In this document: one piece after another, positions 1 to 64,000 of the stretch
Position numbering within the stretch: position 1 is the stretch's first letter
How the letters are laid out: the number at the start of each line of letters is the position of its first letter
NCBI GenBank assembly: GCA_963833025.1
Contig: CAWHWI010000003.1
Location: 618,338 to 682,337 of the forward strand
Length of the DNA stretch: 64,000 nt
Direction: 5' to 3'
Source of the DNA: an uncultured delta proteobacterium
GTDB lineage: Bacteria > Desulfobacterota > Binatia > Binatales > Binataceae
Notes under the pieces: model-generated
The model's database searches: none
What the model was told of the DNA's origin: nothing
Seen by the model: only the letters and a program-made list of their open reading frames with translations
Made by a program: the position numbers and the translations under genes

Positions 1-294
1 AAACGTACCCACCATCGGGCTTTCGATCAGCTTCTGATTCGGCGCGAGATCGATTTTGCCGGCAGCCTTGCGGCCTTCCTCCGCCGTCGCCTCGACGTGC
101 CGCGTCGCCATCTTGATTGGGGAGGCCGCGCGCGCCGCGACGTGCGCCTCCGAGCCCGACTCGGTAACGTCCACCGACGCGCGTCCGCCGCCGCGAACCA
201 ATCGCACCTTGCCCTTCTTGTCCTCGATTTCGAGTTCGACCAGCCCGTAATCCCGCATCAGGACCAGCAGGGTCTTCAGTTCGCGTACTTCCAT
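1..294 (-). CDS. accB: acetyl-CoA carboxylase biotin carboxyl carrier protein, 5' part only (gene continues past window start)
   Basis: Minus-strand translation from ATG at 294 gives MEVRELKTLLVLMRDYGLVELEIEDKKGKVRLVRGG...LIESPMVGTF. This matches the BCCP N-terminus and the SPMVGTFY motif. GGAG sits about 8 nt upstream. aroQ-accB adjacency is a common arrangement. Confidence 0.8.
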   Translation of the reverse strand, partial: MEVRELKTLLVLMRDYGLVELEIEDKKGKVRLVRGGGRASVDVTESGSEAHVAARAASPIKMATRHVEATAEEGRKAAGKIDLAPNQKLIESPMVGTF

Positions 295-359
295 CGCGTC
301 TCCGTGTCTTTCTGAAACGGCGGCTCGCCTGCCCGCTGGATCGTTGCTCGCCATTGGCG

Positions 360-887
360 TCACCCGCTTCGTCGACGCGACTCCTCGGCCATCGTGCGCG
401 CCGCTCTCAGTGCCAGGCTGTAGCTCTCAGCGCCGAATCCCATGATTCGGCCATGCGCGATATCCGCAATCGTCGAATGATGCCGGAACGGCTCGCGCCG
501 ATAGACGTTGGACAGATGCACTTCGATCACCGGTATATTCACGGCCGAAATCGCGTCGCGAATCGCCACGCTGGTATGCGTGTATGCGCCCGGATTGATC
601 AACAGCACGTCGCACTTGCCGCGCGCCTTCTGAATCCGATCGACGATCCCGCCTTCGCTGTTCGACTGAAACGTTTCGACTTTCATTTCCAGCGTGCGTC
701 CCAGGTTTTTCAGTTCCTTGTCGATATCGGTCAGGCGGGTTCGGCCGTAAACCTCGGGATCGCGCTCGCCGAGGAGATTCAGGTTGGGTCCATGGACCAC
801 CAGTACCGTTATAGGCCCACTCGCACTGCCCGACGCCGCTTGTTCCGCCATTTGCCGGGCCTTAGCCATCTCCGTCCCGCTCCGCAT
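360..887 (-). CDS. aroQ: 3-dehydroquinate dehydratase type II; true start may be an internal Met near 851
   Basis: ORF translation contains [23 protein letters not shown], typical of type II dehydroquinase. Confidence 0.88.
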
Positions 888-1033
888 CCTCTACTTCATT
901 GAACCGCACCCTCCACGCGACTGCAAGCACGCTCTTCGGACACTGTCCACCGGTCAGTAATCACTGGACTAATCAACGCGCGACTTGAGCGCATCCTGAT
1001 ACACTTCGCGACGCGTCGACCTTCCCCCAAGCT

Positions 1034-1160
1034 GTTCTAACAGGGACGAAGTCCCGCATCTTTATCTTAGTACTGGGTGCAGGGGTCACCCCTGCCCAAG
1101 GAGGTGTGGAACCCACGGTGGGTTCCACGTTTCAATTAAATGATTTACCCTTCCCCCTCC
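1034..1160 (+). repeat. multi-hairpin intergenic repeat element, copy 1 (modules B-C-D plus tail)
   Basis: Contains ctaacagggacgaagtcccgcatc, gcaggggtcacccctgc and gtggaacccacggtgggttccac followed by an attaaatgattt-cccttcc tail. Homologous to copies at 22803, 34116, 59631 and 60714. Confidence 0.85.
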
Positions 1161-2023
1161 TCGCTCGATTTGATCGCCCCCTGATACACTTCGCGACGCC
1201 CCATCCCGGTCAGCCGCGCGATCACCGCGCTCGCCTGTTTCAGCCCAAGTCCGGCCTCACGCAGCACCTCGAGCGCTTCATGCACGTCGATTGCGACGTT
1301 TCCCGCGTCCGGCTGCTCCGGCGCGCCCGCGACGACGATTACGATTTCTCCGAGCGCCGGCGTCGCGCGAAACCGCCGTTCCAGCTCACCGAGCGTCCCG
1401 CGCAACGTGCGCTCGTAGGTCTTGGTGATTTCGCAGACGACCGCCGCATCGCGCGATTCCCCGAATGCGGCCGCCATTGCGCCAATCGTATCGGCGACCC
1501 GACGCGCCGCTTCGTAAAAAACCATCGTGCGCGGCTCGCGACGCAGTTCTTCGAGCACCTTGCGTCGCGCCGCGTCGCGGGCCGGAACAAATCCCTCGAA
1601 GGTGAACTTGTCAGTCGGGATTCCCGCAATCGACAGCGCCGCGATCGCCGCCGACGCTCCCGGCACCGCGACGACTCGCACATTTGCCTCCAACGCCGCC
1701 CGCACCAGCCGAAAGCCGGGATCCGAAATCGCGGGCGTGCCCGCGTCGGTGACAAGCGCGATTTTTTCGCCCGCCTTCAGTCGCTCGACGAGCTCCGGCA
1801 CGCGCCGCTCTTCGTTGTGCTCGAAGTGGCTTACCGTCGGCGTGCGAATCTGATGGCGCGCGAGCATCTGCCCGGTGCGCCGCGTGTCCTCGCATGCGAT
1901 CAGCGCGACCTCCGCGAGCGTGCGGATCGCGCGCGCCGAGAGATCGTCGGGATTCCCGATCGGCGTCGCGACCACATACAAAATTCCGCCGGCCTCGGTT
2001 TGTCTATTTGCGCGAGTCGCCAT
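1145..2023 (-). CDS. rsmI: 16S rRNA (cytidine1402-2'-O)-methyltransferase
   Basis: ILYVVATPIGNPDDLSARAIRTL...ACEDTRRTGQML, tetrapyrrole-methylase fold typical of RsmI. Confidence 0.88.
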   Translation of the reverse strand: MATRANRQTEAGGILYVVATPIGNPDDLSARAIRTLAEVALIACEDTRRTGQMLARHQIRTPTVSHFEHNEERRVPELVERLKAGEKIALVTDAGTPAISDPGFRLVRAALEANVRVVAVPGASAAIAALSIAGIPTDKFTFEGFVPARDAARRKVLEELRREPRTMVFYEAARRVADTIGAMAAAFGESRDAAVVCEITKTYERTLRGTLGELERRFRATPALGEIVIVVAGAPEQPDAGNVAIDVHEALEVLREAGLGLKQASAVIARLTGMGRREVYQGAIKSSEEGEG

Positions 2024-2060
2024 TACAATTCACACTGACTATTCGCCCGGAGTAATCAGC

Positions 2061-2924
2061 GTGGCCGCAGGCAAAGCTACTCTCCTCATCTCGTGCATCG
2101 ACCGCCCCGGCATCATCGCCCGCGTCGCCACCCACCTGTTCACGCTCGGCTGCAATATTATCACCTCCGACCAGTACTCCGACGACGAGGACGGCCACTT
2201 CTTCTGGCGCATTCACTTCGAAAGCCTGCGGCTCCCCGTCGGTGAGCTCTCAAAAGAACTCGACGCGTCGATGCCCTCGTTGTTGCCGTGGGAGCGCCTC
2301 AAATGGGCTTGCTTCGACGCCGCCAAACGCGACCGCCTCGTCATTATGGTCTCGCGCCTGCCGCACTGCATGATGGATCTGTTGAGCCGCCATCACGTCG
2401 GCGAGCTCGACGGCGACGTGGTGGGAGTCGTCAGCAATCATCCCGACCTCAAGTCGCTGGTGCGCCCGTTCGAAGTCCCGTTCAAGGTGATTCCGGTTGA
2501 GAAGGATAGCAAGTCGGAGGCGGAAGCCGCGCTCATGAAGCATCTGGTTGAGCTTGGCGCGGACACCGTCGTGCTCGCGCGCTACATGCAGGTGTTATCG
2601 GGCGAATTCCTTCGCGCATGGAACAAGCCGATCGTCAACATTCACCACAGCTTCCTGCCCGCGTTCGCCGGCCAGCGCCCGCACAAGCAGGCGCACGACC
2701 GCGGCGTGAAACTAATCGGCGCGACCGCCCACTACGTGACCGAAGAACTGGACGCCGGCCCGATAATCGCGCAGGCCACCGCTCCGATGACCCATCGCGA
2801 CACCGTCGCCGACCTCGCCCGCAAGGGCAAAGATCTGGAAGTGATGGTCCTGGCCAAAGCCGTCCGAGCCCACCTGAAAAAACAGGTGCTCCTGCACCAT
2901 AACCGAACAATAGTCTTCGAGTAA
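2061..2924 (+). CDS. purU: formyltetrahydrofolate deformylase
   Basis: N-terminal ACT-domain region LLISCIDRPGIIARV and C-terminal formyltransferase motif HHSFLPAF...LIGATAHYVTEELDAGPII. GTG at 2061 with GGAG upstream gives 287 aa. Confidence 0.85.
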   Translation: MAAGKATLLISCIDRPGIIARVATHLFTLGCNIITSDQYSDDEDGHFFWRIHFESLRLPVGELSKELDASMPSLLPWERLKWACFDAAKRDRLVIMVSRLPHCMMDLLSRHHVGELDGDVVGVVSNHPDLKSLVRPFEVPFKVIPVEKDSKSEAEAALMKHLVELGADTVVLARYMQVLSGEFLRAWNKPIVNIHHSFLPAFAGQRPHKQAHDRGVKLIGATAHYVTEELDAGPIIAQATAPMTHRDTVADLARKGKDLEVMVLAKAVRAHLKKQVLLHHNRTIVFE

Positions 2925-2929
2925 CTTCT

Positions 2930-2990
2930 TCCCCTCTCCCTATCAGGGAGAGGTCGCGCCTCCGGCGCGGGTGAGGGTCCTCGCAAAAAG
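2930..2990. terminator. GC-rich tandem hairpins between convergent purU and nuoN; possible bidirectional terminator
   Basis: ctctccctatcagggagag (8-bp stem) followed by gcgcctccggcgc; no clear U tract. Confidence 0.35.
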
Positions 2991-3000
2991 ATGCCCTTCT

Positions 3001-4488
3001 TTACGTCGGTCCGGTAAAAAAACTCAGCGACCGATTCGCAAACGAAATGATTGGCGACCAGTACAGCCCGAACACGATCGTCGCGCAGGCCAGCACTCCC
3101 ATCAGCCCGTAATTCCACGCCTCGAAGCGTACAGTCCCCTCGTCGCCTCGCGGCTGCTCGAAGAACATCATCCGGATCGGCTTCAAGTAGTAATACAAAG
3201 ACACTACTGAATTGAGTATTCCAACAATAGCCAGTATGTAGAACTGACCTTTAATCACAGCAGCAAACAAATAGAATTTCCCGATAAACCCGACCGTCAA
3301 TGGGATACCCGTTAGTGAAAAGAGAAATATAGTCAGTGCGAGCGCCGGAACGATTCCGCCGCGCCACGCCAGCCCGCGATACGCCTCCACATCCTCGCGC
3401 CCGGTCGAGTTCGCCACGATCATCACCACCAGAAACGCGCCCGCATCCATTACATAGTAGGCAAACAGGTAGAAGAGCATCGCGCGAATGCCGTCGTTCG
3501 ACAGCACGACGAATCCCATCAGCGCGTATCCCGCCTGCGCGATACTCGAATACGCCAGCAGCCGCTTCATGTTGGTCTGCTGCAGCGCCGCAAGGTTGCC
3601 GAGCGTCATCGTGATGATGCAAACGAACAGCAGCAGTTGCGGCCAATCGACGCCCGCAAGAGCCGTCCAGCTTCCGCCCGCCGCCAGATGGGAAATCGCG
3701 GGAAAGAAAAATCGCGTCAGCAGCGCAAAGCCCGCCGCCTTCGATCCGATCGCCAGGAACGTCGTGATTGGAATCGGCGCGCCCGTGTAAACGTCCGGCG
3801 CCCACATATGAAACGGCACCGACGACACCTTGTAACCCATCCCGGTCAGGATCAGCACCAACGCGATAAACACGGCGAGCACCGGCAGATGCGCCGGCGT
3901 CGACAGCGCCTTGTTGATCACGCTGAAGTCGAGCGAGCCGGTGATTCCGAAAATCCAGCTCATCCCATAAATCATCGTGCCCGAAGCCACGCCGCCGTAA
4001 ATCAGGTACTTCAGCGCCGCTTCGAGCGAGCGCCGGTTATGCCGCAAAAAACCCGTCAGTATGTACGACGTCAGGCTGACGAACTCAAGCGCGAGATACG
4101 CCATCAGCAGGTTCGCCGACTCCGCCATCAAAAACATCGCAAACGTGCTCGCGAGCAAAATCGCGTAGTACTCGCCCTGGTCGCAGCCTCTCACTTCTTC
4201 CGAGCCAATCGACATCCAGATAGCCACGACCGCAGCCAGTGCGATCAGCGCGCGGAAATAAATCGCGAACGAATCGAACACCAGCATCCGATGGAACAGC
4301 CACGCGCCCGACGACGCCGGCTCCAGGCCAATCGCCACCAACGACGCCGCAGCCGCTATCAGTGCCAGCGCGCCGAGACGCAACTTGTCGCTCACCGCAA
4401 GATCGATGATCACGATGCCCAAAATCCCGGCCACCAGGATCATCTCCGGGACGAAATGTTTCAGGCTCGCGAAGTTTCCGAGATCCAT
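3001..4488 (-). CDS. nuoN: NADH-quinone oxidoreductase subunit N
   Basis: 495-aa polytopic membrane protein MDLGNFASLKHFVPEMILVAGILG...; last gene of the nuo operon. Confidence 0.93.
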   Translation of the reverse strand: MDLGNFASLKHFVPEMILVAGILGIVIIDLAVSDKLRLGALALIAAAASLVAIGLEPASSGAWLFHRMLVFDSFAIYFRALIALAAVVAIWMSIGSEEVRGCDQGEYYAILLASTFAMFLMAESANLLMAYLALEFVSLTSYILTGFLRHNRRSLEAALKYLIYGGVASGTMIYGMSWIFGITGSLDFSVINKALSTPAHLPVLAVFIALVLILTGMGYKVSSVPFHMWAPDVYTGAPIPITTFLAIGSKAAGFALLTRFFFPAISHLAAGGSWTALAGVDWPQLLLFVCIITMTLGNLAALQQTNMKRLLAYSSIAQAGYALMGFVVLSNDGIRAMLFYLFAYYVMDAGAFLVVMIVANSTGREDVEAYRGLAWRGGIVPALALTIFLFSLTGIPLTVGFIGKFYLFAAVIKGQFYILAIVGILNSVVSLYYYLKPIRMMFFEQPRGDEGTVRFEAWNYGLMGVLACATIVFGLYWSPIISFANRSLSFFTGPT

Positions 4489-4508
4489 CTAGTTAGTCCG
4501 AGCCAGAC

Positions 4509-6008
4509 TCAATGAAGCATCGCGACGGCCGCGCCCGAAGTCGACAGCACAACCTGGTTGAGATGCACCAGCGAAGTGTTGAGGAGGCCCAAAATCGCAT
4601 GCGGATAAACGCCGAGTATCAGCACGATCACGCCAAGTGGCACCAGCGTGAACGCCTCGCGAAACGACAAATCCGGAAGGTCCTTGTACTTCTCGTTCAA
4701 CGGCCCAAGATAGATTCGCTGGAACGTCCACAGCAGGTAGCCGGCCGTCAGTATCGCCGTCGCCGCGCCAAACACGACCATCAGCGGATGCGTCTGCCAC
4801 GCTCCGAGCAGCACCAGCACTTCCGAAATAAACGCGGACATCCCCGGCAGTCCCATGCCCGCGAAAAACGCGAAGCCCGTAATCGCCGTATAGATCGGCA
4901 TCTGCTGCGCCAGACCGCCGAAGCCGTTTATCTCGCGATGGTGTGCGCGATCGTAAATCACGCCGACCAGGATAAAGAGCATCGCGGTAATCGTTCCGTG
5001 ATTGAACATCTGCAGCACCGCGCCGTTGATCCCCGCCGCAGTGAACGCCGCCAGCCCGAGCATCACGTAACCCATGTGGCTAATCGACGAATAGGCAATC
5101 AACTTCTTATAGTCAGTCTGCGCCATCGCGCACATCGCGCCGTATACTATGTTGATAGTGCCGATCACCCCAAGGAACAGCCAAGCGAGCTGATAGCTCG
5201 CCGCTGGCAGCACCGCGAAATTGACGCGGAGAATTCCGTAGGTGCCCATTTTCAGTAGTACACCCGCAAGAATCACTGAGATCGCCGTCGGCGCTTCAAC
5301 GTGCGCGTCAGGCAGCCAGGTATGGAACGGGAACGCCGGAATTTTGATCGCGAAGCCGATGAATAGCGCGATCCAAGCTATTCGTTGGAATCCAATTGAG
5401 TAGTGACTCGAATTCGCCGCCAGCTCGGTCAAATCAAACGTCGGAGTCGCGCCATAGTAATACAGTCCGAGCATCGCCAGCAGAATGAGTACTGAGCCGA
5501 GTAGTGTGTACAGAAAGAACTTGATCGCCGCGTACTCGCGTCGCGGACCGCCCCAGATGCCGATGAGAAAATACATCGGCAGCAGCATCACTTCCCAGAA
5601 AATGTAGAACAGGAAGAAATCCAGCGACACGAACACGCCCATCATTCCGGTGTCGAGCATCAACAGCATCGCGTAATAGCCTTTCTCCGCGCGATTGATG
5701 CCGAAGCTCGCGAACACCGAGATGAACATGATGAGCGCGGTCAGCAGGATCATAGAGATGCTGATACCGTCCACGCCGATGAAGTAACTAATGTGGTATG
5801 CGGGCATCCACGACGCTTTCTCGGCGAACTGCACCGCGCTGGTCGTCGTGTCGAAGTTTTCGTAAAGGTAAATTGCGATTAGCAGCTGCGGTATCGTCGC
5901 CGCCACCGCGATCCACTTCGACGCGTTCTTCATCGAGTCGGGCAGCGCGAGAATCAGCACCATCCCGGCGATCGGAACAAAGGTTATCAGCGTAAGCGCG
6001 TGACTCAT
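4509..6008 (-). CDS. nuoM: NADH-quinone oxidoreductase subunit M
   Basis: 499-aa antiporter-like subunit; position and similarity to NuoM. Confidence 0.93.
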   Translation of the reverse strand: MSHALTLITFVPIAGMVLILALPDSMKNASKWIAVAATIPQLLIAIYLYENFDTTTSAVQFAEKASWMPAYHISYFIGVDGISISMILLTALIMFISVFASFGINRAEKGYYAMLLMLDTGMMGVFVSLDFFLFYIFWEVMLLPMYFLIGIWGGPRREYAAIKFFLYTLLGSVLILLAMLGLYYYGATPTFDLTELAANSSHYSIGFQRIAWIALFIGFAIKIPAFPFHTWLPDAHVEAPTAISVILAGVLLKMGTYGILRVNFAVLPAASYQLAWLFLGVIGTINIVYGAMCAMAQTDYKKLIAYSSISHMGYVMLGLAAFTAAGINGAVLQMFNHGTITAMLFILVGVIYDRAHHREINGFGGLAQQMPIYTAITGFAFFAGMGLPGMSAFISEVLVLLGAWQTHPLMVVFGAATAILTAGYLLWTFQRIYLGPLNEKYKDLPDLSFREAFTLVPLGVIVLILGVYPHAILGLLNTSLVHLNQVVLSTSGAAVAMLH

Positions 6009-6060
6009 TTCAGTTTCGCTCTTCCCGTTTTGCCTTGAATTGGCGCGGCCGCCGAATCCG

Positions 6061-8136
6061 TCATGCCCGCGCGACCGCGCGCACCAGCAGTATCAGCATC
6101 ACCGCGGCCAGGATTCCGTAGAGATATCCGTTAATCGAACCGGTCTGCAGCCGCCGGAGCCTGCCGCCAACGTCGAGCGTCAGGTTCGACGCGAAGTTCA
6201 CCAGCCCATCGACTATGTAATGGTCGAATAGTCCAGACAGCCAGGACAGAAATACTATTACCCGCGCCGCGAGATTAACTACTCCGTCAATTATATTCGT
6301 GTCGAACCAGGCCAACGCCCGCGTCGCGAATAGGTATGGCTGAATAACTACTCGATCGTAAAATTCATCGACATAGTATTTGTTGTATACCCATTCGTAA
6401 GGCACTCCGCCGAACATCTGGCTAAAGCGCGCGGGATCGAGCTTCTCTTGCCGATACATCAAATCAGCAAGGTACCATCCAGCGGCCACCACTATGAAAG
6501 TGACACCAGCGAACGTCCCCTCGACCAGATGATTGTGCATTCCCGACTCGGTAACGCGACGCGTGACGTCTGATCTGAGAATGGGCTCAAGGAATTCCTC
6601 GAACGGTTTGAACGCGATGATAAATTCCGGCCACTTCAACCATCCACCGACGACCGAAAGCGTGCCCAGCACAATCAGCACGTAAGCCATGGAGGGCGGC
6701 GATTCGTGCAGATGGTGCTCCTGCTCATGCGTGCCGCGAAATTCGCCGAAGAAAGTCATGTACACCTGACGCGACATGTAGAAGACGGTGAATCCGGCAC
6801 CTAGCAGCAGGAACGCCCACACGACGAAATGCCCATGCGAGAACGCCTGCCATATGATCTCATCTTTGGAGAAGAAGCCGGCAAACGGGAAAATGCCACA
6901 GAGCGCGAAGGTCGCTGCGACGAAGGTCCAGAACGTGATCGGCATCTTATGGCGCAGGCCGCCCATCTTGCGCATGTCCTGCTCGCCGCCCATCGCGTGA
7001 ATCACCGACCCCGATCCCAGGAACAGGCAGGCTTTGAAGAACGCATGCGTCATCAGGTGGAACACGCCGGCCGCGTATGCTCCGACGCCCATCGCCGCGA
7101 ACATGTATCCGAGCTGGCTCACCGTCGAGTACGCGAGCACCTTCTTGATGTCGTTTTGCGCGATGCCAATCGTCGCCGCGAACAGCGCGGTCATACCGCC
7201 CACCAGCGCAATCACGCCCATCGTGAAGGGCGACATCGAAAATAAAAAATTCAGCCGCGCCACCATGTACACGCCTGCCGTCACCATCGTCGCCGCATGG
7301 ATCAGCGCGCTGACCGGAGTCGGCCCGGCCATCGCGTCCGGCAGCCACACGTACAGCGGTATCTGCGCCGACTTTCCGGTCGCGCCGATGAACATCAACA
7401 GCGTGACGAATCCCACCAGCGTGTGCGCCGAATGGTAGCCTGCAAAATTTATCGGCACTCCCGACAGCAACGGCGCGTACTTCGCGACCTCGCGCGTCAC
7501 CAGCGTCGGATGCCCGAGCGCATCGAGTCCCGCGAACAAACTGTACAACGCGATCACGAACGCCAAGTCACCGACGCGGTTCACGATGAACGCCTTGTTG
7601 CCCGCCGTCGTGTTCGCCGTCACCTTGTACCAGAACCCAATCAGCGCGAACGAGCACAGCCCCACGCCTTCCCAACCCACAAACATCAGCCACAGGTTGT
7701 CGCCCAGCACCAGCACCAGCATCGCGAACGTGAACAGGTTGAGCCATCCGAAGAATCGCCAGTAGCCGTCGTCGTCGTGCATGTAGCCGGTCGAGTAGAT
7801 GTGAATCAGGCCGCCGACGCCGGTGATTATCAGCGTCATGATCATAGACAACGGATCGAGCCAGAACGCGATGTCGAGGTTCAGTCCGCCGACGTCGAAC
7901 CACTTCCACAAGTCGTCGAGCATGAAGCGGTTGTCCGGCGGCAACGTGAGCATCGCGAAAAACGCGCGCGCCGCCAGGATGAACGCCAGGATCACGACGC
8001 CGCATCCCACCAGGCTGATCGCGCGCTTGCCGAAGGTCTTCTGCAGCCACGCGCCGGCCAGGAAATTGACCGCCGCGCCCAAAAGCGGCAGCACCACGAT
8101 CAGTCGTATGAACGTAACCGGTATCGGGTGATCCAT
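6061..8136 (-). CDS. nuoL: NADH-quinone oxidoreductase subunit L
   Basis: 691-aa antiporter-like subunit with long C-terminal extension; position in operon. Confidence 0.93.
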   Translation of the reverse strand: MDHPIPVTFIRLIVVLPLLGAAVNFLAGAWLQKTFGKRAISLVGCGVVILAFILAARAFFAMLTLPPDNRFMLDDLWKWFDVGGLNLDIAFWLDPLSMIMTLIITGVGGLIHIYSTGYMHDDDGYWRFFGWLNLFTFAMLVLVLGDNLWLMFVGWEGVGLCSFALIGFWYKVTANTTAGNKAFIVNRVGDLAFVIALYSLFAGLDALGHPTLVTREVAKYAPLLSGVPINFAGYHSAHTLVGFVTLLMFIGATGKSAQIPLYVWLPDAMAGPTPVSALIHAATMVTAGVYMVARLNFLFSMSPFTMGVIALVGGMTALFAATIGIAQNDIKKVLAYSTVSQLGYMFAAMGVGAYAAGVFHLMTHAFFKACLFLGSGSVIHAMGGEQDMRKMGGLRHKMPITFWTFVAATFALCGIFPFAGFFSKDEIIWQAFSHGHFVVWAFLLLGAGFTVFYMSRQVYMTFFGEFRGTHEQEHHLHESPPSMAYVLIVLGTLSVVGGWLKWPEFIIAFKPFEEFLEPILRSDVTRRVTESGMHNHLVEGTFAGVTFIVVAAGWYLADLMYRQEKLDPARFSQMFGGVPYEWVYNKYYVDEFYDRVVIQPYLFATRALAWFDTNIIDGVVNLAARVIVFLSWLSGLFDHYIVDGLVNFASNLTLDVGGRLRRLQTGSINGYLYGILAAVMLILLVRAVARA

Positions 8137-8151
8137 TTTTTCGTTGCTCAG

Positions 8152-8466
8152 CTATCCACGCAGCGACTCGGCCGCGTCGACGTCGATCGTCTTGAAGTTC
8201 TGATAAATCGCCAGCACCACGGCCAACCCGATCACCGCCTCCGCGGCCGCCAGCATGATTACGAAAATCGCGAATATCTGTCCGTCGTATTTGCCGCCGC
8301 CGTAAAACGCAAACGCAAGGTAGTTGATATTGGCGGAATTGAGTATCAACTCGACGCCCATCAGGATTCCAATCGCGTTGCGCCGCGTCAGAACCGTGAA
8401 CAGCCCGAGCGAAAATACGATCAGGCTCAGCACCAGGAAGTGGTCAAGCGTTATTCCTCCGCCCAT
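8152..8466 (-). CDS. nuoK: NADH-quinone oxidoreductase subunit K
   Basis: Internal ATG at 8466 gives the ~104-aa product MGGGITLDHFLVLSLIVFSLGLFTVLTRRNAIGILMGVELILNSANINYLAF.... GGGGGA lies upstream. The longer ORF to 8643 is an upstream extension. Confidence 0.88.
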   Translation of the reverse strand: MGGGITLDHFLVLSLIVFSLGLFTVLTRRNAIGILMGVELILNSANINYLAFAFYGGGKYDGQIFAIFVIMLAAAEAVIGLAVVLAIYQNFKTIDVDAAESLRG

Positions 8467-8483
8467 CCCGATTCCCCCGCTCC

Positions 8484-8999
8484 CTACTCCCTCGCCTCGT
8501 GGCGCGAAATGACTATCGCGCCGATTAGCGCCGCCAGCAGCACCAGCGACGCAACCTCGAACGGCAACACGTAGTCGCCCAGGAACGCATTTCCGATCGC
8601 GTAGGTCGTCGGCGCAGGCGTGACTGCCGCCGCCTGATGCCACTGCGTTCGCCCTATCGCGTACAGCATCACCAGTCCGGCGATACCCACTGTGAAGAGC
8701 GCCGATCCCGTCCCGACCGCGCGATTCGATACCGTCACGTCCGCGATTCCCGCCGTCAGCATCACCGCGAAGATAGTCAGTACCAATATTCCACCGACGT
8801 AGACGAGTAGCTGTACCATCGCGACAAAGTCCGCCGCGAGCAGAATGTATATACCCACTACGCCCATAAACGCGCCGAGCAGCGCGAAGGTCGAATAAAC
8901 TATGTTGCGCGAGAACGCTACTAACATCGCCGACCCCACCGTCAACGCGGCCAGCGCATAGAATATTACCTGAGCGAGCATCTCTTCCCCGCGTTGCAA
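8484..8999 (-). CDS. nuoJ: NADH-quinone oxidoreductase subunit J (start may be Met at 8981)
   Basis: MLAQVIFYALAALTVGSAMLV... membrane subunit, operon position. Confidence 0.88.
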   Translation of the reverse strand: MQRGEEMLAQVIFYALAALTVGSAMLVAFSRNIVYSTFALLGAFMGVVGIYILLAADFVAMVQLLVYVGGILVLTIFAVMLTAGIADVTVSNRAVGTGSALFTVGIAGLVMLYAIGRTQWHQAAAVTPAPTTYAIGNAFLGDYVLPFEVASLVLLAALIGAIVISRHEARE

Positions 9000-9012
9000 G
9001 CAGCCGCGCGCG

Positions 9013-9582
9013 CTAAGCCGGCTCTTCTTCGGCCGGCTTTTCGCCGCCCGGCTGCGCCCATTGATCGAGGTAGGTCATGCCGCGATTCAGAATCGGCGCG
9101 ATTCTCGTGTCGGTCTCCGGCCCCTTCTTGGGCTTGTACGCCATCACCGGATCCGTGACGAAGCGGCGAATCAGGCTCTCCAGCGAATAGTCGGCGCCCT
9201 CGAACTCCGTCGTATGATGTATCGATCCGGTCGGGCACGGCTCGCTGCAGAGCCCGCAGTACATGCACTTTGCGATGTCGATGTCGAATTGCGACAGCAG
9301 CATCTGCCGCGTCTGCGGATCCTTGTCCACCACGATCACGATGCAATCGATCGGGCAGGCGCGCTCGCATGCCAGGCATCCCGTGCAGATTTCCAGATCG
9401 ACTTCCAGGATTCCGCGGTAACGGAACGGCAGCGTGTCCTGCACCCGCACCGGCATCCGGTCCGGATATTGCACCGTGTACGGCTTGCGCATGAAATGCG
9501 ACGCCGTGACCGCCATACCCTCGAATATACTCGAGACTGCGTCTTTTATATTAGTTACGTATTCGGAAACTGCGCTCATCAA
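9013..9582 (-). CDS. nuoI: NADH-quinone oxidoreductase subunit I (2x[4Fe-4S] ferredoxin)
   Basis: Two CxxCxxCxxxCP motifs: CTGCLACERACP and CMYCGLCSEPCP. Confidence 0.93.
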   Translation of the reverse strand: MMSAVSEYVTNIKDAVSSIFEGMAVTASHFMRKPYTVQYPDRMPVRVQDTLPFRYRGILEVDLEICTGCLACERACPIDCIVIVVDKDPQTRQMLLSQFDIDIAKCMYCGLCSEPCPTGSIHHTTEFEGADYSLESLIRRFVTDPVMAYKPKKGPETDTRIAPILNRGMTYLDQWAQPGGEKPAEEEPA

Positions 9583-9588
9583 TAGCCT

Positions 9589-10779
9589 CTATATAGTCGG
9601 ATTGAAGTATACTTCCATCCGCGAACGCCGGAGATAGTATATAACCCGCTGAGTAAACACCGCTGCCAGCGCAATCGCGGCCGCCAACATGATATACCCC
9701 ATCGCCGCGTTGCCGTCGGGCCAAATAGCTACCCACACCGCGGTTCCGATCATATCCACAAACGAAATCGGCACGAAGTATTTCCAGCAAAGCGTCATTA
9801 GCTGATCGATACGCACTCGCGGCAGCGTCGCGCGTATCCACATCGAAACGAACACCAGGATTAGTACTTTGACGTTGAATGTGATCGCCTGAAGTATATT
9901 CATCGCGACTACATTGTTCGTGATGTGCGGGAACTGCCATCCGCCGAGGAACAGCGTCGCGATTATCGCGCCGATGATGAACAGGTTGCCCCATTCCGCC
10001 ATGAAGAAGAACAGGTAGCGCATCCCGCTGTACTCAGTCGCGAAACCCGCTACCAGTTCCGACTCCGCTTCCGGCAAATCGAACGGCGTCCGGTTGCCCT
10101 CGGCCAACGCCGATATATAAAGGATGTTAGCCGCGACGAACGTGAACGGATTCGCGAACAAAAACCAATGCTGCGGCGCCCAGCCCTGCGCGCGAATGAT
10201 TCCCTGCATCGAGAGCGTGCCCGTCATCAGCACCACCGGGAATATCGAAAGCCCCGCCGGTATCTCGTAGCTGACTATCTGCGCCGCCGACCGGATTCCA
10301 CCGATCAGCGACCACTTGTCGTTCGACGCCCATCCCGCCATCAGCACGCCGACCACGGTGAGCGCAGTCACCGACGTCATATAGAGGATGCCCACGTTCA
10401 GGTCCGCCAGTATCAGCGACGACGAGAACGGCATCACCGCCCACGGCAGCGTGAACGCCAGCATCACCAGGTACGGCGCCATCTTGAACAGGGGAGCGTC
10501 GGATTCGTCGGGAATGATGTCTTCCTTGCAGACGTGTTTTACGCCGTCCGCCAGCCACTGGAGGAAACCCTGCGGGCCGACGCGATTCGGACCGACCCGC
10601 GACTGAATTCGCGCCCACACCCGCCGCTCCGCCCAGCTCACGATTCCCGCGAACGGAAACGCGACGCCCAGGAAGACCACCGCGCTCATCACGAACACGA
10701 CGATCGCGGCAACCAGGTGCGGCGACGCGTTCTTGCCGAACGCGCCCGACGCGATCAGATTGTGTACCAGTGTCTCCAT
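9589..10779 (-). CDS. nuoH: NADH-quinone oxidoreductase subunit H
   Basis: [24 protein letters not shown] motif and polytopic membrane protein. Confidence 0.93.
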
Positions 10780-10785
10780 CGAGGA

Positions 10786-11905
10786 TTAGCGATCGATCTC
10801 CGGCGCAATCACGTCCAGGCTCGCGATTAGCGTGACCAGGTCCGCGATCATCAAGCCCGCGCTCAGCTTCTGGATGATTCCCATCGCCGCAAACGATCCC
10901 GTACGTACGTGCACGCGCCACGGATACCCGGTGCCGTCGCTCACGAGGTACCATCCCATGTCGCCGCGTCCGCTCTCGAGCCTGAATCTGACATTCGCCG
11001 GCCGGCGGCTTGAAATTGCGCGCGACTTTCGCGAGCACCGGCCCCCCGGGAATCTTGTGCAGCGCCTGGCGCAGGATCTTCGACGACTCCGCCATCTCGC
11101 GAATCCGCACCACGTAGCGATCCATCGAGTCGCCGAGCTTGCCCCAATGCCCGTCGCCAATCGGCACGTCGAACTCGAACTCGGGATACACCGAATACGG
11201 GATGTCCTTGCGGATGTCCCACTTGATTCCGCACGCACGCAAATTCGGCCCGACCAGGTTGTAGTTGACGGCTTCCTCCGGCGTGATCACTCCGACGTTC
11301 GCCAGCCGCTCGATATAAATTTTGTTCCACGAGATCAGCGCGTTGTATTCCTCGAGAATTGGATCGAAATGATCGAGGTACGCGAGCGCCTTCTCGCGCC
11401 ATCCGGGCGGCAAGTCCCACGCCACGCCGCCGATTCGCATGTAGTTGAACGTGAGCCGCGCGCCGCACAGCTCCTCGATCAAATCGTTGATCATCTCGCG
11501 CTCGCGAATCGCATGCGTGAACGGCGTCACCGCGCCGATATCCATCGCCATCGCGCCCACCGAGAGCAGATGCGACGCGATTCGATTGAACTCCGCCGCG
11601 ATCACGCGACAGTACTCGCCGCGATGCGGCACTTCGATTCCCGCGAGCTTCTCGCACGCCATGCCCCAACCCTGGTTGGTGAACATCGCGCACACGTAAT
11701 CGACGCGATCGGTGTACGGCATGAAGCCGTGGTAGCCGACCTTTTCCGCAATTTTCTCGATCGACCGATGCAGGTAGCCGACGTCGGGGATCGCCTCGCG
11801 CATCACCTCGCCGTCGGCCCGCACCACGAAGCGCAGCACCCCGTGCGTCGACGGATGCTGCGGGCCCATGTTGAGCGTCATTTCTTCGGTGTGCAGCGTG
11901 CTCAT
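10786..11905 (-). CDS. nuoD: NADH-quinone oxidoreductase subunit D; reading frame is interrupted by an apparent single-base insertion near 10990-10996
   Basis: N-terminal ~300 aa ([20 protein letters not shown]...NFKPPAGE) are in one frame. The conserved C-terminus ([20 protein letters not shown]...[13 protein letters not shown], stop at 10786) is in another frame. The junction is gaa-t-gtc. Confidence 0.85.
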
Positions 11906-12411
11906 TTCTTTTTCGTGTCGAGCCGAATTATCGGGCTCTCTCTGACGGTTGAGATTCCGTGGTATTCGGCCGGCTCGACAAAATCCTTGCGTTGCGGATG
12001 ACCGATCCAGTCCTCCGGCATCAGGATTCGCCGCATGTCGCTGTGCCCTTCGAAATTCACGCCGATCAGATCAAAGATTTCGCGCTCCATCCAGTTCGCC
12101 GACTTCCACACGCCCTCGAGCGTCGCAACGCTCGGATTTTCGCGGGGCAGCTTTACCTTCAACACCGCAGTGTGCCGCTTCGAGTAAGAGAACAGGTGAT
12201 AGACCACCTCGATGCGGTCCTTGTAATCGACGCCGGTCTCGTTGGAGAGGCAGTCCATCGCGAGCTGGGGATCCTCGTTCATGAAGCGCCCGACCTCGAC
12301 CACCGACTTCGGATCGATCACCGCAAACGGATCCGGCTTCTTCTCCGAAATTTCCAGCACGCGATCGCCGAACTGGTTTTTCACCCGTTCGAGTATTTGA
12401 AGCGACTCCAT
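11902..12411 (-). CDS. nuoC: NADH-quinone oxidoreductase subunit C (alternative start at 12441 would overlap nuoB)
   Basis: [21 protein letters not shown]...[15 protein letters not shown], 30-kDa subunit family. Confidence 0.88.
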
Positions 12412-12415
12412 CTGC

Positions 12416-12928
12416 TCAGGCTGCGGCCACCTGCTTGCCATTGCCGTTGGGCGAGCGCACCAGCCAGCGCTCGGTCATCATCTTTTCCTGCAGCTTGAGC
12501 AGGCCCTCGGTCAGCGCCTCGGGGCGCGGCGGGCAACCGGGAACGTACACATCGACCGGCAGGATCTTGTCGACGCCGTCGCAGACCGAGTAGGCGAACT
12601 GGAACAGTCCGCCGCAGCTCGCGCACGAGCCCATCGAGATGACGTACTTCGGGTCGGGCATCTGATCGTAAAGCAGCCGTGTCCTGAGCGCCATTTTGAG
12701 CGTCAGCGTGCCCGCCACGATCATCAGGTCCGACTGGCGCGCCGACGCGCGCGGCGTCGCACCGAAACGATCGATGTCAGCGCGCGGGCCGCCCGTATGC
12801 ATCAGCTCGATCGCGCAGCAAGCCAGGCCGAACAGCATGTACCAGATGCTCGATTTGCGCATCCAATTCAGCAGCTCGTCCGTCTTGGTGGTCAAAACGT
12901 AATCGGGAAGCGTGTTCAACAAGGGCAT
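12416..12928 (-). CDS. nuoB: NADH-quinone oxidoreductase subunit B
   Basis: GLACCAIE...MGSCASCGG...VPGCPPRPE cluster N2 motifs. Confidence 0.94.
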
Positions 12929-12939
12929 AAAGACAAACC

Positions 12940-13332
12940 TCAGTCTTCGACCGGTACCTTCTTAATCCATTCCAGGTCGTGCTTGACCCAAACGTAAACC
13001 AGGCCGACGAACAGGATCAGCAGAAAAATTAAAATCTCGCTGAGCGCGTACAGGCGGCGTCCCGAGCGCACCCAGTCCAGGTAAACGGCGGCAATCGGAT
13101 AAACGAATGCGACCTCGACTTCGAACACCACGAAAATCAGCGCAATCAGGTAAAAGCGGACGTTGAAATTGATCCATGCGCGCCCGGTCGGCGGCTCGCC
13201 GCATTCGTAGGGAATCAGCTTCCGATCGTATGGATTTTGCGGCGCCAGCAGCTTCTGCAAGCCGAACATCAGCGCCACGAAGCCGATCCCGATGATCGTC
13301 AGAGCCAGCGGCACGCCAAAATTAAGATACAT
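12940..13332 (-). CDS. nuoA: NADH-quinone oxidoreductase subunit A
   Basis: 130-aa three-helix membrane protein, first gene of nuo cluster. Confidence 0.92.
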
Positions 13333-13448
13333 GCGATGTTACCGAGTCCTCATTAGTTGGACTGGACTAAGCTGTCAAGAAGGATCGCTTCACCTATGGT
13401 CAGTTTTGCTTAAGCCGAGCTTAATTTTGAATCGCCCCGCGGCTAACC

Positions 13449-13709
13449 TTATTTGCGCTCCTTCAGCACCGCCTTCAGCGCCGGTTCGTCCAGCCACGCG
13501 CCATGTCCATTCGGGCAGGCGTGTACGTGGACCCCGTTCTCGGTCTGCGCGACCAGAACCTGCTTGCATTTCGGACACACGTGATGGTGCAGGCGCTCGC
13601 GCATCTTCTCGAGCAGCTCTTCATCGCGCTGTCGCGCCCACTGATCTTCGCGCGCCTTCTCGGCATCGTGCAGCTTGTTACCCAGCCGGTCCTTGTGATC
13701 TTCCGCCAT
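13449..13709 (-). CDS. small zinc-ribbon protein (TFIIB-type zinc finger-like)
   Basis: 86 aa with paired Cys/His ligands HHHVCPKCK...VHACPNGHGAWLD. Confidence 0.55.
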   Translation of the reverse strand: MAEDHKDRLGNKLHDAEKAREDQWARQRDEELLEKMRERLHHHVCPKCKQVLVAQTENGVHVHACPNGHGAWLDEPALKAVLKERK

Positions 13710-13719
13710 GGTCCCGCCC

Positions 13720-14058
13720 TCAGGTCATCTCCTTGATCAGCTTGCCGCTGCGTGCTTTCTCGACCGTCGCCTCGAATTTCGATCCGAGATCGACGCCCAT
13801 CTCCTTGGCCCGCTTCTTTGCCCACAATCCAACGTTGCGCGAGTCGCGATAGTAAGAATCGTCGCGTGGCTTCGACGCGTCGAAACTCGCAAGCCGCGAC
13901 GCCTCGCTCTCGACCACCGCGAACGACGACATCACGCGCCGCAGCCGCGCCGACCCGCACTCGGGACATTCGCGACGCTCGCGGCGCCCTGACGAACCCA
14001 TCACGACGTGCGAGCTGACCAGCCCGCATCGCGCGCATTCGTACTCAAAAATCGGCAT
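13720..14058 (-). CDS. FmdB-family zinc-ribbon protein
   Basis: N-terminus MPIFEYECARCG...RECPECGS is the FmdB zinc-ribbon signature. Confidence 0.7.
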   Translation of the reverse strand: MPIFEYECARCGLVSSHVVMGSSGRRERRECPECGSARLRRVMSSFAVVESEASRLASFDASKPRDDSYYRDSRNVGLWAKKRAKEMGVDLGSKFEATVEKARSGKLIKEMT

Positions 14059-14099
14059 CTAAGGAAACAATATCCTGCCCGCACAACGCCCGCAATTCA

Positions 14100-14510
14100 G
14101 GCAGAATCAAGCGCGGGGCTGCGCGCCCCGCACCCGCGGCAGGGGTGACCCCTGCACCCGGTACGGGGAGAAGAGGCGGCCTTCGCCCTATTCCTAACCT
14201 CTCCTTGTCCGAGGAGAGGTCGGCGCGAGCCGAAGGTGAGCGACGGGAGAGGTGCAACGCTGGCCGAACAGTTGCGCGTATTTGTGCTGCTGTCGGGCGG
14301 TGGAGTCAGTGTCTTTGCATTGCGGTTAAACGAGTCGGTCTGGTGGGCTGTCAGGCGTTGCACCTCACCCGGCGACACCGCTGCGCGGCTTACGCCGACC
14401 TCTCCTCGGACAAGGAGAGGTTAGGAACAGCGCGTCAGCCCGCATCTTTCTTCTTTCTTGAAACTGGGTGCAGGGGTCACCCCTGCCGAGGGTGCGGGGC
14501 GAGGAGCCCC
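14100..14510. repeat. composite foldback element with ~115-bp inverted-repeat arms, each containing an A-module and a C-like hairpin, around a ~170-bp centre
   Basis: Left arm 14100-14220 is the reverse complement of right arm 14394-14510. Both include cctaacctctcc..ggagagg and gcaggggt(c/g)acccctgc. The centre has a nested inverted repeat ggtgcaacgc / gcgttgcacc. Confidence 0.8.
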
Positions 14511-14514
14511 GCGT

Positions 14515-14748
14515 CTAATTCTTCCTCCAGCGCTCGCGGACGTCGAGCGCTGGCCCCGCCAGCGGGTTGCCGACCAGTAGCAGAAGTCCGACCGCGCCGA
14601 CCGCCAGCCCGCATCCAAGCCACCAGAGCGAGCGGTACTCGACGCCGAGTGCCAGCATCGCCAGCGCCCACAACGGAATGATTAGCGAGGCGACGAAGCG
14701 CATCAGCGCGCTAATCGCATGCTCGGCCTGTTCAGCGCGGTCATCCAT
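14515..14748 (-). CDS. small membrane protein (2 predicted TM helices), hypothetical
   Basis: 77-aa ORF with hydrophobic segments LIIPLWALAMLALGV and LAVGAVGLLLLV; stop abuts the foldback element. Confidence 0.4.
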   Translation of the reverse strand: MDDRAEQAEHAISALMRFVASLIIPLWALAMLALGVEYRSLWWLGCGLAVGAVGLLLLVGNPLAGPALDVRERWRKN

Positions 14749-14756
14749 CGATCAAT

Positions 14757-16496
14757 CTATTTAGCCCCTGCAGGCGAAATTTCAAAGAGCGCTGGCGGTC
14801 CGCCACCACCGATCAAATTGGACTTCGCGACGAGTTTAAGCCGCGCCCGATACTCAGGCGTCATAGCGTCCATCTCGCGCGGTGTCGCGATCAGATAGGC
14901 GCACTTGGAACTTTTGATATCAGGAACCGCAGTCCCGTAGTAGTACGACAGCTCGTAGTTGAGGCCGCCCGGAACACACAACTGGTCGCCTCTGACATAC
15001 TGCGCAACGGTCGGCACAAAACTCTTCACGCTGCGCATTTCGGCGAGACGGGGACGCATCGTCATGGTCCAGAAAAGGCAGAGAACAAGCGCGGTGAGAC
15101 CGAATGCAAGGCCGCCTCCGATCGCACTAGGTCCTGTCCGTCGGCTCAGGACCAATACTTCGATCGCGACGGCCGCCAGCCAAACATCGAACAAATCGGA
15201 GACGGGTCTCGCCCAGCGCATCGACTTGAAGAGCGAGTAGTAGGTCGCGTCACTCGATTGAAGGTTGAACTGCGGAAAGTGGCCACGGACTAAGACGATG
15301 AAAATAACTGCGAATATCGGGACCAGCACGAATAGCGCGACGAGTACGTCGCGCAACTTCGATGCTGCGCCGCGTGCGTTCAGCATGAACACCGATGCGC
15401 ACAGAATCGCGATTCCCGGTAGCGCGGGCAGGATGTAATCGTCGCGCTTGACGCTTGCGATCGAAAAAAACAGTAACACTGCGAGCGACATGCTCACCTG
15501 GTAGATCACTACGCGGCGTTTCTCGGCCGCGATCTCACCGGTGTAGAAGGCGAGCGCGGCCGGGAGGATCAGGAGCGTCATCGGGAAAGCGCCGCCTAGC
15601 AGGCGCACGGCAATGAAATAGAAGGGACGATAGCTCTCGCCCGTTCCGCCGAGCCGCTCGGGCATGAAATGCCCGAAATTCTCCGCGAAGATGATCCTGA
15701 GGATTTTGTGGCCGCCAACGATCGCCGCCGGCACGTACCAGGCTGCGCCGATTGCGACTGCAATCGCGACGACCTGCCAGGGCCATCGCTGAAGCAACAG
15801 CGCAATCGGATTGCGGCGCTCCATCAACAGATAGATCGACGCGGCAAGCGCGCACAGCACGATTGCTACCGGGCCTTTGGCTAAGATGCCAAGCCCGAGT
15901 ATCACGCCCACAAAAATCTTCCTGCGCGAAGAGCCCGGTGACGCTGTCGCCTCGTCGAGTAGCGGATAAATCTCCGCGTACGCCGCGAAGAGCAGCAACG
16001 TGAGCAACATGTCGGTCAGTGCTTCGGTCGCGCGCGACGCAAATCCGTAGGTGCCGAGCATCAATAGAAAAGCGAGCCATCCTTCGGATGCGCCGACGTT
16101 GGCAGCCGTCCACGCGAGTACGGCAACTGCGAGCACGGTGCCTGCCACGACAGACACTGCGCGTGCGCGAACCTCGTCGACGGCGCCGCCGGTGGATTTC
16201 GCGACGATTGCTGCGAGCCAGTAAAAGAGCGGAGGCTTGCGATCGTTGAAGCCGTACGCGTCCTGCGGTATCAGCCAGCGCCCGTCGCGAACGATGCTCT
16301 GAATCCACTCGGCCGATTGCGGCTCCGCGTCCTTCTGAAACGGCGCGCTGATTCCCTGCGCGAGAACGACGAAGGCGAACAAGGCGGCAATCGCAAGCAT
16401 CGCAGGATGCAGGACCGCGGCGCGACTCGAGGGCGCGGGAGTTTCGGGAGGCTCGAGAGTCACGGACGGCGGGCCGTCGCGACCGGCTCGAGCCAC
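14757..16496 (-). CDS. glycosyltransferase family 39 (ArnT/PMT-like) membrane protein; start may be internal
   Basis: Polytopic 579-aa protein with DRKPPLFYWL and periplasmic-loop features typical of GT39/ArnT-like transferases. Confidence 0.75.
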   Translation of the reverse strand: MARAGRDGPPSVTLEPPETPAPSSRAAVLHPAMLAIAALFAFVVLAQGISAPFQKDAEPQSAEWIQSIVRDGRWLIPQDAYGFNDRKPPLFYWLAAIVAKSTGGAVDEVRARAVSVVAGTVLAVAVLAWTAANVGASEGWLAFLLMLGTYGFASRATEALTDMLLTLLLFAAYAEIYPLLDEATASPGSSRRKIFVGVILGLGILAKGPVAIVLCALAASIYLLMERRNPIALLLQRWPWQVVAIAVAIGAAWYVPAAIVGGHKILRIIFAENFGHFMPERLGGTGESYRPFYFIAVRLLGGAFPMTLLILPAALAFYTGEIAAEKRRVVIYQVSMSLAVLLFFSIASVKRDDYILPALPGIAILCASVFMLNARGAASKLRDVLVALFVLVPIFAVIFIVLVRGHFPQFNLQSSDATYYSLFKSMRWARPVSDLFDVWLAAVAIEVLVLSRRTGPSAIGGGLAFGLTALVLCLFWTMTMRPRLAEMRSVKSFVPTVAQYVRGDQLCVPGGLNYELSYYYGTAVPDIKSSKCAYLIATPREMDAMTPEYRARLKLVAKSNLIGGGGPPALFEISPAGAK

Positions 16497-17476
16497 AGAT
16501 GCTGCAGTCCGCCGACAGTATCGTATCTCGCCACCTGCATCGAGGCGGCGTTGTGCGCGTAACCGATTCTGCCGCGGCGATCGACGAGAATTATTCCCGC
16601 CTCAGCGCCGGTCGCATCGATCATTTCGGCGATCGCTTCGCGCGCAACCGCCTGGGGCGACGCGTCCGCGAGCGCCAGTACCGCCTCGCGGCAGAGCGCA
16701 GTCAGGATGATCGCCTCGCCCTGCCCGGTCGCCGACGCCGCTCCGAATGCGTGCGCGAAAGTCCCGGCTCCGATCAGCGCCGAGTCTCCCACGCGGCCGA
16801 AGAGTTTGCCAGGCACGCCGCCGGTCGAGGTCGCCGCCGCGATTCCGCCGCGCACATCGACAGCGGCCGCGCCGACCGTGCCATGTCCGATTGCGGCCCG
16901 CGCGGCGGCCTCGGCCTCGAGCATGCCGGTCTGCTGTTTTCGCGTGCGCCATCGTTCGCGCGAGCGCTCGGTAACCATTTCCTCGGGCCGCACCAGCCGG
17001 ATACCGACCTTGCGTGCGAAATTTTCCGCGCCCGCGCCCGCCATCATGATGTGCGGCGAATGTTCCATCACGGCGCGCGCGAGCATGATCGGATTTCGCA
17101 CGCGGCTGACCACGGCAACCGCGCCGGCCGAGACAGTGTAGTCGGCGCCGTTGGAAAGATCGGCGCGGCGCGCGCGTTTGCCGCGATGTGTCGAGTCTAA
17201 GACGGGCTCGGCGAACATCACGGACGCGTCCATTTCGACGTTGCCCTCGGAGTTGAGCAACGAGCCGTAGCCGGCATTGAAGAGCGGATGGTCCTCGAGC
17301 GCCGCGACCGTCGCGACCACGGCTTCAAGCGCGCTGCCGTTGTGGCGAAGAATGCTCGCGCCGAGGCGTATCGCAGCCATCATCGCGCGGCGGCGCTCGG
17401 GACGCTCGGCGCCGGGACCGACGGAACCGGCGCCGCCATGCGCCACGAGCGCGGGACGATTGCGCGCGCGCGCCAT
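16460..17476 (-). CDS. isoaspartyl peptidase / L-asparaginase (Ntn hydrolase)
   Basis: HGGAG...GTVGAAAVD...GAGTF motifs of the asparaginase_2 family. Confidence 0.83.
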   Translation of the reverse strand: MARARNRPALVAHGGAGSVGPGAERPERRRAMMAAIRLGASILRHNGSALEAVVATVAALEDHPLFNAGYGSLLNSEGNVEMDASVMFAEPVLDSTHRGKRARRADLSNGADYTVSAGAVAVVSRVRNPIMLARAVMEHSPHIMMAGAGAENFARKVGIRLVRPEEMVTERSRERWRTRKQQTGMLEAEAAARAAIGHGTVGAAAVDVRGGIAAATSTGGVPGKLFGRVGDSALIGAGTFAHAFGAASATGQGEAIILTALCREAVLALADASPQAVAREAIAEMIDATGAEAGIILVDRRGRIGYAHNAASMQVARYDTVGGLQHLWLEPVATARRP

Positions 17477-17477
17477 C

Positions 17478-18323
17478 TTAGGGTCCGGGACGGCGCCCCC
17501 AGATAAACAGCCGCTTGAAGTCGAATGTCATGGGCCCGGAAGTGCCGTACGCCGCGTTGAGCCGCGCCGTCAACCGGTCGAGAAATTCTTCGTGACGATC
17601 TTTTGGGAGCGCGTCGAGAAACGGCCGCAGGCCGGTCGAGCGGTACCATTGAACAACGTCGGCGGGGCGATCCATCGGATGATGAAACGTCAGGTGATAA
17701 CAGTCGATTCGATCGTAGCCGAGCTTCGCCAGCATCGCGGCGTAAAACTCCGGCGGCTCTTCGTGAAACGCGCGTTCGCGCCCACCCAGCATCGTGTTCC
17801 ACGGCGCCTCGCGCGCAAGCCGGCCGATTTCCATCTTCGCGGTCTCGGTTTCGTTGGCGGGCATCTGCACGACGATCGTTCCGCCCGGACGAAGCGCGTC
17901 GAAGCACGTGGCAAACAATGCGCGATGGTCAGGAATCCATTGAAAGGTCGCGTTCGAGAAGATCAAGGTGTAGACGCGATCGGCGCGAAACTCGGGGACA
18001 TTGAGCAACTCGAAGGAGACGCGACGCTTAAGCTCGGCAGGCTCGGCGTCGAGCAGCTTGCGAGCCGCCTCGACCATCGCGGGTGAGCCGTCGACGCCGA
18101 GCGCCGAGCTATGCGGGCTGCGGCGAGCGAGTTCGAGCGTGTTCTCGCCGGAGCCGCATCCGAGGTCGATGATTTTCTCGTTTTCGTGGTCGTCGAGCTG
18201 CAGGCGCGACAGAATATGCACGACGGGCTCCGCGCGGTAGCGGCGAAAGCGGTTGTAGAGTTCGGGATCCCAATCTGACACGAGCGTCGCCTTCCTGTGA
18301 GGCAGCATAAGTGGCAAGTGCAA
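17478..18323 (-). CDS. class I SAM-dependent methyltransferase (trans-aconitate 2-methyltransferase-like)
   Basis: DLGCGSGENTLELARR motif I and Tam-like length and architecture. Confidence 0.75.
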   Translation of the reverse strand: MHLPLMLPHRKATLVSDWDPELYNRFRRYRAEPVVHILSRLQLDDHENEKIIDLGCGSGENTLELARRSPHSSALGVDGSPAMVEAARKLLDAEPAELKRRVSFELLNVPEFRADRVYTLIFSNATFQWIPDHRALFATCFDALRPGGTIVVQMPANETETAKMEIGRLAREAPWNTMLGGRERAFHEEPPEFYAAMLAKLGYDRIDCYHLTFHHPMDRPADVVQWYRSTGLRPFLDALPKDRHEEFLDRLTARLNAAYGTSGPMTFDFKRLFIWGRRPGP

Positions 18324-18375
18324 CGCTCACAAGCACGCTTGCGGCGGCTTGCGCACTCGTGCACAAGCATAGCGG

Positions 18376-19386
18376 ATGCACGATCGCGCGGAATCTCAAC
18401 CGGCGGCGCCGAAGCGCGGGCCGCGGCGCATCTTTGGCGTCGGCGCGATCCTGCTGAGCGTCCCGGTCCTGCTCTGGATGGGCGCGGCTTTCTTCGTCGC
18501 TCGATCGCTCCGATACCCGGACTTTCTCCGGCGCGGCGGGCAGGACGTCTTCGGCGAGCATGTTGCGTCTTTCCAGGGAGGCTCGATCAAAGACATCGCG
18601 GCCCCGCTCGGCGTCGAGCCGGAGCGACTGGACTGCGGTGTGGTCGAGGAAGACGGTTTTCGCCATCGTCAGGTAAGTGTTATCGGATGGTATTTTCCCG
18701 GTAAGCGGCACGAGGTGGTGGTTATCGTGCCGGCGGAGGGATCGCCGGAAGCCGGCATGATTCCGTACGTGAAGTTTCTGCTGGGCGCCGGCTATTCCGT
18801 GGTCGCAACGTTTAGCGCCAACAGTCGGAGCGACGGAACCGACTGGGGAATGCTCAAGCGCAAACTCGCGCTGGCGACCGCGCACAAGTTGATGCATGAC
18901 GGCTTCGACAAAATCGCGGCGCTCGGAATTTCCGATGGCGCTGCCGGCGCGATCATGGCGCAGGCCGAGCAGCCCGTCTTCACCGCAATCGTCGCCGACA
19001 GCTCCTACGCGAACCTCGAGCAACTGTTCATGCGCAGCCCGTCAATGTCGGGTCTGAATCCCGCGTTCGGCGGCACCGTGATGTGGGAGGCTCAGCTATG
19101 GTTCGGCCGCTCGCCGTACAAGATCTTGCCGGTGACGGACGCGGGCAAGCTCGGCGATTGCTCGTTGCTGATCATTCAGAATCGCGACGACCAGATAACT
19201 CCTCTTGCCGACGGCCAGAGGCTGCTCGCCGCCGCCGGCTTCCGCGCGCAGATGTGGACGGTGCCGTCGGGCGGCCACGGCGACGCGATCTACGAGGATC
19301 CCGCCGGATACGCCGCGCGAGTTGTTAAATTCCTCGACGCGAGTTTTGAGAGTGAAACGCCCACCGCCAAGTCGCAAGCACATTGA
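18376..19386 (+). CDS. membrane-anchored alpha/beta hydrolase
   Basis: N-terminal TM helix, GISDGAAGA nucleophile elbow-like motif, C-terminal His. Confidence 0.65.
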   Translation: MHDRAESQPAAPKRGPRRIFGVGAILLSVPVLLWMGAAFFVARSLRYPDFLRRGGQDVFGEHVASFQGGSIKDIAAPLGVEPERLDCGVVEEDGFRHRQVSVIGWYFPGKRHEVVVIVPAEGSPEAGMIPYVKFLLGAGYSVVATFSANSRSDGTDWGMLKRKLALATAHKLMHDGFDKIAALGISDGAAGAIMAQAEQPVFTAIVADSSYANLEQLFMRSPSMSGLNPAFGGTVMWEAQLWFGRSPYKILPVTDAGKLGDCSLLIIQNRDDQITPLADGQRLLAAAGFRAQMWTVPSGGHGDAIYEDPAGYAARVVKFLDASFESETPTAKSQAH

Positions 19387-19395
19387 CGGCGCGCG

Positions 19396-19440
19396 GAACC
19401 TAACCCCTAACCCCTTCCCTAGAGGGAAGGGGAACCGTCG
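19396..19440. repeat. GC-rich palindrome ccccttccc-taga-gggaagggg preceded by cctaacc cctaacc direct repeat (A-module-like)
   Basis: 9-bp perfect stem between convergent genes; shares the cctaacc motif with the repeat family. Confidence 0.5.
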
Positions 19441-19453
19441 TTGAAAAAAACAG

Positions 19454-20347
19454 CTACATACGAGGCTGGCTTAGATCTACCAGCAGCGTGTTCTTGAGCC
19501 GATCGAACAGTTCGTCGACGTTCCACGGGCCGTTGTTGTAGAGAACCTTGTCGGGCGCGATGTGCCGATAGCGCATGATGCGAAAGCCCGACGCACCGAA
19601 GACCTGGCCGGTGACGTTCGCGGCGTCGTCGCTGGCGAGGAAAACCACAATCGGCGCGACGTTGGCCGGATCGCGCGGCGTGCCCTCGACCTTGTCCGAC
19701 TGCGGGAGGCCGGTTGCGCCGGGCATCCTGCCCGCGGGAATCGTGTCGGTCATTCGCGTCGACGCACCCGGCATGATCGCGTTGACCGTGATTCCATACT
19801 TGTGCAGCGAGTTCGCGCTCGAGTACGTCAGTCCCAGGATTCCCGCCTTGGCCGCGGCGTAGTTGGGTTGGCCGGGACTGCCGAGCGCCGAGTTCGACGA
19901 GAAGTTGATAATCCTGCCGTACTTGCGCTCGCGCATGTGCGCCGATGCGGGTTTGATCGTGCAGTAGTGCCCCTTCAGGTGCACGCGGATCACGTCGTCC
20001 CATTCCTGTTCGGACATGTTGAAGATCATGCGGTCGCGCAGGATGCCGGCGACGTTGACCAGGATATCGAGCTTGCCGAATTCCTTGATCGCCTGGTTGA
20101 CGAGACCCTCGCCGCCTTCGACAGTGGCGATATCCATGTGATTGGAGACGGCGTTGCCGCGCGCGGCCTTTATTTCTTTGACGACGTCGTCAGCAGGCGA
20201 TTGAGTTTCCTTCTGGCCCGCGACTGTGACGCCAAGATCGTTGACGACCACGGCGCATCCCTGCGCGGCGAATGCCCTCGCGATGCCGCGGCCGATGCCG
20301 CGACCGCCGCCGGTGATGGCGGCTACTTTTCCGTCGAGCTTGCCCAT
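19454..20347 (-). CDS. SDR family oxidoreductase
   Basis: TGGGRGIGRGIA Rossmann motif, YxxxK active site. Confidence 0.83.
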   Translation of the reverse strand: MGKLDGKVAAITGGGRGIGRGIARAFAAQGCAVVVNDLGVTVAGQKETQSPADDVVKEIKAARGNAVSNHMDIATVEGGEGLVNQAIKEFGKLDILVNVAGILRDRMIFNMSEQEWDDVIRVHLKGHYCTIKPASAHMRERKYGRIINFSSNSALGSPGQPNYAAAKAGILGLTYSSANSLHKYGITVNAIMPGASTRMTDTIPAGRMPGATGLPQSDKVEGTPRDPANVAPIVVFLASDDAANVTGQVFGASGFRIMRYRHIAPDKVLYNNGPWNVDELFDRLKNTLLVDLSQPRM

Positions 20348-20488
20348 CGGTCAATTCTCCCTTGCGGCATAATGCCGGAATCCAAACGCGCACAGCGTTT
20401 TGGTTCGTGTGTTAAAGCGCTTATACCGCAAAACTTGGCGAACGGAACAGACGCGCCACCACTCCTGTGATGCCGCTTCTCGGCGCGC

Positions 20489-21541
20489 TCACCTGTCCAC
20501 GTGCTCCGTGTAAGGACTGGAAAAGACGAATTCCGTGACGTCGCCCGCGGTCGTGATTCGCCCCACCTTGCCGTTGGGCTCGGTGAACCAGAGGTTGCCG
20601 TCGGGGCCGGCCGTGATGAAAGTTGCCATCGACTTTGCGGGCATCGGGAACGCCGTGAAGTCGCCGCCGGGAGTCAGGCGATAGATCAGTTGCGCGCGAA
20701 TCACAGTGATCCAGAGATTTTTGTCGGCGCCCGCCGCGATTCCGAGAGGCACTCCTGTCGTGGGCAGCGCGAACTCCGTGATGAAACCGTCGGGTGTGAT
20801 CCTGCCAATTTTGCTGGCCTGCGGCTGGGTGAACCACACGTTACCGTCGGCGCCTAGCGCCATCATCGCGGGGCGGCTGTCGGGCAGCAGGATTGCGAAT
20901 TCCTTGACGTTCCCCGAGATGGTGACGCGCGCGATACGATTAACCTTGTCTTCGGCGAACCACAGATTGCCGTCGCTGCCACCGACTATTTCGGCGGGAC
21001 CCGTCCCCTTGAGCAGCTCGATCTCGGTCAGAGTGCCGGTGGTGCTGAGGCGTCCGATGCGATTGCCGGAATGCTCGGTGAACCACAAATTGCCGTCGCG
21101 ACCCGAAGTGATTCCCGCCGGTCCGCTGTCCGAATGAGGCAATTTGACGTACGCGATTTTTCCGTCGGGAGCGACGCGGCCGATGCGGTTGCCGAGCGTA
21201 TCGGTGAACCACACTGCGCCGTCGGGGCCGGCGGTGATTCGCTCGGCGAATCCGTCGGGATCGATCCGAAAACGCTTGGTGGCGCCGTACGGAGTCATCT
21301 GTCCTATCGCGTCGCCCTGGTACTCGGTGAACCACAGGTTGCCGTCGAGGCCCGCCGTGATTGCGTACGGCGCATGCGTGCCGACGGGCGCTCCGGTCGG
21401 CGTCGGCTGCGCGCTCGGAACGGCCGCGGCGCTGATGTTCCCCGAGGGCGACGGTCGCTTCGCGGCGCATCCCGCTACGATCGCGAGCGCGGCGGCAAAA
21501 ATCGTGACCGTCAGTGCGCGGCTGATCGAGGGATTGCTCAA
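20489..21541 (-). CDS. Vgb (streptogramin lyase)-like beta-propeller lipoprotein; likely TTG start at 21541 overlapping upstream stop (TTGA)
   Basis: Signal peptide with lipobox AIVAGC and repeated DGNLWFTE propeller motifs. Confidence 0.68.
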   Translation of the reverse strand: MSNPSISRALTVTIFAAALAIVAGCAAKRPSPSGNISAAAVPSAQPTPTGAPVGTHAPYAITAGLDGNLWFTEYQGDAIGQMTPYGATKRFRIDPDGFAERITAGPDGAVWFTDTLGNRIGRVAPDGKIAYVKLPHSDSGPAGITSGRDGNLWFTEHSGNRIGRLSTTGTLTEIELLKGTGPAEIVGGSDGNLWFAEDKVNRIARVTISGNVKEFAILLPDSRPAMMALGADGNVWFTQPQASKIGRITPDGFITEFALPTTGVPLGIAAGADKNLWITVIRAQLIYRLTPGGDFTAFPMPAKSMATFITAGPDGNLWFTEPNGKVGRITTAGDVTEFVFSSPYTEHVDR

Positions 21542-22725
21542 TTGACGATCCGATTGGCTCTCAACTCGGAAATCTCGCCCGCGCCGAATCCGAACTCGCC
21601 GAGAATTTCGTCGGTGTGCTGTCCCAGGTCGGGCGCATGGCGCCATAACTCCGGCTCGGTGCGCGAAAATCGCGCGGGCGATCGCACGGCGCGGACGCGT
21701 CCCGCCCGTGGATGCTCGTATTCGAAAAACGTTTCATTCGCGACGAACTGCGGATCGTTCCAGATCGAGTCGTAGTCGTTGACCGGCCCGCATGGAACGT
21801 CGGCGGCCTCGATCCGCTCGAGCCAATACGCAGAGGGCTGAGTCGGGAACAGCGTGATCAGGCTCTTGATCGATCGCCTCACTCGGTCCGGCCGCGGCTC
21901 GTCGCCTTCGAACCATTCCGGATGCCCAACCGCCTTGAGAATCGCCGTCCAATGCTTGTCGGTCAGCGGTGCAATCGTAATGAAGCCGTCCGCCGTCTGA
22001 AACGGCTCGAGCGTGTTCATCGACGGTGGCACGCCGGCGTCGTGCGGAAGATAAGTGTGGCGCGACGCCGTGTCGGGCATCAGGTAGTAGGCGACGGCGT
22101 CGATCATCGCGATCTTGAGATGCTGTCCTTTGCCACTGCGCTGCGACTCGGTCAGCGCCGCGAGTATCGAAATTGCTGCCGTCATGGCAGTGACCTTGTC
22201 GCCGAGAATATTCTTGACGGCGCGCGGCCGGCCCTGCGTGCGCTGCGAGGTCATCACTCCCGCCATCCCCTGGATAATCGGATCGTAAGCGGGCTTGTTG
22301 ACCGACGGCCCCGAAAAACCGTAGCCGGCGATCGAGCAATAGACAATTTTCGGATTGCGCGCCGCGACCGCCTCGTAGCCGACGCCCAGCCGATCGACAA
22401 CTCCGGGCCGTACGTTCTGCACGACGACGTCGGCCCGCTCAGCCATCTTGAGAAAGACCTCAGCGGCGCCCGGCTGCTTGAGGTCGAGCATCATCGCGCG
22501 CTTGTTGCGATTCCAGTTCAGGATGCTCACCGTGACGCCGCCACGCTCGCGCCCGGTCAGCATCCGCGACACGTCGCCGTCGGGCGGCTCGATTTTTATT
22601 ACGTCGGCGCCGAGGTCACCGAGCATCATGGTGCAGAACGGTCCCGACACCACCATGCTCAAATCAAGTACGCGGATTCCTTCCAGCGGTCCCATCGATG
22701 CCTCCGGGAAAATTGCTCCAAGCAC
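21538..22725 (-). CDS. CoA transferase family III (CaiB/BaiF)
   Basis: GIRVLDLSMVVSGPFCTMMLGDLGADVIKIEPP signature. Confidence 0.85.
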   Translation of the reverse strand: MLGAIFPEASMGPLEGIRVLDLSMVVSGPFCTMMLGDLGADVIKIEPPDGDVSRMLTGRERGGVTVSILNWNRNKRAMMLDLKQPGAAEVFLKMAERADVVVQNVRPGVVDRLGVGYEAVAARNPKIVYCSIAGYGFSGPSVNKPAYDPIIQGMAGVMTSQRTQGRPRAVKNILGDKVTAMTAAISILAALTESQRSGKGQHLKIAMIDAVAYYLMPDTASRHTYLPHDAGVPPSMNTLEPFQTADGFITIAPLTDKHWTAILKAVGHPEWFEGDEPRPDRVRRSIKSLITLFPTQPSAYWLERIEAADVPCGPVNDYDSIWNDPQFVANETFFEYEHPRAGRVRAVRSPARFSRTEPELWRHAPDLGQHTDEILGEFGFGAGEISELRANRIVN

Positions 22726-22802
22726 TGCCGATCAAACGGCGCAGCCAGTGTTGCTTATAGTTCAACCCTCATTCGACTCACAACGACCTGACGTTTTCCC
22801 CC

Positions 22803-22912
22803 TCTAACTTTTAACAGGGACGAAGTCCCGCATCTTCTCTTAATACTGGGTGCAGGGGTCACCCCTGCCGAAGGAAGCGTGAAACCCACCGCGGGTTTCA
22901 CATCTAATTACG
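22803..22912 (+). repeat. multi-hairpin intergenic repeat element, copy 2 (B-C-D)
   Basis: ttttaacagggacgaagtcccgcatc...gcaggggtcacccctgccgaaggaagcgtgaaacccaccgcgggtttcac. Confidence 0.85.
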
Positions 22913-24449
22913 TGAACCGCCCACTCTTGACTGCGATTTCGCGCAGCTTCACGACGCGCGATTGTATCGCGCGGCTCCGGCGCATCCGCTCCAGCGTCAG
23001 CGGTATCCGATACGTCCAGTTCGAATCGCTGATCGTTCCCGGCCGATTGATTCGCGCACTCCATCCGAACAAATCCTGAATCGGAATGATCACCAGCTGC
23101 GACGGCGCCGCATACAGCATGGCCAGGATTGCATCGCGCGCCGATTCCTCGAGCATCCGGCGCGGATTCACTTTGCCCTCGAGCCCGAGCTCGCGCACGA
23201 ACTTCTCGCGCTCTGCGATAGGCTGCGAATGCCACCAAACGGTCAGAGGTTCAGTGTCATGCGTGCCGGTAGTCGCGAGCGAAAGTTCGGGATAGGTCGA
23301 CGGGCCGAGAAATGGTTCGTCGGCGTGGCCCCAGTCGCGCTCCCACTGCATCACCTTATATCCCGGCACGCCCAGCCGCGTGAGCGATTGGCGCACCCAC
23401 GGCGGCACGGTGCCGAGGTCTTCCGCGATCAGCTCGGTCGCCCCGACCTCCTGCTTGATAGTGCGAATCACTTCTTCGCCCTGGCGCAGTTGATCGACTT
23501 CGTCTATCGGCGTGAAAATTCCCGGCGCGTCCAGTTCGGAGCCGAAATTGAAAGTTCGATAAAGCCCAACGACGTGATCGATTCGAAGCAAATCGTAAAG
23601 CGCGCTGGCATGACGCGCACGCGCGCGCAGCACCTTGAATCCCTCCGCGCGCATCTGAGACCAGTTCGGCAGCGGCAGGCCCCATCGCTGTCCCTTGGGA
23701 TTGAAACCGTCGGGGGGAGCGCCCACGGTGCGCGACAAATCGAACTCGCCCTGGTTTGCCCACACCTCGGCGCTGTCGCTGCACGGCGAGAACGCGAGAT
23801 CTCCGCCGATAAACGCGCCGTGCGACGATGCGTACGCGCGCATCTCCGACCACTGCCGATGCGCGACGAACTGCCAGTGGCAGTACATCTCGATCGCGTC
23901 GGCCAGATCGCGGCGCGCGAGCGCGAGCGCGGCGGAATCGCGCTTCGCAATTTCAGCCGGCCACGTTTCCCAGCTGGTCCAGTTGAAGCGCTCCTTGAGC
24001 GCGCGAAACAGCGCATAGTCATGAAGCCAGTACGAGTTGGCCTCGATGAAGGCGTCGAGCTGCGCGCCGTCATCGCGTCCGCCGCGCGCGCGAGTCGCCC
24101 GGTACGCGCGCTCGAGCAACACAAACTTCTCCCGCCGTGTGATCGCGCGCGGCACAAAGCGCGCCTTCCCGACCGCCTGGCGTGCGCGCGCCTGCACGAC
24201 CCGCCCGACTCCCGGCAGCCCGCTTACCGATATGTACATCGGATCGATCGCCATCACGCTCATCGCGCTGTACGGGCTGAGATCGTCAGGCCCCGTCTCG
24301 TCCAACGGCAGCAGCTGAATCACGCGATGACCCATCGACAGCGCGAAGTCGATCATCGGCGCGAGACTGAGGATTTCGCCGCGTCCGAGATCGTCGCGCG
24401 TGCGAATCGAGAACAGTGGAATCAGGATTCCCGCGGACCGCGTCAGCAT
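22908..24449 (-). CDS. malQ: 4-alpha-glucanotransferase (amylomaltase, GH77)
   Basis: MLTRSAGILIPLFSIRTRDDLGRGEI...GDLAFSP...IIPIQDLFGW GH77 motifs. Confidence 0.9.
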   Translation of the reverse strand: MLTRSAGILIPLFSIRTRDDLGRGEILSLAPMIDFALSMGHRVIQLLPLDETGPDDLSPYSAMSVMAIDPMYISVSGLPGVGRVVQARARQAVGKARFVPRAITRREKFVLLERAYRATRARGGRDDGAQLDAFIEANSYWLHDYALFRALKERFNWTSWETWPAEIAKRDSAALALARRDLADAIEMYCHWQFVAHRQWSEMRAYASSHGAFIGGDLAFSPCSDSAEVWANQGEFDLSRTVGAPPDGFNPKGQRWGLPLPNWSQMRAEGFKVLRARARHASALYDLLRIDHVVGLYRTFNFGSELDAPGIFTPIDEVDQLRQGEEVIRTIKQEVGATELIAEDLGTVPPWVRQSLTRLGVPGYKVMQWERDWGHADEPFLGPSTYPELSLATTGTHDTEPLTVWWHSQPIAEREKFVRELGLEGKVNPRRMLEESARDAILAMLYAAPSQLVIIPIQDLFGWSARINRPGTISDSNWTYRIPLTLERMRRSRAIQSRVVKLREIAVKSGRFT

Positions 24450-24483
24450 CGTGGCAACTTATGCGGTCCGCAGTACCCGCGGT

Positions 24484-25242
24484 TCAAATCACGTAGCCGC
24501 CGTTGGGACTGAGCACCTGGCCAACCATGAACTTGGAGTCCTCGCAGGCCAGGAAAAGCGCCGCGGCCGCGATGTCGCGCGGCTCGCCGAACCGCCCAAT
24601 CGGCGTGATCGCTTCAATCTGCTTCCGCATCTCGCTGTCGACGATCGACGTCATCGGCGTGTCGATGAATCCCGGCGCGATGCAGTTGACCAGGATCCCC
24701 AGCGGCACCACTTCGCGCGCGACCGACTTGGTGAACGCGATGATCCCGCCCTTCGCCGCGCAGTAGTCCGACGCGAACGCCAGCCCCGTGGTCCCGGCGA
24801 TCGATCCCATATTAATGATGCGTCCCGACTGCTTCGGAATCATCACTTTCAGCGCCTCGCGCGTGCAGTAGAACGTCGAGTCAAGATGCGTCGCGAGCAT
24901 CTTGCGCCAGTCCTCGTCGGTCTTTTCGTGAGTGGGAGTCGCCACGCTCGTCTCGCGGCTGCGTGCGATACCCGCGTTGTTGATCAGTATGTCGATAGTG
25001 CCGAACGCCGCGATAAACTCCGCGAACATCTTGCCGACGGCCGCGCTGCTCGATACGTCCGCGACGAACGGCCGCGCCATCCCGCCCGCGCGCTCGATTT
25101 CCGTCACGACATTTTGCGCCGACTCGGGCCTGATGTCGTTGACGCCGATTTTCGCGCCTTCGCGCGCGAACGTCAGTCCCATCTCGCGCCCGAGTCCCGA
25201 GCCGCCGCCGGTGATCAGTACAACTTTGTCCTTGAGCTTCAT
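24484..25242 (-). CDS. SDR family oxidoreductase (3-oxoacyl-ACP reductase-like)
   Basis: MKLKDKVVLITGGGSGLGRE, NNAG motif, YxxxK. Confidence 0.83.
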   Translation of the reverse strand: MKLKDKVVLITGGGSGLGREMGLTFAREGAKIGVNDIRPESAQNVVTEIERAGGMARPFVADVSSSAAVGKMFAEFIAAFGTIDILINNAGIARSRETSVATPTHEKTDEDWRKMLATHLDSTFYCTREALKVMIPKQSGRIINMGSIAGTTGLAFASDYCAAKGGIIAFTKSVAREVVPLGILVNCIAPGFIDTPMTSIVDSEMRKQIEAITPIGRFGEPRDIAAAALFLACEDSKFMVGQVLSPNGGYVI

Positions 25243-25250
25243 CGCCGCCA

Positions 25251-25589
25251 CTACTTCTTGCCTTCCTTGAGTTGCCGCTTCCAGTCCAGCCGCCGCGCCT
25301 CGGCGCCGGCCGCCTCAGCTTCTGGCACCATGCCCTTCTTCTGATAAAACATGCTGAGGTTGGTGTACGCCAGGATGTCTTCCGGCTCCTGCGCGATATA
25401 TTTTTTCGTCAGCTCGATCGCCGCGTCGAGATCGCCCTTGGCCTGGTAGCACATCGTCATTCCGTGGATCGCATCGACGTACTTCGGATCGATCTCGAGC
25501 GCTTTTTTGTAGAGTTCGATCGCTTCGTCGAACTTGTCGTCGGCGTATGCGTCGATCGCTTCGTCGTATAGTTCTTCTTTGTCGGGCAT
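25251..25589 (-). CDS. tetratricopeptide repeat protein
   Basis: TPR-like repeats AIELYKKALEIDPKYVDA.... Confidence 0.65.
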   Translation of the reverse strand: MPDKEELYDEAIDAYADDKFDEAIELYKKALEIDPKYVDAIHGMTMCYQAKGDLDAAIELTKKYIAQEPEDILAYTNLSMFYQKKGMVPEAEAAGAEARRLDWKRQLKEGKK

Positions 25590-25658
25590 CCCGGACCTCC
25601 GCTGGATGCGCGCCGCATATCGCGCACACCCACCCTCTTATATACTAGACTCTGCGCT

Positions 25659-25976
25659 ATGGAGAATTCGCCCGCACCGACCGAAGCCGACGTTTACGAA
25701 GTGCTGCGCGAGTGCTACGACCCCGAGATTCCCGTCAATCTCGTCGACCTCGGACTCATCTACGGCGTCGCGATCGACAACCGCGTCGTCAACGTCACGA
25801 TGACGCTCACCGCGCCGGGCTGCCAGATGGGCATGTCGATCACGCAGGACATCCAGGACAAGCTGCTCGGCATCCCCGGCTGCGACGACGCCTGCGTCGA
25901 AATCGTGTGGGATCCGCCATGGACGCCGCACATGATGAGCGACGCCGCAAAAAAACAACTAAAGATCGACGACTAG
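25659..25976 (+). CDS. Fe-S cluster assembly protein (DUF59/MIP18 family, SufT-like)
   Basis: EVLRECYDPEIPVNLVDLGLIY...TAPGCQMG DUF59 signature. Confidence 0.8.
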   Translation: MENSPAPTEADVYEVLRECYDPEIPVNLVDLGLIYGVAIDNRVVNVTMTLTAPGCQMGMSITQDIQDKLLGIPGCDDACVEIVWDPPWTPHMMSDAAKKQLKIDD

Positions 25977-26212
25977 TCTTCCGCTACGATTCGCAGATCG
26001 GCAGTCACCGGCAATTCAAACAAGTCGCCGCGTAAGAGCCGCGTCGAGAAGAACAAACCCTCGACGTTCTCGATTTCGCGCGATTCAGGATTGAGCCGCA
26101 CCACGACTTCGTCGGGTGACTCCTCCGACTCCTGCGCCGGATATGGATCGCGCTTGTTGATGTACAAGATGTCGGCATCGCGGTCGTATTTGAAACTTAA
26201 CTTCGCTTCCAT
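25973..26212 (-). CDS. DUF2283 domain protein
   Basis: KYDRDADILYI motif. Confidence 0.6.
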   Translation of the reverse strand: MEAKLSFKYDRDADILYINKRDPYPAQESEESPDEVVVRLNPESREIENVEGLFFSTRLLRGDLFELPVTADLRIVAED

Positions 26213-26240
26213 TCGACATCTCCTAGTTGCCGCTCGCCTT

Positions 26241-27854
26241 TCAATCCGGATCGATCAGCACGCCCGGATTAAGAATCCCGCGCGGATCGAGCGCTCGCTT
26301 CGCGGCCTTCAGCGCCAGCGCGAATCCATCTGGACGTTGACGATCGTACCACGGCCGATGATGTCGCCCGACCGCATGATGATGCGTGATCGTGCCGCCC
26401 AGCTTTATGAGCCTGTCCGACACCGCAGCCTTTATCTCATCCCATTGCTCGATCTCGGAGCCGCGCTTCCCCGGCGCGAGGATCGTGTAGTACGGCGCCG
26501 GCCCGTCGGGATAAACGTGCGTGAATCGGCACGTCACCGTGCCCTTGCCGCATACTCGCGCGATCGCCTCGCGCGCGCACTCCATCATCTGGCGATGGAA
26601 TTCCGGGAATCGCTCCCACGTGATCGACGTCTCGAACGTGTCGCTCACCATTCCCATCGCGGCCACCGTGTCCATCAGGTACGGCGCGTTCAGAAACGCG
26701 TTGCGCCACGCGCCCGCCGATCCCTCGTGCGTCGCCTCGGCGTCGGTGCGAGTCTTCGCCGCATCGGCCGGAATTTTTCCGCCATGATCGGCGCAGCACT
26801 CCAGCGCCCGCTTCATCCACGGCTCCAGCGGATGGTCCGCGGACTCGAATGCGAGCACCAGCACGGCCTCGTCGCCGTTACCCGCGCCGGAGTTGAACGC
26901 CTCGCCTTCGTCGAGCACGCGGCAGTTCGCCGGATAGATTCCCGCCTGCGAAATCTGTCGCACCGCGTCCGCCGCCTTGAAAATACTCGGAAACGGCACC
27001 GACGCGCCCGCGCGAAACGTCGGCCGATCCTGAAGCCGCATCCACGCCTCGGTGATGATGCCGAGAATTCCCTCGGAGCCGATGAACATCCGATCCGGGC
27101 TCGGACCCGCGCCCGAGCCGGGCAAGCGGCGCGACTCGACGATTCCCGCCGGCGTCACGACACGCAGCGATTCGACGAAGTCGTCGATATGCGTGTAGAG
27201 CGTCGCGAAATGCCCGCCAGAGCGTGTCGCGATCCATCCGCCGAGGGTAGAGAACTCGAACGACTGCGGAAAATGCCGAATCGTCAGGCCATGCGGCTTC
27301 AACTGCGCGTCGAGCGCCGGACCGTACACCCCGGCCTGGATTCGCGCTGCGCGCGAGACCTTGTCGACCTCGACGACCTTGCCCAAGTGCATCAGATCGA
27401 TCGACACCGCGCCGCGATAGCGGTCGCCTGCGGGCGGCTCTACGCCACCGACGACGCTCAAGCCGCCGCCATATGGCATTGCCGCAATATTCGCGCCGTC
27501 GCACCATTCGAGCACGCGGATCAACTCTTTCTCATCGCGCGGAAATGCGACGACGTCGATCGGATTCGGGTAGTCGCGCCGGAACGCGCGCCTTATATCG
27601 CGCGAGCCCTTGCCGTACGTATGTCCCGCTCGCTCGTGCGTGGCCGTCGAGCAAATCCCCTCGAGCGCCGACGGCGGCTTGACGCGCGGCGCGCGCAGAT
27701 TCAGCTCGCTTTCCTTCGGCGGCGGCGTGAGCTCGAGCGGCCCGAGCCCGAATCGCTTGGCCATTCGCTCGGCCATATGCTTTTGCTGTTCGGGAGTCGG
27801 CCCCTGGTCCTCGTAGCCCCATCCCCAGAACTTTCGCTTGCGATTCTCGGCCAT
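26241..27854 (-). CDS. FAD-linked oxidase (alkyldihydroxyacetonephosphate synthase-like)
   Basis: N-terminal KFWGWGYEDQ motif and FAD-binding PCMH domain features. Confidence 0.78.
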   Translation of the reverse strand: MAENRKRKFWGWGYEDQGPTPEQQKHMAERMAKRFGLGPLELTPPPKESELNLRAPRVKPPSALEGICSTATHERAGHTYGKGSRDIRRAFRRDYPNPIDVVAFPRDEKELIRVLEWCDGANIAAMPYGGGLSVVGGVEPPAGDRYRGAVSIDLMHLGKVVEVDKVSRAARIQAGVYGPALDAQLKPHGLTIRHFPQSFEFSTLGGWIATRSGGHFATLYTHIDDFVESLRVVTPAGIVESRRLPGSGAGPSPDRMFIGSEGILGIITEAWMRLQDRPTFRAGASVPFPSIFKAADAVRQISQAGIYPANCRVLDEGEAFNSGAGNGDEAVLVLAFESADHPLEPWMKRALECCADHGGKIPADAAKTRTDAEATHEGSAGAWRNAFLNAPYLMDTVAAMGMVSDTFETSITWERFPEFHRQMMECAREAIARVCGKGTVTCRFTHVYPDGPAPYYTILAPGKRGSEIEQWDEIKAAVSDRLIKLGGTITHHHAVGRHHRPWYDRQRPDGFALALKAAKRALDPRGILNPGVLIDPD

Positions 27855-27997
27855 CGGATTGGTCCTCGCGATACTCGACGTTGCTGACAGCCGCGATTCT
27901 GCGCCCGCCGCGCCCGCGGGGGCAACCGCATCGTTCTCGCTTGCGCGCGAGTTGGCGTCGTCGTATCAGTCGAATATCTTCGCCGAGGTAGACCATC

Positions 27998-28885
27998 ATG
28001 AGCGATATCGACACGACAATTTCCGCGGCGGATCCACATCCGCGCAAAAAACTCGAGCTCATCAACACCTGGATTTCGTATGCCGACACCGGCGCCGGGG
28101 ATCCGATCGTGTTTCTCCACGGCAACCCGACCTCGTCGTACTTGTGGCGCAACATAATCCCGCACCTCGCGCCGCATGCGCGATGCGTCGCGCCTGATCT
28201 CATCGGGATGGGCGCGTCCGGGCGGTCTGCGACCGGCGCGTATCGCTTCGAGGATCATTCGCGGCACCTCGACGCCTTCTTCGAGGGCCTCAATCTCAAG
28301 CGCAACGTCACGCTCGTCGTGCACGACTGGGGCTCCGCGCTGGGCTTTCACTGGGCCGCGCGCCATCCCGAGTCCGTCAAGGGAATCGCTTACATGGAGG
28401 CGCTCGTCAGGCCGCTGCAATGGTCGGAATGGTCGAATGCCGCCGTCAACGTCTTCAAGGCGCTTCGCAGTCCGGCCGGTGACGACATGATTTTGAAAAA
28501 TAATTTTTTCGTCGAGGTCATCCTGCCGCGCAGCGTCATCCGCAAGCTCAGCGATGAGGAAATGAGCGCGTACCGAAAACCTTTCCTGCAGCCTGGCGAG
28601 TCGCGGCGCCCGACGCTCACCTGGCCGCGCGAAATACCGCTCGAAGGCGAGCCCGCCGACGTCGTCGCGATCGCCGACCGCTATTCGCGATGGCTCGAAA
28701 AAAGCGCGATACCGAAGTTGTTCGTCAACGCCGACCCCGGCGCCATCCTGACCGGCGCTCAGCGCGAGTACTGCCGCAGATGGCCGAATCAGCGCGAGGT
28801 GACGGTCAAGGGCATCCACTTCATCCAGGAAGATTCGCCCCACGAGATCGGACGCGCGCTCGCCGATTGGTACAAATCGATCTGA
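27998..28885 (+). CDS. haloalkane dehalogenase-like alpha/beta hydrolase
   Basis: HGNPTSSYLWRN and VVHDWGS motifs of haloalkane dehalogenase subfamily II. Confidence 0.83.
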   Translation: MSDIDTTISAADPHPRKKLELINTWISYADTGAGDPIVFLHGNPTSSYLWRNIIPHLAPHARCVAPDLIGMGASGRSATGAYRFEDHSRHLDAFFEGLNLKRNVTLVVHDWGSALGFHWAARHPESVKGIAYMEALVRPLQWSEWSNAAVNVFKALRSPAGDDMILKNNFFVEVILPRSVIRKLSDEEMSAYRKPFLQPGESRRPTLTWPREIPLEGEPADVVAIADRYSRWLEKSAIPKLFVNADPGAILTGAQREYCRRWPNQREVTVKGIHFIQEDSPHEIGRALADWYKSI

Positions 28886-28904
28886 AAAAAATAGTTGCGG
28901 GCCA

Positions 28905-28958
28905 CCACTTGACATGCGCCGTGACCGGATGTATTTAACCTGTAGGTTATTTAACTGA
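28905..28958 (+). promoter_or_regulatory. putative sigma70-type promoter with overlapping palindromic and direct-repeat operator candidate for the ArsR-family regulator
   Basis: TTGACA (28909-28914), a 17-nt spacer, then TATTTA. Palindrome TAACCTGTAGGTTA (28936-28949) follows. tatttaac occurs twice (28932, 28948). Confidence 0.4.
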
Positions 28959-29339
28959 ATGGTTCAGCAGCACACATCGTCCGAGCACCTCAACGCGACT
29001 TTCTCGGCGCTCGCCGATCCCACTCGCCGCGCGATCCTCGCTCGCCTCGCGTCGGGCGAGACTTCCGTGTCCGAGCTGGCCGAGCCCTTCGAGATGAGCA
29101 TGCCCGCCATCTCCAAGCACCTGAAGGTGCTGCAGCGCGCGGGCCTGATCGAACGCGGCCGCGAGGCGCAATGGCGTCCGTGCCGGCTCGCCGCCGGTCC
29201 GCTCAAGGACGCCTCGGACTGGCTCGATCGCTATCGCCGTTTCTGGGAGGAGAGCTTCGATCGCCTCGAGGATTATCTGCGCGAGCTGCAGAAGCGCGAA
29301 TCACAAAAGAAGGAGACCAAAAATGGCCGCAAAAAGTAG
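28959..29339 (+). CDS. ArsR/SmtB family transcriptional regulator
   Basis: FSALADPTRRAILARLASGETSVSELAE...SMPAISKHLKVLQRAGLI wHTH. Confidence 0.85.
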   Translation: MVQQHTSSEHLNATFSALADPTRRAILARLASGETSVSELAEPFEMSMPAISKHLKVLQRAGLIERGREAQWRPCRLAAGPLKDASDWLDRYRRFWEESFDRLEDYLRELQKRESQKKETKNGRKK

Positions 29340-29844
29340 CGCCGCCGCTCAATCCGACTCGCGCGAGCTGGTCGTCACCCGCGTCCTCGACGCGCCGCGC
29401 GCCCTGGTGTGGAAAGCACTCACCGAGCCCGAGCGCCTCGAGCACTGGTGGGGGCCGAAGGGCTTCACTTCAAAGGTCCACAAGCTCGAGCTGCGCCCCG
29501 GCGGCATCTTCCTCTACAGCCAACGCACGCCTGACGGCCGCGAGATGTGGGGCAAATGGGTCTATCGCGAAATCGTCGCGCCCGAGCGGCTGGTGAGCGT
29601 CTCTTCCTTCACCGATGAGAAGGGTAATTCGATCCCGCATCCTTTGATCCCGAACTGGCCGCTGGAGATTCTGGGCGTGTCCACGTTCACCGAGCGTCAG
29701 GGCAAGACCACGATGGTCGTGCGGATGGTCCCGGTAAACGCGACCGAGTCGGAGCGCAAGACTTTCGAAGAACACCTCAATTGGATGGAAGAGGGTTTTG
29801 CCGGAACTCTCGAAAAGCTCGACAAATACCTGGCGTCACTCTGA
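29323..29844 (+). CDS. SRPBCC/AHSA1 (Aha1-like) domain protein, paralog 1
   Basis: RVLDAPRALVWKALTEPERLEHWWGPKGF signature. Confidence 0.8.
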   Translation: MAAKSSAAAQSDSRELVVTRVLDAPRALVWKALTEPERLEHWWGPKGFTSKVHKLELRPGGIFLYSQRTPDGREMWGKWVYREIVAPERLVSVSSFTDEKGNSIPHPLIPNWPLEILGVSTFTERQGKTTMVVRMVPVNATESERKTFEEHLNWMEEGFAGTLEKLDKYLASL

Positions 29845-29878
29845 GGCATCATCACCAACAGGCTGAAGGAGAGCAGCT

Positions 29879-29989
29879 ATGCAACTCAATCCCTATCTGA
29901 ACTTCGATGGCAACTGCGCCGCCGCGTTCAAGTTCGTCGATCAATTCGGCACGCCCTGGATGATCAACTGCGAGGGCGAAGCGCGATGA
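29879..29989 (+). pseudogene. 36-codon remnant of a PhnB/VOC-like gene (N-terminus only), translationally coupled (ATGA) to next gene
   Basis: MQLNPYLNFDGNCAAAFKFVDQFG matches the conserved N-terminus of PhnB-like VOC proteins, then stops. GAAGGAG SD upstream. Confidence 0.5.
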
Positions 29990-30480
29990 CTTCCGCAAGG
30001 CCGACGATATCCGATTCCGCGCCGGAAGATACCTCGGATCGCGAGATCGTCGTCACCCGAGTTTTCGACGCGCCGCGAGCGCTCGTGTTCAAGTTGTGGA
30101 CTGATCCGCAACATGTCGCGCGATGGTGGGGGCCGAATGGCTTTAGCACCACGACTTATGAGATGGACGTGCGGCCGGGCGGCGTGTGGCGCTTCGTCAT
30201 GCACGGACCCGACGGCCGGGATTATCAGAACAAGGTCGCATATGTCGAAATCGCCGAGCCCGAGCGACTGGTTTACAAGCATGTCTCCGGTCCGCAATTT
30301 CAAATGACGGTGACCTTTGCCGACGCCGGCGACAAGACGAGGCTCACGGCGCGGATGCTCTTCGAGTCAGCCACCCTGCGCAACAAGGTCATCGAAGAAT
30401 TCGGGGCCGTCGAGGGACTCAAGCAGACTCTCGGACGCCTCGACGATTATGTGAACCATACTAAGGAGAGCATCCGATGA
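29986..30480 (+). CDS. SRPBCC/AHSA1 domain protein, paralog 2
   Basis: RVFDAPRALVFKLWTDPQHVARWWGPNGF. Confidence 0.8.
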   Translation: MTSARPTISDSAPEDTSDREIVVTRVFDAPRALVFKLWTDPQHVARWWGPNGFSTTTYEMDVRPGGVWRFVMHGPDGRDYQNKVAYVEIAEPERLVYKHVSGPQFQMTVTFADAGDKTRLTARMLFESATLRNKVIEEFGAVEGLKQTLGRLDDYVNHTKESIR

Positions 30481-30929
30481 CTTCAAACACCGAAGTTACA
30501 GTTGGCGATCGCGAGCTCACCATCACGCGCATCTTCGACGCGCCCCGCCCGCTGGTTTTCTTCGCGTGGTCAAGACCCAAACATCTGATGCGTTGGTTCG
30601 CGCCCAACAACTTCACCGTGTCGGAGTGCGAGATGGACTTCCGCGAGGGCGGAAAGTTCCGGCTGTGCATGCGCGGCTTCGGCAAGGACCATTGGATGAA
30701 CGGCGTCTTTCGCGAAATCGTCAAGCCGGAGCGAATCGTCTGGAGCAGCTTGTTGGATAACGACACCAACGAAGTGGTCACGACGGCGACGTTCACCGTT
30801 ATGGGCGGCGGCAAGACCATGCTCACAGTGCATCAGACCTACTCGATCGAAACTGATTCGACCCGCGGTGCACCACAGGGATGGTCCGAAACCCTCGATC
30901 ATCTCGCCGAATTACTGGCGGACGCCTGA
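30477..30929 (+). CDS. SRPBCC/AHSA1 domain protein, paralog 3
   Basis: RIFDAPRPLVFFAWSRPKHLMRWFAP; ATGA overlap with paralog 2. Confidence 0.8.
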   Translation: MTSNTEVTVGDRELTITRIFDAPRPLVFFAWSRPKHLMRWFAPNNFTVSECEMDFREGGKFRLCMRGFGKDHWMNGVFREIVKPERIVWSSLLDNDTNEVVTTATFTVMGGGKTMLTVHQTYSIETDSTRGAPQGWSETLDHLAELLADA

Positions 30930-30954
30930 CGGAATCGACTGAAGGAGAATTATT

Positions 30955-31425
30955 ATGGGAGCAGCAGTTAACCTGGTAAGCGAGCCTGCGGATCGCGTGC
31001 TTAAAATCGAGCGCGTCTTCGACGCGCCGCGCAGTCTCGTCTTCAAAGCCTGGACCGAGCCCGAGCACATCGCGAAATGGTGGGGTCCGCGCGGCTTCAC
31101 CAGCACCGTTCTCAAAAACGATCTGCGCCCGGGCGGCGCCTATCGAATCCACATGCGCGGACCCGACGGCGATCACTGGACGCAGGGCATCTATCGCGAA
31201 GTGGTCCCTCCCGAGCGGCTGGTCATGGTCGGGAGCTGGGCCGATGCGCAGGGCAATCCAACGCGCCCCGAAACGACGCTGACGCTGCTGTTCGAGGATC
31301 TCGGCGGCAAGACCAAGCTCACTCTGCACAACGCGGTCTTCGAATCGGTCACGGCGCGCGATTTGCACCAGGGCGGATGGACCAGCGCGCTCGATTGTCT
31401 CGCCGAATACCTGGCAACTGCCTGA
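30955..31425 (+). CDS. SRPBCC/AHSA1 domain protein, paralog 4
   Basis: RVFDAPRSLVFKAWTEPEHIAKWWGPRGF. Confidence 0.8.
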   Translation: MGAAVNLVSEPADRVLKIERVFDAPRSLVFKAWTEPEHIAKWWGPRGFTSTVLKNDLRPGGAYRIHMRGPDGDHWTQGIYREVVPPERLVMVGSWADAQGNPTRPETTLTLLFEDLGGKTKLTLHNAVFESVTARDLHQGGWTSALDCLAEYLATA

Positions 31426-31449
31426 ACTACGCTGACGCTTTTCCTCGAG

Positions 31450-32580
31450 GTGATTATGGAGCACGCCGAATCAATCACGCCACAAAGCGGCGACCTGATC
31501 GTGATTGTCGGGACCGTCAAGGGCCTGTTCATTTTCAGCAGCGATCGCAATCGCCGCCAGTTCCGCATCGCCGGGCCCTACTTCAAGGGTCAGGCGGTTT
31601 ATTCGACGGCGTATCTTCCGGACGGGCGAGCGCCGCGCATCCTCGTCGGCCACATGAGTATGCACTGGGGCGCGCTGGTGAGCTGGTCGGACGATTTCGG
31701 CGCGAACTGGCACGAGCCCGACGACGGCAATGTCAAGTTTCCCGCCGGCAGCGGTCTCACGTTGAATGCGGTGTGGGCGCTCGAGCCCGCCCCGCTCATC
31801 GGCCCTGACGTAGTATTCGCGGGCGCCGATCCCGCCGCGCTCTATCGCTCCGATGATCGCGGCGAGACGTTTCATCCCGTCGAGTCCCTGCTCAATCATC
31901 CCGAGCGTCCGTACTGGATGCCCGGAGCCGGCGGGCTCTGCCTGCATACCATCCTGCCCGACCCGCGCGATCCGAAGCGTATCCTCGTCGGCATTTCGTC
32001 GGCCGGTATGTATCGCAGCGACGACGGCGGTGAGTCGTGGACGCGCCGCAACAAGGGCGTGAAGATGGAGGGCGGTCCGCCGCACGCGCCGCATTTCGGT
32101 CCGCAATGCGCGCACAAGATGCGCTACGATGCGAAAAATCCCGCGCGCATCTACCTCCAGAATCACCCCGGCGTCTATCGCAGCGACGACGGCGGTGATT
32201 CATGGATCGATATCGCCGCAGGACTGCCGTCGGTGTTCGGCTTTCCCCTGGTCGCCCATCCCAGCCTCGGCGATACCGCGTACCTGATACCGCTCGAATC
32301 CGATCAGTTTCGCGTGCCGCTCGAAGGCGCCGTCAAGGTCTGGCGAACGCGCGACGCCGGCGCGTCATGGGAGCCGCTCGGGGTCGGCCTCCCCCAACGC
32401 GACTGCTATTTCTCCGTGCTCCGCGACGCGTTCGCGTCCGACCGCCTCTCTCCCGCGGGGCTCTATTTCGGCACGCGCGGCGGACAACTGTTCGCGTCGC
32501 GCGACGAAGGAGAGAGTTGGAATTCGATCGCGGATTGGCTGCCCGCGGTGCTGTGCGTGAAAGCCGTCGAGGTCGCCTGA
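31450..32580 (+). CDS. BNR/Asp-box repeat protein (sialidase/Ycf48-like beta-propeller)
   Basis: Repeated YRSDDGGESW / YRSDDRGETF Asp-box motifs. Confidence 0.7.
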   Translation: MIMEHAESITPQSGDLIVIVGTVKGLFIFSSDRNRRQFRIAGPYFKGQAVYSTAYLPDGRAPRILVGHMSMHWGALVSWSDDFGANWHEPDDGNVKFPAGSGLTLNAVWALEPAPLIGPDVVFAGADPAALYRSDDRGETFHPVESLLNHPERPYWMPGAGGLCLHTILPDPRDPKRILVGISSAGMYRSDDGGESWTRRNKGVKMEGGPPHAPHFGPQCAHKMRYDAKNPARIYLQNHPGVYRSDDGGDSWIDIAAGLPSVFGFPLVAHPSLGDTAYLIPLESDQFRVPLEGAVKVWRTRDAGASWEPLGVGLPQRDCYFSVLRDAFASDRLSPAGLYFGTRGGQLFASRDEGESWNSIADWLPAVLCVKAVEVA

Positions 32581-32588
32581 GACCGGTG

Positions 32589-32873
32589 ATGCTCTTTCAT
32601 CTGCCATCTGCGCTCCGTCGATTTGCCCGCGACAGCGAGGTCGTCGAGATGCGGCTACCGCTCGACGCGCGAATGACGATTGGCGAGGCCTTCGTGATGC
32701 TCGGCCGCGACTATCCCGGAATCCGGCAGCGCGTGCTCGACGATCAGAACAATATCCGCCGCCACGTCAACGTATTCGTCAACGGCGAGAACGTGCGCTT
32801 CATGCAAGGTGGCTCGACGCAGGTTTCGAATAGTTCCGAAGTGTGGATTTACCCGGCGCTTTCAGGTGGATGA
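32589..32873 (+). CDS. MoaD/ThiS-family ubiquitin-like protein ending in Gly-Gly
   Basis: 94 aa, ...VNVFVNGENV...SEVWIYPALSGG-stop; 8 nt after the BNR gene stop. Confidence 0.72.
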   Translation: MLFHLPSALRRFARDSEVVEMRLPLDARMTIGEAFVMLGRDYPGIRQRVLDDQNNIRRHVNVFVNGENVRFMQGGSTQVSNSSEVWIYPALSGG

Positions 32874-32956
32874 CTTGTCGATTTCGGGATCCGTCGAACG
32901 ACTATACAGCAGAGAAGTCGAGAGACTGAGTCAAAGTATTTCGCGAGGATAAAGTC

Positions 32957-33205
32957 ATGCGGATCAGCAAACATCACTTAGGCATCGGTTTCGAAGTGTG
33001 GAACGCTCAACAGAGCTGGTTCTGGTTCGTGGCCAATACCAGTCGCAACGGCATGATTGGCGCGGCCGCTACCGAATCAGATGCGGTGCGCGAGGCGCAT
33101 GCGTCGATCGAAGAGATTTCCAATTCGAATATGCGGGCAGGCTGGGAATGTTCGCTCGGCAAGCTCGCGAAGTATCTCGCGTCTGTCTGCGACGCGACCG
33201 CATAA
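32957..33205 (+). CDS. hypothetical small protein
   Basis: 82-aa ORF with GAGGA SD 8 nt upstream; no recognisable family. Confidence 0.45.
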   Translation: MRISKHHLGIGFEVWNAQQSWFWFVANTSRNGMIGAAATESDAVREAHASIEEISNSNMRAGWECSLGKLAKYLASVCDATA

Positions 33206-33214
33206 TAGCTCAAA

Positions 33215-34105
33215 ATGCAAAACCCGCAGGAATACTATAAGAGCGAAGGGCCAATGACAGCTCTGGGAGCGCACGCGGAAGAATTCCGCGCGATGCCCAC
33301 GGACCTCGCCTCGCTATGCGAGGTCGTACAGGGCTTGCTGATTCATCGCGATATTGCGCCATGGCTGTACGGCCTCACGCTGACCGAGGCGCAGCGCGAC
33401 GACGGCAACATCCGCCCGATCGCGAAAATGCTGACGCGCATTCACGAGCTCGATTCGCGCCCGATCACGAGCGCGCGCGACGTCGGCCACCGGCTCCCCA
33501 GCGTATGCCGTCATTTTTCGCTGATGCTCAGCGCCATACTCCGGTATCAGGGCATACCGGCGCGGCCGCGATGCGGCTTCGGCGCCTACTTCACGCCGGG
33601 CAAGTTCGAAGACCATTGGGTGTGCGAGTATTGGAACGCCGGCGAGAAGCGCTGGATATTGGTGGACGCGCAGCTCGACTCGATTCAGCGCAAAGCCTTG
33701 AACATCAATTTCAACCCGCTCGACGTGCCGCGCGACCGCTTCATAATCGCGGGCAACGCGTGGCAGATGTGCCGCACCGGCGCCGCCGATCCCGCCAACT
33801 TCGGGCTCACGCACGTCCACCTGCAGGGGATGTGGTTCATCGCCGGCAACGTGGTCCGCGATCTCGCGTCGCTCAACAAAATGGAACTGCTACCATGGGA
33901 CGTCTGGGGCTTGATGGATATGAACGACGCCGCACTGACCGACGAGAAAAAATCCCTACTCGATCGCGTCGCAACTCTAACCCTCGCGGGCGACAACGCG
34001 TTCCCCGAAGTCCGCGCAATCTACAACGACGATCGCCTCCGCGTCCCACCACTTGTCTTCAACGCACTGCGCAACGCCCCCGAACCAATCGCGAGCGAGA
34101 ACTAA
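33215..34105 (+). CDS. transglutaminase-like cysteine protease domain protein (start may be ATG 33254)
   Basis: CRHFSLMLSAILRYQGIPARPRCGF...HWVCEYW...WILVDAQ, consistent with the Cys-His-Asp transglutaminase core. Confidence 0.72.
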   Translation: MQNPQEYYKSEGPMTALGAHAEEFRAMPTDLASLCEVVQGLLIHRDIAPWLYGLTLTEAQRDDGNIRPIAKMLTRIHELDSRPITSARDVGHRLPSVCRHFSLMLSAILRYQGIPARPRCGFGAYFTPGKFEDHWVCEYWNAGEKRWILVDAQLDSIQRKALNINFNPLDVPRDRFIIAGNAWQMCRTGAADPANFGLTHVHLQGMWFIAGNVVRDLASLNKMELLPWDVWGLMDMNDAALTDEKKSLLDRVATLTLAGDNAFPEVRAIYNDDRLRVPPLVFNALRNAPEPIASEN

Positions 34106-34115
34106 CGCTTAACAA

Positions 34116-34230
34116 GTTCTAACAGGGACGAAGTCCCGCATCTTCTCTTGGTACTGCGTGCAGGGGTCACCCCTGCCGAAGGAAGCGTGAAACCCACCGC
34201 GGGTTTCACATTCAATTGAGTTCCTCCGCC
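34116..34230 (+). repeat. multi-hairpin intergenic repeat element, copy 3 (B-C-D)
   Basis: gttctaacagggacgaagtcccgcatc...gcaggggtcacccctgccgaaggaagcgtgaaacccaccgcgggtttcacattcaattga. Confidence 0.85.
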
Positions 34231-34240
34231 CTCTCCTGTC

Positions 34241-35752
34241 TCACCGACCGCCCGCTGCTGGCGCCGGCGCCGCCGGGCGCGACGGCTTTGGCATGTGGAT
34301 GTAGAGCTTGTCCGCCGCCGGACGGCCGTCGGTATGCATCGACGGCGGACGCATCGCGTACTTCACTTCGCGCGCGTGCTCGGCGAACTGCCGATCCGGG
34401 TTGTACACGCTGTTGAACTTCCACAGCATCTTGATGAAGTTGGTCTGCCCCTTCAGCGCGAGCTTGCCCGCGATCGACGCTACCGACTTCAGCGCCGCGA
34501 ACCCAAGATGCTTGCGGTTGAGCACGTCCTGCGTCTTCACCAGCTCCTGGTAGAACTGCAGCAGCGGCAACTTGGTCGGCAGCACCGCGTGCTGGATGTC
34601 GTACAGCCGGTAGTCGAGCGTCGTCAGCTTGCGCGATTCGGTGAACCACAGCTCGGTGCCGGGATACGGCGTCGCCACCGTCAGATGAACGATCTCGGGG
34701 ATGCTGATCGCCCATTCGCGAATCACCTCGAAGCGCTTCACGTCCCACGACGGGTCCGCGATCAGGTTGACCGCGACGGTCAAGCCAATCTCGCGCGCCA
34801 CTTCGAGCGCCTTGAAGTTGACGCCCATCGACGAGCGCTTGCGATGCAGCTTCAGGCCTTCTTCGTCGATCGCTTCGAGGCCCAGGAACATGTACTCCAT
34901 GCCGAGCTTGCGCCAGTAGCGGAACACTTCCGGATTGCGGCACAGTACGTCGGCGCGAGTCTCGAGGTAGTACTGCTTTTTGATTTTGCGCTTTTCGATT
35001 TCGTGCCCGATCGCGAATCCATGCTCCGGATGGATGAACGCGACGTCGTCCACGATGAAGACGTTCGGCTCTTTGATCGACAGCATGTCTTCGGCCGCCG
35101 CTTCCGGCGTCGATTTGCGGTAGCTGCGTCCGTAAAACGTCCACGCGCTGCAGAACGAGCAATCCCACGGGCATCCGCGGGTGAACTCGATCGACGCGCA
35201 CGGATCGAGCACGCCGATAAAATATTTGTTGCGCCGGCGCCCGAGATCGCGCGCGGGAAAAAACTTGTCGAGATCGTCGAGCATGACCGGCGTCGGCCCG
35301 GAGCCTTGCGTCGTCAACACGCCCGGAACTTTGCCAATCGAGCCGGTGCCGATTGCGTCGAGGAGCATCGGGGTCGCCGTCTCGCCCTCGCCGCGGATGA
35401 CCGCGTCGATCGCGCCGTCCGCATGCTCCAGAATTTCGTCGGCGACGAAGGAGCCGCTGTGCCCGCCGGTGAAGACGAAGCAGTCCTTCATCAGGCGCTT
35501 CACGTCCTTGGCGAGATCGATCACCTCGGGCACGTTGGCGAGGTAGTTGAGCGAGAAGCCGACCGCATTGGGCCGGAAGCTCTCGAGCTCGGCAAACAGA
35601 TCACGATGCTTGAAAATCTGCAGGTCGAGGATTCTGACGTCATGGCCGGCCGCGCGCGTGGCCGCCGCCACCCGCTCCATTCCCAGCGGTTCGAGCCGCA
35701 AATAAATCTCGCTGTACATAAGCGGACTTGGATGTACGAATAGGACCCGCAT
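34241..35752 (-). CDS. B12-binding domain radical SAM protein (candidate hopanoid-associated HpnJ-like)
   Basis: N-terminal B12-binding region (VLFVHPSPLMYSEIYLRL) and CxxxCxxC motif FTRGCPWDCSFC. Lies near hpn genes. Confidence 0.78.
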   Translation of the reverse strand: MRVLFVHPSPLMYSEIYLRLEPLGMERVAAATRAAGHDVRILDLQIFKHRDLFAELESFRPNAVGFSLNYLANVPEVIDLAKDVKRLMKDCFVFTGGHSGSFVADEILEHADGAIDAVIRGEGETATPMLLDAIGTGSIGKVPGVLTTQGSGPTPVMLDDLDKFFPARDLGRRRNKYFIGVLDPCASIEFTRGCPWDCSFCSAWTFYGRSYRKSTPEAAAEDMLSIKEPNVFIVDDVAFIHPEHGFAIGHEIEKRKIKKQYYLETRADVLCRNPEVFRYWRKLGMEYMFLGLEAIDEEGLKLHRKRSSMGVNFKALEVAREIGLTVAVNLIADPSWDVKRFEVIREWAISIPEIVHLTVATPYPGTELWFTESRKLTTLDYRLYDIQHAVLPTKLPLLQFYQELVKTQDVLNRKHLGFAALKSVASIAGKLALKGQTNFIKMLWKFNSVYNPDRQFAEHAREVKYAMRPPSMHTDGRPAADKLYIHMPKPSRPAAPAPAAGGR

Positions 35753-36480
35753 TAGATTCCCTCCAGCGCCGCGTTTTTCAGACCCGCGACGCCTTCGCGC
35801 AATTCGCTAATCTTCGGTCGCGATTATCCCCGCCTGACCAATCGGCCAGTGGCGATTGGGAGCATCCTAATATTCTGACCGAGGCAATGAAATAGCGCCA
35901 CTGCGCCAAAACCGGCTTCGTGCTATTAATAGTTCTTATGGCCACGCGCGATGCTCCCCAGCCGGGCGGGTACCGATTCATCGCCGTTATTTTTATCGCG
36001 ATACTGATCGACGCCTTCCTGTTGGCGCAGGTGCACGCAAACTTTCTTCACGACCACGGCTACGACCCCTTCCCTCGACACCCCGCCGTCGCCAGGCTCG
36101 TACCACCCTGACGCCGCGGATTGCGCACCGAGTTCAGGGATGAACTGTTCAGCCTGACGCCGGCTGATTGGACCTGCTACACATAGAGCATGGACTACTG
36201 TCAGGATGCCGCAAACTCGCGCCGCTGGCACACAGTCGTGTGGAGCCCGCTTCCGACGAAAAATGAATTTTGACGGAACGAAGCTACCGATAGTGGCTGA
36301 GCCGTCTGAAGACACACCATATGGTATGAGATTGCTGTTTTCGACTGAACTCGGTTAGTCGAAAACGCCTGTATCTAAGTATGATCCCACCCCAATTCCA
36401 CCTTGACTCGCGAGCGCGAGCGCCGGAGTTTTGGCTCAAGGCTGACTATTCTAAAAAATCTAAAAAAATTCGGAGAAACC

Positions 36481-37494
36481 ATGCATTACTCGAAATTGGG
36501 CAAAACCGGAATCACCGTCTCTCGCATCTGCCTCGGATGTATGAGCTACGGCGATAAGAAATGGCGCGACTGGGTGCTGACGATGGACGAGGCGCGCGAA
36601 CACTTCGCAGCCGCCGTCGAGTCGGGGATCAATTTCTTCGACACGGCCAACGTCTACTCGGTCGGCGCGAGCGAGGAGGTCACCGGGCGATGGCTCGGCG
36701 AGATGGCGAAGCGCGACGAGATCGTCGTCGCGACCAAGGTGCACGGCCCAATGGCGTCGGGTCTCAATCGCGCGGGCCTCAGCCGCAAAAATATCCTCGA
36801 AGCGTGCGACGCGTCGCTGCGCCGCCTCAAAATGGATTTCATCGACCTCTACCAAATCCATCGATGGGACTACACGACGCCGATCGAGGAAACGCTCGAG
36901 GCGCTCGACTCGTTGGTGCGCGCCGGCAAGGTGCGCTATCTCGGCGCGAGCTCGATGGCGGCGTGGCAGTTCGCCAAGGCGCTCGCGATACAAAAGGAAA
37001 ACGGCTGGCACCGCTTCATCTCGATGCAAAACCATTACAACCTCGTCTATCGCGAAGAGGAACGCGAGATGAATCCTCTCTGCCTCGACAACGGCGTCGG
37101 CTTGATCCCGTGGAGCCCGCTCGCGCGCGGATTCCTGGCGGGCAATCGCGAAAAAGGCGGCAGCGGTCCGACCGCCCGCGCGAAGACCGACGATTTCGCC
37201 AAGAATATGTACTTCCGCGAGTACGACTTCGAAGTGCTGAGCGTGGTCGAGCAGATCGCCAAGGAGCGCAGCGTCACGCCATCGCAGATCGCGTGCGCGT
37301 GGATCCTGCAGGCGCCGGGCGTCACCGCGCCGATAATAGGCGCGACCAAGCTCGCGCATCTGAAGGAGGCAATCGCGGCCGTCGACGTGAAACTCACCGC
37401 GGACGAAGTCGCCGCGCTCGAAAAGCCGTACCGGCCGCATCCGATTCTCGGCCACGAACAGCCGCGACCGTCGCGCATGGTCCAGGCGCGCTGA
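36481..37494 (+). CDS. aldo/keto reductase
   Basis: MHYSKLGKTGITVSRICLGCMSYG...IDLYQIHRWD AKR signatures; GGAGAAACC SD. Confidence 0.9.
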   Translation: MHYSKLGKTGITVSRICLGCMSYGDKKWRDWVLTMDEAREHFAAAVESGINFFDTANVYSVGASEEVTGRWLGEMAKRDEIVVATKVHGPMASGLNRAGLSRKNILEACDASLRRLKMDFIDLYQIHRWDYTTPIEETLEALDSLVRAGKVRYLGASSMAAWQFAKALAIQKENGWHRFISMQNHYNLVYREEEREMNPLCLDNGVGLIPWSPLARGFLAGNREKGGSGPTARAKTDDFAKNMYFREYDFEVLSVVEQIAKERSVTPSQIACAWILQAPGVTAPIIGATKLAHLKEAIAAVDVKLTADEVAALEKPYRPHPILGHEQPRPSRMVQAR

Positions 37495-37585
37495 CCGCGG
37501 CCTATGGCCAGCAGGAATAGAAGTTAAAGCGTTGCTTGAGATTACCCGTGCGGGCGGCAGCGGTGCCGAAACTGGAGAAAATGAG

Positions 37586-37999
37586 ATGGAGATCAACGGC
37601 GTCGCGCATGTGATGCTCACGGTCAGCAACTTCGAGGCGTGCTTTCCATTCTACGAAAAGCTGCTTATGTATCTCGGCCTCAAGCCCGTCATGCGCAGCG
37701 AAGAGATGCTGTACTGCGTGGGCGGAAGGACGGCGGTGGGAATCATGCGCGGCGACGATTCTTATCGCGCTGAAAAATTCCAGCAGCGGCGCGTCGGGTT
37801 GCATCACGTGTGTCTGCGCGCGCGCGAGCGTGGCGACGTCGACGAGATTTACAGCTTCCTCAAAACGATCGGCGCAAAGATTGTGCATCCGCCGGAGGCC
37901 GGCCCGTGGGCGCCGGGATACTACTCGGTGTTGTTCGAAGATCCCGACGGCATCCGCCTCGAGGTGAATCATGTGCCGGGCAAAGGTCTGCTGGCGTGA
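37586..37999 (+). CDS. VOC (glyoxalase/bleomycin resistance/dioxygenase) family protein
   Basis: MEINGVAHVMLTVSNFEACFPFY...GLHHVCL; GGAGAAA SD before ATG 37586. Confidence 0.7.
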   Translation: MEINGVAHVMLTVSNFEACFPFYEKLLMYLGLKPVMRSEEMLYCVGGRTAVGIMRGDDSYRAEKFQQRRVGLHHVCLRARERGDVDEIYSFLKTIGAKIVHPPEAGPWAPGYYSVLFEDPDGIRLEVNHVPGKGLLA

Positions 38000-38009
38000 T
38001 GCGATTGTT

Positions 38010-38720
38010 CTACGAGCGGTCGAGCTTTGCGCGCAGGCGCGAGGCCAGATCTGGCGCGGAGGTTTCGTGTTTGAAATAGACGAAGATTTCATCAGCGCTC
38101 GACGCGAGACGATCGAGATTCTTCACCCATTCGTCGAGGCCCGCGTCGTCGTAGGTTTCTTTGCGCAGGCGGACGTAGACGTATGGCGCGGTTCGCTCGA
38201 GTGGCGACGCGAGCTTTTCTGTTTCCGCGATGCAAAGCGCGACGCTATGGTCTGCGAGCGCGGTCATGACGGAGTCGTCGAACCAGCTTCGATTTCTGAA
38301 TTCGAATGCTGCGCGGACCCTGCCCTTCACAATCGCGAGAAAGTCGCGCAGCAGCGGGAGATCGAGTTTCAAGTCGGGCGGGAGCTGGAACAGTGCGGGC
38401 GCGAGCCGCTCGCCCATGACCGACGCGCGCTCGATGAACGTGTCGGTGGTCTCTTTGACGTCGCGCAGCTTGGCGAAGTGCGTGATGCGCTGCGGGGCCT
38501 TGAGCGCGAAGCGAAAATTCGCCGGCGTACGCGCGGCCCATCCTTCCAGCATCGCGCTCTTCGGCATCGCGCGGAACGTGTAGTTGATCTCGACCGTCGG
38601 CATCCGCTCGGCGTAGTACTCGAGCATTTTGGCGCCGGGGAGTTTCTCCGGATAAAAGCCCCCAAGCCATTCCTTGTACGAAAAGCCCGAGGTGCCGATC
38701 AGGATGTCCGCCTTCGCCAT
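38010..38720 (-). CDS. DUF72 (YecE-like) domain protein
   Basis: ILIGTSGFSYKEWLGGFYP...ALFQLPP DUF72 signature. Confidence 0.8.
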   Translation of the reverse strand: MAKADILIGTSGFSYKEWLGGFYPEKLPGAKMLEYYAERMPTVEINYTFRAMPKSAMLEGWAARTPANFRFALKAPQRITHFAKLRDVKETTDTFIERASVMGERLAPALFQLPPDLKLDLPLLRDFLAIVKGRVRAAFEFRNRSWFDDSVMTALADHSVALCIAETEKLASPLERTAPYVYVRLRKETYDDAGLDEWVKNLDRLASSADEIFVYFKHETSAPDLASRLRAKLDRS

Positions 38721-38766
38721 CGCGCCATCCTAGCCTATGCCGAAGTTCGGTCGAGAGCCCGACAGT

Positions 38767-39939
38767 CTATTGGCTGCGTCCCTCGACCAGTTTGCGCAGG
38801 CGCTCAGCGCCTTCCTTCGCGACCTGCTCCTGCTCCGGGTTGCTCCCAGAGCCATCGAGGTCGAGCAAGTCATAATACAGCCTGCCTTGCAGCTTCGCGA
38901 CTTCGTTGACGAAGGTCGTGCCGTAATCGCGCTCCGGATCGCCCATCGCAAACGCCTGCCGCGTGATCGTCCAGCTCTCGGGGCGCAGTTGCCGCGCGCG
39001 CTTGAAGTATGGCACCGCGTCCGGCGCGTGACCGGTCTCGCACAGATACTCCGCCAGCCTGAAGTACGCGGCGGCTTGCGCATGCTCGCGGGTCGGCAGT
39101 TTGAGCTTGCGTTTCACCTCGCCGGGCTTCATCACGAAGCGGCTGTTCGCGCCGAGCTTCGCCCAATCTCGAAGCGCGTCGAGATATCGCGCCGAATCGA
39201 GACCGGTGATCGCGCGGAAGGTGTCGAGCGCGTACGCGACTTCGTTGGGCCGCACGATCGCTCCCGATTCATCGATCCACACGGCGGTCGGCACGTTGAC
39301 CATGTTGTAGAGTTCGGCGACGACGTGCCGGGTGTCGATCAACGAAGGATGCGCCGGCTTGCCGGCCTTGATGAACGGGCCTGCCGCGGCGGCGCCGCCG
39401 GTGTCGAGCGCGACCGTGACAATCGTGAAGTTGAGATCCTTGAGTTCTTCGTACAGCGCCTGCCACCCGGGCAGGTCAAGGGAGCATCCTCACCAGGACG
39501 CCCATGCCAGTAAAAGGACTTTCTTGCCGCGGTAGTCCGACAGGCGATGCAGTTTGCCTTCAAGGTCGGGCAATTGAAAATCAGGAGCTTCGAGCGAGCC
39601 CAGCGCGTTGTCGCGCTCGGCGGCGTCGGCGCCGAAGTACCATACGCGATTCTTTTGGTCGCCGGCCCACGGCTTGCCCATCTGGTCGGCGAGCGCGGTG
39701 AAGTTGAGCCACGCCGCGCCGTCATGCTTCGAGGAGAATTGGTTCTCGCGTCCCGGCGGAATCGGCACGCACAAATCGCCGCGGCAGATTCCCTCCGGCT
39801 TGAGCTCCCATTCCGCGAGCTTTTTCAGTTCCGCCGCGTCGAGCCACAACGCATTCGAGTCCGCGATCGCGCGCTCGAAATGCAGCGGCTTGTCGTCGTG
39901 AATGATCGTGGCGGCGCCCGGCGTTGATTCAGTTGTCAT
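38767..39939 (-). CDS. thioredoxin-fold (redoxin/TlpA-like) protein with in-frame TGA at 39490-39492 in the active-site position; candidate selenoprotein, or split pseudogene
   Basis: Upstream part ends ...DYRGKKVLLLAWASW-TGA. The same frame continues GCSLDLPGWQALYEEL...VPTAVWIDESG (Trx-fold cis-Pro region) to the stop at 38767. GGGAGGA SD before ATG 39939. Confidence 0.6.
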
Positions 39940-39956
39940 CGAATCGTCCTCCCGGT

Positions 39957-42524
39957 TCATCCCTTCAGCGTGGCCTGCAGATTTTTGCCTTCGCGTTTGC
40001 GGAATCCGACCGCGACGCTCAGCCGCTCGAGGTGTTGATCGATTATCTTGCCGCCGAGACGCACGCGATGCTCGACGAAGAACTTCTTGACCTCGTCCTC
40101 GCGATCGAGCAGCGCGACAACCGCTTCGCACATCCGCGGCAGCGCGTTGTCGGGATACTTTTGAATCATCTCGTCCCAATGCGCGCGCGCAAAATCCCAC
40201 GCTTCGTAGCGGCTCGCGGGATTGAGCAGCAGCGAATGCATCAGGTACGGCGCGTTTTGCGTCCGCACCTGCCCGTCGAGCGTCATCTCCATGGTTTTTT
40301 TCAGCAGTTCGCGATCGCGGAAATTCGCCAGCGCGAACAGGTAGCGCTGCTCTTCCTGCGGCGTGCGCGGCGCTTTGAACTTTCGCTTGAACTCCTCGTA
40401 ACGCGCGGCGTCGCCCGAGTGCGCGAGGATATTTACCAGCGGCGGCACTAAATCACGATCCGCGGACTCGGGATTGTCCTCGAAGCGCGCGTACAGATCG
40501 CGTGCACGCTTCTGCACCTCGGGATCGTCGCCGAGCGTGCCGAGCGCGCCGATGAGCGTGCCACGCAGTTGGCGCACAAGCTCGCTCTCGCCGGGCTTTG
40601 GCTCCCAGCCGAGACGCGCGGCGGCGGGACCGACACTCTCGCGCACGGTTGCAGCGAGCGCGGGCCGGTCGCCGTCGGACGCGATCATGTCGAGGTATGC
40701 GAACGCACCGATCAAGGCGCGCCACACGTTGATGTCGGTTTCGTTGGTGAACAACCGCGCCATCTTGAGGAACTCGCTGAGCGGGCCCAGACCCGCGACG
40801 GTCGCCGACCACGTATCGCTCACCAGCCCGAACCGCTCGATCGGTTGCAGCGCGCCAAGGTTCTTCGTAATCGCCGCGAGCAACTGCGGCGCGTAGTGCA
40901 CGCGATAGAATCCGTGGCCGCCCTCGTTCAGCAGCGCCCATTCGAGCTTGCCCGGGATATCGACGGTCGTCTCTTTCGTGGTGAGCAGCACCTTGTGGGT
41001 CGCGACGCCCTTGTCCGTCTTCGCGCGAACCATCACGGGCACATGCCAAAGCTGATTGTTGTCCTCGACGAGATAGAAGAAGCGTCGCTGAGAAAGTTTC
41101 AGTCCGCGGCCGTCGGGGGCTGGCGACGCGTCGATGATCGGGAAGCCGGGCTGGAAAATCCACGAGTCCATCATCTTGCGCACGGGCTCGCGCGACGCCG
41201 CCTCGAGCGCGTCCCACAGGTCGCCGGTCTCGGTGTTGCTGAACTGATGCTTCTTGAGGTAAAGGCGAATGCCGTCGCGAAAAATGTCGGCGCCAAGGAA
41301 CTGCTCGAGCATCCGCAACACGGCCGCGCCCTTCTCGTAGGTCAGGATGTCGAACATCGCGCGGCAATCCTCGGGACTGCGCACCTCGTATTCGATCGGG
41401 CGCGTGCTGCGCAGTCCGTCGATCGCCATCGCGGCCGCGCGCGAGACGCTGAAGCTCTCCCATCGCTTCCACTCCGGCTTCCACGCGTCGACCGCGAGCA
41501 TTTCCATGAAGGTGGCGAACGCCTCGTTGAGCCAGATGCCGTTCCACCATCGCATCGTGACGAGATCGCCGAACCACATGTGCGCGTTCTCGTGCGAGAC
41601 GACGTCGGCGACGCGCTCGAGCTCGGCGCGCGACGCGGATTTTTCGTCGGCAAGCAGCGCGGTCTCGCGAAAAGTAATCGCGCCGAGATTTTCCATCGCG
41701 CCCGATGCGAAGTCGGGAATCGCGATCAGGTCGAGCTTGTCGCCGGGATACTTGAGGCCGTAGTAGCCGGCGAAATATTTGAGCGAGAACGCGCCGATCT
41801 GCTTCGCCCAACTGGTCAGCGACTCCTTGTCGGGAACGTGAACGATGCGCAGCGGCGTGCCCGCATCGACCGGCGCGGTCGCATCGAACTCGCCGACGAT
41901 GAACGCGACGAGGTAGGTGGACATCGCGATCGTCTCCTTGAAGACGACCTCCTTCTTGCCGCCGGCCAGCTTGCGCTCGCTCTCCTGTCCGCCATTGGAA
42001 ATCGCGGTCAGGCCCTCATCGACGACGAGGGTCACTTTGTAACTCGCCTTGAGCTCGGGCTCGTCCCAACACGGAAACGCGCGGCGCGCGTCGGTGGATT
42101 CGAACTGCGTCGTCGCAGCGACATGCGTGTTGCCGGAAGCGTCGTGGTACTGGCTGCGATAAAAGCCGTGCAGCTTGTCGTTCAGGATTCCGCGAAATGC
42201 AATCTTCAGCGTCCATTCGCCCGGCGAAAGTTTCCCGGCGAATCGCAGATGCGCGCGTTCCCTGGCCGCTTCCATCTCGGCCTTCGCGGTGAGCGATTTT
42301 CCGCCGCGCTCCGCGGTGACCTGGTCGATTTCCAGCTCGAGCGCGTTCAGCACGACGTCGTCGGTCGCTTCGTTGACGACGACGGCGATATTCACTTCGC
42401 CTTGAAACGTGAACGCCTTGAGATCGGGCGTAAGGCGAATGTCGTAGCGCCTGGGCGTGACGTTTTTCGGCAGGCGATAGTCCTGCGACGTATCGGCGAG
42501 GGGAGCTCCATCCTGATCGAGCAT
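39957..42524 (-). CDS. pepN: aminopeptidase N (M1 family metallopeptidase)
   Basis: GAMEN exopeptidase motif and HENAHMW(x18)E zinc-binding motif (HExxH-x18-E). Confidence 0.92.
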   Translation of the reverse strand: MLDQDGAPLADTSQDYRLPKNVTPRRYDIRLTPDLKAFTFQGEVNIAVVVNEATDDVVLNALELEIDQVTAERGGKSLTAKAEMEAARERAHLRFAGKLSPGEWTLKIAFRGILNDKLHGFYRSQYHDASGNTHVAATTQFESTDARRAFPCWDEPELKASYKVTLVVDEGLTAISNGGQESERKLAGGKKEVVFKETIAMSTYLVAFIVGEFDATAPVDAGTPLRIVHVPDKESLTSWAKQIGAFSLKYFAGYYGLKYPGDKLDLIAIPDFASGAMENLGAITFRETALLADEKSASRAELERVADVVSHENAHMWFGDLVTMRWWNGIWLNEAFATFMEMLAVDAWKPEWKRWESFSVSRAAAMAIDGLRSTRPIEYEVRSPEDCRAMFDILTYEKGAAVLRMLEQFLGADIFRDGIRLYLKKHQFSNTETGDLWDALEAASREPVRKMMDSWIFQPGFPIIDASPAPDGRGLKLSQRRFFYLVEDNNQLWHVPVMVRAKTDKGVATHKVLLTTKETTVDIPGKLEWALLNEGGHGFYRVHYAPQLLAAITKNLGALQPIERFGLVSDTWSATVAGLGPLSEFLKMARLFTNETDINVWRALIGAFAYLDMIASDGDRPALAATVRESVGPAAARLGWEPKPGESELVRQLRGTLIGALGTLGDDPEVQKRARDLYARFEDNPESADRDLVPPLVNILAHSGDAARYEEFKRKFKAPRTPQEEQRYLFALANFRDRELLKKTMEMTLDGQVRTQNAPYLMHSLLLNPASRYEAWDFARAHWDEMIQKYPDNALPRMCEAVVALLDREDEVKKFFVEHRVRLGGKIIDQHLERLSVAVGFRKREGKNLQATLKG

Positions 42525-42640
42525 CTGTTCTCTCTTCCTTATATGTGCAGATCGAGTCTCGAAACGTGAAAAATGAAAATTGCGGGACGCGGGCCTCGTA
42601 ACAGCTAGCCTAGTTCAAACCTTGCCGCAGGGCGAGCCAT

Positions 42641-43156
42641 TCATTCGCCGGCGAGCCGCAGCGGACGCTCCATCCACACAACGTCCCAGTAGCGGTCGAA
42701 CTTGCGGCCGCATTCGGTGAAGACGCCGACATCGGTGAAGCCGAACTTGCGATGCAACTTGATCGAGGCCTCGTTGGGAAGCGTGATGCCGGCAAAAAGG
42801 CGATTAATGTCCTCGTTCTTCAGCGCGTCGAAAAGCGTGCGGTACAAAATCGAACCGATTCCGAGGCCCTTCGCGTCGTATGCACAATAGATCGACGTCG
42901 CGACGCTCGTGTCGTACGCCGCTCGGTCGTGAAACTGCCCCGAGTATGCATAGCCAGCGACCCGGCCACTGTCTTCCGCGACGACCATGCGATGGCGCTT
43001 GGTGCCGGTATGCTCGTCGAACCACCCGACGCGCTGCTCGACCGTCCAAGGCTGGACGTCGAACGTGATCGGTGTGTTGACGATGTAGTAGTTGTAAATC
43101 TCGGTCAGGCGCGGCAGGTCGTCGCGGACCGCGGGCCGAATTTTTACGTCCGCCAT
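42641..43156 (-). CDS. GNAT family N-acetyltransferase (PAT-like)
   Basis: Acetyl-CoA binding region RMVVAEDSGRVAGYA...GLGIGSILY. Confidence 0.8.
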   Translation of the reverse strand: MADVKIRPAVRDDLPRLTEIYNYYIVNTPITFDVQPWTVEQRVGWFDEHTGTKRHRMVVAEDSGRVAGYAYSGQFHDRAAYDTSVATSIYCAYDAKGLGIGSILYRTLFDALKNEDINRLFAGITLPNEASIKLHRKFGFTDVGVFTECGRKFDRYWDVVWMERPLRLAGE

Positions 43157-43219
43157 GAAGTTGTCTCCTGCGCGGAAAGTTTTCGTCGATTGACAGGCAA
43201 CGCGAGATGCAAAGTTGAA

Positions 43220-44089
43220 TCAAGCGGCGATTTTGCTCTTCGCAAGATCGGCAAACGTGATCAGCTCGATTCCATTTCGAGCGATCGCATCGCGCACGCG
43301 CGCGCTGGTGAGAATCTCGACCTCGAGCTGCGCCTCGGGCGCGGGCGGGACTCCGCCGATATCGGCGGCCGGATGAAAATAAAGCTCCGTCGCACCATCG
43401 CGGATACGATCGATCACGCCCACGACATAGTCCTCGCTCAGATGACCGCTCTGATGAAGTCCAAACAGCGCGTCGGTCGAGGTTAGGCCGCGTTCTGTCA
43501 TCATGCGGTGTGTTCGGCGCGACAGCGTGCGGAAAATGATCGACTCGACGAGCTTACGCGGCGCATTGTCGCGGCGCAGCCGGATCGTTGTCATCACGCG
43601 CTCGCGCGGCAGCCTGATGCACGGCACTTTGTATTCCACCGCGAGGTCAACCAGAATATCGGCGAACAGCGGATGGACGTGGAAGTTCAGATGGCCGTCG
43701 ATATGGTTGAGGTAGCCGACCAGCTCGAGATGCCGCTCGACTTGCGCGCGCAGCTCGTCGGTCATCGCGGCGCGCATCGAGCGGTCGAAAAAATATCGCA
43801 TCCCCGCAGTCACGGGACTGTCGATGAACTCGCCCGAGGCGTTGACCGCGGCGCCGAGCCTCGAGGCATCGAGCACACTGCGTCCGCGGCATACAACGGC
43901 ATGCAGCCCCACGTCGAGCGCGGGATCGTCGCGTGCCAACTCGGCAGCGGCACGCGCGGCAGGCTCGGCGACCATCAGGCTCGCACTGCGCAAAATTCCG
44001 TCGCGACGCGCGCGCATGACGCCGGCGTTGACCTCAGGCGACAAGCCGAAGTCGTCGGCGTTAACGATCAGGCGCTTCAAACCGCCCAA
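43220..44089 (-). CDS. hpnK: ChbG/HpnK (YdjC-like) family deacetylase, hopanoid-associated
   Basis: N-terminal LIVNADDFGLS hallmark of YdjC/HpnK; divergent from hpnG. Confidence 0.75.
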   Translation of the reverse strand: MGGLKRLIVNADDFGLSPEVNAGVMRARRDGILRSASLMVAEPAARAAAELARDDPALDVGLHAVVCRGRSVLDASRLGAAVNASGEFIDSPVTAGMRYFFDRSMRAAMTDELRAQVERHLELVGYLNHIDGHLNFHVHPLFADILVDLAVEYKVPCIRLPRERVMTTIRLRRDNAPRKLVESIIFRTLSRRTHRMMTERGLTSTDALFGLHQSGHLSEDYVVGVIDRIRDGATELYFHPAADIGGVPPAPEAQLEVEILTSARVRDAIARNGIELITFADLAKSKIAA

Positions 44090-44184
44090 CCGTGGTCACT
44101 GAAAAGGAACACCGGCACAATTTTGCTAGCATCGCACGGTTCGCTCAAGCGCTGACTCCGAAAAATCAAAATGAGACGACGCGA

Positions 44185-44988
44185 TTGATTCTTCTCTTTT
44201 ACGCCTTCGCACGCGAGATCGCGCCTTTCAAGCGCCGACTGCGAAATCGCACTCCGCTCGCTCTGGACGGCTTACATGGCTTTCGCGCAGAGATCGGCGG
44301 CAAACAGTTTGCCATTGTCGGGCACGGAATCGGTCATCGGCGCGCGACCGAAACCGCGCGCCGCGCGTTCGATTTGATGCCCGGGGCGGAGTTGGTGATC
44401 GGCACGGGCGTCGTCGGCGCGCTCTCGAGTGGACTGAAGCCGGGCGACCTCGTTCTCTCCGACCGCGTTCTGACAATTGACGCTGACGGGCGAGTTGAGG
44501 AACAAATGACCGCCGTCGGCGACGCGCATCTGCGCGCAACCGGCCGCGCGCTTGCGTCCGCAGGTATCGCATACTCGACCGGCGCGATTTTGACATCGCA
44601 TCGCGTGCTCGCGACGGGCGCCGAGAAACGCCGCGCCAAGGAAAGCACCGGCGCGATCGCCGTGGACATGGAAACCGCCGCGATAGCCGCGGAAGCCGCC
44701 GTGCGCGGACTCCCGTTCGTCGCGATTCGCGCGGTGCTCGACGAAGTTGACGACGAAGTGGTCGGCGCCGCGATGGCCGACCAGGACGGCAACGTGCGGC
44801 CGCTCGCCGCGACGTCCTACCTCCTGCGCAATCCGGGCACTATGCTCAAGCTGCCGCGGATGATTCGAAACCTCTCGCGCGCGACTGCCGCAATCGCCGA
44901 CGCACTCACGGCGATCGCGCACGACGGCAAGGTTCCCGCGGCGGCTAAGCGTGCTCTCGCGCCGGCGGAGCGAAAGCGCCCGCGCTGA
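44185..44988 (+). CDS. hpnG: hopanoid-associated phosphorylase (PNP/MTA-nucleosidase family); start uncertain (44092 or TTG 44185)
   Basis: Nucleoside phosphorylase-like fold motifs GIGHRRA...AVDMETAAIA. Confidence 0.7.
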   Translation: MILLFYAFAREIAPFKRRLRNRTPLALDGLHGFRAEIGGKQFAIVGHGIGHRRATETARRAFDLMPGAELVIGTGVVGALSSGLKPGDLVLSDRVLTIDADGRVEEQMTAVGDAHLRATGRALASAGIAYSTGAILTSHRVLATGAEKRRAKESTGAIAVDMETAAIAAEAAVRGLPFVAIRAVLDEVDDEVVGAAMADQDGNVRPLAATSYLLRNPGTMLKLPRMIRNLSRATAAIADALTAIAHDGKVPAAAKRALAPAERKRPR

Positions 44989-45739
44989 AACCGCCGTCAA
45001 TCGGCACCGCGACGCCCGTGATGAAGCCCGCCTCGTCCGACGCGAGGAACGCCGCCAGCGCGCCGACCTCTTCCGGCTTGCCGTTGCGCCCCAGTGGATG
45101 CATGTTGCCGGTGCGCTCCCAAACTAACTGCGACGCGCCGGCGGGAACGGTGTTGCAATTCTCGGCGATCGGCGTTTCGATCACGCCTGGGCAAATCGAC
45201 ACGCATCGAATCTTGTGACGCGCGAAGTCGAGCGCGATTCCCTTCGACATGATCACGACGCCGCCCTTCGCCGCCTGGTAGGCGCCGAGATTCGGCACGC
45301 CTTCGATGCCCGCGCCGCTGGCGGTGTTGATAATCACGCCGCCGCCCTGCTTGATCATTTGTGGGATCGCATACTTGCAGCCGAAAAATACGCCTTTCAG
45401 GCACACGTCCACGACCCAGTCCCATTCTTCCTCGCTCGTGTCCACGACAGTTTTGGGCACGAAGACGCCGGCGTTGTTGAACAGGATGTCGAGACGGCCG
45501 AACGCGGCGATCGTTTCGTTGACCATGCGCTCGACTTCGGCGCCGATTCGCACGTCCACCGATATCGATTTCGCGACGCCGCCCGCCTTCTCGATCTCAG
45601 CCGCGGTGTTGCTCGCCGTTTCCGCGCGCACGTCGGCGACCATCACCTTCGCGCCTTCTTGCGCGAACCGAATCGCGCTGGCGCGCCCGATTCCCGAACC
45701 CGCGCCGGTTATCAACGCAACCTTGTCCTTGAGCAGCAT
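44945..45739 (-). CDS. SDR family oxidoreductase
   Basis: MLLKDKVALITGAGSGIGRA, NNAG, YxxxK. Confidence 0.83.
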   Translation of the reverse strand: MLLKDKVALITGAGSGIGRASAIRFAQEGAKVMVADVRAETASNTAAEIEKAGGVAKSISVDVRIGAEVERMVNETIAAFGRLDILFNNAGVFVPKTVVDTSEEEWDWVVDVCLKGVFFGCKYAIPQMIKQGGGVIINTASGAGIEGVPNLGAYQAAKGGVVIMSKGIALDFARHKIRCVSICPGVIETPIAENCNTVPAGASQLVWERTGNMHPLGRNGKPEEVGALAAFLASDEAGFITGVAVPIDGGFSAGAFAPPAREHA

Positions 45740-45817
45740 GCTGAGTCACCTCGCCCGCCTAACCTTGGCTCGACGATCGACGCTTGCCACAGTTGGCGAA
45801 AATTTGGAAGGGCGGCG

Positions 45818-46717
45818 CTACGCGGTGGCGCGATGCAACTCGTGCTTGCGACCGCTCGTTGGCTTCCAGACAGGAAGATCGCGCTCGTAGGGAAAATCCG
45901 CGAGATGGCGTTCGATGGCGGCGGCGTCGCCCCAGGATTCGCGGCGGGTGAGGATGTGAATCGCGAGCACGGTGAACGGCAGATAGATAAACACGGCAGC
46001 CCACCCGATATTCGGCGCGTTGACTCGGAACAGCATCGCGATTCCGAAGATCACGATCCCTGCGTAGAGCGCCGGCCCCAGCAGCGCGCGCGAGGGCATG
46101 ACGGGAACCGAGCCGGCCGGCTTGTTCGCGCCGCGATTGAGTGCAGCGTCGAGCCACTGGAAAATCGCAATTGTGATCGCGGCGACGAAATACCATCCAA
46201 GATAGTTGCTGATCGGCACGCCGAAGTGCGGCCCCGGCGGATCGTACCAGAAAATTTTGCCGAGGAACCATCTTTCGCCGAGCACGCTCAACGGATCGAC
46301 GACCATGTCCACCATCACCATGAACAGCGCCGCCATCAGCCATACGCGCGGCGCTCGGCGAATCTCCCACGTGTCGAGAATCCGAATATCAACACCGCGC
46401 TGATAAAGCGGCGAACTCAGCAACAGCGCGACGGTGTAGCTGGCGAACGCGAGGAACGTGAACGACAGCGAATCCATGAACGGCACGCCGAACACCCAAA
46501 TCTCGCGCGCGCGACTCGCGTCAATATAGTGATACAGCCCGAATGGGAATCCGTTGTGGACCGAAGACCACTCGCACGCGAGCGACACGGCGTAGGTCAG
46601 CACCGTAAACAGCAGCGTCGTGCGCAGGCCAAAGTTCACAATCGCGATCAAGAGAAAACTCGCCAGGAAGATGAACACGTACGGGCGCAGCGCGATCGTG
46701 GATAGCAGCAGATGCAT
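45818..46717 (-). CDS. polytopic membrane protein (carotenoid-biosynthesis-protein/DUF422-like), downstream of hpnA
   Basis: 299 aa with ~7 hydrophobic helices; family assignment tentative. Confidence 0.45.
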   Translation of the reverse strand: MHLLLSTIALRPYVFIFLASFLLIAIVNFGLRTTLLFTVLTYAVSLACEWSSVHNGFPFGLYHYIDASRAREIWVFGVPFMDSLSFTFLAFASYTVALLLSSPLYQRGVDIRILDTWEIRRAPRVWLMAALFMVMVDMVVDPLSVLGERWFLGKIFWYDPPGPHFGVPISNYLGWYFVAAITIAIFQWLDAALNRGANKPAGSVPVMPSRALLGPALYAGIVIFGIAMLFRVNAPNIGWAAVFIYLPFTVLAIHILTRRESWGDAAAIERHLADFPYERDLPVWKPTSGRKHELHRATA

Positions 46718-46725
46718 CGCGGGGC

Positions 46726-47730
46726 CTATGCGGCGCTCTTGGTCGTCCCTTTGGATCTGAAAAATTCTATCGCCGACGCAATCGCCGCGTCGATCGGCCC
46801 CGGCGAATAGCCCAGCTCCGCGCGCGCCTTCGACGAGTCGAAAAACATCCGCTTGCGCGCCATCCGCACCTCGGTCAGACTGGCGCGCGGCGCGCGGCGC
46901 GTGACGGTGCGCGCGAACGCTTCAGCGCCCAGCGCATAGCCGAGAGCCACCGCGTAAGGAATTCGGATCTTCGGCGCAGGCAGCCCGGAAATTGCTGCGA
47001 GCCGTCCAAGAAATTCCTTGAGCGTGAGATTGTCGCCGCCCAGAATATATTTCTCGCCGATTCGGCCGCGCTCCGCCGCCAGCAGATGGCCGCGCGCGAC
47101 ATCCTCGACATCGACAATGTTCAACCCCGTTTCTAGATACGCGGGCATCCGCCGGCTCAGAAAGTCTACGATGATTCGGCCGGTCGGCGTCGGCTTGAAG
47201 TCGAGCGCGCCAATAGGCGTCGACGGATTCACGATCACCACCGGCGCGCCGGCGCGCGCGGCTTCCAGCGCCGCCTGCTCCGCCAGATACTTCGATCGCT
47301 TGTAGTGACCCGGCATGTCGGCGAGCGACGACGGCGTGTCCTCGCGTCCCGCTCCGCCGTGCGGAATCCCGAGCGCCCCCACCGTGCTGGTGTGAACGAT
47401 TCGCGAAACTCCCGCGGTGACCGCGGCCCGGATAACATACTGCGTGCCGGTAACGTTGGTCGCATACATCGGCGCCGAATCTGTAAGCCAGAGCCGGTAA
47501 TCCGCGGCGACGTGATAAACTTCGTCGCATCCCTTCACCGCGCCTTCGACCGAATCGAAGTACCGGAGATCGCCGCGCACCACCTCGATCGGCAGACCTA
47601 CCAGCGCGCTCAAATCCGCGTTCTCGCGCACCAGCACTCGTACCCGATCGCCTCGGGCAAGCAACGCCCGTACCACGTGGCAACCAACGAATCCGTTGCC
47701 GCCCGTCACCAATGCTAACTTGGTAGTCAT
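46726..47730 (-). CDS. hpnA: hopanoid-associated NAD-dependent sugar epimerase/dehydratase
   Basis: LVTGGNGFVGCHVVRALLARGD Rossmann N-terminus and YxxxK motif; operon context. Confidence 0.75.
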   Translation of the reverse strand: MTTKLALVTGGNGFVGCHVVRALLARGDRVRVLVRENADLSALVGLPIEVVRGDLRYFDSVEGAVKGCDEVYHVAADYRLWLTDSAPMYATNVTGTQYVIRAAVTAGVSRIVHTSTVGALGIPHGGAGREDTPSSLADMPGHYKRSKYLAEQAALEAARAGAPVVIVNPSTPIGALDFKPTPTGRIIVDFLSRRMPAYLETGLNIVDVEDVARGHLLAAERGRIGEKYILGGDNLTLKEFLGRLAAISGLPAPKIRIPYAVALGYALGAEAFARTVTRRAPRASLTEVRMARKRMFFDSSKARAELGYSPGPIDAAIASAIEFFRSKGTTKSAA

Positions 47731-47746
47731 TCGACTCGACGAATAG

Positions 47747-49111
47747 CTATTCGGCGGCCCGCGCGATTACGGCGGCGGCTGCGGCCCGTCCCGAAATCAC
47801 CGCGCTCTCAATCGTCGCCGGCAGCCCGGTCTGTATCCAGTCGCCGGCCAAAAAGAAATTCGCAATCGGCGTTTTCGCCATTGGACGCAGCTCATGCGAT
47901 CGAAGGTCTGGCGCCATCGTCGCGTTTTTCTCCTTCAGCACCAGCGACTTGACGACCTTCGCCGCGCGCGATACTGGAATCATCGCGTGGAGATCGTTTA
48001 TAACGATATCGAGGATCTCCTGGTTGCTGCGATCGACCAGCTTCCGCGCGCCGCTGATCACGAAGCTCAAGTAGCCCGGATGCGCCTCGCCGCGCTGCGC
48101 GAATATCTGACGTTTGTTGAATAGCCACTGAGTAGTGGTGCCGATAAACCCGATGAACGGTGAATTAGTCACTTCGCGATCGAGCCAGACGTGGACGCAG
48201 ATGATCGGCGAGCTCGAAAGACCTGTAAAGCGCGAGAAGAATGGATCTGCGACCGCGTTCTCGGGCAGAAACCGGAGCAGCTGAGGCGCCGGGACCGCGC
48301 TGATGAAGTCCGACGCCTCGATTCGCCGCCCGTCGCGAAGCCGCACGCTTTCGACCTGGCCCCGCTCGCCAACTTCCAGCATCTCGACGATCGAATGCGT
48401 CGCCACCGTCCCGCCGGCGCGCTCGACCAGCCGCTTCGCGCCCGTGCAGTACAAGTCGGTGAGGCCGACGCGGGAGTAAACGAACGCCGAGTCGCGGCGG
48501 CGCGAAAAAAACGCGCGCTTCAGGACTTCGGCCAATAGCTGCGCCGACGACAATTCCGGCTCGTCGTTCAGCGTCGCGATCGACATCGGGTACCAGAAGC
48601 ACCGGCGCGCGTGTTCCGACTGCCCGAGGCGATCCATCAGTTGCGCAACGGTCATAGTGCGGAGTTCGCCGCCGCCAAACCGTCTCATCGTGAGCATGCG
48701 AAGGCCGCCGCGCATAACGGAGATTCGCTCCGCGACACTCAGATGCCGGTAGCCGAGCAACGCCGCCGTCATGTGCAGCGGCCCTGGCAGCCGCGCCGTT
48801 TTCAGAGTCGCGCTCTGTCCGGGACCTGCGAGCATTTCGATCTCCAAATCCTCGTGAAACACCAACTGGTCGTACGCACCGATCCGCTTGAGGAAGTCGA
48901 GCGTCTCGCCGTAACAGCCCATCAGGACGTGCTGTCCGTTGTCGACGAAATCGCCGGTGTCCGCATCGGCGAACGAATACGCGCGCCCGCCGAGCGCCGG
49001 TTTTCCCTCGAGCACCGTGACCCGCATGCCGCGCTCCGCCAGCGCGACCGCGGCGCTGAGCCCGGCGAACCCGGCGCCGATCACGACCGTGTCTTTGATT
49101 ACGCGCGCCAT
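47747..49111 (-). CDS. hpnE: hydroxysqualene dehydroxylase (FAD-dependent amine-oxidase fold)
   Basis: VVIGAGFAGLSAAVALAERGMRVTVLEGKPALGGRA FAD dinucleotide-binding motif; adjacent to the two squalene-synthase-like genes. Confidence 0.8.
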   Translation of the reverse strand: MARVIKDTVVIGAGFAGLSAAVALAERGMRVTVLEGKPALGGRAYSFADADTGDFVDNGQHVLMGCYGETLDFLKRIGAYDQLVFHEDLEIEMLAGPGQSATLKTARLPGPLHMTAALLGYRHLSVAERISVMRGGLRMLTMRRFGGGELRTMTVAQLMDRLGQSEHARRCFWYPMSIATLNDEPELSSAQLLAEVLKRAFFSRRRDSAFVYSRVGLTDLYCTGAKRLVERAGGTVATHSIVEMLEVGERGQVESVRLRDGRRIEASDFISAVPAPQLLRFLPENAVADPFFSRFTGLSSSPIICVHVWLDREVTNSPFIGFIGTTTQWLFNKRQIFAQRGEAHPGYLSFVISGARKLVDRSNQEILDIVINDLHAMIPVSRAAKVVKSLVLKEKNATMAPDLRSHELRPMAKTPIANFFLAGDWIQTGLPATIESAVISGRAAAAAVIARAAE

Positions 49112-50035
49112 TTATCCGCGCAGCGAGCCGAAGCGGCCCACCGCCCACGCCCGGCCGACCAGGTAAAGCTTGTGCGGCGCGGAGAGGCTGTGGCGGCGGT
49201 CGAGCACGCGATAATTCGACTTGACGATTCGTCCGAGCAACGCGGCGTAGATCAGCCGCATCGCCTCCGCGGTCAACAGCGTCGCGCGATCTTCCGGCGC
49301 CAGCGCGCGCCGCGCCGCCGCGTAGAGTTCCTGCGCGCGTCGCGCCTCGAAGTCCATCAGGTTGACGAAGTTCGGCGTGTACACGCCGCCGATGATTTCC
49401 TCCTCGCTCACGTTAAATCGCGCGAGGTCTTCGAGCGGAAGATAAATTCGCCCGCGCGCCGCGTCCTCTCGCACGTCGCGAATAATATTCGTCAACTGAA
49501 GCGCGAGCCCGAGGTTCTCCGCGTAGGACTTCGCCGACGGATTGCGGTAGCCGAAAATCTCGATGCAGATGAGGCCGAGCGCCGACGCAACGCGATAGCA
49601 GTACGGCCGCAGCTCTTCCCAGCTTTGGTAGCGGTTGCGCGAGAGATCCATCTCCACGCCGTTGATGATTTCCTCGAACAGCTCCCGCGGAATGTTGAAT
49701 CGCCGCGCGCTATCGGTGAGCGCGCGTGAGAGAGCACGTGTCGGCGCGCCCGCATACACCCGGTCGAGTTCCTCGCGCCACCGCTTGAGCTGCAGCGCCG
49801 GCTCGCGAATCGATTCGTCGTCGGCGATATCGTCGATGAAGCGGCAGAATGCATAAACGGCGTGGAGCGCGCGGCGCCGTTCGGGCGGTAGCAGGATGAA
49901 CGCGTAGTAAAAGCTCGACCGCGAGCGCCGCGTGATTTCCGCGCAGCGTTCATAGTCGGCTTCGAGCGACGTGCCGTCGCGCCCGGCCGCTTGCTCGACG
50001 CCGGCGTCGCCGCCGTCAGACTTCAAGTCGTCCAC
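49112..50035 (-). CDS. hpnD: squalene/phytoene synthase family enzyme, presqualene diphosphate synthase-like
   Basis: YAFCRFIDDIADD and second Asp-rich motif region; HpnD assigned by gene order. Confidence 0.72.
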   Translation of the reverse strand: MDDLKSDGGDAGVEQAAGRDGTSLEADYERCAEITRRSRSSFYYAFILLPPERRRALHAVYAFCRFIDDIADDESIREPALQLKRWREELDRVYAGAPTRALSRALTDSARRFNIPRELFEEIINGVEMDLSRNRYQSWEELRPYCYRVASALGLICIEIFGYRNPSAKSYAENLGLALQLTNIIRDVREDAARGRIYLPLEDLARFNVSEEEIIGGVYTPNFVNLMDFEARRAQELYAAARRALAPEDRATLLTAEAMRLIYAALLGRIVKSNYRVLDRRHSLSAPHKLYLVGRAWAVGRFGSLRG

Positions 50036-50942
50036 GAATCGCGCTCCATCCGAGTTTCAGGTAGTCGAGTTTCGCTAATTCCGGACGCATCCGGAACACG
50101 TCGTAGTTGACGCGATCGATCGCGCGCAATATCGCCAGCCCGCCGCCCGCGAACATCACGATGTCGCGCCGCAGCCGCTTGTCGACGCGCTTGTGCAATT
50201 CTCCGCCCTCGACCAGCATCGCGCGCGCGACTCCCACCTCATGACGCATCAACTCCACGAATTCGCGCGACGACGTATGCGCCGCCAGATCGGCCGGCGT
50301 CACACCGAATCGTTCCATGTCGCGCCGCGGAAAATAAATTCTCCCCTTGTCGAGATCGACCGCAACGTCCTGCCAGAAATTGGCGAGCTGCAGGCCGCTG
50401 CAGACCAGATCCGACAGATGCTGCCGTTCGGGGTCGCGGTAGCCGAACAAATAAAGCACCAGCCGACCGACCGGGTTCGCCGAGTAGCGCGAATAGCCGA
50501 GCAGAGCTTCGAGCGTGTCGAAGCCCTTGAAATCCACGTCAGATCGAAACGCCGTCAGCAGGTCCTTGAACGGCTCGCGCGGAATATCAAAGCGGCGCAC
50601 CGTATCCGCCAGCGCGATAAACACCGGATGGCGCGGCGTGCCGGCGTACGCCAAATCGAGCTCGCGCTCCCATTGGTCGAGCATCTCGCGGTCATGATGC
50701 TCGTCGGCAAAGTCGTCGGCCATCCTCGCGTACGCATAAATCGCATACATGTGCGGGCGCATCTCGCGCGGCATCAGCCACGACGCGACGGTGAAATTTT
50801 CGTAGTGCGACTTCGCCAGCCGCGCGCAAAATTCGTACGCGCTCGCAACGTCGAACGTTCCCGGCGGCATCGACGCGTCACGCACCGCGCTCGATGTGTA
50901 CGACGCTGCTCCGCCCTGCACGTTGGCCCGCGCGCTTGCCAT
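50016..50942 (-). CDS. hpnC: squalene/phytoene synthase family enzyme, hydroxysqualene synthase-like
   Basis: HYENFTVAS...YARMADDFADE motifs; first of the SQS-like pair. Confidence 0.72.
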   Translation of the reverse strand: MASARANVQGGAASYTSSAVRDASMPPGTFDVASAYEFCARLAKSHYENFTVASWLMPREMRPHMYAIYAYARMADDFADEHHDREMLDQWERELDLAYAGTPRHPVFIALADTVRRFDIPREPFKDLLTAFRSDVDFKGFDTLEALLGYSRYSANPVGRLVLYLFGYRDPERQHLSDLVCSGLQLANFWQDVAVDLDKGRIYFPRRDMERFGVTPADLAAHTSSREFVELMRHEVGVARAMLVEGGELHKRVDKRLRRDIVMFAGGGLAILRAIDRVNYDVFRMRPELAKLDYLKLGWSAIRGRLEV

Positions 50943-50946
50943 CGTC

Positions 50947-52116
50947 TCAGGCTGCGACCGGTCGCGCTCCGATAAGTTCGCGCGCGGTGGCTCGCGCCCA
51001 TCCGTCGGTTTCGAGCAGATCTTCGATTGTTCGCGCCGCGGGATTGTGATGCCGATTCATCACCGTCTCGATATGACGCGGGATGTCCACGAATCGCACG
51101 CGCCCGGCCAGAAAACTCGCCACCAGTTCCTCGTTGGCGGCGTTGAGGCACGCGGTCATCGTGTTCCCCGCCGCCAGCGCCTCGTACGCGAGCCGCAGAC
51201 ACGGGAAGCGCCGCAGGTCGGGCTCCTCGAATGTCAGCCGCGAATTTTCCGCGAGCGAGAGCGGCTTCAGATGCGTCATCGGCAGCCGCTCCGGGTACGC
51301 CAGCGCGTACGCGACCGGAATCGCCATGTCGGGAATCGCCATCTCCGCGATCACCGAGCCGTCGATCATTTCCACCATCGAATGGATCACGCTCTGCGGA
51401 TGGATCACCACCGAGACTTCGCCCGCCTTGAGATCGAACAGCCAGCGCGCCTCGATCACCTCGAGCCCCTTGTTCATCAGCGTCGCGGAATCGATCGTAA
51501 TCTTGCTGCCCATCACCCAGGTTGGATGCTTCAGCGCTTGCTCGACCGTGATCGATTCGAAGCTATCGGTCGGCAGCTCGCGGAACGGCCCGCCCGACGC
51601 GGTCAGAATGATCCGCTTCATCGACTCGCGCCCGCGTCCTTCCAGGCATTGAAAAATCGCGTTGTGCTCGCTGTCCACCGGCAGCAGCCGCACTCGATTC
51701 TCGCGCACCGCCGCCGTGATCAGCTCGCCCGCAATCACCAGCACTTCCTTGTTGGCGAACGCGATGTCCTTGCCGGCCTTGATCGCGGCAAGCGTCGGCT
51801 GCAGGCCCATCGCACCGACCAGCGCCGACATCACCAGCTTCGCCTCGGGATGCGTCGCCACCGCGATCGCGCCGTCGAGTCCGTGCACAATCGTCACGCG
51901 CTGCGCACCGAGACGCGTCGCGAGTTCGCGCGCGAGTTCGGGCGTCGCGACCGACACGAGTTCGGGATGAAAGCGCTTCACTTGCTCAGTCAGCAGATCG
52001 AGGTTGCGTCCCGCCGCCATCGCGACCACGCGAAATCGATCGCTGAATCGGCCGGCCACGTCCAGCGTCGTGACGCCGACCGATCCGGTTGAGCCGAGAA
52101 TTGAAATCGCTTTCAT
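50947..52116 (-). CDS. dxr: 1-deoxy-D-xylulose 5-phosphate reductoisomerase
   Basis: ISILGSTGSVGVTTLDV...LLPVDSEHNAIFQCL signature. Confidence 0.92.
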   Translation of the reverse strand: MKAISILGSTGSVGVTTLDVAGRFSDRFRVVAMAAGRNLDLLTEQVKRFHPELVSVATPELARELATRLGAQRVTIVHGLDGAIAVATHPEAKLVMSALVGAMGLQPTLAAIKAGKDIAFANKEVLVIAGELITAAVRENRVRLLPVDSEHNAIFQCLEGRGRESMKRIILTASGGPFRELPTDSFESITVEQALKHPTWVMGSKITIDSATLMNKGLEVIEARWLFDLKAGEVSVVIHPQSVIHSMVEMIDGSVIAEMAIPDMAIPVAYALAYPERLPMTHLKPLSLAENSRLTFEEPDLRRFPCLRLAYEALAAGNTMTACLNAANEELVASFLAGRVRFVDIPRHIETVMNRHHNPAARTIEDLLETDGWARATARELIGARPVAA

Positions 52117-52126
52117 CGCGACTCGC

Positions 52127-54085
52127 TCAATGTGCCGCCGTCTCCGCCAGCCTCCGACGGAACCGCCCGAGCGCCATCAGCGGAAAGTAATGCGGGTACA
52201 TGTGGTAGCGAAGATAAAAATGATTCGGAAACCCGTTGCCGGTCGATTCTCTTTCGTCCCACGCGCCCTCGTCGTTCTGCCGCTCTGAGAGCCACTGCGC
52301 GCCGCGCATCGCAGGTTCGGTGATCTCCGACTCGCCCGCGATCAATCCGATTAGCGCCCACGCCGTTTGCGACGCGGTGCTGGTCCCGCGTCCGTGCCAC
52401 GCCGGATCTTTGTCCGACAGCGGGCTCTCGCCCCAGCCGCCGTCGGGATTCTGCTTCGACTTGAGCCACGCGACCGCACGCTTGATCCACGGCTCGTTGA
52501 TATCGACGCCGATCGCGCACAGCCCCGCCAGCGCCGAGTACGTACCGTAAATATAGTTGATACCCCAGCGTCCCCACCATCCACCCGCCGGCGATTGATT
52601 TTTCTTGAGCCAGTCGATCGCGTTCTTCGCCACCGGATGGTTGCTGCGGTAGCCGACCGAGGCCATCATCTCGAGCACATGGCCCGTGAGATCGGGGCAC
52701 GACGGATCAGTCACCGCTTCGACGTCCGCCAGCGGCAGATGATTGAGCCAGGTTGAATTGTTGTCGGCATCGAATGCCGCGAAGCCGCCGTCCTTCGACT
52801 GCATTCCCATCACCCAGTTCGCGCCGGCGCGGATCGCGCGTTCCCTCGCCGCGGCATCGTCGGCTTTCGAGTCCGCCATCACCGACAGGATCACCGCCGA
52901 ATCGTCCACGTCAGGATAGCAATCGTTGTAAAACTCGAACGCCCATCCGCCCGGCTCGAGCGCGGGCCGTTTCACCGACCAATCTCCCTTCTTGAAAATC
53001 TGATGATCGATCAGCCATTGCGACGTGTGCTTGAGCGCCGGGTGGTCGCCAGGCAATCCCGAGTCCAGCAACGCCCGTCCCGCCAGCGCCGTGTCCCAGT
53101 TGACCGACACGCACGGCATGTACATGTCGTTGTCGCTGAAATGCCAAATCAGTTCGTGCGATGCCTCGATCGCTTTCTTCAGCACCGGATGGTCGTTGCG
53201 GTAGCCGTTGGCTTTCAGAGCCATCGCGCTCAGCAGGTAGCACGGCTCGATTCCACCCCATGAGCCGTTGGCCTCCTGATGCTCGAGGAGCCAGTTTTCC
53301 GTGCGCCGCAGCGCACGTGCGCGCAAGGATTTGATTTGGTGCCGATCGTAAAGGCGCAGCGCCTTGTCGGCGAAATTGAGCGCGTTGCGCAGCGACAGCA
53401 ATTGTTTTCCGCGCGGCTGTTTGAACTTCGTGAAATGCGGCGGCTCGATGTACAGCTCGAGCACTCCCCGCTGGTAGTCGATTTTTTTCTCGGGACGCGC
53501 CGCCTGCAGCATCATCAGTCCCATCATTGTCCCGCGCGCCCACGATCCCAGCTCGTAAATATTGAACGGGAACCAGTTCGGAAAGAGCGCCAGCTCTACC
53601 GGCAGCGCGGCCGTCGCATCCCACGTTATCTGCCCCATCGACGCGAGGTAAAAGCGCGCGAGCGTCCCGCAGTTGACGATGCCGCCCTTCGACAGAATCC
53701 AGCGGCGCGCAGCCGCCAGCGGCTCGTCACCAGCGCGCATGCCGGTGAGCTTCAGCGCAAAATAACTTTCGATGGTCGTCGACAGATACCCTTCGCCGCC
53801 CTGGTAGAGCGCCCAACTCCCGTCCGGACTCTGCGTGTCCAGCAGATACTTCTTCAGCCGCGCTTCGAGCTCGACGTCAACCGTGTCCATGAAATGGTTG
53901 AAGATGATGAACTCCGCGTTCATCTCCGCATTCGCCTCGAGCGGCGCGTGCCAGTAGCCCTCGGGCTTCTGCAGCGCCAGCAGCGCGCGCTGGGCGCGAT
54001 CGACGGTGTAGTCAATCTTCGCGACGAACTCGTCATGCGGCGACATCGCAATCGCCGTGTTTCCAATTTCAATTGCCTGGCTCAT
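52127..54085 (-). CDS. shc: squalene-hopene cyclase
   Basis: 652 aa with multiple QW motifs (e.g. QNPDGGWGE, QSPDGSW) and DxDDTA-type active site region (DVDDSAV). Confidence 0.95.
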   Translation of the reverse strand: MSQAIEIGNTAIAMSPHDEFVAKIDYTVDRAQRALLALQKPEGYWHAPLEANAEMNAEFIIFNHFMDTVDVELEARLKKYLLDTQSPDGSWALYQGGEGYLSTTIESYFALKLTGMRAGDEPLAAARRWILSKGGIVNCGTLARFYLASMGQITWDATAALPVELALFPNWFPFNIYELGSWARGTMMGLMMLQAARPEKKIDYQRGVLELYIEPPHFTKFKQPRGKQLLSLRNALNFADKALRLYDRHQIKSLRARALRRTENWLLEHQEANGSWGGIEPCYLLSAMALKANGYRNDHPVLKKAIEASHELIWHFSDNDMYMPCVSVNWDTALAGRALLDSGLPGDHPALKHTSQWLIDHQIFKKGDWSVKRPALEPGGWAFEFYNDCYPDVDDSAVILSVMADSKADDAAARERAIRAGANWVMGMQSKDGGFAAFDADNNSTWLNHLPLADVEAVTDPSCPDLTGHVLEMMASVGYRSNHPVAKNAIDWLKKNQSPAGGWWGRWGINYIYGTYSALAGLCAIGVDINEPWIKRAVAWLKSKQNPDGGWGESPLSDKDPAWHGRGTSTASQTAWALIGLIAGESEITEPAMRGAQWLSERQNDEGAWDERESTGNGFPNHFYLRYHMYPHYFPLMALGRFRRRLAETAAH

Positions 54086-54138
54086 CTTTCACCCTTGCTT
54101 CGACTTAAGCCCACCCGTGAGCGCTCGCCGCGACCCGC

Positions 54139-55206
54139 TTACGGAATCACGGCGCATTTCAGAACTACTCCACGTTCGAGCATCTCAAACACTTCGGTCA
54201 GATCGTCAAGCCGCATTCGCGCGTTGACGATCGCGCCGGCATTCAGCGCACGCCCCGCCAGCAACTCGTAAGCGCGCCGCACGTCGCGCGGCCGAAAGTG
54301 AAACGGCGCCATCAACGTCAGATTGTCGTAATGCATCCGGCGTGTATCGACGCTGAGCGCAGTGCCTTCCGGACAGCCGCCGAAAAATACCACCCGCCCT
54401 CCGCGACGCACCCGCGCCAGCGCATCCTGCCATCCCTCGACTTGCCCCGTGCACTCGATCACCATGTCGGGGCCGAAGCCGCCGTTGAGCCGCGCGATTT
54501 CTGCGGCCGCATCGACGCTCCGCGCGTCGACGACGCGGTCCGCGCCCAAATCCTGCGCCCACTTCAGCCGCTCGGCGCCGCGCCCCACGACCGTCACCTC
54601 GCGCACGCCGGCCGCCTTCAGCACCAGCATGTGCAACAGGCCGAACGCGCCGCCGCCGATTATCGCCACCGTCTCGTGTTTGTCGGGACGTGCCATCTCC
54701 TGCGCGTACACCACGCACGAGAGCGGCTCGAGCAGCGCCGCTTCCTCGAACGGCAGATCCCCGGGTTTGATAAACGTGTTGCGCGCGACGACGTGCGCCG
54801 GCAACAGCAGCATGTCCGCGTACCCGCCATGCACCATTCGCCCGACCGCGTCGTCGCAAAGATTTTCCTGGCCATGCTGGCAGTAAAAACAGATTCCGCA
54901 CGGCGCAGTCGGCGCCGCCATGATTTCGTCGCCGGCCTTGAACGCCGTCACGCCCTCGCCCGCTTCGACCACGACGCCGGAAAACTCATGCCCGAATGGC
55001 ATCGGAAGTTTCCACATCGGATGTCCGCGCCGAAAGGTTTTCAGATCGGTGCCGCAACTCAATGTGCAGCGAATTTGAATCAGCAATTCGCCAGGCCCCG
55101 GATGCGGCGCGACGTAATCGCGCAACTCGAGGCGTCCCGGCTCGACCAGCACGGCCTGGCGCGAACGCGCGCCCGCTATTTCCGCCGCCGCTTCGAACGC
55201 GCTCAC
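54139..55206 (-). CDS. zinc-binding alcohol dehydrogenase (MDR family); GTG start overlapping ispA stop (GTGA)
   Basis: CGTDLKTFRRGHP...GHEFSGVVVEAGEGV zinc motif; GGGAFG Rossmann. Confidence 0.8.
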   Translation of the reverse strand: MSAFEAAAEIAGARSRQAVLVEPGRLELRDYVAPHPGPGELLIQIRCTLSCGTDLKTFRRGHPMWKLPMPFGHEFSGVVVEAGEGVTAFKAGDEIMAAPTAPCGICFYCQHGQENLCDDAVGRMVHGGYADMLLLPAHVVARNTFIKPGDLPFEEAALLEPLSCVVYAQEMARPDKHETVAIIGGGAFGLLHMLVLKAAGVREVTVVGRGAERLKWAQDLGADRVVDARSVDAAAEIARLNGGFGPDMVIECTGQVEGWQDALARVRRGGRVVFFGGCPEGTALSVDTRRMHYDNLTLMAPFHFRPRDVRRAYELLAGRALNAGAIVNARMRLDDLTEVFEMLERGVVLKCAVIP

Positions 55207-56180
55207 AGCTTGCGCTCCACGACGAACGTCGCGATATGCCGCAACGCGTCGGCGCGAGCGCCGAAGTCCGCAATCGCGCGATGAGCGCGGGTCTCGAGCT
55301 CGCGCGCCAGGTCCATCGAGCGCTCGATTCCCAGTATCGCCGGATACGTCGCCTTGCCGCGCTCGAAGTCCTTTTGCGTGCGCTTGCCCATCTGCTCGGG
55401 CGTGCCTTGAACGTCCAGCAAATCGTCGACGACCTGGAACGCCAACCCGAGCGCGCGCGCGTACGCGTCGAGCGACTCGATCTGCGATGTGGTCCCGCCG
55501 CCCAGGCGCGCACCGCCGCGCACCGACGCCAGGAACAGCGCCCCGGTCTTCTTGCCGTGCAGTTCTTCGAGCTCCTCGACCGTCTTCGACTTGCCCTCGC
55601 CGAGCAGATCGATCACCTGCCCCGCGACCATCCCGCTCGATCCCGCCGCCGTCGCGAGCTCCGCGACTGTCTCGAGCACCAGTGCCGGCGACGCGCTCCG
55701 GTCCGCCGACAGCGCCAGCACCTTGAATGCGTCCGTCAACAGCGCGTCGCCCGCGAGCGTCGCGATCGCTTCGCCGTAGACTTTGTGATTGGTCGGGCGT
55801 CCGCGCCGCATGTCGTCGTCGTCCATGCATGGCAGGTCGTCGTGGATCAGCGAGTAGGTGTGAATCATCTCGACTGCGCACGCGAGGCCCATCGCCGCTT
55901 CGATCTTGCCGCCGACCGCTTCGCACGCCGCAAGCACGAGCACCGGCCGCAGCCGCTTGCCGCCCGCCAGCAGCGAGTAGCGCATCGCTTCATGCAAGCG
56001 GGCCGCCGCGCCGGTAGGTTCCTCGACGCTATGTTTGAGCGCGAGCTCGATCGTGCGAGCGCGCTCCTTCAAATAGCTGTGCAAGTCGAACACGTTTCGT
56101 CTCTTATTGGATGCGGGCGACGCTTCTTTGATGCGGGATTTTTCCGCACGCGAACCTCCCCGCGCATCGCGAGCACTCAC
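55203..56180 (-). CDS. ispA: polyprenyl (farnesyl/geranylgeranyl) diphosphate synthase
   Basis: FARM LIHDDLPCMDDDDMRRG and SARM VVDDLLD. Confidence 0.87.
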   Translation of the reverse strand: MSARDARGGSRAEKSRIKEASPASNKRRNVFDLHSYLKERARTIELALKHSVEEPTGAAARLHEAMRYSLLAGGKRLRPVLVLAACEAVGGKIEAAMGLACAVEMIHTYSLIHDDLPCMDDDDMRRGRPTNHKVYGEAIATLAGDALLTDAFKVLALSADRSASPALVLETVAELATAAGSSGMVAGQVIDLLGEGKSKTVEELEELHGKKTGALFLASVRGGARLGGGTTSQIESLDAYARALGLAFQVVDDLLDVQGTPEQMGKRTQKDFERGKATYPAILGIERSMDLARELETRAHRAIADFGARADALRHIATFVVERKL

Positions 56181-56199
56181 GGGTTATCCGCTCGATTTC

Positions 56200-57204
56200 T
56201 CACGCCACGTAGTGCCGCACCATCCGCCACGAGTCCTTCAGATTCTTCCCGAACTCGAGCGCCACGGTGCCTTCGAATCCCGAATGCAGCTTGCAGTCGC
56301 GGCAGCGAAAATCCTGCTTGGTGCGATAGTACTCCCAATCCGTCGCCGCGTGCATCTCGTCGAGCGTCTTGTAGTGCCCGTTCGTGATCAGGTAGCAAGG
56401 CCCTTTCCATCCTTGCGGATTGCGCGTCACCGTCGTCCACGGACTGCACTGCATGTCGCGTTTGCCGACCAGGTAGTCCAGGTAAATCGGCGTGTTGATT
56501 ATCTTGTAGTCGTTCGCCATGTCGCGGACCTTGAAGAACTTCGCCGGCATCTCTTCCTTCTTCAGATACTCGTCGTCGTTCTGCAGCACCTGGTAGTGAT
56601 AGCCGGGACTGAGCAGCATCCCATCGACGCCCAGGCTGGTCAGGTACTTGACCATGTCCTCGAGCTCCTGGCCACTGGTCTCGCGGAACACGGTCGTGTT
56701 GGTCTGCACCCGGTAGCCCTTCTCCTTCAGCATCTTGATCATCTTCACGACGATGTCGAAATGCCCCTGCCTGTCGGTCACGCGATCGTTGGTCTCGCGC
56801 ATCCCGTCCAGATGCAGGTTGAAGCTGAGGTACGGACTGGGCGCCACCTGCTTGACGAATCGCTCGAGCAGAATCGCGTTCGTACAAATCATCACGTGAC
56901 GCTTCTGATCCTCGATCAGCCCTCGCGTCAGCGCCGCGATATGCTTGTACATCAGCGGCTCGCCGCCGCAGATCGACACGATCGGCGCGCCCGCCTCCTC
57001 CGCCGAATGCAGCGCCTCGTCGAGCGGCATCATGTCGCGGATCGTGTCCTTGTACTCGACGATTCGCCCGCATCCGATACATGCCAGGTTGCACGCATGC
57101 AGCGGTTCGAGCATCAGTACCAGTGGAAAATATTTTTCGCCCGCCCGCTTCTTCGCGCGGATGTAGCGGCCCAAGTCGATCATCTGTCTCAGCGGAATGC
57201 GCAT
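56200..57204 (-). CDS. hpnH: adenosyl-hopene transferase (hopanoid-associated radical SAM protein)
   Basis: CNLACIGC radical SAM motif in a ~334-aa HpnH-like protein; operon context. Confidence 0.85.
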   Translation of the reverse strand: MRIPLRQMIDLGRYIRAKKRAGEKYFPLVLMLEPLHACNLACIGCGRIVEYKDTIRDMMPLDEALHSAEEAGAPIVSICGGEPLMYKHIAALTRGLIEDQKRHVMICTNAILLERFVKQVAPSPYLSFNLHLDGMRETNDRVTDRQGHFDIVVKMIKMLKEKGYRVQTNTTVFRETSGQELEDMVKYLTSLGVDGMLLSPGYHYQVLQNDDEYLKKEEMPAKFFKVRDMANDYKIINTPIYLDYLVGKRDMQCSPWTTVTRNPQGWKGPCYLITNGHYKTLDEMHAATDWEYYRTKQDFRCRDCKLHSGFEGTVALEFGKNLKDSWRMVRHYVA

Positions 57205-57237
57205 AGCTCTCCTGCGATCAGGTTGAAGAAAAAAAAT

Positions 57238-57948
57238 TTAGGAGGACGGCGTGCTGCCGCCCTCCGATGTGGATGTCGCCGACGGACCGAACAGCCACTC
57301 GCCCACCATCGCCACCGCCCCTTCGGGGTCGATCGCATTTGCGCCCATGAACAAATATTCGATCAGCAATCCGTTCAGCGCCGACAGCAGGAACGCCGCC
57401 GCCGACTCGGGAGTCGTCCGCCGCGCGCAGATTCCCTTCTGCTGCGCGCCCGCGATCAGCTCGACCAGCATCGCGCGATACCCGCTGTAGAGCTTGAGCA
57501 CCTGCTCGTTCATGCTCTCCGACAGCTTCTGGTCGTGAAGCATCTGTGCCAGAAAAAAACGCACCGAGCTCGCGTTGTCGCGCACGAACGACAGGTACGA
57601 CTCGACCAGCTTCTCGATCTGCGCGCGCTCGTCCATCACCGCCGCTTCTTCCGCAAAATCGATAAAGTACGGCTCCAGCAGACGGTTCAGCACCGCCACG
57701 AACAGCTCTTCCTTGGTCTTGAAATGCCAGAAAATCAGTGCCTTGCTGACGTGCGCCTCGCGCGCCACTTCCGACATCGACGTCTCATGAAACCCGCGAC
57801 TGGCAAACAGCCGCATCGCCGCCTTCAGGATCTCGTCGCGCGAATCCTGAGACACCGTCCGCGGCTCCGCAATACCCACTTTGATCTGCGAAACGCCCAT
57901 ATCCCGGCTTCCGACCCCCGCTCTACTCCTATCGTCGCCAGTAGCCAC
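57238..57948 (-). CDS. TetR/AcrR family transcriptional regulator
   Basis: N-terminal HTH ...FASRGFHETSMSEVAREAHVSKALIFWHF. Confidence 0.8.
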   Translation of the reverse strand: MATGDDRSRAGVGSRDMGVSQIKVGIAEPRTVSQDSRDEILKAAMRLFASRGFHETSMSEVAREAHVSKALIFWHFKTKEELFVAVLNRLLEPYFIDFAEEAAVMDERAQIEKLVESYLSFVRDNASSVRFFLAQMLHDQKLSESMNEQVLKLYSGYRAMLVELIAGAQQKGICARRTTPESAAAFLLSALNGLLIEYLFMGANAIDPEGAVAMVGEWLFGPSATSTSEGGSTPSS

Positions 57949-58137
57949 AAAAATTCGCCCGATACGCGCTAAACCGAGCCGCCGTCATCCTGCGGTCTCG
58001 AAATAGCCGCTAACCATTCGGTCAATGGAAACTTGCCCGTCACACTCTCGAAAGTCAAGAGCGACAGTCCGAGCGGTCAGTCGGTCAGCGCGAACAAAAT
58101 GTTCCGCGCGAAACTATTTCGCTCTAACTATTTGATT

Positions 58138-59169
58138 TTATGGGAGATTTATCTCAACGCCGCAGCCAATAGATGACTTCCGCGCAGCGTCAATTAGCAC
58201 CAGTGCAACACGCGCCTCGGCTAGGTTACGCTTCGCGACAACGGAATTGGTTCCTTCGGTGACCGCTCGCTCGAACTCCTCTGCCACCCCGCCGAACCAC
58301 GCCGAATGGTACGAGTCGTCGGCCATGTCCGCCTCCGACAGGTCTTCGACCTTCCCGGACCGATCGGTAAGCGTCACCCGATCCCCCTCAATCTCGATAC
58401 ACGCGCGCTCTCCATAGATTAACGCCGAGGTCCTGCGCACCGGCGCGCGCCACGAAAGATGTGCCCGGGAGAACGATCCGTCTCCGAAACGGATTCGCAC
58501 GTCCGCAACATCATCGACGTCCACGCCCGCTGGCGATTCGAGCCGCGCCGAAACCGACACCGGTTTTTCGTAGCCTATAAGCCAATACATAAGGTAGAAG
58601 ACGTGCCATCCGTGATCGATCAGAATCCCGCCCCCCGACGCCGCCGACGCCCGCCACTTCCCGCCGCTGCCGCCAGCGCCGGCTGGCTCGGTCCTCAGTC
58701 GATCGATCGACACAAATCGAATCGCGCCCAGCATGCCGGTCTCGATCGCGCGCCGCGCAGCTGCGTACGATGGCGCGTACTTCCAATTGTGAACGCACAT
58801 CAGAATGCGCCCCTTCTCCGCCGCGAGCGCGGCAAGTTCATCGAACTCGCCAAGCGAAAGCGCAAGCGGCTTCTCGACCATCACATGCGCCCCCGCGCCC
58901 AATGCAGCGAGAGCAGCCTGATGATGCATCCCAGGCGGGCTCGCAACATCCACAAAATCAGGCGCCTCGCCGTCAAGCATCAGCTCGAGGTCGTCATACA
59001 CGCGAACACTCTTGATAAGCCGAATAGCCTCGTGCCGCCGCTCGGAAACAGGATCATGAACCGCGCAGATAGAAACATTCTCGCGCAAGCGCCACCCCGG
59101 CAGATGAGCCCGAGCAGCGACCTCGCCAAACCCGGAAAAAGCCCCCCGCAATTTTGATTCGATAGCCAC
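58138..59169 (-). CDS. Gfo/Idh/MocA family oxidoreductase
   Basis: N-terminal Rossmann fold and EKP motif (HVMVEKPLALS). Confidence 0.8.
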   Translation of the reverse strand: MAIESKLRGAFSGFGEVAARAHLPGWRLRENVSICAVHDPVSERRHEAIRLIKSVRVYDDLELMLDGEAPDFVDVASPPGMHHQAALAALGAGAHVMVEKPLALSLGEFDELAALAAEKGRILMCVHNWKYAPSYAAARRAIETGMLGAIRFVSIDRLRTEPAGAGGSGGKWRASAASGGGILIDHGWHVFYLMYWLIGYEKPVSVSARLESPAGVDVDDVADVRIRFGDGSFSRAHLSWRAPVRRTSALIYGERACIEIEGDRVTLTDRSGKVEDLSEADMADDSYHSAWFGGVAEEFERAVTEGTNSVVAKRNLAEARVALVLIDAARKSSIGCGVEINLP

Positions 59170-59363
59170 CGCGCCGCTAAGTGTCGACTAAAGCGATCGC
59201 CCGAGCAAGTTAGCCCGCAGCACGAACTCTGCACCGCAGCAGAAACACGGCATCTGCGCCGTCGCATTCGTCCCGATTCACCCAGCAATCGCTCACTCCC
59301 CTACAATGGCAGCGCTCTTGCTCTCTACCTCAACGAACGCGCAAGCGGGAGGACAAACGAATA

Positions 59364-59603
59364 ATGTTCGCATGGATTCTAATCGGACTAATCTCGGGAT
59401 GGCTGGCCGGCAAAATCCTCAACGGCAACGGCTACGGAATGATGTGCGACATCGGACTAGGCCTGCTCGGCGGAGTAGTCGGCGGAATGATATTTCAAGT
59501 GCTGGGCGTGCAAGCCCACAACTTCATAGGCGCCATCCTGATGTCCACGGCAGGCGCCACCGCACTGGTGGTAGCAACCAGGATACTACGCGACGAAATC
59601 TGA
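59364..59603 (+). CDS. GlsB/YeaQ/YmgE family small membrane protein
   Basis: MFAWILIGLISGWLAGKIL...GLLGGVVGGMIF; GGGAGGA SD. Confidence 0.82.
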   Translation: MFAWILIGLISGWLAGKILNGNGYGMMCDIGLGLLGGVVGGMIFQVLGVQAHNFIGAILMSTAGATALVVATRILRDEI

Positions 59604-59630
59604 AAAAGTCTTCTCGTATTTCTTGTCCTG

Positions 59631-59797
59631 ATCCTAAGCTCTCCTTGTCCGAGGAGAGGTTAGGATCTTCCCCTTTACAAACTTCTAACAGGGACGAAGT
59701 CCCGCATCTTTCTTAGCACTGGGTGCAGGGGTCACCCCTGCCGAAGGAAGTGTGAAACCCACCGCGGGTTTCACATTAAACAATTGATTTCCCCTTC
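59631..59797 (+). repeat. multi-hairpin intergenic repeat element, copy 4, full length (A-B-C-D-tail)
   Basis: tcctaagctctccttgtccgaggagaggttagga...ctaacagggacgaagtcccgcatc...gcaggggtcacccctgc...gtgaaacccaccgcgggtttcacattaaacaattgatttcccc. Confidence 0.88.
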
Positions 59798-60649
59798 CTA
59801 TACATACAACGACGCGATCTTCTTCAGCGTCCCCTCCGCACTCTCGAACGTGAGAGCTCCCAACCCCGCGACAAACCGCCCCGCGCCCGCCGCGGCAAAC
59901 TCCTTCAGCCCGTCCTGCACCTGCGCGCGATCGCCGCGGATTCCGCCCATGATCGTGATGTCCAACTCCGCGAAATTCCTGCCGGCCGCCGCGCACTCGC
60001 GCTTGAGTTCATCGACGCGCGTTTTCAATTGCGCCGCGTTCAACGCGATAGGGCACCATCCGTCCGCCCACTTCGCCACGCGCTTGAGCGCGTTCTTGTC
60101 CAGGCTGCCGATCAGCACGGGAGGCCCCGACTTCTGCGCCGGTTTCGGCAGCGACTTCACCGGCGGAAACTTGACGTACTTGCCGTCGCATGACGATTGA
60201 TCTTCGGTCCACAGCTTGCGCATCGCGGCGACAATCTCGGCGGTTTCGCTCCAGCGATGAGGGAAATCGACGCCGAACAAATCGCTCTCCTCGCGCAGCC
60301 ATCCCGCGCCGATCCCGAACAGCAAGCGGCCGCCCGAGTACGTGTCCAGAGTCGCGATCTGCTTGGCCAGCGCAAGCGGCTCATGCTCCGGGACGAGACA
60401 GATTCCGGTGGCAAGTTTCAGATTTTTGGTAACCGCAGCCGCCATGCTGAGCGCGATCATCTGATCGGCCATCGTGAAGTACTGCGGCGGAATCGGCCCT
60501 CCGGTAGGAAACTGCTGGACGGGATTAGCGGGCATCGCCGGATGCTCAGGCACCCAAATCGACTCGAACCCAAGCGATTCTGCGACTCGTGCAAATTCCG
60601 CAGGATGAGCATTCGTGCCGGTGAACGGCGTCAGCAATCCAATTTTCAT
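59798..60649 (-). CDS. LLM class (luciferase-like) F420-dependent oxidoreductase
   Basis: MKIGLLTPF...LPKPAQ.. LLM fold; AAGGAG SD before ATG 60649. Confidence 0.8.
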   Translation of the reverse strand: MKIGLLTPFTGTNAHPAEFARVAESLGFESIWVPEHPAMPANPVQQFPTGGPIPPQYFTMADQMIALSMAAAVTKNLKLATGICLVPEHEPLALAKQIATLDTYSGGRLLFGIGAGWLREESDLFGVDFPHRWSETAEIVAAMRKLWTEDQSSCDGKYVKFPPVKSLPKPAQKSGPPVLIGSLDKNALKRVAKWADGWCPIALNAAQLKTRVDELKRECAAAGRNFAELDITIMGGIRGDRAQVQDGLKEFAAAGAGRFVAGLGALTFESAEGTLKKIASLYV

Positions 60650-60713
60650 TTTTTCTCTCCTTGTCAGAGTCCCCAGTTCTAACAAATCCTCCCGTGAATA
60701 ACCTCACGCCCGG

Positions 60714-60882
60714 GTCCTAACCTTTCCTTGTCCGAGGAGAGGTTAGGATCTTCCCCTAACAAAGTTCTAACAGGGACGAAGTCCCGCATCTTTTCTTAGT
60801 ACTGGGTGCAGGGGTCACCCCTGCCCAAGGAAGCGTGAAACCCAGGAGGAGTTTCACATTAAATTAAGTGATTTCCCGTTCC
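60714..60882 (+). repeat. multi-hairpin intergenic repeat element, copy 5, full length (A-B-C-D-tail)
   Basis: gtcctaacctttccttgtccgaggagaggttagga...gttctaacagggacgaagtcccgcatc...gcaggggtcacccctgc...gtgaaacccaggaggagtttcacattaaattaagtgatttccc. Confidence 0.88.
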
Positions 60883-61359
60883 CTATTTCCACCCGAAGAA
60901 ATCCTTCGCAGTGACGAACTTCGCGACGCCGGCTGCTTCGCCCGCCAGCCGGTCGACTTCCTGATCGCCGACCATTGTCGACGACGCCAGATCGACGCCG
61001 TACAAATCCGCGAGCTCCGTGATCATGCCGCCCTTCGGCTTGCGACATTCGCAGTAGTCGTCGTCCGTATGCTGGCAGACTTGCCATCCGGTCAGGATAT
61101 CGCCGAGTTGGTTGTCGAGTTCCTCGAGCGCAGCCTCGACTTTCTCCGCCGTGAGACGGCCGCGCCGGATTCCGGCCTGGTTGGTCACGACGAACATCAG
61201 ACGGTTATGCAGTGGCCGGAGCTTCTCGGCCACGCCGGGCAGCAGTTCGACTACGATATTTCCGTCGGCGTCGAGCGGAATCTCGCGCGACTCGTTCAGC
61301 TTGACGAGCGTGCCGCCCAGATCGAAGAACAGCGCCGCGTTGCCATTCGGATTGGCCAT
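60883..61359 (-). CDS. HAD-IIIA family phosphatase (GmhB/histidinol-phosphatase-like)
   Basis: FFDLGGTLV motif I and VTNQAG motif II. Confidence 0.72.
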   Translation of the reverse strand: MANPNGNAALFFDLGGTLVKLNESREIPLDADGNIVVELLPGVAEKLRPLHNRLMFVVTNQAGIRRGRLTAEKVEAALEELDNQLGDILTGWQVCQHTDDDYCECRKPKGGMITELADLYGVDLASSTMVGDQEVDRLAGEAAGVAKFVTAKDFFGWK

Positions 61360-61374
61360 CGAAAAAGATTTCGC

Positions 61375-62751
61375 TTACGCGTGGCGCCAGTCAACGTGGT
61401 CGCGAACGTGCGCGAACACTTCGTCCATTATTTCGACGCCGGCTTCGGCCTGCGCCTCGGTAATCACCAGCGACGGGTTGATTCGAATCTTTGGAAAGTA
61501 ACCCATGATCACCAGCCCGCGCTTCAGGCATTCGGTGAAGATCAGCTCGGTGACTTTTTTGCTGAACAGTTCCCTGGTTTCGAGATCCCGCACCAGCTCG
61601 ACGCCTATCAGCAGCCCCTTGCCGCGGACGTCGCCGACAAATTCGTATTTTTCCTTGAGCTGCACCAGCCGCGACAGCATCATCGCGCCGACCTTGCGCG
61701 CGTTTTCCACCAGATGCTGCCGCTGAATTGCGCCGATCGTTTCCGACACCGCGACCGCCGCCAGCGGATTTCCGCCGTAGCTCGACGACGACGCGCTCGG
61801 CTTGCCGAACGGCTCCGCCTTGCCCAGCTCATCGCTAAGCAACACGCCCGAAACCGGGAATCCCGAGCCCATCCCCTTGCCGACGGTGACGATATCGGGA
61901 CGAGTGCCGCTGTGCTCGACGCCCCACCATTTTCCGGTCCGTCCGAAGCCGGTGATCATCTCGTCGGCAATCAACAGCGCGCCGAAATCCTTCGCCACCG
62001 ACTTGACCGCGGGCAGCCAGTCGTCGGGCGGAATCACGTTGCCGGCCGTGCCCTGCATCGGCTCGGCGACGATCGCGGCGAGCGCGCCGCTGGAACTCAT
62101 CTTGATCTGCTGACGCGCAAAATCGACGCAGTAAAGCCCGCAGTCTGGATACTTCAGCTTGAACGGGCATCGGTAGCAGTCCGCGTACGGAACCGTATAT
62201 TGCCCGCCCTGCAACGGCCCGTAGCCTTGCTTCGATTCGTCGCCGATAAGTCCCAAAACGCCGCCGGTCTTGCCATGGAACCCGCCCCAGAAACTCACCG
62301 CCTCATGCTTGCCGGTCGCGGAACGCGCCAGCCTGAGAGCGGCTTCGACCGCCTCGGCGCCGCCGCTATACAGATGTGCGCGAGTAAGTCCCGCGGGCGC
62401 GACTTCGGCCAGCGCCTTGAACGCGGCCGCGCGCTCTTTGGTCGCAAACGTGCCGACTATCAGCCGCGACGCCTGCTTGGACAGCGCCTGCGCGAGGCCA
62501 GGATGCGCATGACCCAGGCTCGCGACCGCAACTCCCGCGAAGAAATCGACGTAGGTGTTGCCGTCGGCGTCGGTGAGGGTTGCGCCCTCGCCATGATCGA
62601 ACGCGAGGCCGGCGAGCAGCGAGATTCGCTGGCGGCCCGGCGCGATATATTTTTGTTCGAGGTCGAAGATCTCCTTCGACTTGGGTCCCGGAACTGATGT
62701 CTTGATTGAAGGAAGCTTTCCGTTGGTGGTTGTCTTCAAGGTGGTTGTCAT
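61375..62751 (-). CDS. class III (PLP-dependent) aminotransferase; candidate hopanoid aminotransferase HpnO-like
   Basis: GGAEAVEAALRLAR, ADEMITGFGRTG and VTVGKGMGSG (PLP-binding Lys) signatures. Confidence 0.83.
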   Translation of the reverse strand: MTTTLKTTTNGKLPSIKTSVPGPKSKEIFDLEQKYIAPGRQRISLLAGLAFDHGEGATLTDADGNTYVDFFAGVAVASLGHAHPGLAQALSKQASRLIVGTFATKERAAAFKALAEVAPAGLTRAHLYSGGAEAVEAALRLARSATGKHEAVSFWGGFHGKTGGVLGLIGDESKQGYGPLQGGQYTVPYADCYRCPFKLKYPDCGLYCVDFARQQIKMSSSGALAAIVAEPMQGTAGNVIPPDDWLPAVKSVAKDFGALLIADEMITGFGRTGKWWGVEHSGTRPDIVTVGKGMGSGFPVSGVLLSDELGKAEPFGKPSASSSSYGGNPLAAVAVSETIGAIQRQHLVENARKVGAMMLSRLVQLKEKYEFVGDVRGKGLLIGVELVRDLETRELFSKKVTELIFTECLKRGLVIMGYFPKIRINPSLVITEAQAEAGVEIMDEVFAHVRDHVDWRHA

Positions 62752-62798
62752 TAAATGGTGTGCGATTCGATTCCTCGTTTTAATTACCGGCGCGATTT

Positions 62799-63620
62799 CT
62801 AGCGCGGGCGACCCAGCAGACTTATCGCACGGCGCGCAATCGCGCGAGCGGCCGGTCCGCGCACGCGACTGTAGCTGGGCCAGTCGTTAAAATCGATAAT
62901 CGCAAACCGATCGCCACTCAAGACCGCGTCTCCGCCCCACGCTTCGAGTCCGAGCGCGCCGGCGGCAGCCGAAGCCGCTTCCGACAGCGCGCGCACGGCG
63001 GCTTCGGCAACTTCCTCGCCGTCGGGATGCACGCTGAAATGCGCCCCGCCGCTGACGCCGTAGAATTTGACGACGCGGCCGAGCACTTCCTGCTGCACGT
63101 ATGCGAAGCGGATTCCGCGCCGCGCGAAGTTGGCCAAAATCGACTCGATCTCGGCGCGATCGGCCGCATGCTGCACGTCTTCGGGCGCCAGCGCATGCAA
63201 GTCGCCGCGCTTGACGAACACGCCCGCCGACAAATCAAGGCCGGCCAGTTTGCGCGCATCGAGTGGCTCGTCCGCCGCGATCAGCGCCCCCGGCGGAGTC
63301 GGCACGCCGGCGCGCTCGAGGCCGGGCGCGAGCAGGTCGCGGTAACAGTTGCGAATCGACAACGCGGAGTTGATCGCGACCGCGCCCGCCTGCTCGACTG
63401 CGGCCAGCCGCTTGAGCGCGCGCGGGCCCTGGCACATCGGCAGCACGAGATCCACGCGCGGCGCTGCGCCCGACGCGAAGCTCACCGCATCGACCGCATC
63501 GGTCTCGACCCCTTCGCGCTTCAGCTCCGCCAGGGTCGCGTCGAGAATCGCGGCGTCGGCCTCAACCTTGCCCGGTGAAAACTCGGGTTCCCGGTAAATT
63601 CCCAAAGCTCGATTGCTCAT
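62799..63620 (-). CDS. hypothetical protein, possibly ATP-grasp-like
   Basis: 273-aa ORF co-oriented and near-contiguous with neighbours; only weak ATP-grasp-like features. Confidence 0.35.
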   Translation of the reverse strand: MSNRALGIYREPEFSPGKVEADAAILDATLAELKREGVETDAVDAVSFASGAAPRVDLVLPMCQGPRALKRLAAVEQAGAVAINSALSIRNCYRDLLAPGLERAGVPTPPGALIAADEPLDARKLAGLDLSAGVFVKRGDLHALAPEDVQHAADRAEIESILANFARRGIRFAYVQQEVLGRVVKFYGVSGGAHFSVHPDGEEVAEAAVRALSEAASAAAGALGLEAWGGDAVLSGDRFAIIDFNDWPSYSRVRGPAARAIARRAISLLGRPR

Positions 63621-64000
63621 GGCATCTTCCGTATTGCGAGGCGCGCGGCGTCGAGGTCCGACGCTTCATCCACGTCGATCGATCCTTCGATCTCGATCGC
63701 ATCCAGCCGCATCCCGCGTTCGATGATCATCGCGAGGAAGCGGCGGAGTGCGTCGAGGCCCGTGCGGCGCGCATCGGCGGCGAAGTTGAAAATGCTGGTC
63801 GACAGGAAATACAGTCCCGCCGTCACCAAAGAAGTCTGACCGCTACCCAGCCGCTGGATCAAGCCGTTTTCTGTTACATCTGCGAAAAGCGGTTTGGCCT
63901 CACCACGCCATCGCGTGACGGCCAGCACGCCCACCAGACTTTTGTCGCCACACTCCTCGATTTTCCGCCGCGACTCATTAACAAAACGCGCCAATTCCGC
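63617..64000 (-). CDS. sugar-phosphate nucleotidyltransferase, 3' part only (gene continues past window end)
   Basis: C-terminal region GLYFLSTSIF...IEIEGSIDV resembles NDP-sugar pyrophosphorylases; N-terminus outside window. Confidence 0.45.
   Translation of the reverse strand, partial: AELARFVNESRRKIEECGDKSLVGVLAVTRWRGEAKPLFADVTENGLIQRLGSGQTSLVTAGLYFLSTSIFNFAADARRTGLDALRRFLAMIIERGMRLDAIEIEGSIDVDEASDLDAARLAIRKMP

Follow-up and report, generated by a model that had tools for sequence, protein, structure and literature searches.

A gene for an ArsR-type regulator that is followed by four genes for AHSA1-like SRPBCC proteins and preceded by a haloalkane dehalogenase gene raises the question whether such a locus is a stress operon directed against metals or organohalides, or an instance of something more general. 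We addressed it in a window of 64 kb, i.e., the whole stretch of DNA that was analysed, from a Candidatus Binatus-like genome. The locus is a chromosomal ArsR-AHSA1 (ArsR-COG3832) module that, in our judgement, is probably autorepressed via its candidate operator and whose SRPBCC proteins probably bind small molecules.

All open reading frames were confirmed at their coordinates in an ORF check of the window, and every feature described here lies on the forward strand. The gene identities originally proposed were borne out by family-model matches above the respective cutoffs. The gene at 27998-28885 encodes a haloalkane dehalogenase and that at 28959-29339 a winged-helix regulator, which the Pfam and NCBIfam models place in the ArsR/SmtB family (HTH_5/HTH_20; PF01022, 53.5 bits, cutoff 22; PF12840, 59 bits; NF033788, 90.9 bits, cutoff 55). 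The four paralogs are P1 (29323-29844, 173 aa, 90.0 bits with PF08327), P2 (29986-30480, 164 aa, 109.6 bits and a further match to PF10604), P3 (30477-30929, 150 aa, 96.3 bits) and P4 (30955-31425, 156 aa, 107.8 bits). All four are AHSA1 (PF08327)/SRPBCC members with scores above the gathering threshold of 22.1 bits over the whole domain, the matches spanning model positions 1-124 of 125. No further AHSA1 gene and no ArsR of the same type was found elsewhere in the window. The common N-terminal motif ascribed to the paralogs is present in each of them, albeit with deviations in P1 (RVLDAPRALVWKALT) and in P3 (WFAP for WWGP).

The junctions are those that had been claimed: P1 starts within the arsR gene and overlaps its stop by 17 nt, with AAGGAG 7 nt upstream of P1, P2 and P3 share an ATGA overlap, and 25 nt separate P3 from P4, which is likewise preceded by AAGGAG. 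Each gene of the array has a Shine-Dalgarno sequence of its own, save arsR, and no terminator-like site was found between array genes, the gaps being short or replaced by overlaps. The description of four translationally coupled paralogs does not hold for the array as a whole, as a gap of 141 nt between P1 and P2 had been overlooked. This gap is occupied by a small reading frame of 36 codons (29879-29989) that possesses an AAGGAG ribosome-binding site, an ATG and an ATGA overlap with P2. Its translation corresponds to residues 1-19 plus 121-137 of an intact VOC protein of 137 aa (PhnB-like, PF06983) from the related locus L001, i.e., to an in-frame internal deletion. In a Pfam search the 36-codon frame gave no match, and it is far shorter than a full-length PhnB-like VOC domain (about 115-140 aa). 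Judged from the translation it is what remains of a PhnB-like VOC gene after an internal deletion; an even shorter relic of 15 codons resides in locus L085.

On its 3' side the array is followed after 24 nt by a gene for a BNR/Asp-box beta-propeller protein (31450-32580; BNR and Sortilin-Vps10 matches) and, 8 nt further on, by one for a small ThiS/MoaD/SAMP1-like protein with a GG C-terminus (32589-32873; PF02597; NF041918 SAMP1, 60.8 bits with a cutoff of 60). The BNR gene lies 3' of the array in all Binatus loci as well as in L084 and L131, and the ThiS-like gene is syntenic in the Binatus loci. There is no convincing terminator after P4, and the BNR gene may be co-transcribed with the array.

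The existence of a promoter within 28905-28958, as originally predicted, was corroborated by phylogenetic footprinting. A candidate promoter of the sigma-70 type for the ArsR operon (28909-28937) consists of a -35 element TTGACA (28909-28914), a 17-nt spacer and a weak -10 element TATTTA (28932-28937). Across ten related Candidatus Binatus loci the block CTTGACA-N17-TATTTA is conserved, CTTGACA and GTATTTAAC being invariant, in contrast to the spacer and the flank on the dehalogenase side, which vary. A consensus promoter scanner made no call at 28909-28937, because the -10 element ends in A. The -10 element is overlapped by a 22-bp pseudo-palindrome, TATTTAACCTgtAGGTTATTTA (28932-28953, core TAACCT-N2-AGGTTA), that ends 5 nt ahead of the ArsR start codon, occurs only once in the window (chance expectation 0) and has invariant arms and a variable centre in the ten loci. 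The element TATTTAAC also forms a direct repeat (28932-28939 and 28948-28955). By analogy with the palindromic operator of Rv2034 (PMC3338718), the pseudo-palindrome is a candidate ArsR operator.

The position of these elements bears directly on the role of the dehalogenase. This protein matches the equivalog model NF002938 with 437 bits (cutoff 241), has its closest solved relatives in subfamily HLD-II (PDB 7pw1, E=2.6e-116; LinB, 1cv2, E=5e-108) and is assigned to this LinB/DmbA-like subfamily. Its residues N43, D110, W111, E134 and H274 are all present, and from what is known of LinB and DhaA we take them to form the catalytic pentad (Asn, Asp-Trp, Glu, His). The gene is situated on the same strand as arsR, 73 nt upstream and without an intervening terminator, and the adjacency is maintained in several Binatus genomes. 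One could thus imagine an organohalide catabolic unit centred on the dehalogenase, with ArsR and the SRPBCC proteins assisting the enzyme, e.g., by substrate delivery or product binding. We regard such a unit as improbable, since promoter and operator lie between the two genes and remain with arsR as the flank changes, since a methyltransferase gene on the opposite strand separates the two in L086 and the gap widens to about 580 nt in L092, and since dehalogenase-like matches occur in just two of 80 ArsR/AHSA1 loci sampled across phyla, on the opposite strand in both. The adjacency is kept only in Binatus relatives. The dehalogenase is indeed located directly upstream, as had been noted, but it is a neighbour and not a member of the ArsR unit; the array is independent of it and the link is lineage-specific.

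A second proposal, also made in the original prediction, was a metal or metalloid stress operon under the control of a classical ArsR/SmtB metal sensor, and the regulator does match the NCBIfam model "metalloregulator ArsR/SmtB family". We compared it with 52 AHSA1/VOC-linked ArsR proteins from many phyla. The protein has one cysteine only, Cys75, and a helical extension at its C terminus, and displays the complete signature of the AHSA1-linked subfamily (a Y-x3-W-x3-[FL]DRL-x2-YL helix and a WRPC wing), the positions of which are found in 41-52 of the 52 proteins; the C-terminal residues Y92, W96, [FL]100, D101, R102, L103, Y106 and L107 recur in 45-52 and Cys75 in 41 of them. The CxC motif of helix alpha3 is absent from all 53 sequences of the subfamily alignment. 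In the regulator studied here the alpha3 region (VSELAEPFEMS) is devoid of cysteine, there is no Asp/His/Glu site in alpha5, and the only histidines are H5, H10 and H54, none of them past the recognition helix. The protein therefore does not qualify as a classical metal sensor. The lack of metal motifs in this subfamily has been pointed out before (PMC2701414), Rv2034 is insensitive to Zn, Ni, Co, Cd, Pb, Cu and Mn (PMC3338718), and no transporter or reductase is encoded in the cluster. A role in metal stress is unlikely, and a dedicated metal operon is very improbable; we consider the ArsR a sensor of something other than metals.

What, then, are the four paralogs? Their pairwise identities amount to 33-46%, and P2, P3 and P4 each have an ortholog with 76-96% identity in related genomes (P2, 76-92%; P4, 84-95%). 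As these orthologs are far closer than the paralogs within the array, the paralogs are ancient, in agreement with the earlier suggestion. A P1-type gene is present in L085, L087, L089 and L095 (55-96% identity) and missing from L001, L086 and L092. With dN/dS values of 0.12-0.43 (P1, 0.14-0.43; P2, 0.17-0.20; P4, 0.12-0.24), all four are under purifying selection; the values for ArsR are 0.02-0.08. P3 shares 94% nucleotide identity with its ortholog in L001 while the flanking genes share 78-82%, which points to a recently recombined cassette. The paralog profile matched the AHSA1-type PDB entries 1xuv, 2lf2 and 1xfs, and the nearest solved structures are unannotated entries from structural genomics.

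The four-member array had been called unusual, which proved only mildly true. In a survey of 80 AHSA1-anchored loci from many phyla, 54 clusters with an ArsR gene were counted: seven contained one AHSA1 gene, 23 two, 17 three, four contained four, two contained five and one contained six. Among 30 ArsR-anchored metagenome loci the numbers were one without an AHSA1 gene, nine with one, seven with two, twelve with three and one with four. Arrays are thus the norm, usually with two or three AHSA1 genes; a set of four belongs to the upper tail (about 3-13%), and sets of five or six exist as well. The module was found in many phyla and in archaea, including hundreds of plasmid copies. In the Binatus relatives the same slot, between the dehalogenase and the BNR gene, is occupied by two to four AHSA1 genes, in some cases together with a VOC gene, and the cassette sets of L001, L085, L086, L087 and L092 differ. 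Some relatives possess a fifth AHSA1 type (C), and an undeleted VOC gene occurs among them as well; deletion scars, including VOC and P2 scars, are present in the window and in related loci, as is one recombined cassette (P3). Since the VOC gene and type C have been lost, parts of the array are dispensable. The idea that the array arose by expansion for the diversification of ligand binding fits these data less well than differential loss, because type C and an intact VOC gene are found in relatives, and scars both in the window and in relatives.

From the shared architecture we presume that the ArsR is related to Rv2034 of Mycobacterium tuberculosis. The Rv2034-Rv2035-Rv2036 operon, the studied example of the ArsR-COG3832 module, is co-expressed and combines the gene of an ArsR-type regulator with a single cysteine and an overlapping AHSA1/START gene in next position; Rv2034 is an autorepressor that ignores seven metals, needs its cysteine for DNA binding and recognizes a palindrome near the start codon, much like the place of the candidate palindrome described here (PMC3338718). 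The operon differs in its one START gene and in another type of third gene, and the Rv2034 operator (CCGTAAGT-N4-ACTTACGG) and the candidate operator of the window (TATTTAACCT-N2-AGGTTATTTA) are unrelated in sequence. The closest solved regulator, the structural-genomics ArsR-family entry 3f6o, aligns to residues 9-109 (E=1.4e-23), the C-terminal extension included. ArsR proteins with 66-70% identity precede an SRPBCC gene in the ArsR-SRPBCC-GFA cluster on pSymB of Sinorhizobium meliloti and on a Nostoc plasmid (annotated "metalloregulator ArsR/SmtB family" in RefSeq/GenBank). In contrast to our locus, only one SRPBCC gene is present there, which in Nostoc is a fusion of two domains, and the accessory genes are different ones, e.g., of the GFA family.

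The commonness of the ArsR-AHSA1 pair, as stated at the outset, agrees with the work of Makarova, Wolf & Koonin (2009), who described the ArsR-COG3832 (Aha1) module as a widespread "mobile stress-response / TA-like" one and favoured a role in resistance or stress (PMC2701414). Our locus shares with it the non-metal ArsR located upstream on the same strand and overlapping the AHSA1 gene (by 17 nt), the chromosomal location and a lineage known for expansions of the module (PMC2701414). On the other hand, the published module is a two-gene pair (PMC2701414), while a single ArsR here heads four AHSA1 genes and a VOC relic; the stand-alone pair does not describe this locus or most of those surveyed, which are also arrays, and such common arrays were not described in that work. 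On account of its genomic distribution the module has also been predicted to resemble toxin-antitoxin systems (PMC2701414), and Rv2035-Rv2034 appears among the listed toxin-antitoxin pairs of M. tuberculosis, reportedly induced in persisters (PMC3968373, PMC7650669). A type II-like system with multiplied AHSA1 toxins and ArsR as antitoxin and autorepressor nevertheless seems highly unlikely to us: in the one published test that we found, a COG3832 protein from Stenotrophomonas maltophilia was non-toxic in Escherichia coli and in S. maltophilia itself (PMC7650669), the module is depleted on plasmids and a resistance function was preferred by Makarova et al. (PMC2701414), two to six "toxins" per "antitoxin", mixed with VOC genes, are unlike toxin-antitoxin systems, and a PADLOC search of P1-P4 returned no match. 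Resistance proteins are known from the same superfamily, i.e., CalC, a START-fold protein (PMC13525633), and its relatives CalU16 and CalU19, which confer self-sacrifice resistance to enediynes; like YndB of Bacillus subtilis they are AHSA1-type START proteins, all of them small helix-grip proteins of the cytosol with hydrophobic natural products as ligands (PMC13525633, PMC2701414). The paralogs resemble CalU16 only marginally, with E=3.5e-5 across some 56 residues in the N-terminal third. Proteins of the CalC type bind an enediyne and undergo cleavage at one particular glycine, and their genes lie in or close to enediyne clusters.

Under the reading that we prefer, the ArsR-AHSA1 module, a single sigma-70-type promoter (28909-28937) would drive arsR, P1, the decayed VOC gene, P2, P3 and P4, with transcription possibly continuing into the BNR and ThiS-like genes. 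An ArsR dimer bound to the 22-bp pseudo-palindrome over the -10 element would repress its own operon in the manner of Rv2034. Rather than a metal, an organic or thiol-reactive compound probably serves as the signal, which could be sensed through the conserved Cys75 or indirectly through an SRPBCC protein; as Cys75 is missing in 11 of the 52 subfamily members, its use as a sensor cannot be universal. Most likely, the four helix-grip SRPBCC proteins bind different small molecules of a hydrophobic or reactive nature, e.g., xenobiotics or natural-product toxins, and thereby sequester or neutralise them, and the array would represent one of the states of a variable slot in which cassettes are gained, lost and exchanged.

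A different division of labour is possible, though rather unlikely: the SRPBCC proteins might act as regulatory partners and ligand sensors of ArsR instead of effectors, a ligand-bound AHSA1 protein contacting the C-terminal extension and causing release from the operator, such that more paralogs would mean a wider range of signals. The extension is conserved and specific to AHSA1-linked ArsRs, and the first AHSA1 gene overlaps arsR in many of the 52 loci (spacing -16 to -4 nt), which fits matched stoichiometry. Fusions of DNA-binding and START domains exist, e.g., Rv0576, with the START domain suggested as sensor (PMC13525633), and a generic regulatory role was considered by Makarova et al. 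(PMC2701414). The overlap is not obligatory, however, because a VOC gene and not an AHSA1 gene directly follows arsR in L001, L086 and L092, and P1-type genes occur at any position in the arrays of other phyla.

More speculatively, and with considerable doubt on our part, ArsR-headed AHSA1 arrays might form cassette-like, rapidly turned over repertoires of small-molecule "sponges", a chemical immunity locus in which a Cys75-containing ArsR senses electrophilic or natural-product stress. Recombination would add, remove and swap single SRPBCC and VOC cassettes between lineages. Examples of what such turnover may look like are P3 with its closer identity than the flanks (94% vs. 78-82%), the VOC and P2 scars and type C. 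If this were true, array content would track the toxins met by a lineage in soil.

With its four paralogs the locus exceeds the average size of a module that is very widespread in bacteria, and it is not a new kind of system. No new principle emerges from it; one of its contributions is the array, rather than the pair, as the usual unit. The haloalkane dehalogenase next door should not be read as a member of the module, current annotation of which is misleading, be it as "metalloregulator" or as a listed toxin-antitoxin pair. Few of the uncharacterised regulator-effector pairs of soil bacteria are as widespread as the ArsR-AHSA1 module. The Binatus loci supply a conserved promoter and a candidate operator that are directly testable, and the differing cassette sets in one slot of close relatives provide a guide to choosing paralogs for ligand tests.

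With regard to gene content, the locus can be placed with confidence in both identity and architecture. An ArsR-type winged helix-turn-helix protein, recognized by family-model matches, is encoded at 28959-29339 on the forward strand and is followed on the same strand by four paralogs, P1 (29323-29844), P2 (29986-30480), P3 (30477-30929) and P4 (30955-31425), each of which matches Pfam AHSA1 across the full model with 90-110 bits. According to the ORF list of the window, all genes lie where the original prediction had placed them, and the junctions are as described there: ArsR and P1 overlap by 17 nt, P2 and P3 share an ATGA overlap, and 25 nt separate P3 from P4. The common N-terminal motif is likewise present, with deviations in P1 and P3, and the paralogs are 33-46% identical in pairwise comparison. 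The tandem arrangement of the four genes thus stands, but a gap of 141 nt between P1 and P2 had been overlooked. HMMs derived from these genes found no further AHSA1 genes and no other ArsR of the same type in the 64-kb window, and Rfam gave no match in 27000-35000 at E<=0.1.

The locus is an ArsR-COG3832 (Aha1) module and as such of an already known kind, described as a widespread, chromosomally enriched, toxin-antitoxin-like "mobile stress response" pair whose ArsR lacks metal motifs (Makarova, Wolf and Koonin, 2009; PMC2701414). Annotated examples from cultured organisms are ArsR-SRPBCC-GFA on pSymB of S. meliloti and an ArsR-SRPBCC locus on a Nostoc plasmid. Sequence matches to Pfam and PDB are enough to establish the folds. 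Among solved AHSA1 structures, those nearest to the paralogs come from structural genomics and carry no annotation, and similarity to CalU16 is marginal. A reading as a true toxin-antitoxin system is unlikely: the same authors considered a resistance system the likelier function, and a COG3832 protein from S. maltophilia showed no toxicity in a direct kill-rescue test (PMC7650669). A defence system was rejected, since PADLOC matched ArsR only with generic wHTH models (Csa3/CasR) and gave no hit to P1-P4 or to the genes that follow them.

The ArsR protein contains neither the alpha3 CxC motif nor the alpha5 metal site and has a single cysteine. The metal stress invoked in the original prediction is an unlikely explanation of the locus; Rv2034, the member of the module that has been studied, binds a palindrome and represses its own expression, does not respond to seven metals, requires its single cysteine for DNA binding and is co-expressed with Rv2035 and Rv2036 (PMC3338718). 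We compared 52 ArsR proteins from many phyla that are encoded directly 5' of AHSA1 or VOC genes. All 52 carry a C-terminal extension, in which Y92, W96, [FL]100, D101, R102, L103, Y106 and L107 recur in 45-52 of the sequences, and the alignment with the closest solved ArsR structure, 3f6o, runs through this extension. Cys75, located in a WRPC motif of the wing, is found in 41/52 and, by analogy, is a candidate thiol switch. The extension, which is specific to this AHSA1-linked ArsR subfamily, and the frequent ArsR/AHSA1 overlaps speak for the main rival to our model, namely that the SRPBCC proteins are ligand-sensing partners of ArsR, which we consider improbable.

Our model of an autorepressed operon draws on the region upstream of ArsR. 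The ArsR promoter was not called by a scan for consensus promoters and terminators, whose terminator counts did not exceed those in shuffled sequence, so phylogenetic footprinting was used instead. When the sequences 5' of ArsR from 10 related loci are aligned, CTTGACA and, past a 17-nt spacer of variable sequence, GTATTTAAC...AGGTTATTTAAC-TGA-ATG are invariant, while the flank towards the dehalogenase varies or has been replaced. The -10 element TATTTA (28932-28937) sits within a 22-bp pseudo-palindrome, TATTTAACCTgtAGGTTATTTA, which occurs once in the window and is proposed, by analogy with Rv2034, as candidate ArsR operator. As terminator-like sites of any weight are absent between the genes from ArsR to P4 and between P4 and the following BNR gene, co-transcription of ArsR through P4 and into the BNR gene is plausible. 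The ArsR gene lacks a Shine-Dalgarno sequence (28944-28961) and its predicted 5' UTR comprises only about 15 nt, for which reason its translation may be leaderless or Shine-Dalgarno-independent; AAGGAG is present ahead of P1, P3, P4 and a short ORF between P1 and P2.

The gene directly upstream (27998-28885, forward strand) encodes a protein identified as a haloalkane dehalogenase by the equivalog model NF002938 (437 bits vs. a cutoff of 241), with HLD-II enzymes as nearest solved relatives (7pw1, E=2.6e-116; LinB 1cv2, E=5e-108) and with Asn43, Asp110-Trp111, Glu134 and His274 all present. Its adjacency to ArsR is retained within Binatus, as would suit a dehalogenase-centred function of the locus. 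Such a function is unlikely: the conserved promoter and operator remain with ArsR and not with the dehalogenase flank in the 10 loci, a gene on the opposite strand separates dehalogenase and ArsR in the related locus L086, and a dehalogenase-like gene occurs in only 2/80 loci of a broad survey, there on the opposite strand. The adjacency had been noted correctly, but the dehalogenase does not appear to be part of the unit and is treated as a neighbour of the array.

Downstream, a BNR/Asp-box propeller gene starting 24 nt past P4 and, after a gap of 8 nt, a ThiS/MoaD/SAMP1-like gene ending in GG occupy 31450-32873. These two genes come after the array in every Binatus locus, and a BNR gene also lies 3' of the ArsR-AHSA1 unit in L084 and L131. 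An 82-aa ORF without Pfam match (32957-33205) resembles the AHSA1 C-terminal helix in its last 19 residues (hhalign probability 75%); this ORF and/or a transglutaminase-like gene is also found behind ArsR-AHSA1 arrays in L010, L095, L096 and L104.

The 141-nt gap between P1 and P2 contains a 36-codon ORF (29879-29989), MQLNPYLNFDGNCAAAFKFVDQFGTPWMINCEGEAR, which has AAGGAG as its ribosome-binding site and overlaps P2 by ATGA. L001, a syntenic locus, has a 137-aa PhnB-like VOC gene (PF06983/PF00903) in the same position, residues 1-19 and 121-137 of which are fused in the ORF of the window. Since the ORF matches the two ends of the VOC protein, it is the relic of a VOC gene with an in-frame internal deletion. 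In the closest relative, L085, whose ArsR is 99% identical, a 15-codon relic remains (6887-6964). Both relics retain ribosome-binding site, ATG, reading frame and ATGA overlap, which may reflect preserved translation into P2 or chance.

Close ArsR and AHSA1 homologs are named Candidatus Binatus or Binataceae. Exact look-ups of P2 and of P0001, its 100% match, gave no contig, and the relatives' loci were reached through another P2 homolog, P0023, and ArsR homologs. Between the dehalogenase and the BNR, ThiS-like, 82-aa and transglutaminase-like genes, the contents of the chromosomal slot differ among relatives. The window reads ArsR-P1-(VOC relic)-P2-P3-P4, an order shared by L085 with its shorter relic; L001 has ArsR-VOC-P2-P3-C-P4, including a fifth type, C, which is absent from the window, L092 ArsR-VOC-P2-P3-P4, L086 ArsR-VOC-P3-P4, L087 and L088 ArsR-P1-P3-P4, and L089 ArsR-P1-VOC-P2 up to the contig end. 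In L087 (6884-7015) and L088 (1464-1595) the gap between P1- and P3-type genes translates in one frame to ..FERLVYMHVSE.. and is what a deletion has left of a P2-type AHSA1 gene. P3 and its L001 ortholog (30477-30929 vs. 10492-10941) share 94% nucleotide identity, whereas the flanking P2, P4, ArsR and BNR genes reach 78-86%; dS is 0.12 vs. 0.64-0.85 in the neighbours and identity steps sharply near 30490, which suggests that lineages have recently recombined or exchanged a cassette here. The picture is one of differential loss out of a larger set, plus exchange. With dN/dS of 0.12-0.43 all four paralogs are under purifying selection; constraint on ArsR is much stronger (0.02-0.08). In L002 (6136-6966), ArsR and VOC are called as one 276-aa product; as the ArsR HMM match there is split in two, a frameshift or sequencing error is suggested and not a true fusion.

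Two surveys addressed array length. The AHSA1-anchored one covered 80 loci, scanned with HMMs, from species genomes in GTDB that span bacterial phyla and also archaea. ArsR is present in 54 of the 80 clusters and a PhnB-like VOC gene in 17; among the 54, one to six AHSA1 genes were counted in 7, 23, 17, 4, 2 and 1 clusters, respectively. The sample is biased toward long arrays, and with 1/n weighting about 6% have at least four. Among 80 ArsR-anchored metagenome loci, 30 had at least 2.6 kb of downstream sequence and contained zero to four AHSA1 genes in 1, 9, 7, 12 and 1 cases, part of these loci being closely related and hence non-independent. Arrays are the rule and four members the upper tail; the four-gene array, originally deemed unusual, is indeed long, but arrays as such are normal and longer ones exist (L007, L010, L015, L040). 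Many P2 homologs of 240-290 aa (P0004, P0006, P0011, P0017, P0090) have two AHSA1 domains per polypeptide, as fusions or read-through calls, so tandem AHSA1 genes sometimes fuse; the suspicion that these long homologs were ArsR-AHSA1 fusions was rejected, as they are tandem AHSA1-AHSA1 fusions or read-throughs. P1 as a fixed ArsR-adjacent partner type was also rejected, P1-like genes occurring at any array position in other phyla.

The original prediction is confirmed as an observation and supported in part as an interpretation. That the arrays constitute a "cassette repertoire" with rapid turnover, whose members act as sponges for small molecules, is unlikely. An autorepressed, non-metal-induced operon of small-molecule-binding proteins is, as a whole, a reasonably probable model, while its functional part is tentative: the promoter at 28909-28937 would drive an operon whose repression is lifted by an organic or thiol-reactive signal, not by metal, and which would yield four diverged proteins of the helix-grip type; these would bind different small molecules of hydrophobic or reactive character, or neutralise them.

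Follow-up and report, generated by a model that had tools for sequence, protein, structure and literature searches.

In bacteria of many phyla, over 150 loci pair a gene for an Asp-box propeller with an adjacent gene for a small ubiquitin-like (Ubl) protein ending in Gly-Gly, so that the two proteins almost certainly cooperate in an uncharacterised, probably sulfur-transfer, reaction. On balance, the pair would probably make up a two-gene module, in which a CysO/SAMP1-like sulfur carrier activated by an E1 enzyme is joined by a new kind of dedicated partner, a propeller of the family of PDB entry 3b7f. The prokaryotic origins of ubiquitin signalling lie in sulfur-carrier and ubiquitin-like proteins and, to our knowledge, each known carrier has a characteristic partner enzyme: MoaE, ThiG, CysM or TtuA. 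To this list the pair would add a partner whose fold is different, that of a cytoplasmic Asp-box propeller. A limited search of the literature, which may have missed an earlier mention, returned no paper that connects a BNR/Asp-box propeller with a sulfur carrier or Ubl.

The locus in its genomic setting

The window is a stretch of 64,000 nucleotides from an uncultured bacterium of the Binatia. The segment of interest holds the following features.

28959..31425, + strand: ArsR-family regulator and four tandem SRPBCC/AHSA1 genes (Pfam); context only
28959-29339, + strand: the ArsR-family regulator gene (Pfam)
31456..32580, + strand: propeller gene (BNR/Asp-box), 374 aa; first core member of the conserved pair
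32589..32873, + strand: Ubl gene (CysO/SAMP1-like, ThiS/MoaD family), 94 aa, Gly-Gly end; second core member
32865..32870, + strand: codons of Gly93-Gly94 of the Ubl gene, read from the sequence; stop codon 32871-32873 directly after
32957-33205, + strand: ORF82, 82 aa, without a family match; outside the BNR-Ubl module
33215-34105, + strand: transglutaminase-like gene, Transglut_core 28.3 bits; outside the BNR-Ubl module

The propeller reading frame (31450-32580, + strand) opens at a GTG at 31450, and the ATG at 31456, preceded by GAGGTG, is the likely start because homologues open with MELAES or MERAES. Its stop codon (TGA, 32578-32580) is separated by 8 nt from the ATG of the Ubl gene at 32589, exactly the arrangement that an earlier note on this DNA had described, with a Ubl product ending in ...PALSGG. 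Upstream, the SRPBCC genes stop 24 nt before the GTG and 30 nt before the ATG, and this spacing suggests that in this lineage the ArsR/SRPBCC genes and the propeller-Ubl pair are probably one transcription unit. A scan of the locus for promoters and terminators gave nothing clear.

A pair conserved across phyla

Of 166 informative loci, 159 have an orthologue of the Ubl gene next to the propeller gene. The pair was found in Binatia, Acidobacteriota, Gemmatimonadota, Actinomycetota, Bacteroidota and Pseudomonadota, and it spans eight phyla or more; at an E-value of 1e-30 or better, 695 clusters (50% identity) were counted. The earlier note had allowed for a chance adjacency and had proposed neighbourhood conservation as the check, the idea falling if no related genome kept the arrangement; the adjacency is kept across phyla, far beyond what chance would produce. 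The orthologues fall into two branches with opposite gene orders. In branch A the Ubl gene lies directly downstream on the same strand (76 of 77 informative loci), after a gap of 30 nt at most in 60 of 75 loci and with frequent overlaps, while in branch B it lies directly upstream of the propeller gene (76 of 78); the linkage thus persists through an inversion of gene order, at 30-36% propeller identity. Seven of eleven annotated plasmid or chromid records carry the pair, including those of Ralstonia solanacearum, Cupriavidus metallidurans CH34, Pseudomonas aeruginosa, Mitsuaria, Chondrinema, Nonomuraea and Arthrobacter. Propeller orthologues lacking an adjacent carrier gene are encoded by one Streptomyces plasmid, three Rhodobacterales plasmids and loci L053, L103 and L108.

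Two further observations bear on the same point. One is a natural fusion, P0405, laid out as Ubl, Gly-Gly, linker and propeller, which was confirmed on a 1.49-Mb contig and matches both ThiS and BNR in Pfam; P0368 is laid out in the same way, its source being short Logan contigs only. Another apparent BNR-ThiS fusion, P0172, was set aside as a frameshift artefact, its middle part reading in the +1 frame. The other observation is that pairwise distances between propellers correlate with those between their carriers (r=0.86 overall; 0.70 and 0.75 within the branches), the highest value in a permutation control being 0.06. Comparative genomics thereby shows a physical or functional coupling of propeller and carrier.

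Other neighbours are restricted to particular clades. Three Binatia-like loci (L004, L006 and L007) share the order ArsR-SRPBCC(n)-BNR-Ubl, which was not found outside that clade, and a general link to the 'stress' genes ArsR, SRPBCC, VOC and DUF899 was rejected, since it is seen in the Binatia clade only. A YCII gene accompanies the pair in Pyrinomonadales and in P. aeruginosa. When some 900 and some 680 neighbour ORFs were clustered in search of a third conserved partner, clade-specific families only were recovered, and among the 150 nearest neighbours Pfam recognised 130 different families, none of the top 25 being ThiF, JAB, rhodanese or MoaE.

A cytoplasmic seven-bladed propeller

The propeller protein belongs to the Asp-box (BNR) family (Pfam BNR, 41.7 bits for a cut-off of 27) and also scores above the cut-off for Sortilin-Vps10 (44.3 bits). 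Taking the motif as S/T-x-D-x-G-x-x-W/F, its gene codes for six Asp-boxes (31687-31710, 31849-31872, 32017-32040, 32182-32205, 32347-32370 and 32497-32520). PDB entry 3b7f, a seven-bladed propeller (PMC2716378), matches it over its full length (E=8e-61), and an AlphaFold2 model (pLDDT 87) superposes on this structure with a TM-score of 0.87 at 34% identity. The N-terminus, read by eye, displays no signal-peptide-like segment. The protein is a cytoplasmic, seven-bladed Asp-box protein of the 3b7f family. The structure itself is that of Reut_B4987 from Ralstonia eutropha JMP134, an Asp-box propeller from structural genomics that entered the PDB as a 'putative glycosyl hydrolase', in an entry listed as 'function not known'; its betaproteobacterial relatives (L086, L089 and L095) bear the carrier gene directly upstream of the propeller gene.

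Nine polar residues (K24, H166, H222, Q237, H239, R244, D285, R288 and R325) are invariant or nearly so in all branches. Placed on the predicted secondary structure rather than on coordinates, they would sit at the starts of inner strands and in loops of one face, as expected of a binding or active site. Cysteines C164 and C220 are both substituted in Pseudomonadota, and there is therefore no universally conserved propeller cysteine that could be the sulfur acceptor.

Public databases name the homologues 'exo-alpha-sialidase', 'sialidase family protein' or 'glycosyl hydrolase'. Were these names correct, the propeller would be a sialidase or another glycoside hydrolase and its MoaD/ThiS neighbour an unrelated gene placed there by chance; GH74 enzymes are indeed the next-best structural matches of the model. 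However, adjacency in 159 of 166 informative loci, the fusion and the co-divergence refute chance, and no signal-peptide-like segment was seen by eye at the N-terminus of the protein. A GH33 exo-alpha-sialidase identity fails because BNR_2 scores 17.3 bits, below its cut-off of 31.4, and no sialidase is found among the top 50 structural matches of the model; moreover, sialidases are six-bladed in a survey of the fold (PMC2716378), in contrast with the seven blades present here. A GH74 xyloglucanase fits no better: the propeller is single, in a protein of 374 aa, with TM-scores normalised to the target of 0.35 at most. Enzymes of the GH74 family are built of two seven-bladed propellers in tandem, together at least some 700 aa long, and their active cleft lies in between. 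Taken as a whole, the reading that follows the public names is highly improbable. Weak, partial matches on haloarchaeal plasmids (24-30% identity) appear to belong to other BNR families. The gene pair of P. aeruginosa may be PA1355/PA1356, going by the gene order near pmpM; PA1356 figures in one paper, which does no more than repeat a sialidase-type annotation.

The non-glycosidase structural relatives of the model are sortilin, Ycf48 and DAIP, which bind peptides or C-terminal tails: the Vps10 domain of sortilin binds those of neurotensin and progranulin, and Ycf48 a peptide of D1. These proteins have the same type of propeller and provide a precedent for a peptide tail held at or in the channel, but they share 12-16% identity with the present protein, differ in blade number or location, and none is linked to a Ubl.

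A carrier with an invariant Gly-Gly end

The second protein is a member of the ThiS/MoaD superfamily, with a match to Pfam ThiS (PF02597) over residues 12-94 (35.6 bits, cut-off 22.5) and a C-terminus, ...YPALSGG, directly followed by the stop codon. It also reaches the NCBIfam SAMP1 model (NF041918), marginally (60.9 bits for a cut-off of 60), and NCBI records give the SAMP1 name to its close relatives. Its best solved relative is CysO of Mycobacterium tuberculosis (3dwg_C, E=1.9e-8), a proven thiocarboxylate carrier, with which it shares an ...L-R-x-H/F-V-N-I/V-F/Y... core and a ...P-A-V/L-S/A-G-G end. Identity with MoaD proper was rejected (TIGR01687, 36.3 bits, cut-off 49.5; no MoaE-like gene in the rough gene list of the window). 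Besides, loci L096, L100 and L104 have a gene for a canonical 82-aa MoaD next to the pair, accompanied in L096 by one for MoaE, so that the propeller-linked protein is a distinct second carrier and the pair is not molybdopterin synthase itself.

The Gly-Gly is invariant in all 151 carrier orthologues (75 of 75 in branch A, 76 of 76 in branch B), and R57 and H59 are near-universal; the family membership of the two proteins, their fold and this invariant end are established. The stop codon comes directly after the Gly-Gly in 124 of the 151, while the other 27 have tails or fused domains beyond it, 26 of the 75 branch-A carriers extending by 1-344 aa. Fusions and long tails of this kind would block E1 activation unless cleaved. 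There is a precedent for such pro-forms in MoaX of M. tuberculosis, where cleavage is required for activity (PMC4326299), and in the MoaD-MoaE fusion of Deinococcus radiodurans, which is cut by a JAMM protease (PMC8832034). No protease gene was found conserved beside the pair.

The beta-grasp protein could instead be a structural or regulatory subunit, or a chaperone, of the propeller, its Gly-Gly kept for binding and never activated. Fusions and long extensions beyond the Gly-Gly, and the lack of an E1 gene near the pair in most loci, are compatible with this arrangement, as is the frequent adaptor role of beta-grasp domains (PMC1949818). It remains improbable, however, given a terminal Gly-Gly that never varies and is followed by an immediate stop in 124 of 151 cases, an E1 gene adjacent to the pair in three lineages, and closest relatives that are all activated carriers.

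The transglutaminase-like gene and ORF82

The two genes that follow the pair invite a larger module. The transglutaminase-like protein is a genuine superfamily member (Transglut_core, PF01841, 28.3 bits for a cut-off of 23), its triad C98, H134 and D151 being intact and invariant in 15 homologues. The predicted order, a helix and then strands, fits the core, in a poor model (pLDDT 46) built on a shallow alignment; the best sequence match in the PDB is insignificant. ORF82 has no match in Pfam or NCBIfam. The earlier note had pointed to both as nearest enzyme and nearest unknown protein, possible members of a non-canonical partner set: they are present as described, and a partner role is not supported. 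ORF82 and the transglutaminase-like gene accompany the pair in three of 83 branch-A loci (L004, L005 and L007, each Binatia-like) and nowhere among the 80 loci of branch B, and so are absent from more than 95% of the loci. In syntenic loci L092-L094, ORF82 and the transglutaminase-like gene (75% identity for the latter's product) are kept, and a DUF899 gene fills the slot of BNR and Ubl. They form a separately conserved pair, not part of the module.

One could still picture four genes acting together, with the transglutaminase-like protein, aided by ORF82, as the protease that processes the Gly-Gly protein or as its ligase. The order BNR-Ubl-ORF82-transglutaminase is conserved in the same three loci down to 57-59% propeller identity, the carriers of L005 and L007 bear a tail of 7-8 aa that needs removal, the catalytic triad is intact, and the spacer between Ubl and ORF82 contains no evident terminator (a terminator scan and folding were uninformative). 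Yet the carrier of the window has no tail to process, and the lack of both genes in 80 of the 83 loci of branch A and throughout branch B, together with the DUF899 replacement, largely refutes the proposal, which we regard as very unlikely.

Probable activation by an E1 enzyme encoded elsewhere

A regular expression for the ThiF/MoeB E1 motif, run over the 64-kb window in all six frames, gave no match, and no E1, MoaE or JAB-like protein was recognised in a reading of its rough gene list (a check less thorough than a full Pfam scan), in agreement with the earlier note. No rhodanese was seen in the window either, and most loci have none of these four genes nearby. The further idea of a sulfur-carrier or Ubl module survives as the best reading; that of a set devoid of E1 is weakened, because a gene for a ThiF-rhodanese E1 adjoins several orthologous pairs. 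In L018, L030 and L162 this gene is found on the same strand, immediately downstream; it adjoins the pair in L101, L104 and L109, and is partly present in L100. The association recurs in three lineages, with less than one locus among about 170 expected from a rough estimate of chance. For the window, the simplest assumption is consequently that the E1 is encoded elsewhere in the genome; what is non-canonical in the partner set is the propeller, not a missing E1.

The CysO system of M. tuberculosis (CysO-CysM-Mec+-MoeZ), which carries out thiocarboxylate-dependent cysteine synthesis, depends on an E1 of the ThiF-rhodanese type, MoeZ, usually encoded elsewhere in the genome. By contrast with that system, the partner here is an Asp-box propeller, and no gene for a CysM-like PLP enzyme or a JAB (Mec+, MPN+) protease is found beside the pair in about 170 loci, so that a CysO-type linkage was rejected. 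As with MoaD and MoaE, a small Gly-Gly carrier is encoded tightly beside one dedicated partner and carrier-Gly-Gly-partner fusions exist, but the propeller does not have the MoaE fold. The pair further shares a beta-grasp protein with a Gly-Gly end and, in several loci, a rhodanese-type E1 in its context with SAMP1/UbaA of Haloferax, TtuB/TtuC of Thermus and Urm1/Uba4, which are dual sulfur carriers and protein modifiers; in contrast with these systems, the carriers considered here are bacterial and their dedicated propeller has no counterpart there.

This likeness raises the possibility that the Gly-Gly protein is a modifier, conjugated to target lysines as SAMPs, Thermus TtuB and Urm1 are, with the propeller as the target or as an adaptor recruiting substrates. 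In eukaryotic E3 ligases substrate receptors can be propellers, the non-enzymatic structural relatives of this one bind peptides, the SAMP1 equivalog cut-off is just reached, and conjugated Ubls typically have pro-form tails. Sulfur transfer and conjugation are combined in rhodanese-E1 systems such as Urm1/Uba4 (PMC9574740). The neighbourhoods of the pair argue otherwise: they hold no conserved E2, E3 or JAB/DUB gene, a JAB motif search over about 170 loci returned spurious matches only, and the PADLOC defence models for Ubl conjugation (Bil-type, CBASS Cap2/Cap3) match none of the four proteins. Strict one-to-one pairing and fusion to a single partner resemble a carrier-enzyme couple (MoaD-MoaE, MoaX), and the invariant His/Arg/Asp cluster suggests catalysis. 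Conjugation is thus a minor, if real, possibility.

How the module may work

If the pair is a sulfur carrier with its dedicated partner, as we favour, a MoeZ/MoeB-type E1 fused to a rhodanese, encoded beside the pair in some genomes and outside the window in this one, would adenylate the Gly-Gly end of the carrier and then, most likely, convert it to a thiocarboxylate. Carriers with a tail or fused domain would first need a protease to expose the Gly-Gly. The propeller would stand to this carrier as MoaE does to MoaD, ThiG to ThiS and CysM to CysO: it may dock the carrier so that the flexible ...A-L/V-S-G-G tail enters the His/Arg/Asp/Lys cluster at the central channel on one face, and there use the activated sulfur or pass it on to an acceptor.

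Five loci out of some 174, from two lineages only, have molybdoenzyme genes around the pair; in certain Bacteroidota-like loci it lies amid moaA, moaD, moaE, xdhC and moeZ-like genes. Maturation of the molybdenum cofactor for enzymes belonging to the xanthine-oxidase family is the sole lead to a pathway, and operons of this kind are so abundant in soil bacteria that the context may be due to chance. In the maturation of these enzymes, the mechanism of sulfur supply is still called unknown in a 2026 review (PMC13653126).

Even if the molybdoenzyme lead fails, a clean two-gene module has been defined, and a common mis-annotation is corrected, that of a propeller which databases routinely mislabel 'exo-alpha-sialidase'. 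The pair occurs in genetically tractable organisms and a homologue has had a crystal structure since 2007, so that, with its wide spread, its function is directly testable. If the lead holds, the finding bears on how the molybdenum cofactor is sulfurated. More speculatively, the 3b7f-family propellers could be an unrecognised class of enzymes consuming the thiocarboxylate of a Ubl, in a new route of sulfur transfer present in hundreds of bacterial species. These would include P. aeruginosa, Burkholderia, R. solanacearum and C. metallidurans. The route might supply sulfur as xanthine-oxidase-family molybdoenzymes mature.

Gene content of the window

The window comes from a GC-rich genome (about 61%); Candidatus Binatus and Binataceae are the labels on proteins closely related to those it encodes. 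An earlier note had described a run of propeller (BNR), Gly-Gly carrier (Ubl), 82-aa ORF (ORF82) and transglutaminase-like (TGL) genes; this description is accurate, all the genes being found as described.

Genes of the run and its surroundings (window coordinates)
28959-29339, plus strand: ArsR-family regulator
29323-31425, plus strand: four tandem SRPBCC/AHSA1 genes
31450-32580 (ORF; probable start ATG 31456), plus strand: BNR/Asp-box propeller gene
32589-32873, plus strand: ThiS/MoaD-family gene, 94 aa, 8 nt after the propeller gene, ending ...YPALSGG-stop
32957-33205, plus strand: 82-aa ORF without family match, 83 nt after the Ubl gene
33215-34105, plus strand: transglutaminase-core protein, 296 aa, 9 nt after ORF82
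34241-35752, minus strand: hpnR, hopanoid C-3 methylase (854 bits), adjoining the run

The start of the propeller is placed at ATG 31456 because its homologues begin MELAES or MERAES. The hpnR gene belongs to a hopanoid biosynthesis region that continues at 43220-57204 (hpnK, hpnG-like, hpnA, hpnE, hpnD, hpnC, dxr, squalene-hopene cyclase and hpnH). Unrelated to the present matter, the window also carries a nuo operon for NADH-quinone oxidoreductase (about 3000-13300, minus strand; NuoL at 6061-8136).

Conservation of the propeller-carrier pair

The earlier note had entertained chance as the cause of the adjacency of propeller and carrier. Propeller homologues from a diverse set were aligned (alignment A1), and one genome per GTDB species was then scanned. 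At least 571 stretches encode a propeller relative, the best 80 loci, which were fetched, belonging to Binatia, Gemmatimonadota, Acidobacteriota, Actinomycetota, Myxococcota, Planctomycetota, Verrucomicrobiota, Rokubacteria and Eisenbacteria. With the window proteins as tblastn queries, 76 of 83 loci have the Ubl gene directly 3' of the propeller gene and co-oriented with it; of the other seven, six are contigs that end at or just past the propeller gene. The gap is 30 nt or less in 60 loci out of 75, and stop and start codons often overlap. A secreted YCII-domain gene stands between the two in nine Pyrinomonadales/Blastocatellia loci. The inserted protein has about 240 aa and an N-terminal signal-like segment (L046, L053, L055, L056, L060, L077-L080, L083), and a DUF427 and a radical-SAM gene recur a little further downstream in this group. 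In Pseudomonas aeruginosa (L090), too, the pair has a YciI gene beside it.

A second branch, at 30-36% propeller identity, was found via annotated plasmid and chromid records. The order is reversed ('MoaD/ThiS family protein', then 'exo-alpha-sialidase') in Ralstonia solanacearum, Cupriavidus metallidurans CH34, Mitsuaria, Pseudomonas aeruginosa and Chondrinema (Bacteroidota), while in records of Nonomuraea and Arthrobacter the Ubl gene still follows the propeller gene. With this branch as seed, a metagenome scan yielded 80 further loci, with the Ubl gene immediately upstream in 76 and absent from just two informative ones. Overall the pair is kept in 159 of 166 informative loci. The propeller stands alone, without an adjacent carrier, on one Streptomyces plasmid and three Rhodobacterales plasmids. 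On a plasmid of Rhodobacter sp. CZR27 (L085, 2595-6122) a carrier-less orthologue is divergent from the ergothioneine genes egtB-egtD, another sulfur-metabolism neighbour, a single case that may be a coincidence.

Exhaustive search of 1.84 billion representative proteins gave 695 clusters at 50% identity (E <=1e-30). Two of the proteins recovered, P0368 and P0405, join a Ubl domain, its GG, a short linker and the propeller in a single chain. A 1.49-Mb contig confirms the P0405 fusion, one gene there matching both ThiS and BNR in Pfam; P0368 comes from short contigs only, in a cluster of four proteins of which two lack the fusion. Hence at least one genuine fusion, P0405, exists. A third candidate (P0172, a metagenome protein of 457 aa annotated as ThiS plus BNR) was discarded as a frameshift artefact, its middle reading the +1 frame of the propeller gene. 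Finally, across 142 loci pairwise divergence of the Ubl follows that of the propeller with r=0.86 (0.70 and 0.75 within the branches; highest permuted value 0.06). Retention in related and distant genomes, fusion and co-divergence together exclude chance.

A separate transglutaminase unit

By contrast, TGL and ORF82 accompany the pair in just three of the 83 loci of the first branch (tblastn): outside the window the order BNR-Ubl-ORF82-TGL is limited to the Binatia-like L004, L005 and L007. What decides the matter is a group of syntenic relatives reached via the TGL protein (L092-L094; 75% identity). They share the flanks of the window, with FAD-linked oxidase, alpha/beta hydrolase, ArsR and SRPBCC genes on one side and ORF82, TGL, hpnR, aldo-keto reductase and DUF72 genes on the other, and a DUF899 gene occupies the exact slot of BNR-Ubl. 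ORF82 and TGL therefore form one conserved pair, and BNR and Ubl another. The interpretation of the earlier note is thus right in part: the module that it raised is real and widely conserved, with two genes rather than four; the TGL and ORF82 proteins, which it had named as nearest to the carrier, belong to a separable unit.

Within Binatia the BNR-Ubl pair acts like one cassette among several in an array of changing content, with ArsR and SRPBCC genes at its head. After ArsR come one to four SRPBCC/AHSA1 paralogues, a VOC/PhnB-like gene, DUF899 or BNR-Ubl (window 28959-31425; L004, L006, L007, L092-L094), copy number and content varying among otherwise syntenic genomes.

The Cys98-His134-Asp151 triad of TGL is intact. 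Its rarity beside the pair, and its persistence in L092-L094 where DUF899 replaces BNR-Ubl, speak against a role in processing the carrier; this role retains a small residual probability because in L005 and L007 the carrier has a tail of 7-8 aa after its GG that some activity must remove. ORF82 is always directly 5' of TGL, with or without BNR-Ubl nearby (window 32957-34105; L004, L005, L007, L092-L094); in this conserved two-gene unit it could be a substrate, inhibitor or partner.

The two proteins of the module

The propeller is homologous over its full length to PDB 3b7f (E=8e-61), a seven-bladed Asp-box propeller (PMC2716378) from R. eutropha, with its function listed as 'not known'. Its AF2 model (pLDDT 87, pTM 0.88) superposes on 3b7f with a TM score of 0.87; GH74 double propellers rank next among the structural matches, ahead of DAIP, sortilin and Ycf48. 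Reading of the sequence revealed no signal-peptide-like N-terminus. The names 'exo-alpha-sialidase' and 'glycosyl hydrolase' were rejected: the sialidase-type model BNR_2 scores the protein below threshold, and the public names reflect nothing beyond the repeats. Polar residues at nine positions are invariant or nearly so in all branches (K24, H166, H222, Q237, H239, R244, D285, R288, R325), and C164 and C220 are replaced in Pseudomonadota. As judged from strand order in the model rather than from coordinates, the conserved residues would surround the central channel on one face, in loops and where inner strands begin.

The carrier scores above the Pfam ThiS threshold and passes NCBIfam SAMP1 marginally (60.9 vs 60). 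Its closest solved relative is Mycobacterium tuberculosis CysO (CysM-CysO complex); a Thermus MoaD-related protein and archaeal SAMP1s come next. GG is invariant in the orthologues of both branches (75/75 and 76/76), and R57 and H59 are near-universal. Of the 75 carriers in the first branch, 49 stop at once after GG; tails of one to five residues occur in 12 and of 6-40 in nine, and five are fused to more sequence or domains. Such fusions include a PNPOx-like C-terminal domain in two Terriglobales MAGs (L047, 5616-6239; L059, 7182-7853) and a 3-methyladenine (Tag) glycosylase with DUF5990 in one Acidobacteria MAG (L075, 7128-8435); GG is retained at these junctions, which recalls ubiquitin-fusion precursors. 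In sequence terms, invariant GG and variable pro-tails are the signature of a C-terminus that would need exposure and activation. Likewise joined as carrier, GG and partner are MoaX (PMC4326299) and the D. radiodurans MoaD-MoaE fusion (PMC8832034), both documented as cleaved after GG, the latter by a JAMM protease.

Probable activation by an E1

Neighbour clustering and a family census found most loci without a third conserved gene beside the pair. In several, a ThiF+rhodanese E1 (MoeZ/Uba4 type) adjoins it. Encoded on the strand of the pair, it lies 8 nt 3' of the Ubl gene in the Gemmatimonadaceae locus L018 (L030, same family, is similar) and follows Ubl-BNR in L162; it is also adjacent in L101, L104 and L109, and L100 has part of it at the edge. 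These loci represent about three independent lineages; at one to three E1 genes per genome, chance would roughly give fewer than one such locus among some 170 of 12 kb. In mycobacteria, CysO and MoaD share a MoeZ encoded in trans, and the loci of the pair match this pattern. The earlier note had seen no E1, MoaE or JAB gene in the window, and a six-frame ThiF/MoeB motif search with a reading of the rough gene list, short of an exhaustive Pfam scan, gave no candidate either; given the E1 found beside the pair elsewhere and the mycobacterial arrangement, this is unremarkable. The partner set that the note called non-canonical is so for the propeller, which is new, but not for the E1. The chemistry of the module is likely canonical E1-dependent activation of a GG carrier, and we favour a reading in which sulfur would be transferred via the rhodanese domain of the E1. 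About 0.8 kb 3' of the carrier, a Bryobacteraceae MAG (L074, 8305-10023) encodes a persulfide-dioxygenase-like protein with a metallo-beta-lactamase fold and two rhodanese domains.

A molybdoenzyme lead

An XdhC chaperone gene adjoins the pair in nine loci of a low-GC Bacteroidota-like clade (L096, L099-L110). In four of them the gene order is XdhC, Cys-rich membrane protein (150 aa), Ubl, propeller, CoxM, CoxS, CoxL (molybdopterin-binding), CoxG and MoxR-type AAA protein. In three more, XdhC-Ubl-propeller comes just after moaA, sufU, a gene for cysteine desulfurase, and either moaD (canonical, 82 aa) or moaE. Because canonical MoaD stands beside the pair, the propeller-linked carrier is a second, distinct one. 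The 150-aa protein, a predicted membrane protein (L099, 5219-5671; also L102, L107, L109, L110), bears the motifs CxC and LPKCPFC, has no Pfam match and is encoded immediately 5' of the carrier, between XdhC and Ubl. In L179 (GC 73%), the fused protein is preceded by Tat-signal 2Fe-2S, molybdopterin-binding and FAD subunits of the same enzyme family. A link of the pair to molybdenum-cofactor/xanthine-oxidase-family enzymes, whose cofactor sulfuration mechanism is still unknown (2026 review, PMC13653126), is a lead rather than a result, and rather improbable at present, because soil bacteria are rich in such operons and the link is confined to two lineages.

A biochemical target

No paper describing the pair was found in the limited library searched. 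The new element is the propeller partner, of which a homologue has a solved structure and whose family is mislabelled in public databases. The pair is widespread, a clean two-gene module, and directly testable in model bacteria.

Follow-up and report, generated by a model that had tools for sequence, protein, structure and literature searches.

A gene with an in-frame TGA from an uncultured delta proteobacterium is predicted to encode a selenoprotein of the WAxxUGC family

Introduction

TlpA of Bradyrhizobium, ResA of Bacillus subtilis and the CcmG/DsbE proteins are periplasmic or extracytoplasmic thiol-disulfide reductases, which act in the maturation of cytochrome oxidase and cytochrome c. 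A family of selenoproteins with a similar fold and the motif WAxxUGC is already known, being curated by NCBI as NF041054 ('ResA-like WAxxUGC motif-containing protein', WAxxUGC_long, an equivalog) and listed as a selenoprotein in a review (PMC13188914). A set named 'Prx-like (UGC-containing)' was described in 2008, assigned to pfam00578 and having the motif UGC, with 46 selenocysteine (Sec) sequences and 855 Cys homologs, and was more abundant in non-marine samples (PMC2398784). Our literature search found nothing relevant under the names WAxxUGC or NF041054, or on selenocysteine in Binatia, and no test of biochemical function or substrate for any member of the WAxxUGC family.

The bacterial SECIS model of Zhang and Gladyshev, in the outline that PMC13188914 gives of it, has a loop of 3-9 nt on a stem of 4-16 bp, with a G in the first two loop positions that is usually followed by G or U, a distance of 16-37 nt from the UGA to the loop, and a minimum free energy of -7.5 kcal/mol or lower.

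Here we describe a gene at 38767-39939 (minus strand) of a stretch of 64,000 nucleotides from an uncultured delta proteobacterium, the whole of which was analysed and is called the window below. We conclude with high confidence that this is one intact gene, coding for a 390-residue selenoprotein of the curated WAxxUGC (long) family of TlpA/ResA-like thiol-disulfide oxidoreductases.

Results

Reading frame and in-frame TGA

The frame runs on the minus strand from an ATG at 39939 to a TAG at 38769-38767 and has 390 codons. It contains a single internal stop, a TGA at 39492-39490, in the context LLLAWASW-TGA-GCSLDLPGWQ. There are 149 residues before the TGA, ending ...RGKKVLLLAWASW, and 240 after it, starting GCSLDLPGWQALYEELKDLNFTIVTVAL. 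The initial annotation had claimed an in-frame TGA with read-through for 240 residues to a stop at 38767, and both the coordinates and the frame were reproduced. Codons 1-149 (39493-39939) code for an N-terminal domain and the start of the redoxin domain, and end with WASW. The UGA itself (39490-39492) is the predicted Sec codon, U150 of WASW-U-G-C, a prediction based on the conservation of the TGA, the Cys of homologs and the NCBIfam score described below. Codons 151-390, with the TAG (38767-39489), supply Cys152 and complete the thioredoxin fold, after which comes a helical domain at the C-terminus. The motif W-A-S-W-TGA-G-C as a whole spans 39504-39484.

The start at 39939 is supported by a Shine-Dalgarno-like GGGAGGA, read from the sequence at 39953-39947 (minus strand), 7 nt 5' of the ATG and 8 nt from it when counted from the GGAGG core. 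A further ATG in the same frame, at 39960, shares bases with the stop codon of the gene before it, and is missing from close relatives.

Within the 64 kb window this is the sole non-trivial TGA to be flanked, before and after, by a strong coding signal in one and the same frame (GC3 >0.72), other such TGAs having been set aside as two adjacent genes or as an antisense frame. Elsewhere TGA is an ordinary stop: it ends 35 of the 65 candidate genes listed in the window, including ones confirmed by Pfam. An alternative genetic code, with UGA as a sense codon throughout the genome, is therefore ruled out, because most genes of the window end in this codon.

Family, fold and active site

Pfam and NCBIfam searches were run on the read-through protein with Cys in place of Sec. 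In this form the protein scores 323.9 bits against NF041054, above the cutoff of 300 (E 1.4e-96). It has the W-A-x-x-U-G-C motif of that family, with the in-frame UGA as U, and its 390 residues in three domains agree with the long architecture (about 350-400 aa, three domains). The central domain is matched by Pfam PF00578 (Redoxin/AhpC-TSA; 61.1 against a threshold of 26) over residues 117-230, at 39250-39591 on the minus strand, and the match spans the UGA. This domain shows the TlpA/ResA type of thioredoxin fold, with its cis-Pro loop, NVPTAVWID, in the part after the UGA.

The predicted model of a homolog has three confidently folded regions, with helices across residues 260-366 at pLDDT >90; Pfam gives a weak TPR_2 match at residues 289-321. 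The N-terminal domain, to which no named fold was assigned, carries a conserved pair of cysteines, C52 and C57 (KPEGICRGDLCVP, 39786-39769), in a motif G-x-C-x4-C(-x-P) that shows no variation among 46 Cys-form homologs.

Among solved structures, the sequence matches are ResA, TlpA, Etrx and related proteins. It had been proposed that the TGA replaces the N-terminal Cys of the active site, leaving an unusual UxC spacing. The alignment to solved structures agrees with this: the UGA falls on the N-terminal Cys of CxxC, the resolving Cys is Cys152, and the spacing of the redox positions is one residue shorter than usual, so that a one-residue gap is needed (WASWCG-C, compared with WASWCSIC and WATWCPPC). 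The UxC spacing is also the defining motif of the WAxxUGC family.

The Pfam match to AhpC-TSA might suggest a peroxiredoxin. This was rejected because the signature PxxxTxxC(U) is absent: in LLAWASW, which precedes the U, position -3 is not Thr and position -7 is not Pro. The NCBIfam scores for PrxQ and Bcp are also far below their cutoffs.

Sec and Cys forms of the gene

Homologs with Cys at the position of the UGA are abundant. The full-length ones, among the matches listed, are 302-431 aa long, are 38-51% identical to the read-through product and cover 83-94% of it. The sequence WASWCGC is found in 74 of the 88 full-length homologs listed, and a close variant in a further 12 (CSC, CAC, CQC, or a change in the first or fourth residue of the motif); of the other two, one has Trp where the first Cys would be, and the second was not scorable. 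In the DNA of the Cys forms, the homologous codon is TGC or TGT.

The Sec forms were collected from two scans. In a scan of genomes, with one genome per species, 389 relatives were found, and the best 80 loci of these all read WASW-TGA-GGN-TGY, with tandem paralogs at two loci. They come from Binatia (including Candidatus Binatus), from Blastocatellia, Terriglobia and Vicinamibacteria (Acidobacteriota), from Methylomirabilota/Rokubacteria, from Gemmataceae and Isosphaera (Planctomycetota) and from Verrucomicrobiia (Verrucomicrobiota). In a scan of metagenomes, the best 80 loci among the matches listed were again all TGA forms. Near-identical genes are already present in public Binatia genomes: the Binatia loci (L001-L021) are mostly 88-98% identical to the window protein over the half after the UGA, a closeness that places the source of the window in this group. 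Genome loci, metagenome loci and the window together give 163 copies, which have 153 distinct sequences over the 60 nt after the UGA. The homologous codon is TGA in 163 of 163, from at least five phyla.

The question posed at the outset, whether Cys or Sec aligns at this position, is thus answered on both sides, with WASWCGC in the Cys homologs and TGA in every close copy of the gene. A UGA conserved in orthologs, with Cys in other homologs, is the pattern by which a bacterial selenoprotein is recognised. The TGA almost certainly encodes Sec in the active site of a TlpA/ResA-like protein.

A conserved hairpin after the UGA

The hairpin CCUGCC-CGGGU-GGCAGG lies at 39459-39475 on the minus strand. 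It has a stem of 6 bp (39475-39470 paired with 39464-39459) and a loop CGGGU (39469-39465). With the U of the UGA as nt 1, it covers nt 18-34, where the codons specify D-L-P-G-W-Q-A. Its free energy on its own is -9.3 kcal/mol, and its pair probabilities are at least 0.98 in a 60-nt context. The initial annotation had described it as starting 14 nt after the UGA with a geometry comparable to that of a bacterial SECIS element. The 14-nt spacer is correct, and the 5-nt loop, the 6 bp, the 20 nt between UGA and loop and the free energy all agree with the published model. A stem extended outward beyond 6 bp was considered and dropped, the extra pairings not being conserved. Rfam gave no match in the whole window at the gathering threshold, or in 39380-39540 at E<=10; SECIS elements of this type have no Rfam model.

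The loop is N-G-[G/U]-N-U in all 153 distinct sequences, and the six pairs are all intact in 148 of them. In an alignment of 83 sequences (A2), 99.4% of the cells are paired, and none of 500 shuffles equalled the observed covariation score. Two of the pairs vary in a compensating manner. The first base of the stem Leu codon and the third base of the Gln codon are CG in 77 sequences, UA in 70, UG in 5 and CA in 1; the third base of the Asp codon and the initial base of the codon that follows Gln are CG in 95, UA in 46 and UG in 8, with 4 mismatches (153 sequences in each case). Since a shared GC bias could mimic covariation, all variable sites were compared: phi for the paired sites is 0.92 and 0.84, and for other pairs of variable sites it is at most 0.55, a background that reflects a partial correlation through GC content in sequences that are related and not independent. 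The neighbouring sites 18/19 and 33/34 are almost uncorrelated.

One explanation that has to be weighed is that the hairpin is a by-product of the conserved peptide DLPGWQ, and that Sec insertion, if it takes place, uses another element. Four central pairs do follow from the codons for Leu (xUG), Pro (CC), Trp (GG) and Gln (CA), so that the independent evidence at the RNA level consists of the two outer pairs and the restriction in codon use. The region is also thermodynamically unexceptional: a 66-nt segment shows no excess stability over dinucleotide shuffles (z = 0.44), and the evidence is therefore that of conservation and covariation, rather than stability alone. This evidence nevertheless points the other way. 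The covariation of the two outer pairs is far above the background, and the stem Leu is encoded by CUG or UUG only (153 of 153), whereas all six codons are found for the Leu two positions before it. Inside the loop, synonymous sites vary freely. The Cys forms provide a control, in a small sample of 8 distinct genes that code for the same peptide and were obtained by exact-protein look-ups: all six pairs are kept in three of these 8, compared with 148 of 153 for the Sec forms (Fisher 1.5e-5), and one of the 8 uses CUC for the stem Leu. The constraint on the hairpin is relaxed in the Cys forms, and the covariation signal is much weaker there. Moreover, the peptide DLP[GV]WQ is itself far more constrained in the Sec forms (162 of 163) than in the Cys forms (28 of 86), and no alternative conserved helix was found within 60 nt after the UGA. 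We consider it very improbable that the hairpin merely follows from the peptide.

The Sec machinery and other ways to read the UGA

ARAGORN and tblastn (with E. coli SelA, SelB and SelD) were run on the window and on 171 related loci, and Pfam on about 50 genes of the window. No selA, selB, selD or tRNA-Sec was found within the window's 64 kb or in the sequence flanking the 171 loci, and ARAGORN found no tRNA gene of any kind in the window. The ability of the organism to make Sec is assumed here.

The UGA could in principle be recoded as something other than Sec, either by a selC* opal-suppressor tRNA(Cys) or by near-cognate read-through as Trp or Cys. The selC* tRNA(Cys) species, which resemble tRNA-Sec and may suppress opal codons, are described from anaerobic Firmicutes, Thermodesulfobacteria, Nitrospirae and Proteobacteria (PMC5389517). 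Some deltaproteobacteria are among these, and the genomes closest to the window carry the label 'uncultured delta proteobacterium'. Against this, PMC5389517 does not report selC* in Binatia or Acidobacteriota, the 64 kb window contains no tRNA, the WAxxUGC family is curated as a Sec family, and the conserved hairpin of SECIS type fits the SelB model. Recoding to an amino acid other than Sec is, in our view, extremely improbable.

One gene rather than two

It was anticipated that a gene caller would split a gene of this kind, and public protein sets do hold the products of such splits. They contain fragments of 214-220 aa, 52-87% identical, that begin at (M/L)DLPGWQ right after the UGA or slightly later, and that carry the name 'hypothetical protein' or 'TPR repeat protein'; each is what lies beyond the UGA in a Sec form that a gene caller has split. 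In the window too, the ORF listing gives 38767-39342 as a separate ORF. Such entries might be taken at face value, as a 149-residue protein ending at the TGA and a separate 'TPR protein' of about 190-235 residues downstream. An N-terminal fragment may indeed arise by termination at the UGA when selenium is limiting, and a truncated product of 149 residues would be expected under low selenium. However, the split would cut through the active site of the thioredoxin fold, within the Pfam domain that spans the TGA, and the Cys homologs run as single chains over nearly the whole of the read-through product. The downstream starts that have been called differ from locus to locus (ATG, CTG or TTG, at different codons), as is typical of artefactual starts.

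In addition, a recognisable N-terminal half and a recognisable C-terminal half (58-93% and 73-98% identical, respectively, within Binatia) meet at the TGA, in the same frame, in 171 of 171 related loci, which effectively rules out an error of sequencing, a pseudogene or a pair of unrelated genes. An arrangement of two genes is barely credible on this evidence. As to a pseudogene or an error of sequencing or assembly (a change from TGC to TGA in a Cys-type gene for a TlpA-like protein, or a miscalled TGA), a single base separates the two codons and Cys-form homologs exist at 40-51% identity, but its probability is close to nil, given the same TGA in independent assemblies from several phyla, a hairpin that covaries specifically in TGA forms, and relatives in which no accumulating frameshifts or stops were seen; judged from these comparisons, it is very unlikely that the true sequence has TGC at this position.

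Neighbouring genes and the signal-less branch

The gene lies between a gene for an M1 aminopeptidase (39957-42524, with its stop at 39959-39957), which sits 17 nt upstream, and a DUF72 gene (38010-38720) downstream, all three on the minus strand. This order is conserved in Binatia, and the aminopeptidase is also found upstream in loci from Methylomirabilota and Vicinamibacteria.

No hydrophobic signal segment was found in the window protein, which has a polar N-terminus and a maximum 19-residue hydropathy of 1.29. It differs in this from most of the Sec forms examined, since 110 of the 163 have a signal-like N-terminal segment by a crude hydropathy test; by the same test, the Binatia clade and the Methylomirabilota loci have none. 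In 17 acidobacterial loci, mostly from Blastocatellia, the gene comes directly after, and on the same strand as, those for subunits I, III and IV of cytochrome c oxidase. This linkage is consistent with the exported forms acting, like TlpA, in the maturation of the oxidase. The window copy has neither a signal peptide nor the oxidase linkage, and its location is therefore probably cytoplasmic.

It is worth adding a more speculative reading, that the window copy belongs to a distinct cytoplasmic sub-branch (Binatia with the Methylomirabilota and Vicinamibacteria loci) which has lost the signal peptide and has the M1 aminopeptidase upstream, in a family that is otherwise exported. We regard this as rather unlikely. 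If it were true, and if the C-x4-C pair worked together with U-G-C (as an internal relay, or in the handling of metal or selenium), the function of the branch could differ from oxidase maturation of the TlpA type.

Discussion

Proposed mechanism

For the 390-residue selenoprotein that we favour, the following mechanism is proposed. The UGA at 39492-39490 would be read as Sec, with the hairpin downstream acting as a bacterial SECIS element. By analogy with the established bacterial mechanism, the hairpin would recruit SelB with GTP and Sec-tRNA(Sec), in competition with release factor 2. In the folded protein, Sec150 would be the nucleophile, at the position of the N-terminal Cys of CxxC, with Cys152 as its partner one residue away. 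Thioredoxin-fold chemistry suggests that a reversible Sec150-Cys152 selenenylsulfide would reduce or isomerise disulfides, or related oxidised sulfur species, in a partner protein. The C52-x4-C57 pair is a candidate for a second redox or relay site, and the TPR-like helical domain at the C-terminus is a candidate surface for binding the partner.

Significance

Every element of the selenoprotein reading given in the initial annotation that could be checked was upheld, and the family had already been curated as a selenoprotein family (NF041054, PMC13188914). The gene itself adds little to what is known, the equivalog being available at NCBI and the family being present in catalogues of selenoproteomes. 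It is of practical use for annotation: in many public protein sets such genes are split at the UGA and their second half is called TPR or hypothetical, which hides a selenoprotein that seems to be very common in soil bacteria, the best 80 metagenome loci among the matches listed being all Sec forms. Of specialist interest are the clean covariation of the SECIS hairpin, for which the Cys forms act as a control, and the link to cytochrome oxidase genes in Blastocatellia together with the loss of the signal peptide in Binatia. These points leave the classification unchanged.

Comparison with known systems

The hairpin resembles the bacterial SECIS model, of which E. coli fdhF and fdnG are the prototypes, in its site within the coding region just 3' of the UGA and in having a small apical loop whose second base is G and whose third is G or U. 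It has no sequence similarity to the fdhF and fdnG elements, and conservation gives no support here for a bulged U or an extended lower stem.

As in the Trx-like, Prx-like and DsbA-like selenoproteins (UxxC, CxxU, TxxU), a Sec, predicted in the present case, replaces a redox-active Cys in a thioredoxin fold, and Cys-form orthologs occur in other genomes. The spacing here is UxC and not UxxC.

The protein would be expected to work like an oxidoreductase of the TlpA/ResA type, yet it falls outside those families on several of the points that define membership. Its predicted Sec-containing active site is U-G-C in place of C-x-x-C, and one residue shorter. It has about 390 residues, compared with about 140-220 aa for TlpA, ResA and CcmG/DsbE, and has two extra domains. 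Neither a membrane anchor nor a signal peptide is present, and no cox or ccm genes lie next to its gene. Its NCBIfam scores are below the cutoffs for ResA (69.6 against 170), TlpA (46.6 against 230) and DsbE (21.7 against 123), and also far below that for StoA.

With the 'Prx-like (UGC)' set of 2008, which may be the same long form, it has the UGC motif in common. The closest match is with NF041054, from which it differs in no family-defining feature: it has the same motif with UGA at the first redox position, the same TlpA/ResA-like fold, the same additional domains, N-terminal and C-terminal helical, and the same abundance of homologs in the Cys form.

Database annotation of the family

The WAxxUGC family (NF041054) is systematically mis-annotated in public protein sets. 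The halves of the Sec forms that follow the UGA are stored there as standalone proteins of 214-220 aa (the short entries among P0004, P0007 and P0067-P0120 of our protein search), and these carry the names 'tetratricopeptide (TPR) repeat protein' or 'hypothetical protein'.

Tandem copies of the Sec-form gene are found in two Candidatus Angelobacter genomes, with the TGA at 1704 and 2998 in one locus (L044) and at 1627 and 2998 in the other (L061). In each genome the in-frame TGA is present in both paralogs, and the SECIS-type hairpin that follows it is intact in both.

Other genes in the window

Two gene clusters lie on the minus strand. The NADH:quinone oxidoreductase (nuo) operon (3001-13332) has Pfam matches for subunits A, B, C, H, I, J, L, M and N, and contains two gaps, at 10780-11901 and 8137-8483, in which no gene passed the ORF filter; these presumably hold nuoD and nuoK, missed by the filter. 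The hopanoid/squalene biosynthesis cluster (47747-57204) comprises two SQS_PSY genes, an amine-oxidase-type (HpnE-like) gene, DXP reductoisomerase, squalene-hopene cyclase, polyprenyl synthase and a radical SAM gene with DUF3463 (HpnH-like), with a TetR regulator beside it at 57238-57948.

On the plus strand, 28959-31425 contains an ArsR-family regulator and, after it, a tandem array of four AHSA1/SRPBCC-domain paralogs (29323-29844, 29986-30480, 30477-30929 and 30955-31425). A B12-binding radical SAM enzyme gene (34241-35752, minus strand) is close to a transglutaminase-like gene (33215-34105). Two ORFs with good coding statistics, at 18376-19386 (plus strand, 336 aa) and 62799-63620 (minus strand, 273 aa), had no Pfam match at E<=1e-5.

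Genomic neighbourhood and N-terminal segment

For the Cys-form homologs, a GFO_IDH_MocA-family oxidoreductase gene is adjacent or close by in three independent planctomycete-like contexts (L163 6091-7167; L165 4301-5407 and L166 2484-3590; L171 1945-2881).

The N-terminal part of the window protein, encoded before the TGA (39493-39939, minus strand), was compared with those of related loci (for example L026:2497-2997, L036 and L068). By a crude hydropathy test, 110 of the 163 Sec forms have a signal-peptide-like N-terminal segment, and none was detected in the window protein, in any of the Binatia relatives or in the Methylomirabilota-type loci. An M1 aminopeptidase gene lies immediately upstream in these signal-less loci.

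In 17 acidobacterial loci, mostly Blastocatellia, the genes immediately upstream of the Sec-form gene on the same strand encode COX1, COX3 and COX4_pro (Pfam; cytochrome c oxidase subunits I, III and IV), the TGA being at about 2998 (L022, L024, L026-L028, L032-L034, L037, L038, L047, L052, L056, L062, L073, L088 and L106). The placement of these exported Sec forms directly after cox genes suggests that they take part in oxidase biogenesis in the manner of TlpA.

Follow-up and report, generated by a model that had tools for sequence, protein, structure and literature searches.

A predicted core hopanoid operon fixed across Binataceae, with an embedded zinc alcohol dehydrogenase and a candidate TetR-family regulator

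The 64,000-nucleotide stretch of DNA analysed here (the window) belongs to a genome of Candidatus Binatus (Binataceae), an uncultured soil bacterium represented by metagenome-assembled genomes only, and its hopanoid capacity is read from genes alone. The window carries a run of genes that a first-pass annotation took for a large hopanoid operon, and among them are two to which it gave possible roles in the pathway: a zinc-dependent alcohol dehydrogenase (ADH) and a TetR-family regulator. Neither is a standard hpn gene, a point that the annotation had made for the ADH. The locus thus raises the question of whether the two are working parts of hopanoid synthesis or have other business in its midst.

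Gene identities were assigned with NCBIfam and Pfam profiles, with the curated NCBIfam cut-offs as threshold (Table 1). The eleven genes proposed for the block have the reading-frame boundaries ascribed to them and all lie on the minus strand. The core families exceed their curated cut-offs and, judged by these profiles, the block is almost certainly this genome's core operon for hopanoid (bacteriohopanepolyol) biosynthesis. The tight packing that had been described is equally real: intergenic distances measured on the sequence run from 0 to 53 nt, with two overlaps. In gene order, gaps of 33 nt (tetR-hpnH) and 19 nt (hpnH-ispA) are followed by the GTGA through which ispA and the ADH gene had been proposed to be coupled (a 4-nt overlap at 55206-55203), then by gaps of 53 nt (ADH-shc), 10 nt (shc-dxr) and 4 nt (dxr-hpnC), a 20-nt overlap of hpnC with hpnD, a 0-nt junction between hpnD and hpnE, and gaps of 16 nt (hpnE-hpnA) and 8 nt (hpnA to the PF04240 gene). 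The extent first given to the operon holds for these eleven genes, but the hopanoid region is larger, and also takes in the SDR, HpnG-like, HpnK and Gfo/Idh/MocA genes.

Table 1. Features of the hopanoid region in the window; scores are in bits, with curated cut-offs where given.
Feature	Position	Strand	Evidence or remark
Gfo/Idh/MocA-family NAD(P) oxidoreductase	58138-59169	-	PF01408 + PF22725; directly upstream of tetR
Sigma-70-like promoter, predicted	58030-58058	-	alignment of 67 loci anchored on downstream motif
TTGACCG-N3-GGTTAG, invariant, candidate TetR operator	58010-58025	-	right after -10 hexamer
TetR-family regulator	57238-57948	-	PF00440, 74; TetR_C_6, 30.5
Terminator-like stem-loop	57229-57265	-	overlaps tetR end; 10 bp, 8 G-C; then TAA + 8 T
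HpnH, radical-SAM adenosylhopane synthase	56200-57204	-	TIGR03470, 380 (cut-off 225); PF04055 + DUF3463
IspA, farnesyl diphosphate synthase	55203-56180	-	NF045485, 369 (cut-off 275)
MDR Zn-ADH, 355 aa	54139-55206	-	PF08240, 96; PF00107, 83
SHC, squalene-hopene cyclase	52127-54085	-	TIGR01507, 709 (cut-off 431)
Dxr, DXP reductoisomerase (MEP pathway)	50947-52116	-	NF009114, 529 (cut-off 461)
HpnC, hydroxysqualene synthase	50016-50942	-	TIGR03464, 317 (cut-off 250)
HpnD, presqualene diphosphate synthase	49112-50035	-	TIGR03465, 326 (cut-off 279)
HpnE, hydroxysqualene dehydroxylase	47747-49111	-	TIGR03467, 411 (cut-off 283)
HpnA, hopanoid-associated SDR / sugar epimerase-like	46726-47730	-	TIGR03466, 454 (cut-off 368)
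PF04240 membrane protein (CruF-like carotenoid hydratase family)	45818-46717	-	PF04240, 84; last of tight block
Classical SDR oxidoreductase	44945-45739	-	PF13561 + PF00106; 78 nt downstream of block
HpnG-like nucleoside phosphorylase	44092-44988	+	TIGR03468, 105 (below cut-off 187); PF01048; convergent with operon
HpnK, BHT-GlcNAc deacetylase family	43220-44089	-	TIGR03473, 248 (cut-off 233)
HpnR, hopanoid C-3 methylase	34241-35752	-	TIGR04367, 855 (cut-off 650); 8 kb from cluster

As predicted from these assignments, the block would provide a step of the MEP pathway (Dxr), farnesyl diphosphate (IspA), squalene (HpnD, HpnC and HpnE), its cyclisation (SHC) and the addition of the C35 side chain (HpnH). 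The genes for the three-enzyme squalene route are adjacent, and all three products exceed their cut-offs. For the C35 side chain, HpnH scores far above threshold, whereas the HpnG-like phosphorylase falls well short of its own. None of hpnB, hpnN, hpnI or hpnJ was found inside the block. Reassignment of IspA as CrtE or as a GGPP synthase was rejected, both models scoring below their own cut-offs, as was that of the PF04240 protein as CruF proper, for which the CruF models lie far under theirs. An aldo-keto reductase is encoded at 36403-37494.

The arrangement is fixed throughout the family Binataceae. The order Gfo/Idh/MocA–TetR–HpnH–IspA–ADH–SHC–Dxr–HpnC–HpnD–HpnE–HpnA–PF04240 recurs in 80 species loci located via the ADH, and in 3 further loci picked via HpnH independently of it. 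The first-pass annotation had staked its reading on the ADH and TetR genes staying with hpn genes in related genomes, and within the family they do so in all 83 loci. Counted by neighbours, the Gfo/Idh/MocA gene adjoins TetR in 63 loci (and also in loci L090 and L091), tetR adjoins hpnH in 68, dxr sits between shc and hpnC in 61, and the PF04240 gene follows hpnA in 58 as well as in the HpnH-selected loci. In 75 of the 80 loci the ispA stop still overlaps the ADH start as NTGA (GTGA, ATGA or TTGA). Median identity in the divergent loci is 71.8% for the ADH, 69.5% for SHC, 67.8% for IspA and 76.7% for the PF04240 protein. The cluster does turn over, since the neighbouring SDR gene has been gained in the close (Binatus) loci L001-L035 only and is missing from the divergent loci.

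The cluster is a lineage-specific arrangement of an already known hopanoid gene cluster. As in the canonical clusters of Zymomonas, Rhodopseudomonas, Burkholderia and Streptomyces, the genes for SHC, HpnC, HpnD, HpnE, HpnH, HpnA, HpnG (HpnG-like in the window) and HpnK are located together, but the order hpnH-ispA-ADH-shc-dxr-hpnCDE-hpnA differs, the embedded MEP gene is dxr, a TetR gene with a conserved operator-like site leads the block, and an MDR ADH and a PF04240 protein are fixed members. The presence of dxr and ispA had been taken to suggest dedicated precursor channelling; their co-location supports co-expression at most, and isoprenoid-supply genes within hpn clusters are already known. 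A Burkholderiaceae hpn cluster, on a Mycetohabitans megaplasmid, contains ispH and dxs, and that of Streptomyces coelicolor includes a polyprenyl synthase, ispG and dxs. An ispA-shc-hpnH module occurs in Acidobacteria (PMC5462960), where, as in Binataceae, the clusters A, B and C comprise this module and an hpnC-hpnD-hpnE module.

What kind of enzyme, then, is the ADH? It is a member of the MDR family, with a GroES-like ADH_N domain, a Rossmann ADH_zinc_N domain and the catalytic Cys/His/Glu zinc ligands. These ligands (C51, H73, E74 and E160) align to those of SDH and do not vary among 10 orthologues; the cysteines for the structural zinc (C103, C106, C109 and C117) are likewise invariant. 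The nearest structures are the polyol dehydrogenases 4ej6 (a putative dehydrogenase) and 1pl6 (sorbitol dehydrogenase), and these features mark the ADH as an MDR enzyme of the polyol-dehydrogenase-like kind. With the MDR polyol dehydrogenases (1pl6, L-threonine dehydrogenase, ketose reductase 1e3j and 4ej6) it has in common the fold, a catalytic Cys/His/Glu/Glu zinc site and the GxGxxG motif for nucleotide binding, although similarity to these structures is low (E-values 1e-33 to 1e-43) and its genomic context is lipid biosynthesis whereas theirs is sugar metabolism. The cofactor is probably NADP(H): G208-R209 align where NAD-dependent relatives carry Asp or Glu, and 4ej6 has Thr-Arg at this position. 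We take this Gly/Arg replacement to resemble that of the NADP(H)-dependent ketose reductase 1e3j, and the structural-zinc Cys4 lobe to be absent from human SDH. Assignment as L-threonine 3-dehydrogenase (TDH), which gave the best NCBIfam score, failed at 153 against a cut-off of 380, as did scyllo-inosose 3-dehydrogenase (IolM; 146 against 450), BchC (46 against 291) and TIGR03366, 'HpnZ_proposed' (107 against 328). The last of these models is phosphonate-associated and unrelated to hopanoids.

The idea of an ADH in an hpn cluster is less new than the first-pass annotation implied, because a precedent has been published. Acidobacteria have Zn-ADH genes, named ug1 and ug2, alongside their hpn genes, with a function that is 'not established' (Sinninghe Damsté et al. 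2017, PMC5462960). They encode proteins of ~350 and 370 aa beside hpn genes (PMC5462960, Table S1), a description that the Binataceae ADH fits in length and position, the comparison being by description alone. In Acidobacteria ug2 precedes hpnC and ug1 follows hpnA-hpnG, whereas in Binataceae the ADH gene comes after ispA, with which it overlaps, and ahead of shc. The nearest non-Binataceae relatives of the ADH (<=50% identity) had hpn genes beside them in none of 9 contexts; 7 of the 9 sit in tandem ADH-ADH modules, and hosts of such ADH-ADH(-cupin) modules are Desulfuromonas, Nitrospirota and Acidobacteriota. The two acidobacterial relatives examined lie in ADH-ADH-cupin modules away from hpn clusters.

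We lean towards the view that this is a conserved core operon under TetR control, in which the ADH would be an integral member, translated together with IspA, and would oxidise or reduce the polyhydroxylated C35 side chain. That the ADH works in hopanoid or isoprenoid metabolism at all we judge to be evenly poised, and it is a candidate for a step of hopanoid synthesis that has yet to be assigned an enzyme. A reaction in which NADPH serves to reduce ribosylhopane to bacteriohopanetetrol (BHT) is attributed to Bodlenner et al. 2015 (cited in PMC12583986), and the enzyme responsible 'has not yet been established' (PMC12583986). Within a side-chain role the most plausible reaction would turn ribosylhopane, in its open-chain aldehyde form, into BHT by reduction, as a lineage-specific solution and not a universal one, yet taken by itself this assignment is unlikely. 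In the ADH sequence, G208-R209 give a hint of the NADPH dependence that such a role would call for. The ADH co-occurs with hpnH and hpnG in Binataceae only and not across BHT producers. It is not a general ribosylhopane reductase, because the Burkholderiaceae cluster is without such an ADH and, to our knowledge, so are BHT producers in general. Characterised polyol dehydrogenases use secondary alcohols and ketones as substrates, rather than terminal aldehydes. The Gfo/Idh/MocA protein, the SDR, HpnA and the aldo-keto reductase are equally plausible candidate reductases.

Two other roles have to be weighed, each of which we consider improbable. The ADH might have an isoprenoid alcohol or aldehyde as its substrate and act before cyclisation, either in farnesol/farnesal salvage with IspA or on hydroxysqualene-type intermediates of HpnC/HpnE. 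Its coupling to ispA, retained in nearly all loci, and its position ahead of shc point this way, and so does the acidobacterial ug2, likened to it by description, which directly precedes hpnC-hpnD-hpnE (PMC5462960); but its closest characterised relatives (polyol, threonine and ketose dehydrogenases) handle small hydrophilic substrates, not terpenoid alcohols, and the squalene route is already complete without it. Alternatively the ADH would be a passenger, a gene of a widespread ADH-ADH(-cupin) module inserted into the operon in a Binataceae ancestor, with an unrelated polyol or carbonyl job. The linkage evidence all comes from one family with rigid synteny, so that inheritance alone could hold such a gene in place, and the nearest relatives lie in tandem modules with hpn genes absent nearby. 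Against this, the ADH is retained in all 83 loci, down to 67% identity and with conservation equal to that of SHC, its 4-nt overlap survives start-codon changes, and the gain of the SDR shows that the cluster is open to change.

The TetR gene starts at GTG 57948 or ATG 57900, and its product has an N-terminal TetR HTH and a C-terminal ligand domain but reached none of the curated equivalogs. It is separated from the Gfo/Idh/MocA gene by ~190 nt, with a promoter-like region inside. The predicted promoter consists of a -35 TTGACT (58058-58053), a 17-nt spacer and a -10 hexamer (58035-58030), which is CAAGTT in the window and TAAAGT-like in most relatives; it was missed when the window alone was scanned for a simple consensus. 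The element TTGACCG-N3-GGTTAG was found upstream of tetR in 67 of 67 loci tested, and each of 72 loci has a single copy of its exact form, in every case ahead of tetR; the 64-kb window likewise has one exact copy, and the non-Binataceae loci have none. The half-sites of this putative operator agree at only 4 of 7 positions, making it a weak palindrome.

Regulation of the operon by TetR, which the first-pass annotation had put forward, is on balance probable: the conserved promoter-like pair and the invariant element fit it, but whether tetR is simply co-transcribed with the operon is left uncertain by a strong terminator-like hairpin between tetR and hpnH. With an MFE of -21.4 kcal/mol this is the strongest terminator-like site within 43000-59500, and of 77 loci, 52 have a stem at least as stable as -12 kcal/mol, which in 31 of the 77 is followed by a T-rich tail. 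The hairpin may cut the hpn genes off from the tetR promoter. It is thus conceivable, if rather doubtful, that TetR controls only itself or a distant target, that the hpn genes have a promoter inside or after tetR, and that the invariant element is a 5′-terminal RNA stem-loop. The canonical hairpin and T-run closing tetR favour this, and the element as RNA can pair over 6 bp, including two G-U, around a variable tetraloop. However, the short tetR-hpnH gap leaves no space for a promoter after the hairpin, the T-rich tail is absent in over half of the loci, and across 72 loci the stem has zero covariation while its centre varies, a pattern that fits sequence-specific protein recognition.

Under regulation of the operon by TetR, transcription would start at the conserved sigma-70-like promoter, TetR would bind the element at the transcription start and repress itself, the repression would reach the hpn genes via read-through of the hairpin, and a lipophilic ligand would release the repressor. 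No hopanoid-specific TetR is described in the literature searched. The arrangement recalls the TetR repressors of lipid and efflux operons MtrR, TtgR, FadR, FasR and PsrA, which likewise have an N-terminal HTH and an all-helical ligand domain, with the gene co-directional with and directly upstream of the presumed target operon and an operator-like site over the transcription start. The similarity of the Binatus protein to these repressors is of the generic family kind (40-67 bits), and its site is weakly palindromic.

An ORF check recovered all eleven genes that the first-pass annotation had assigned to one hopanoid operon, from tetR to a membrane protein gene, on the minus strand and with the boundaries claimed for them. 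The block is as tightly packed as had been described, with gaps of 0–19 nt apart from 33 nt between tetR and hpnH and 53 nt between the zinc dehydrogenase gene (ADH) and shc, and an overlap of 20 nt between hpnC and hpnD. The coupling of ispA to ADH also holds, the stop of one and the start of the other sharing the GTGA at 55206-55203. The extent needs revision: the listed genes stand, but the hopanoid region runs beyond the span claimed, with further genes on both sides. The remainder of the window is housekeeping, the nuo operon among it, and the best-matching proteins and loci belong to soil and peat MAGs of Candidatus Binatus and Binataceae, which derive from the Microflora Danica, SPRUCE and Stordalen palsa samples. 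The divergent HpnK and HpnG-like genes have longest-ORF starts just 2 nt apart (window 44089-44092), so at least one true start probably lies further inside its ORF.

Features of the hopanoid region, with window coordinates; bit scores are against curated family models
Feature	Position	Strand	Evidence or remark
HpnR, hopanoid C-3 methylase	34241-35752	-	8 kb off, adjoining the aldo-keto reductase
NADP(H)-type aldo-keto reductase	36403-37494	+	adjoins HpnR
HpnK			downstream; 248 bits, cut-off 233
HpnG-like phosphorylase			downstream, convergent with block; 105 bits, cut-off 187, hence only "like"
SDR oxidoreductase	44945-45739	-	downstream, between PF04240 and HpnG-like genes
Membrane protein	45818-46717	-	last gene of block; PF04240, CruF-like carotenoid 1,2-hydratase family
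HpnA		-	454 bits, cut-off 368
HpnE		-	411 bits, cut-off 283
HpnD		-	326 bits, cut-off 279
HpnC		-	317 bits, cut-off 250
Dxr		-	529 bits, cut-off 461
Squalene-hopene cyclase (SHC)		-	709 bits, cut-off 431
ADH	54139-55206	-	two MDR domains, ADH_N and ADH_zinc_N
FPP synthase IspA		-	369 bits, cut-off 275
HpnH		-	380 bits, cut-off 225
Terminator-like hairpin	57229-57265	-	10-bp stem, TAA, eight T; -21.4 kcal/mol
TetR regulator	57238-57948	-	clear TetR HTH domain
Operator-like element	58010-58025	-	TTGACCG-N3-GGTTAG
-10 hexamer	58030-58035	-	CAAGTT
Degenerate inverted repeat	58061-58080	-	type CCTGACC-N3-GGTCAGG
Gfo/Idh/MocA oxidoreductase	58138-59169	-	upstream of block

A species-level scan with ADH as query, taking one genome per species, returned 80 loci, all from Binataceae, whose gene order was compared by tblastn with the window's proteins as far as the contigs extend. 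Where contigs reach, the order common to these loci is Gfo-TetR-HpnH-IspA-ADH-SHC-Dxr-HpnC-HpnD-HpnE-HpnA-PF04240, then HpnG and HpnK, at ADH identities to the window as low as ~67%. Many of the MAGs are long-read assemblies in which frameshifts split some genes, which explains the occasional gene missing from the comparison. As this sample was selected by ADH, three extra loci were picked through the most divergent HpnH proteins available (77–79% identity), and these have the identical order, with ADH between ispA and shc. They were drawn from a search aimed at other phyla with HpnH, the best-conserved gene, which gave 120 matches, every one from Binataceae. Thus ADH and TetR, put forward in the first-pass annotation as a possible modifying enzyme and a candidate regulator of the pathway, are kept with the hpn genes in related genomes, including loci found independently of ADH, within a single family of uncultured bacteria. 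The 4-nt stop/start overlap of ispA and ADH is present in 75 of the 80 loci as GTGA, ATGA or TTGA, and so survives changes of start codon. For the divergent half of the loci, median identity to the window is 71.8% for ADH, 69.5% for SHC, 67.8% for IspA and 67.9% for HpnE. The cluster is not frozen: the SDR gene occurs only in the closest loci (L001-L035), is absent from divergent Binataceae loci and looks like a recent insertion. Two short contigs labelled Candidatus Acidiferrales/Acidoferrum (L019 and L036; proteins P0006 and P0020) have the Binataceae order and an ADH that is 81–91% identical to that of the window; rather than acidobacterial hpn clusters, they probably represent Binataceae contigs placed in the wrong bin.

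ADH, whose fold is beyond doubt, passes no curated equivalog threshold, the best being that of threonine dehydrogenase (153 against 380). Two more specific labels were ruled out: BchC, with its bacteriochlorophyll role (46 bits, cut-off 291), and 'HpnZ_proposed' (TIGR03366), a name that refers to phosphonate metabolism and whose cut-off is again not reached. Among solved structures the nearest are 4ej6, a putative dehydrogenase from Sinorhizobium, and sorbitol and threonine dehydrogenases. All ADH orthologues compared keep the catalytic zinc ligands C51, H73, E74 and E160 and the four cysteines of a structural zinc lobe. Where the second Rossmann strand ends, ADH reads VTVVGRG, human SDH VVVTDLS and butanediol dehydrogenase YAVELS; NAD-dependent relatives have Asp or Glu in this place, and by the usual MDR rule the lack of either predicts that ADH probably uses NADP(H).

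In a full HMMER scan covering 1.8 billion representatives, the best full-length relatives of ADH outside the Binataceae clade were at most 48% identical. Sampling with a profile of these relatives gave nine readable genomic contexts, from Desulfuromonas, Nitrospirota, Acidobacteriota and metagenome bins, and in none of the nine did hpn genes lie next to the ADH relative; one further contig was too short for use. Taken with the identity gap, this makes ADH look like a recruit into the operon specific to this family. In seven of the nine contexts the relative belongs to an ADH-ADH tandem module, which frequently includes a cupin gene. This module (loci L081-L084, L086, L087 and L094) recurs in conserved form in Desulfuromonadota, Nitrospirota and Acidobacteriota. 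An shc gene on a Trichlorobacter plasmid, isolated among transposases, was uninformative as a comparison.

By the established roles of these families, Dxr and IspA supply FPP, from which HpnD, HpnC and HpnE make squalene and SHC diploptene; HpnH then adds the adenosyl group and an HpnG-type enzyme yields ribosylhopane, whose conversion to bacteriohopanetetrol (BHT) needs a reduction. For this last step the recent literature either leaves the enzyme unestablished (PMC12583986) or describes the step as 'non-enzymatic'. A dehydrogenase of the polyol type, fixed in the operon, might perform it or some other side-chain redox step, and ADH is a reasonable candidate for either. The case is nevertheless weak. 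ADH is absent from the clusters of other BHT producers, secondary alcohols are the usual substrates of polyol dehydrogenases, and several other oxidoreductases lie nearby, of which the aldose-reductase-type aldo-keto reductase beside HpnR is a conceivable ribosylhopane reductase in its own right. Its coupling to ispA, and an acidobacterial ADH directly ahead of hpnC-D-E, would agree just as well with an earlier role for ADH, before cyclisation. The Zn-ADH genes already noted in acidobacterial hpn clusters, ug1 (~370 aa) and ug2 (~350 aa), have no established function (PMC5462960). We think it improbable that the full proposal would hold jointly, with ADH an NADPH-dependent ribosylhopane reductase, the acidobacterial enzymes its functional analogues and TetR a repressor sensing a pathway lipid.

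The operator-like element upstream of tetR is present as one exact copy per Binataceae locus, with no other in ~21 kb, and as a single copy in the 64-kb window; none was found in the non-Binataceae loci. Aligning 67 loci on the element revealed a putative promoter directly before it, in which 17 nt separate a conserved -35 TTGACT from the -10 hexamer. The element thus lies where transcription is expected to start, a position typical of repressor binding. The hexamer of the window is shared by L001, one of its closest loci, whereas most relatives have a TAAAGT-like sequence. This degenerate -10 is why a simple sigma-70 scan of the window alone missed the tetR promoter, and basal expression in this lineage may be weaker as a result. 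The element is only a weak palindrome, and as RNA it could fold into a short stem-loop; the arms, however, are invariant, and variation is confined to the centre. TetR itself has only generic matches among solved structures (MtrR, TtgR, RutR), from which its ligand cannot be inferred. A second inverted repeat follows the Gfo/Idh/MocA stop directly in some loci (L038, L056 and L063); its counterpart in the window is degenerate (CTGACCGCTCGGAC). The half-site resembles the operator-like element, and the repeat may serve as a second such site or form the stem of a terminator.

Overlapping the tetR stop, 33 nt ahead of hpnH, is a canonical intrinsic-terminator-like hairpin with an 8-T run, which scored highest among such sites in the region. 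Of 77 loci, 52 have a comparable stem and 31, mainly close Binatus loci, a T-rich tail. With so short a distance to hpnH, transcription of the hpn genes would either read through the hairpin or start within tetR, and the hairpin may serve as an attenuator between regulator and operon.

The first-pass annotation took dxr and ispA in the operon as a sign of dedicated precursor channelling. Both are fixed members of the block in the ADH-selected loci, as far as contigs reach, and in the three HpnH-picked ones, and their co-location supports co-expression at most. Isoprenoid-supply genes within hpn clusters are already known: ispH adjoins hpnH, with dxs nearby, in a Burkholderiaceae megaplasmid cluster, and Acidobacteria have an ispA-shc-hpnH module (PMC5462960). 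The PF04240 protein is better conserved than SHC in divergent loci (median identity 76.7% against 69.5%) and might add water to a double bond of a hopene or squalene; the literature searched yielded no paper linking the PF04240/CruF-like family to hopanoids.

The Binataceae block is thus of the same kind as known hpn clusters, and is set apart by the presence of dxr in a fixed gene order, a TetR at its head that has a defined site, an ADH overlapping its neighbour, and the PF04240 protein. Hopanoids rank among the main membrane lipids of bacteria and serve as geological biomarkers, and Binataceae are abundant uncultured bacteria of soil and peat. To our knowledge, the enzyme converting ribosylhopane to BHT and dedicated regulators of hopanoid operons are both still to be identified; the literature searched held no description of a hopanoid-specific TetR. 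The fixed operon offers clonable candidates for both, a polyol dehydrogenase of predicted NADP(H) type that is presumably co-translated with IspA, and TetR with its 16-nt site. If the proposal were true, no enzyme would have been assigned to the BHT step before ADH, and TetR, as a sensor of a pathway lipid, would be the first repressor dedicated to the hopanoid pathway; if ADH has nothing to do with hopanoids, what remains is a known type of cluster in a well-conserved form particular to this lineage.

One divergent Binataceae genome carries, upstream of Gfo/Idh/MocA (L090, 1131-9099), genes for a class-III aminotransferase (the Pfam family of HpnO), HAD hydrolases, a nucleotidyltransferase, a CDP-alcohol phosphatidyltransferase and a B12-radical SAM protein. 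No member of this set occurs in the window, and it may serve side-chain or headgroup modification.
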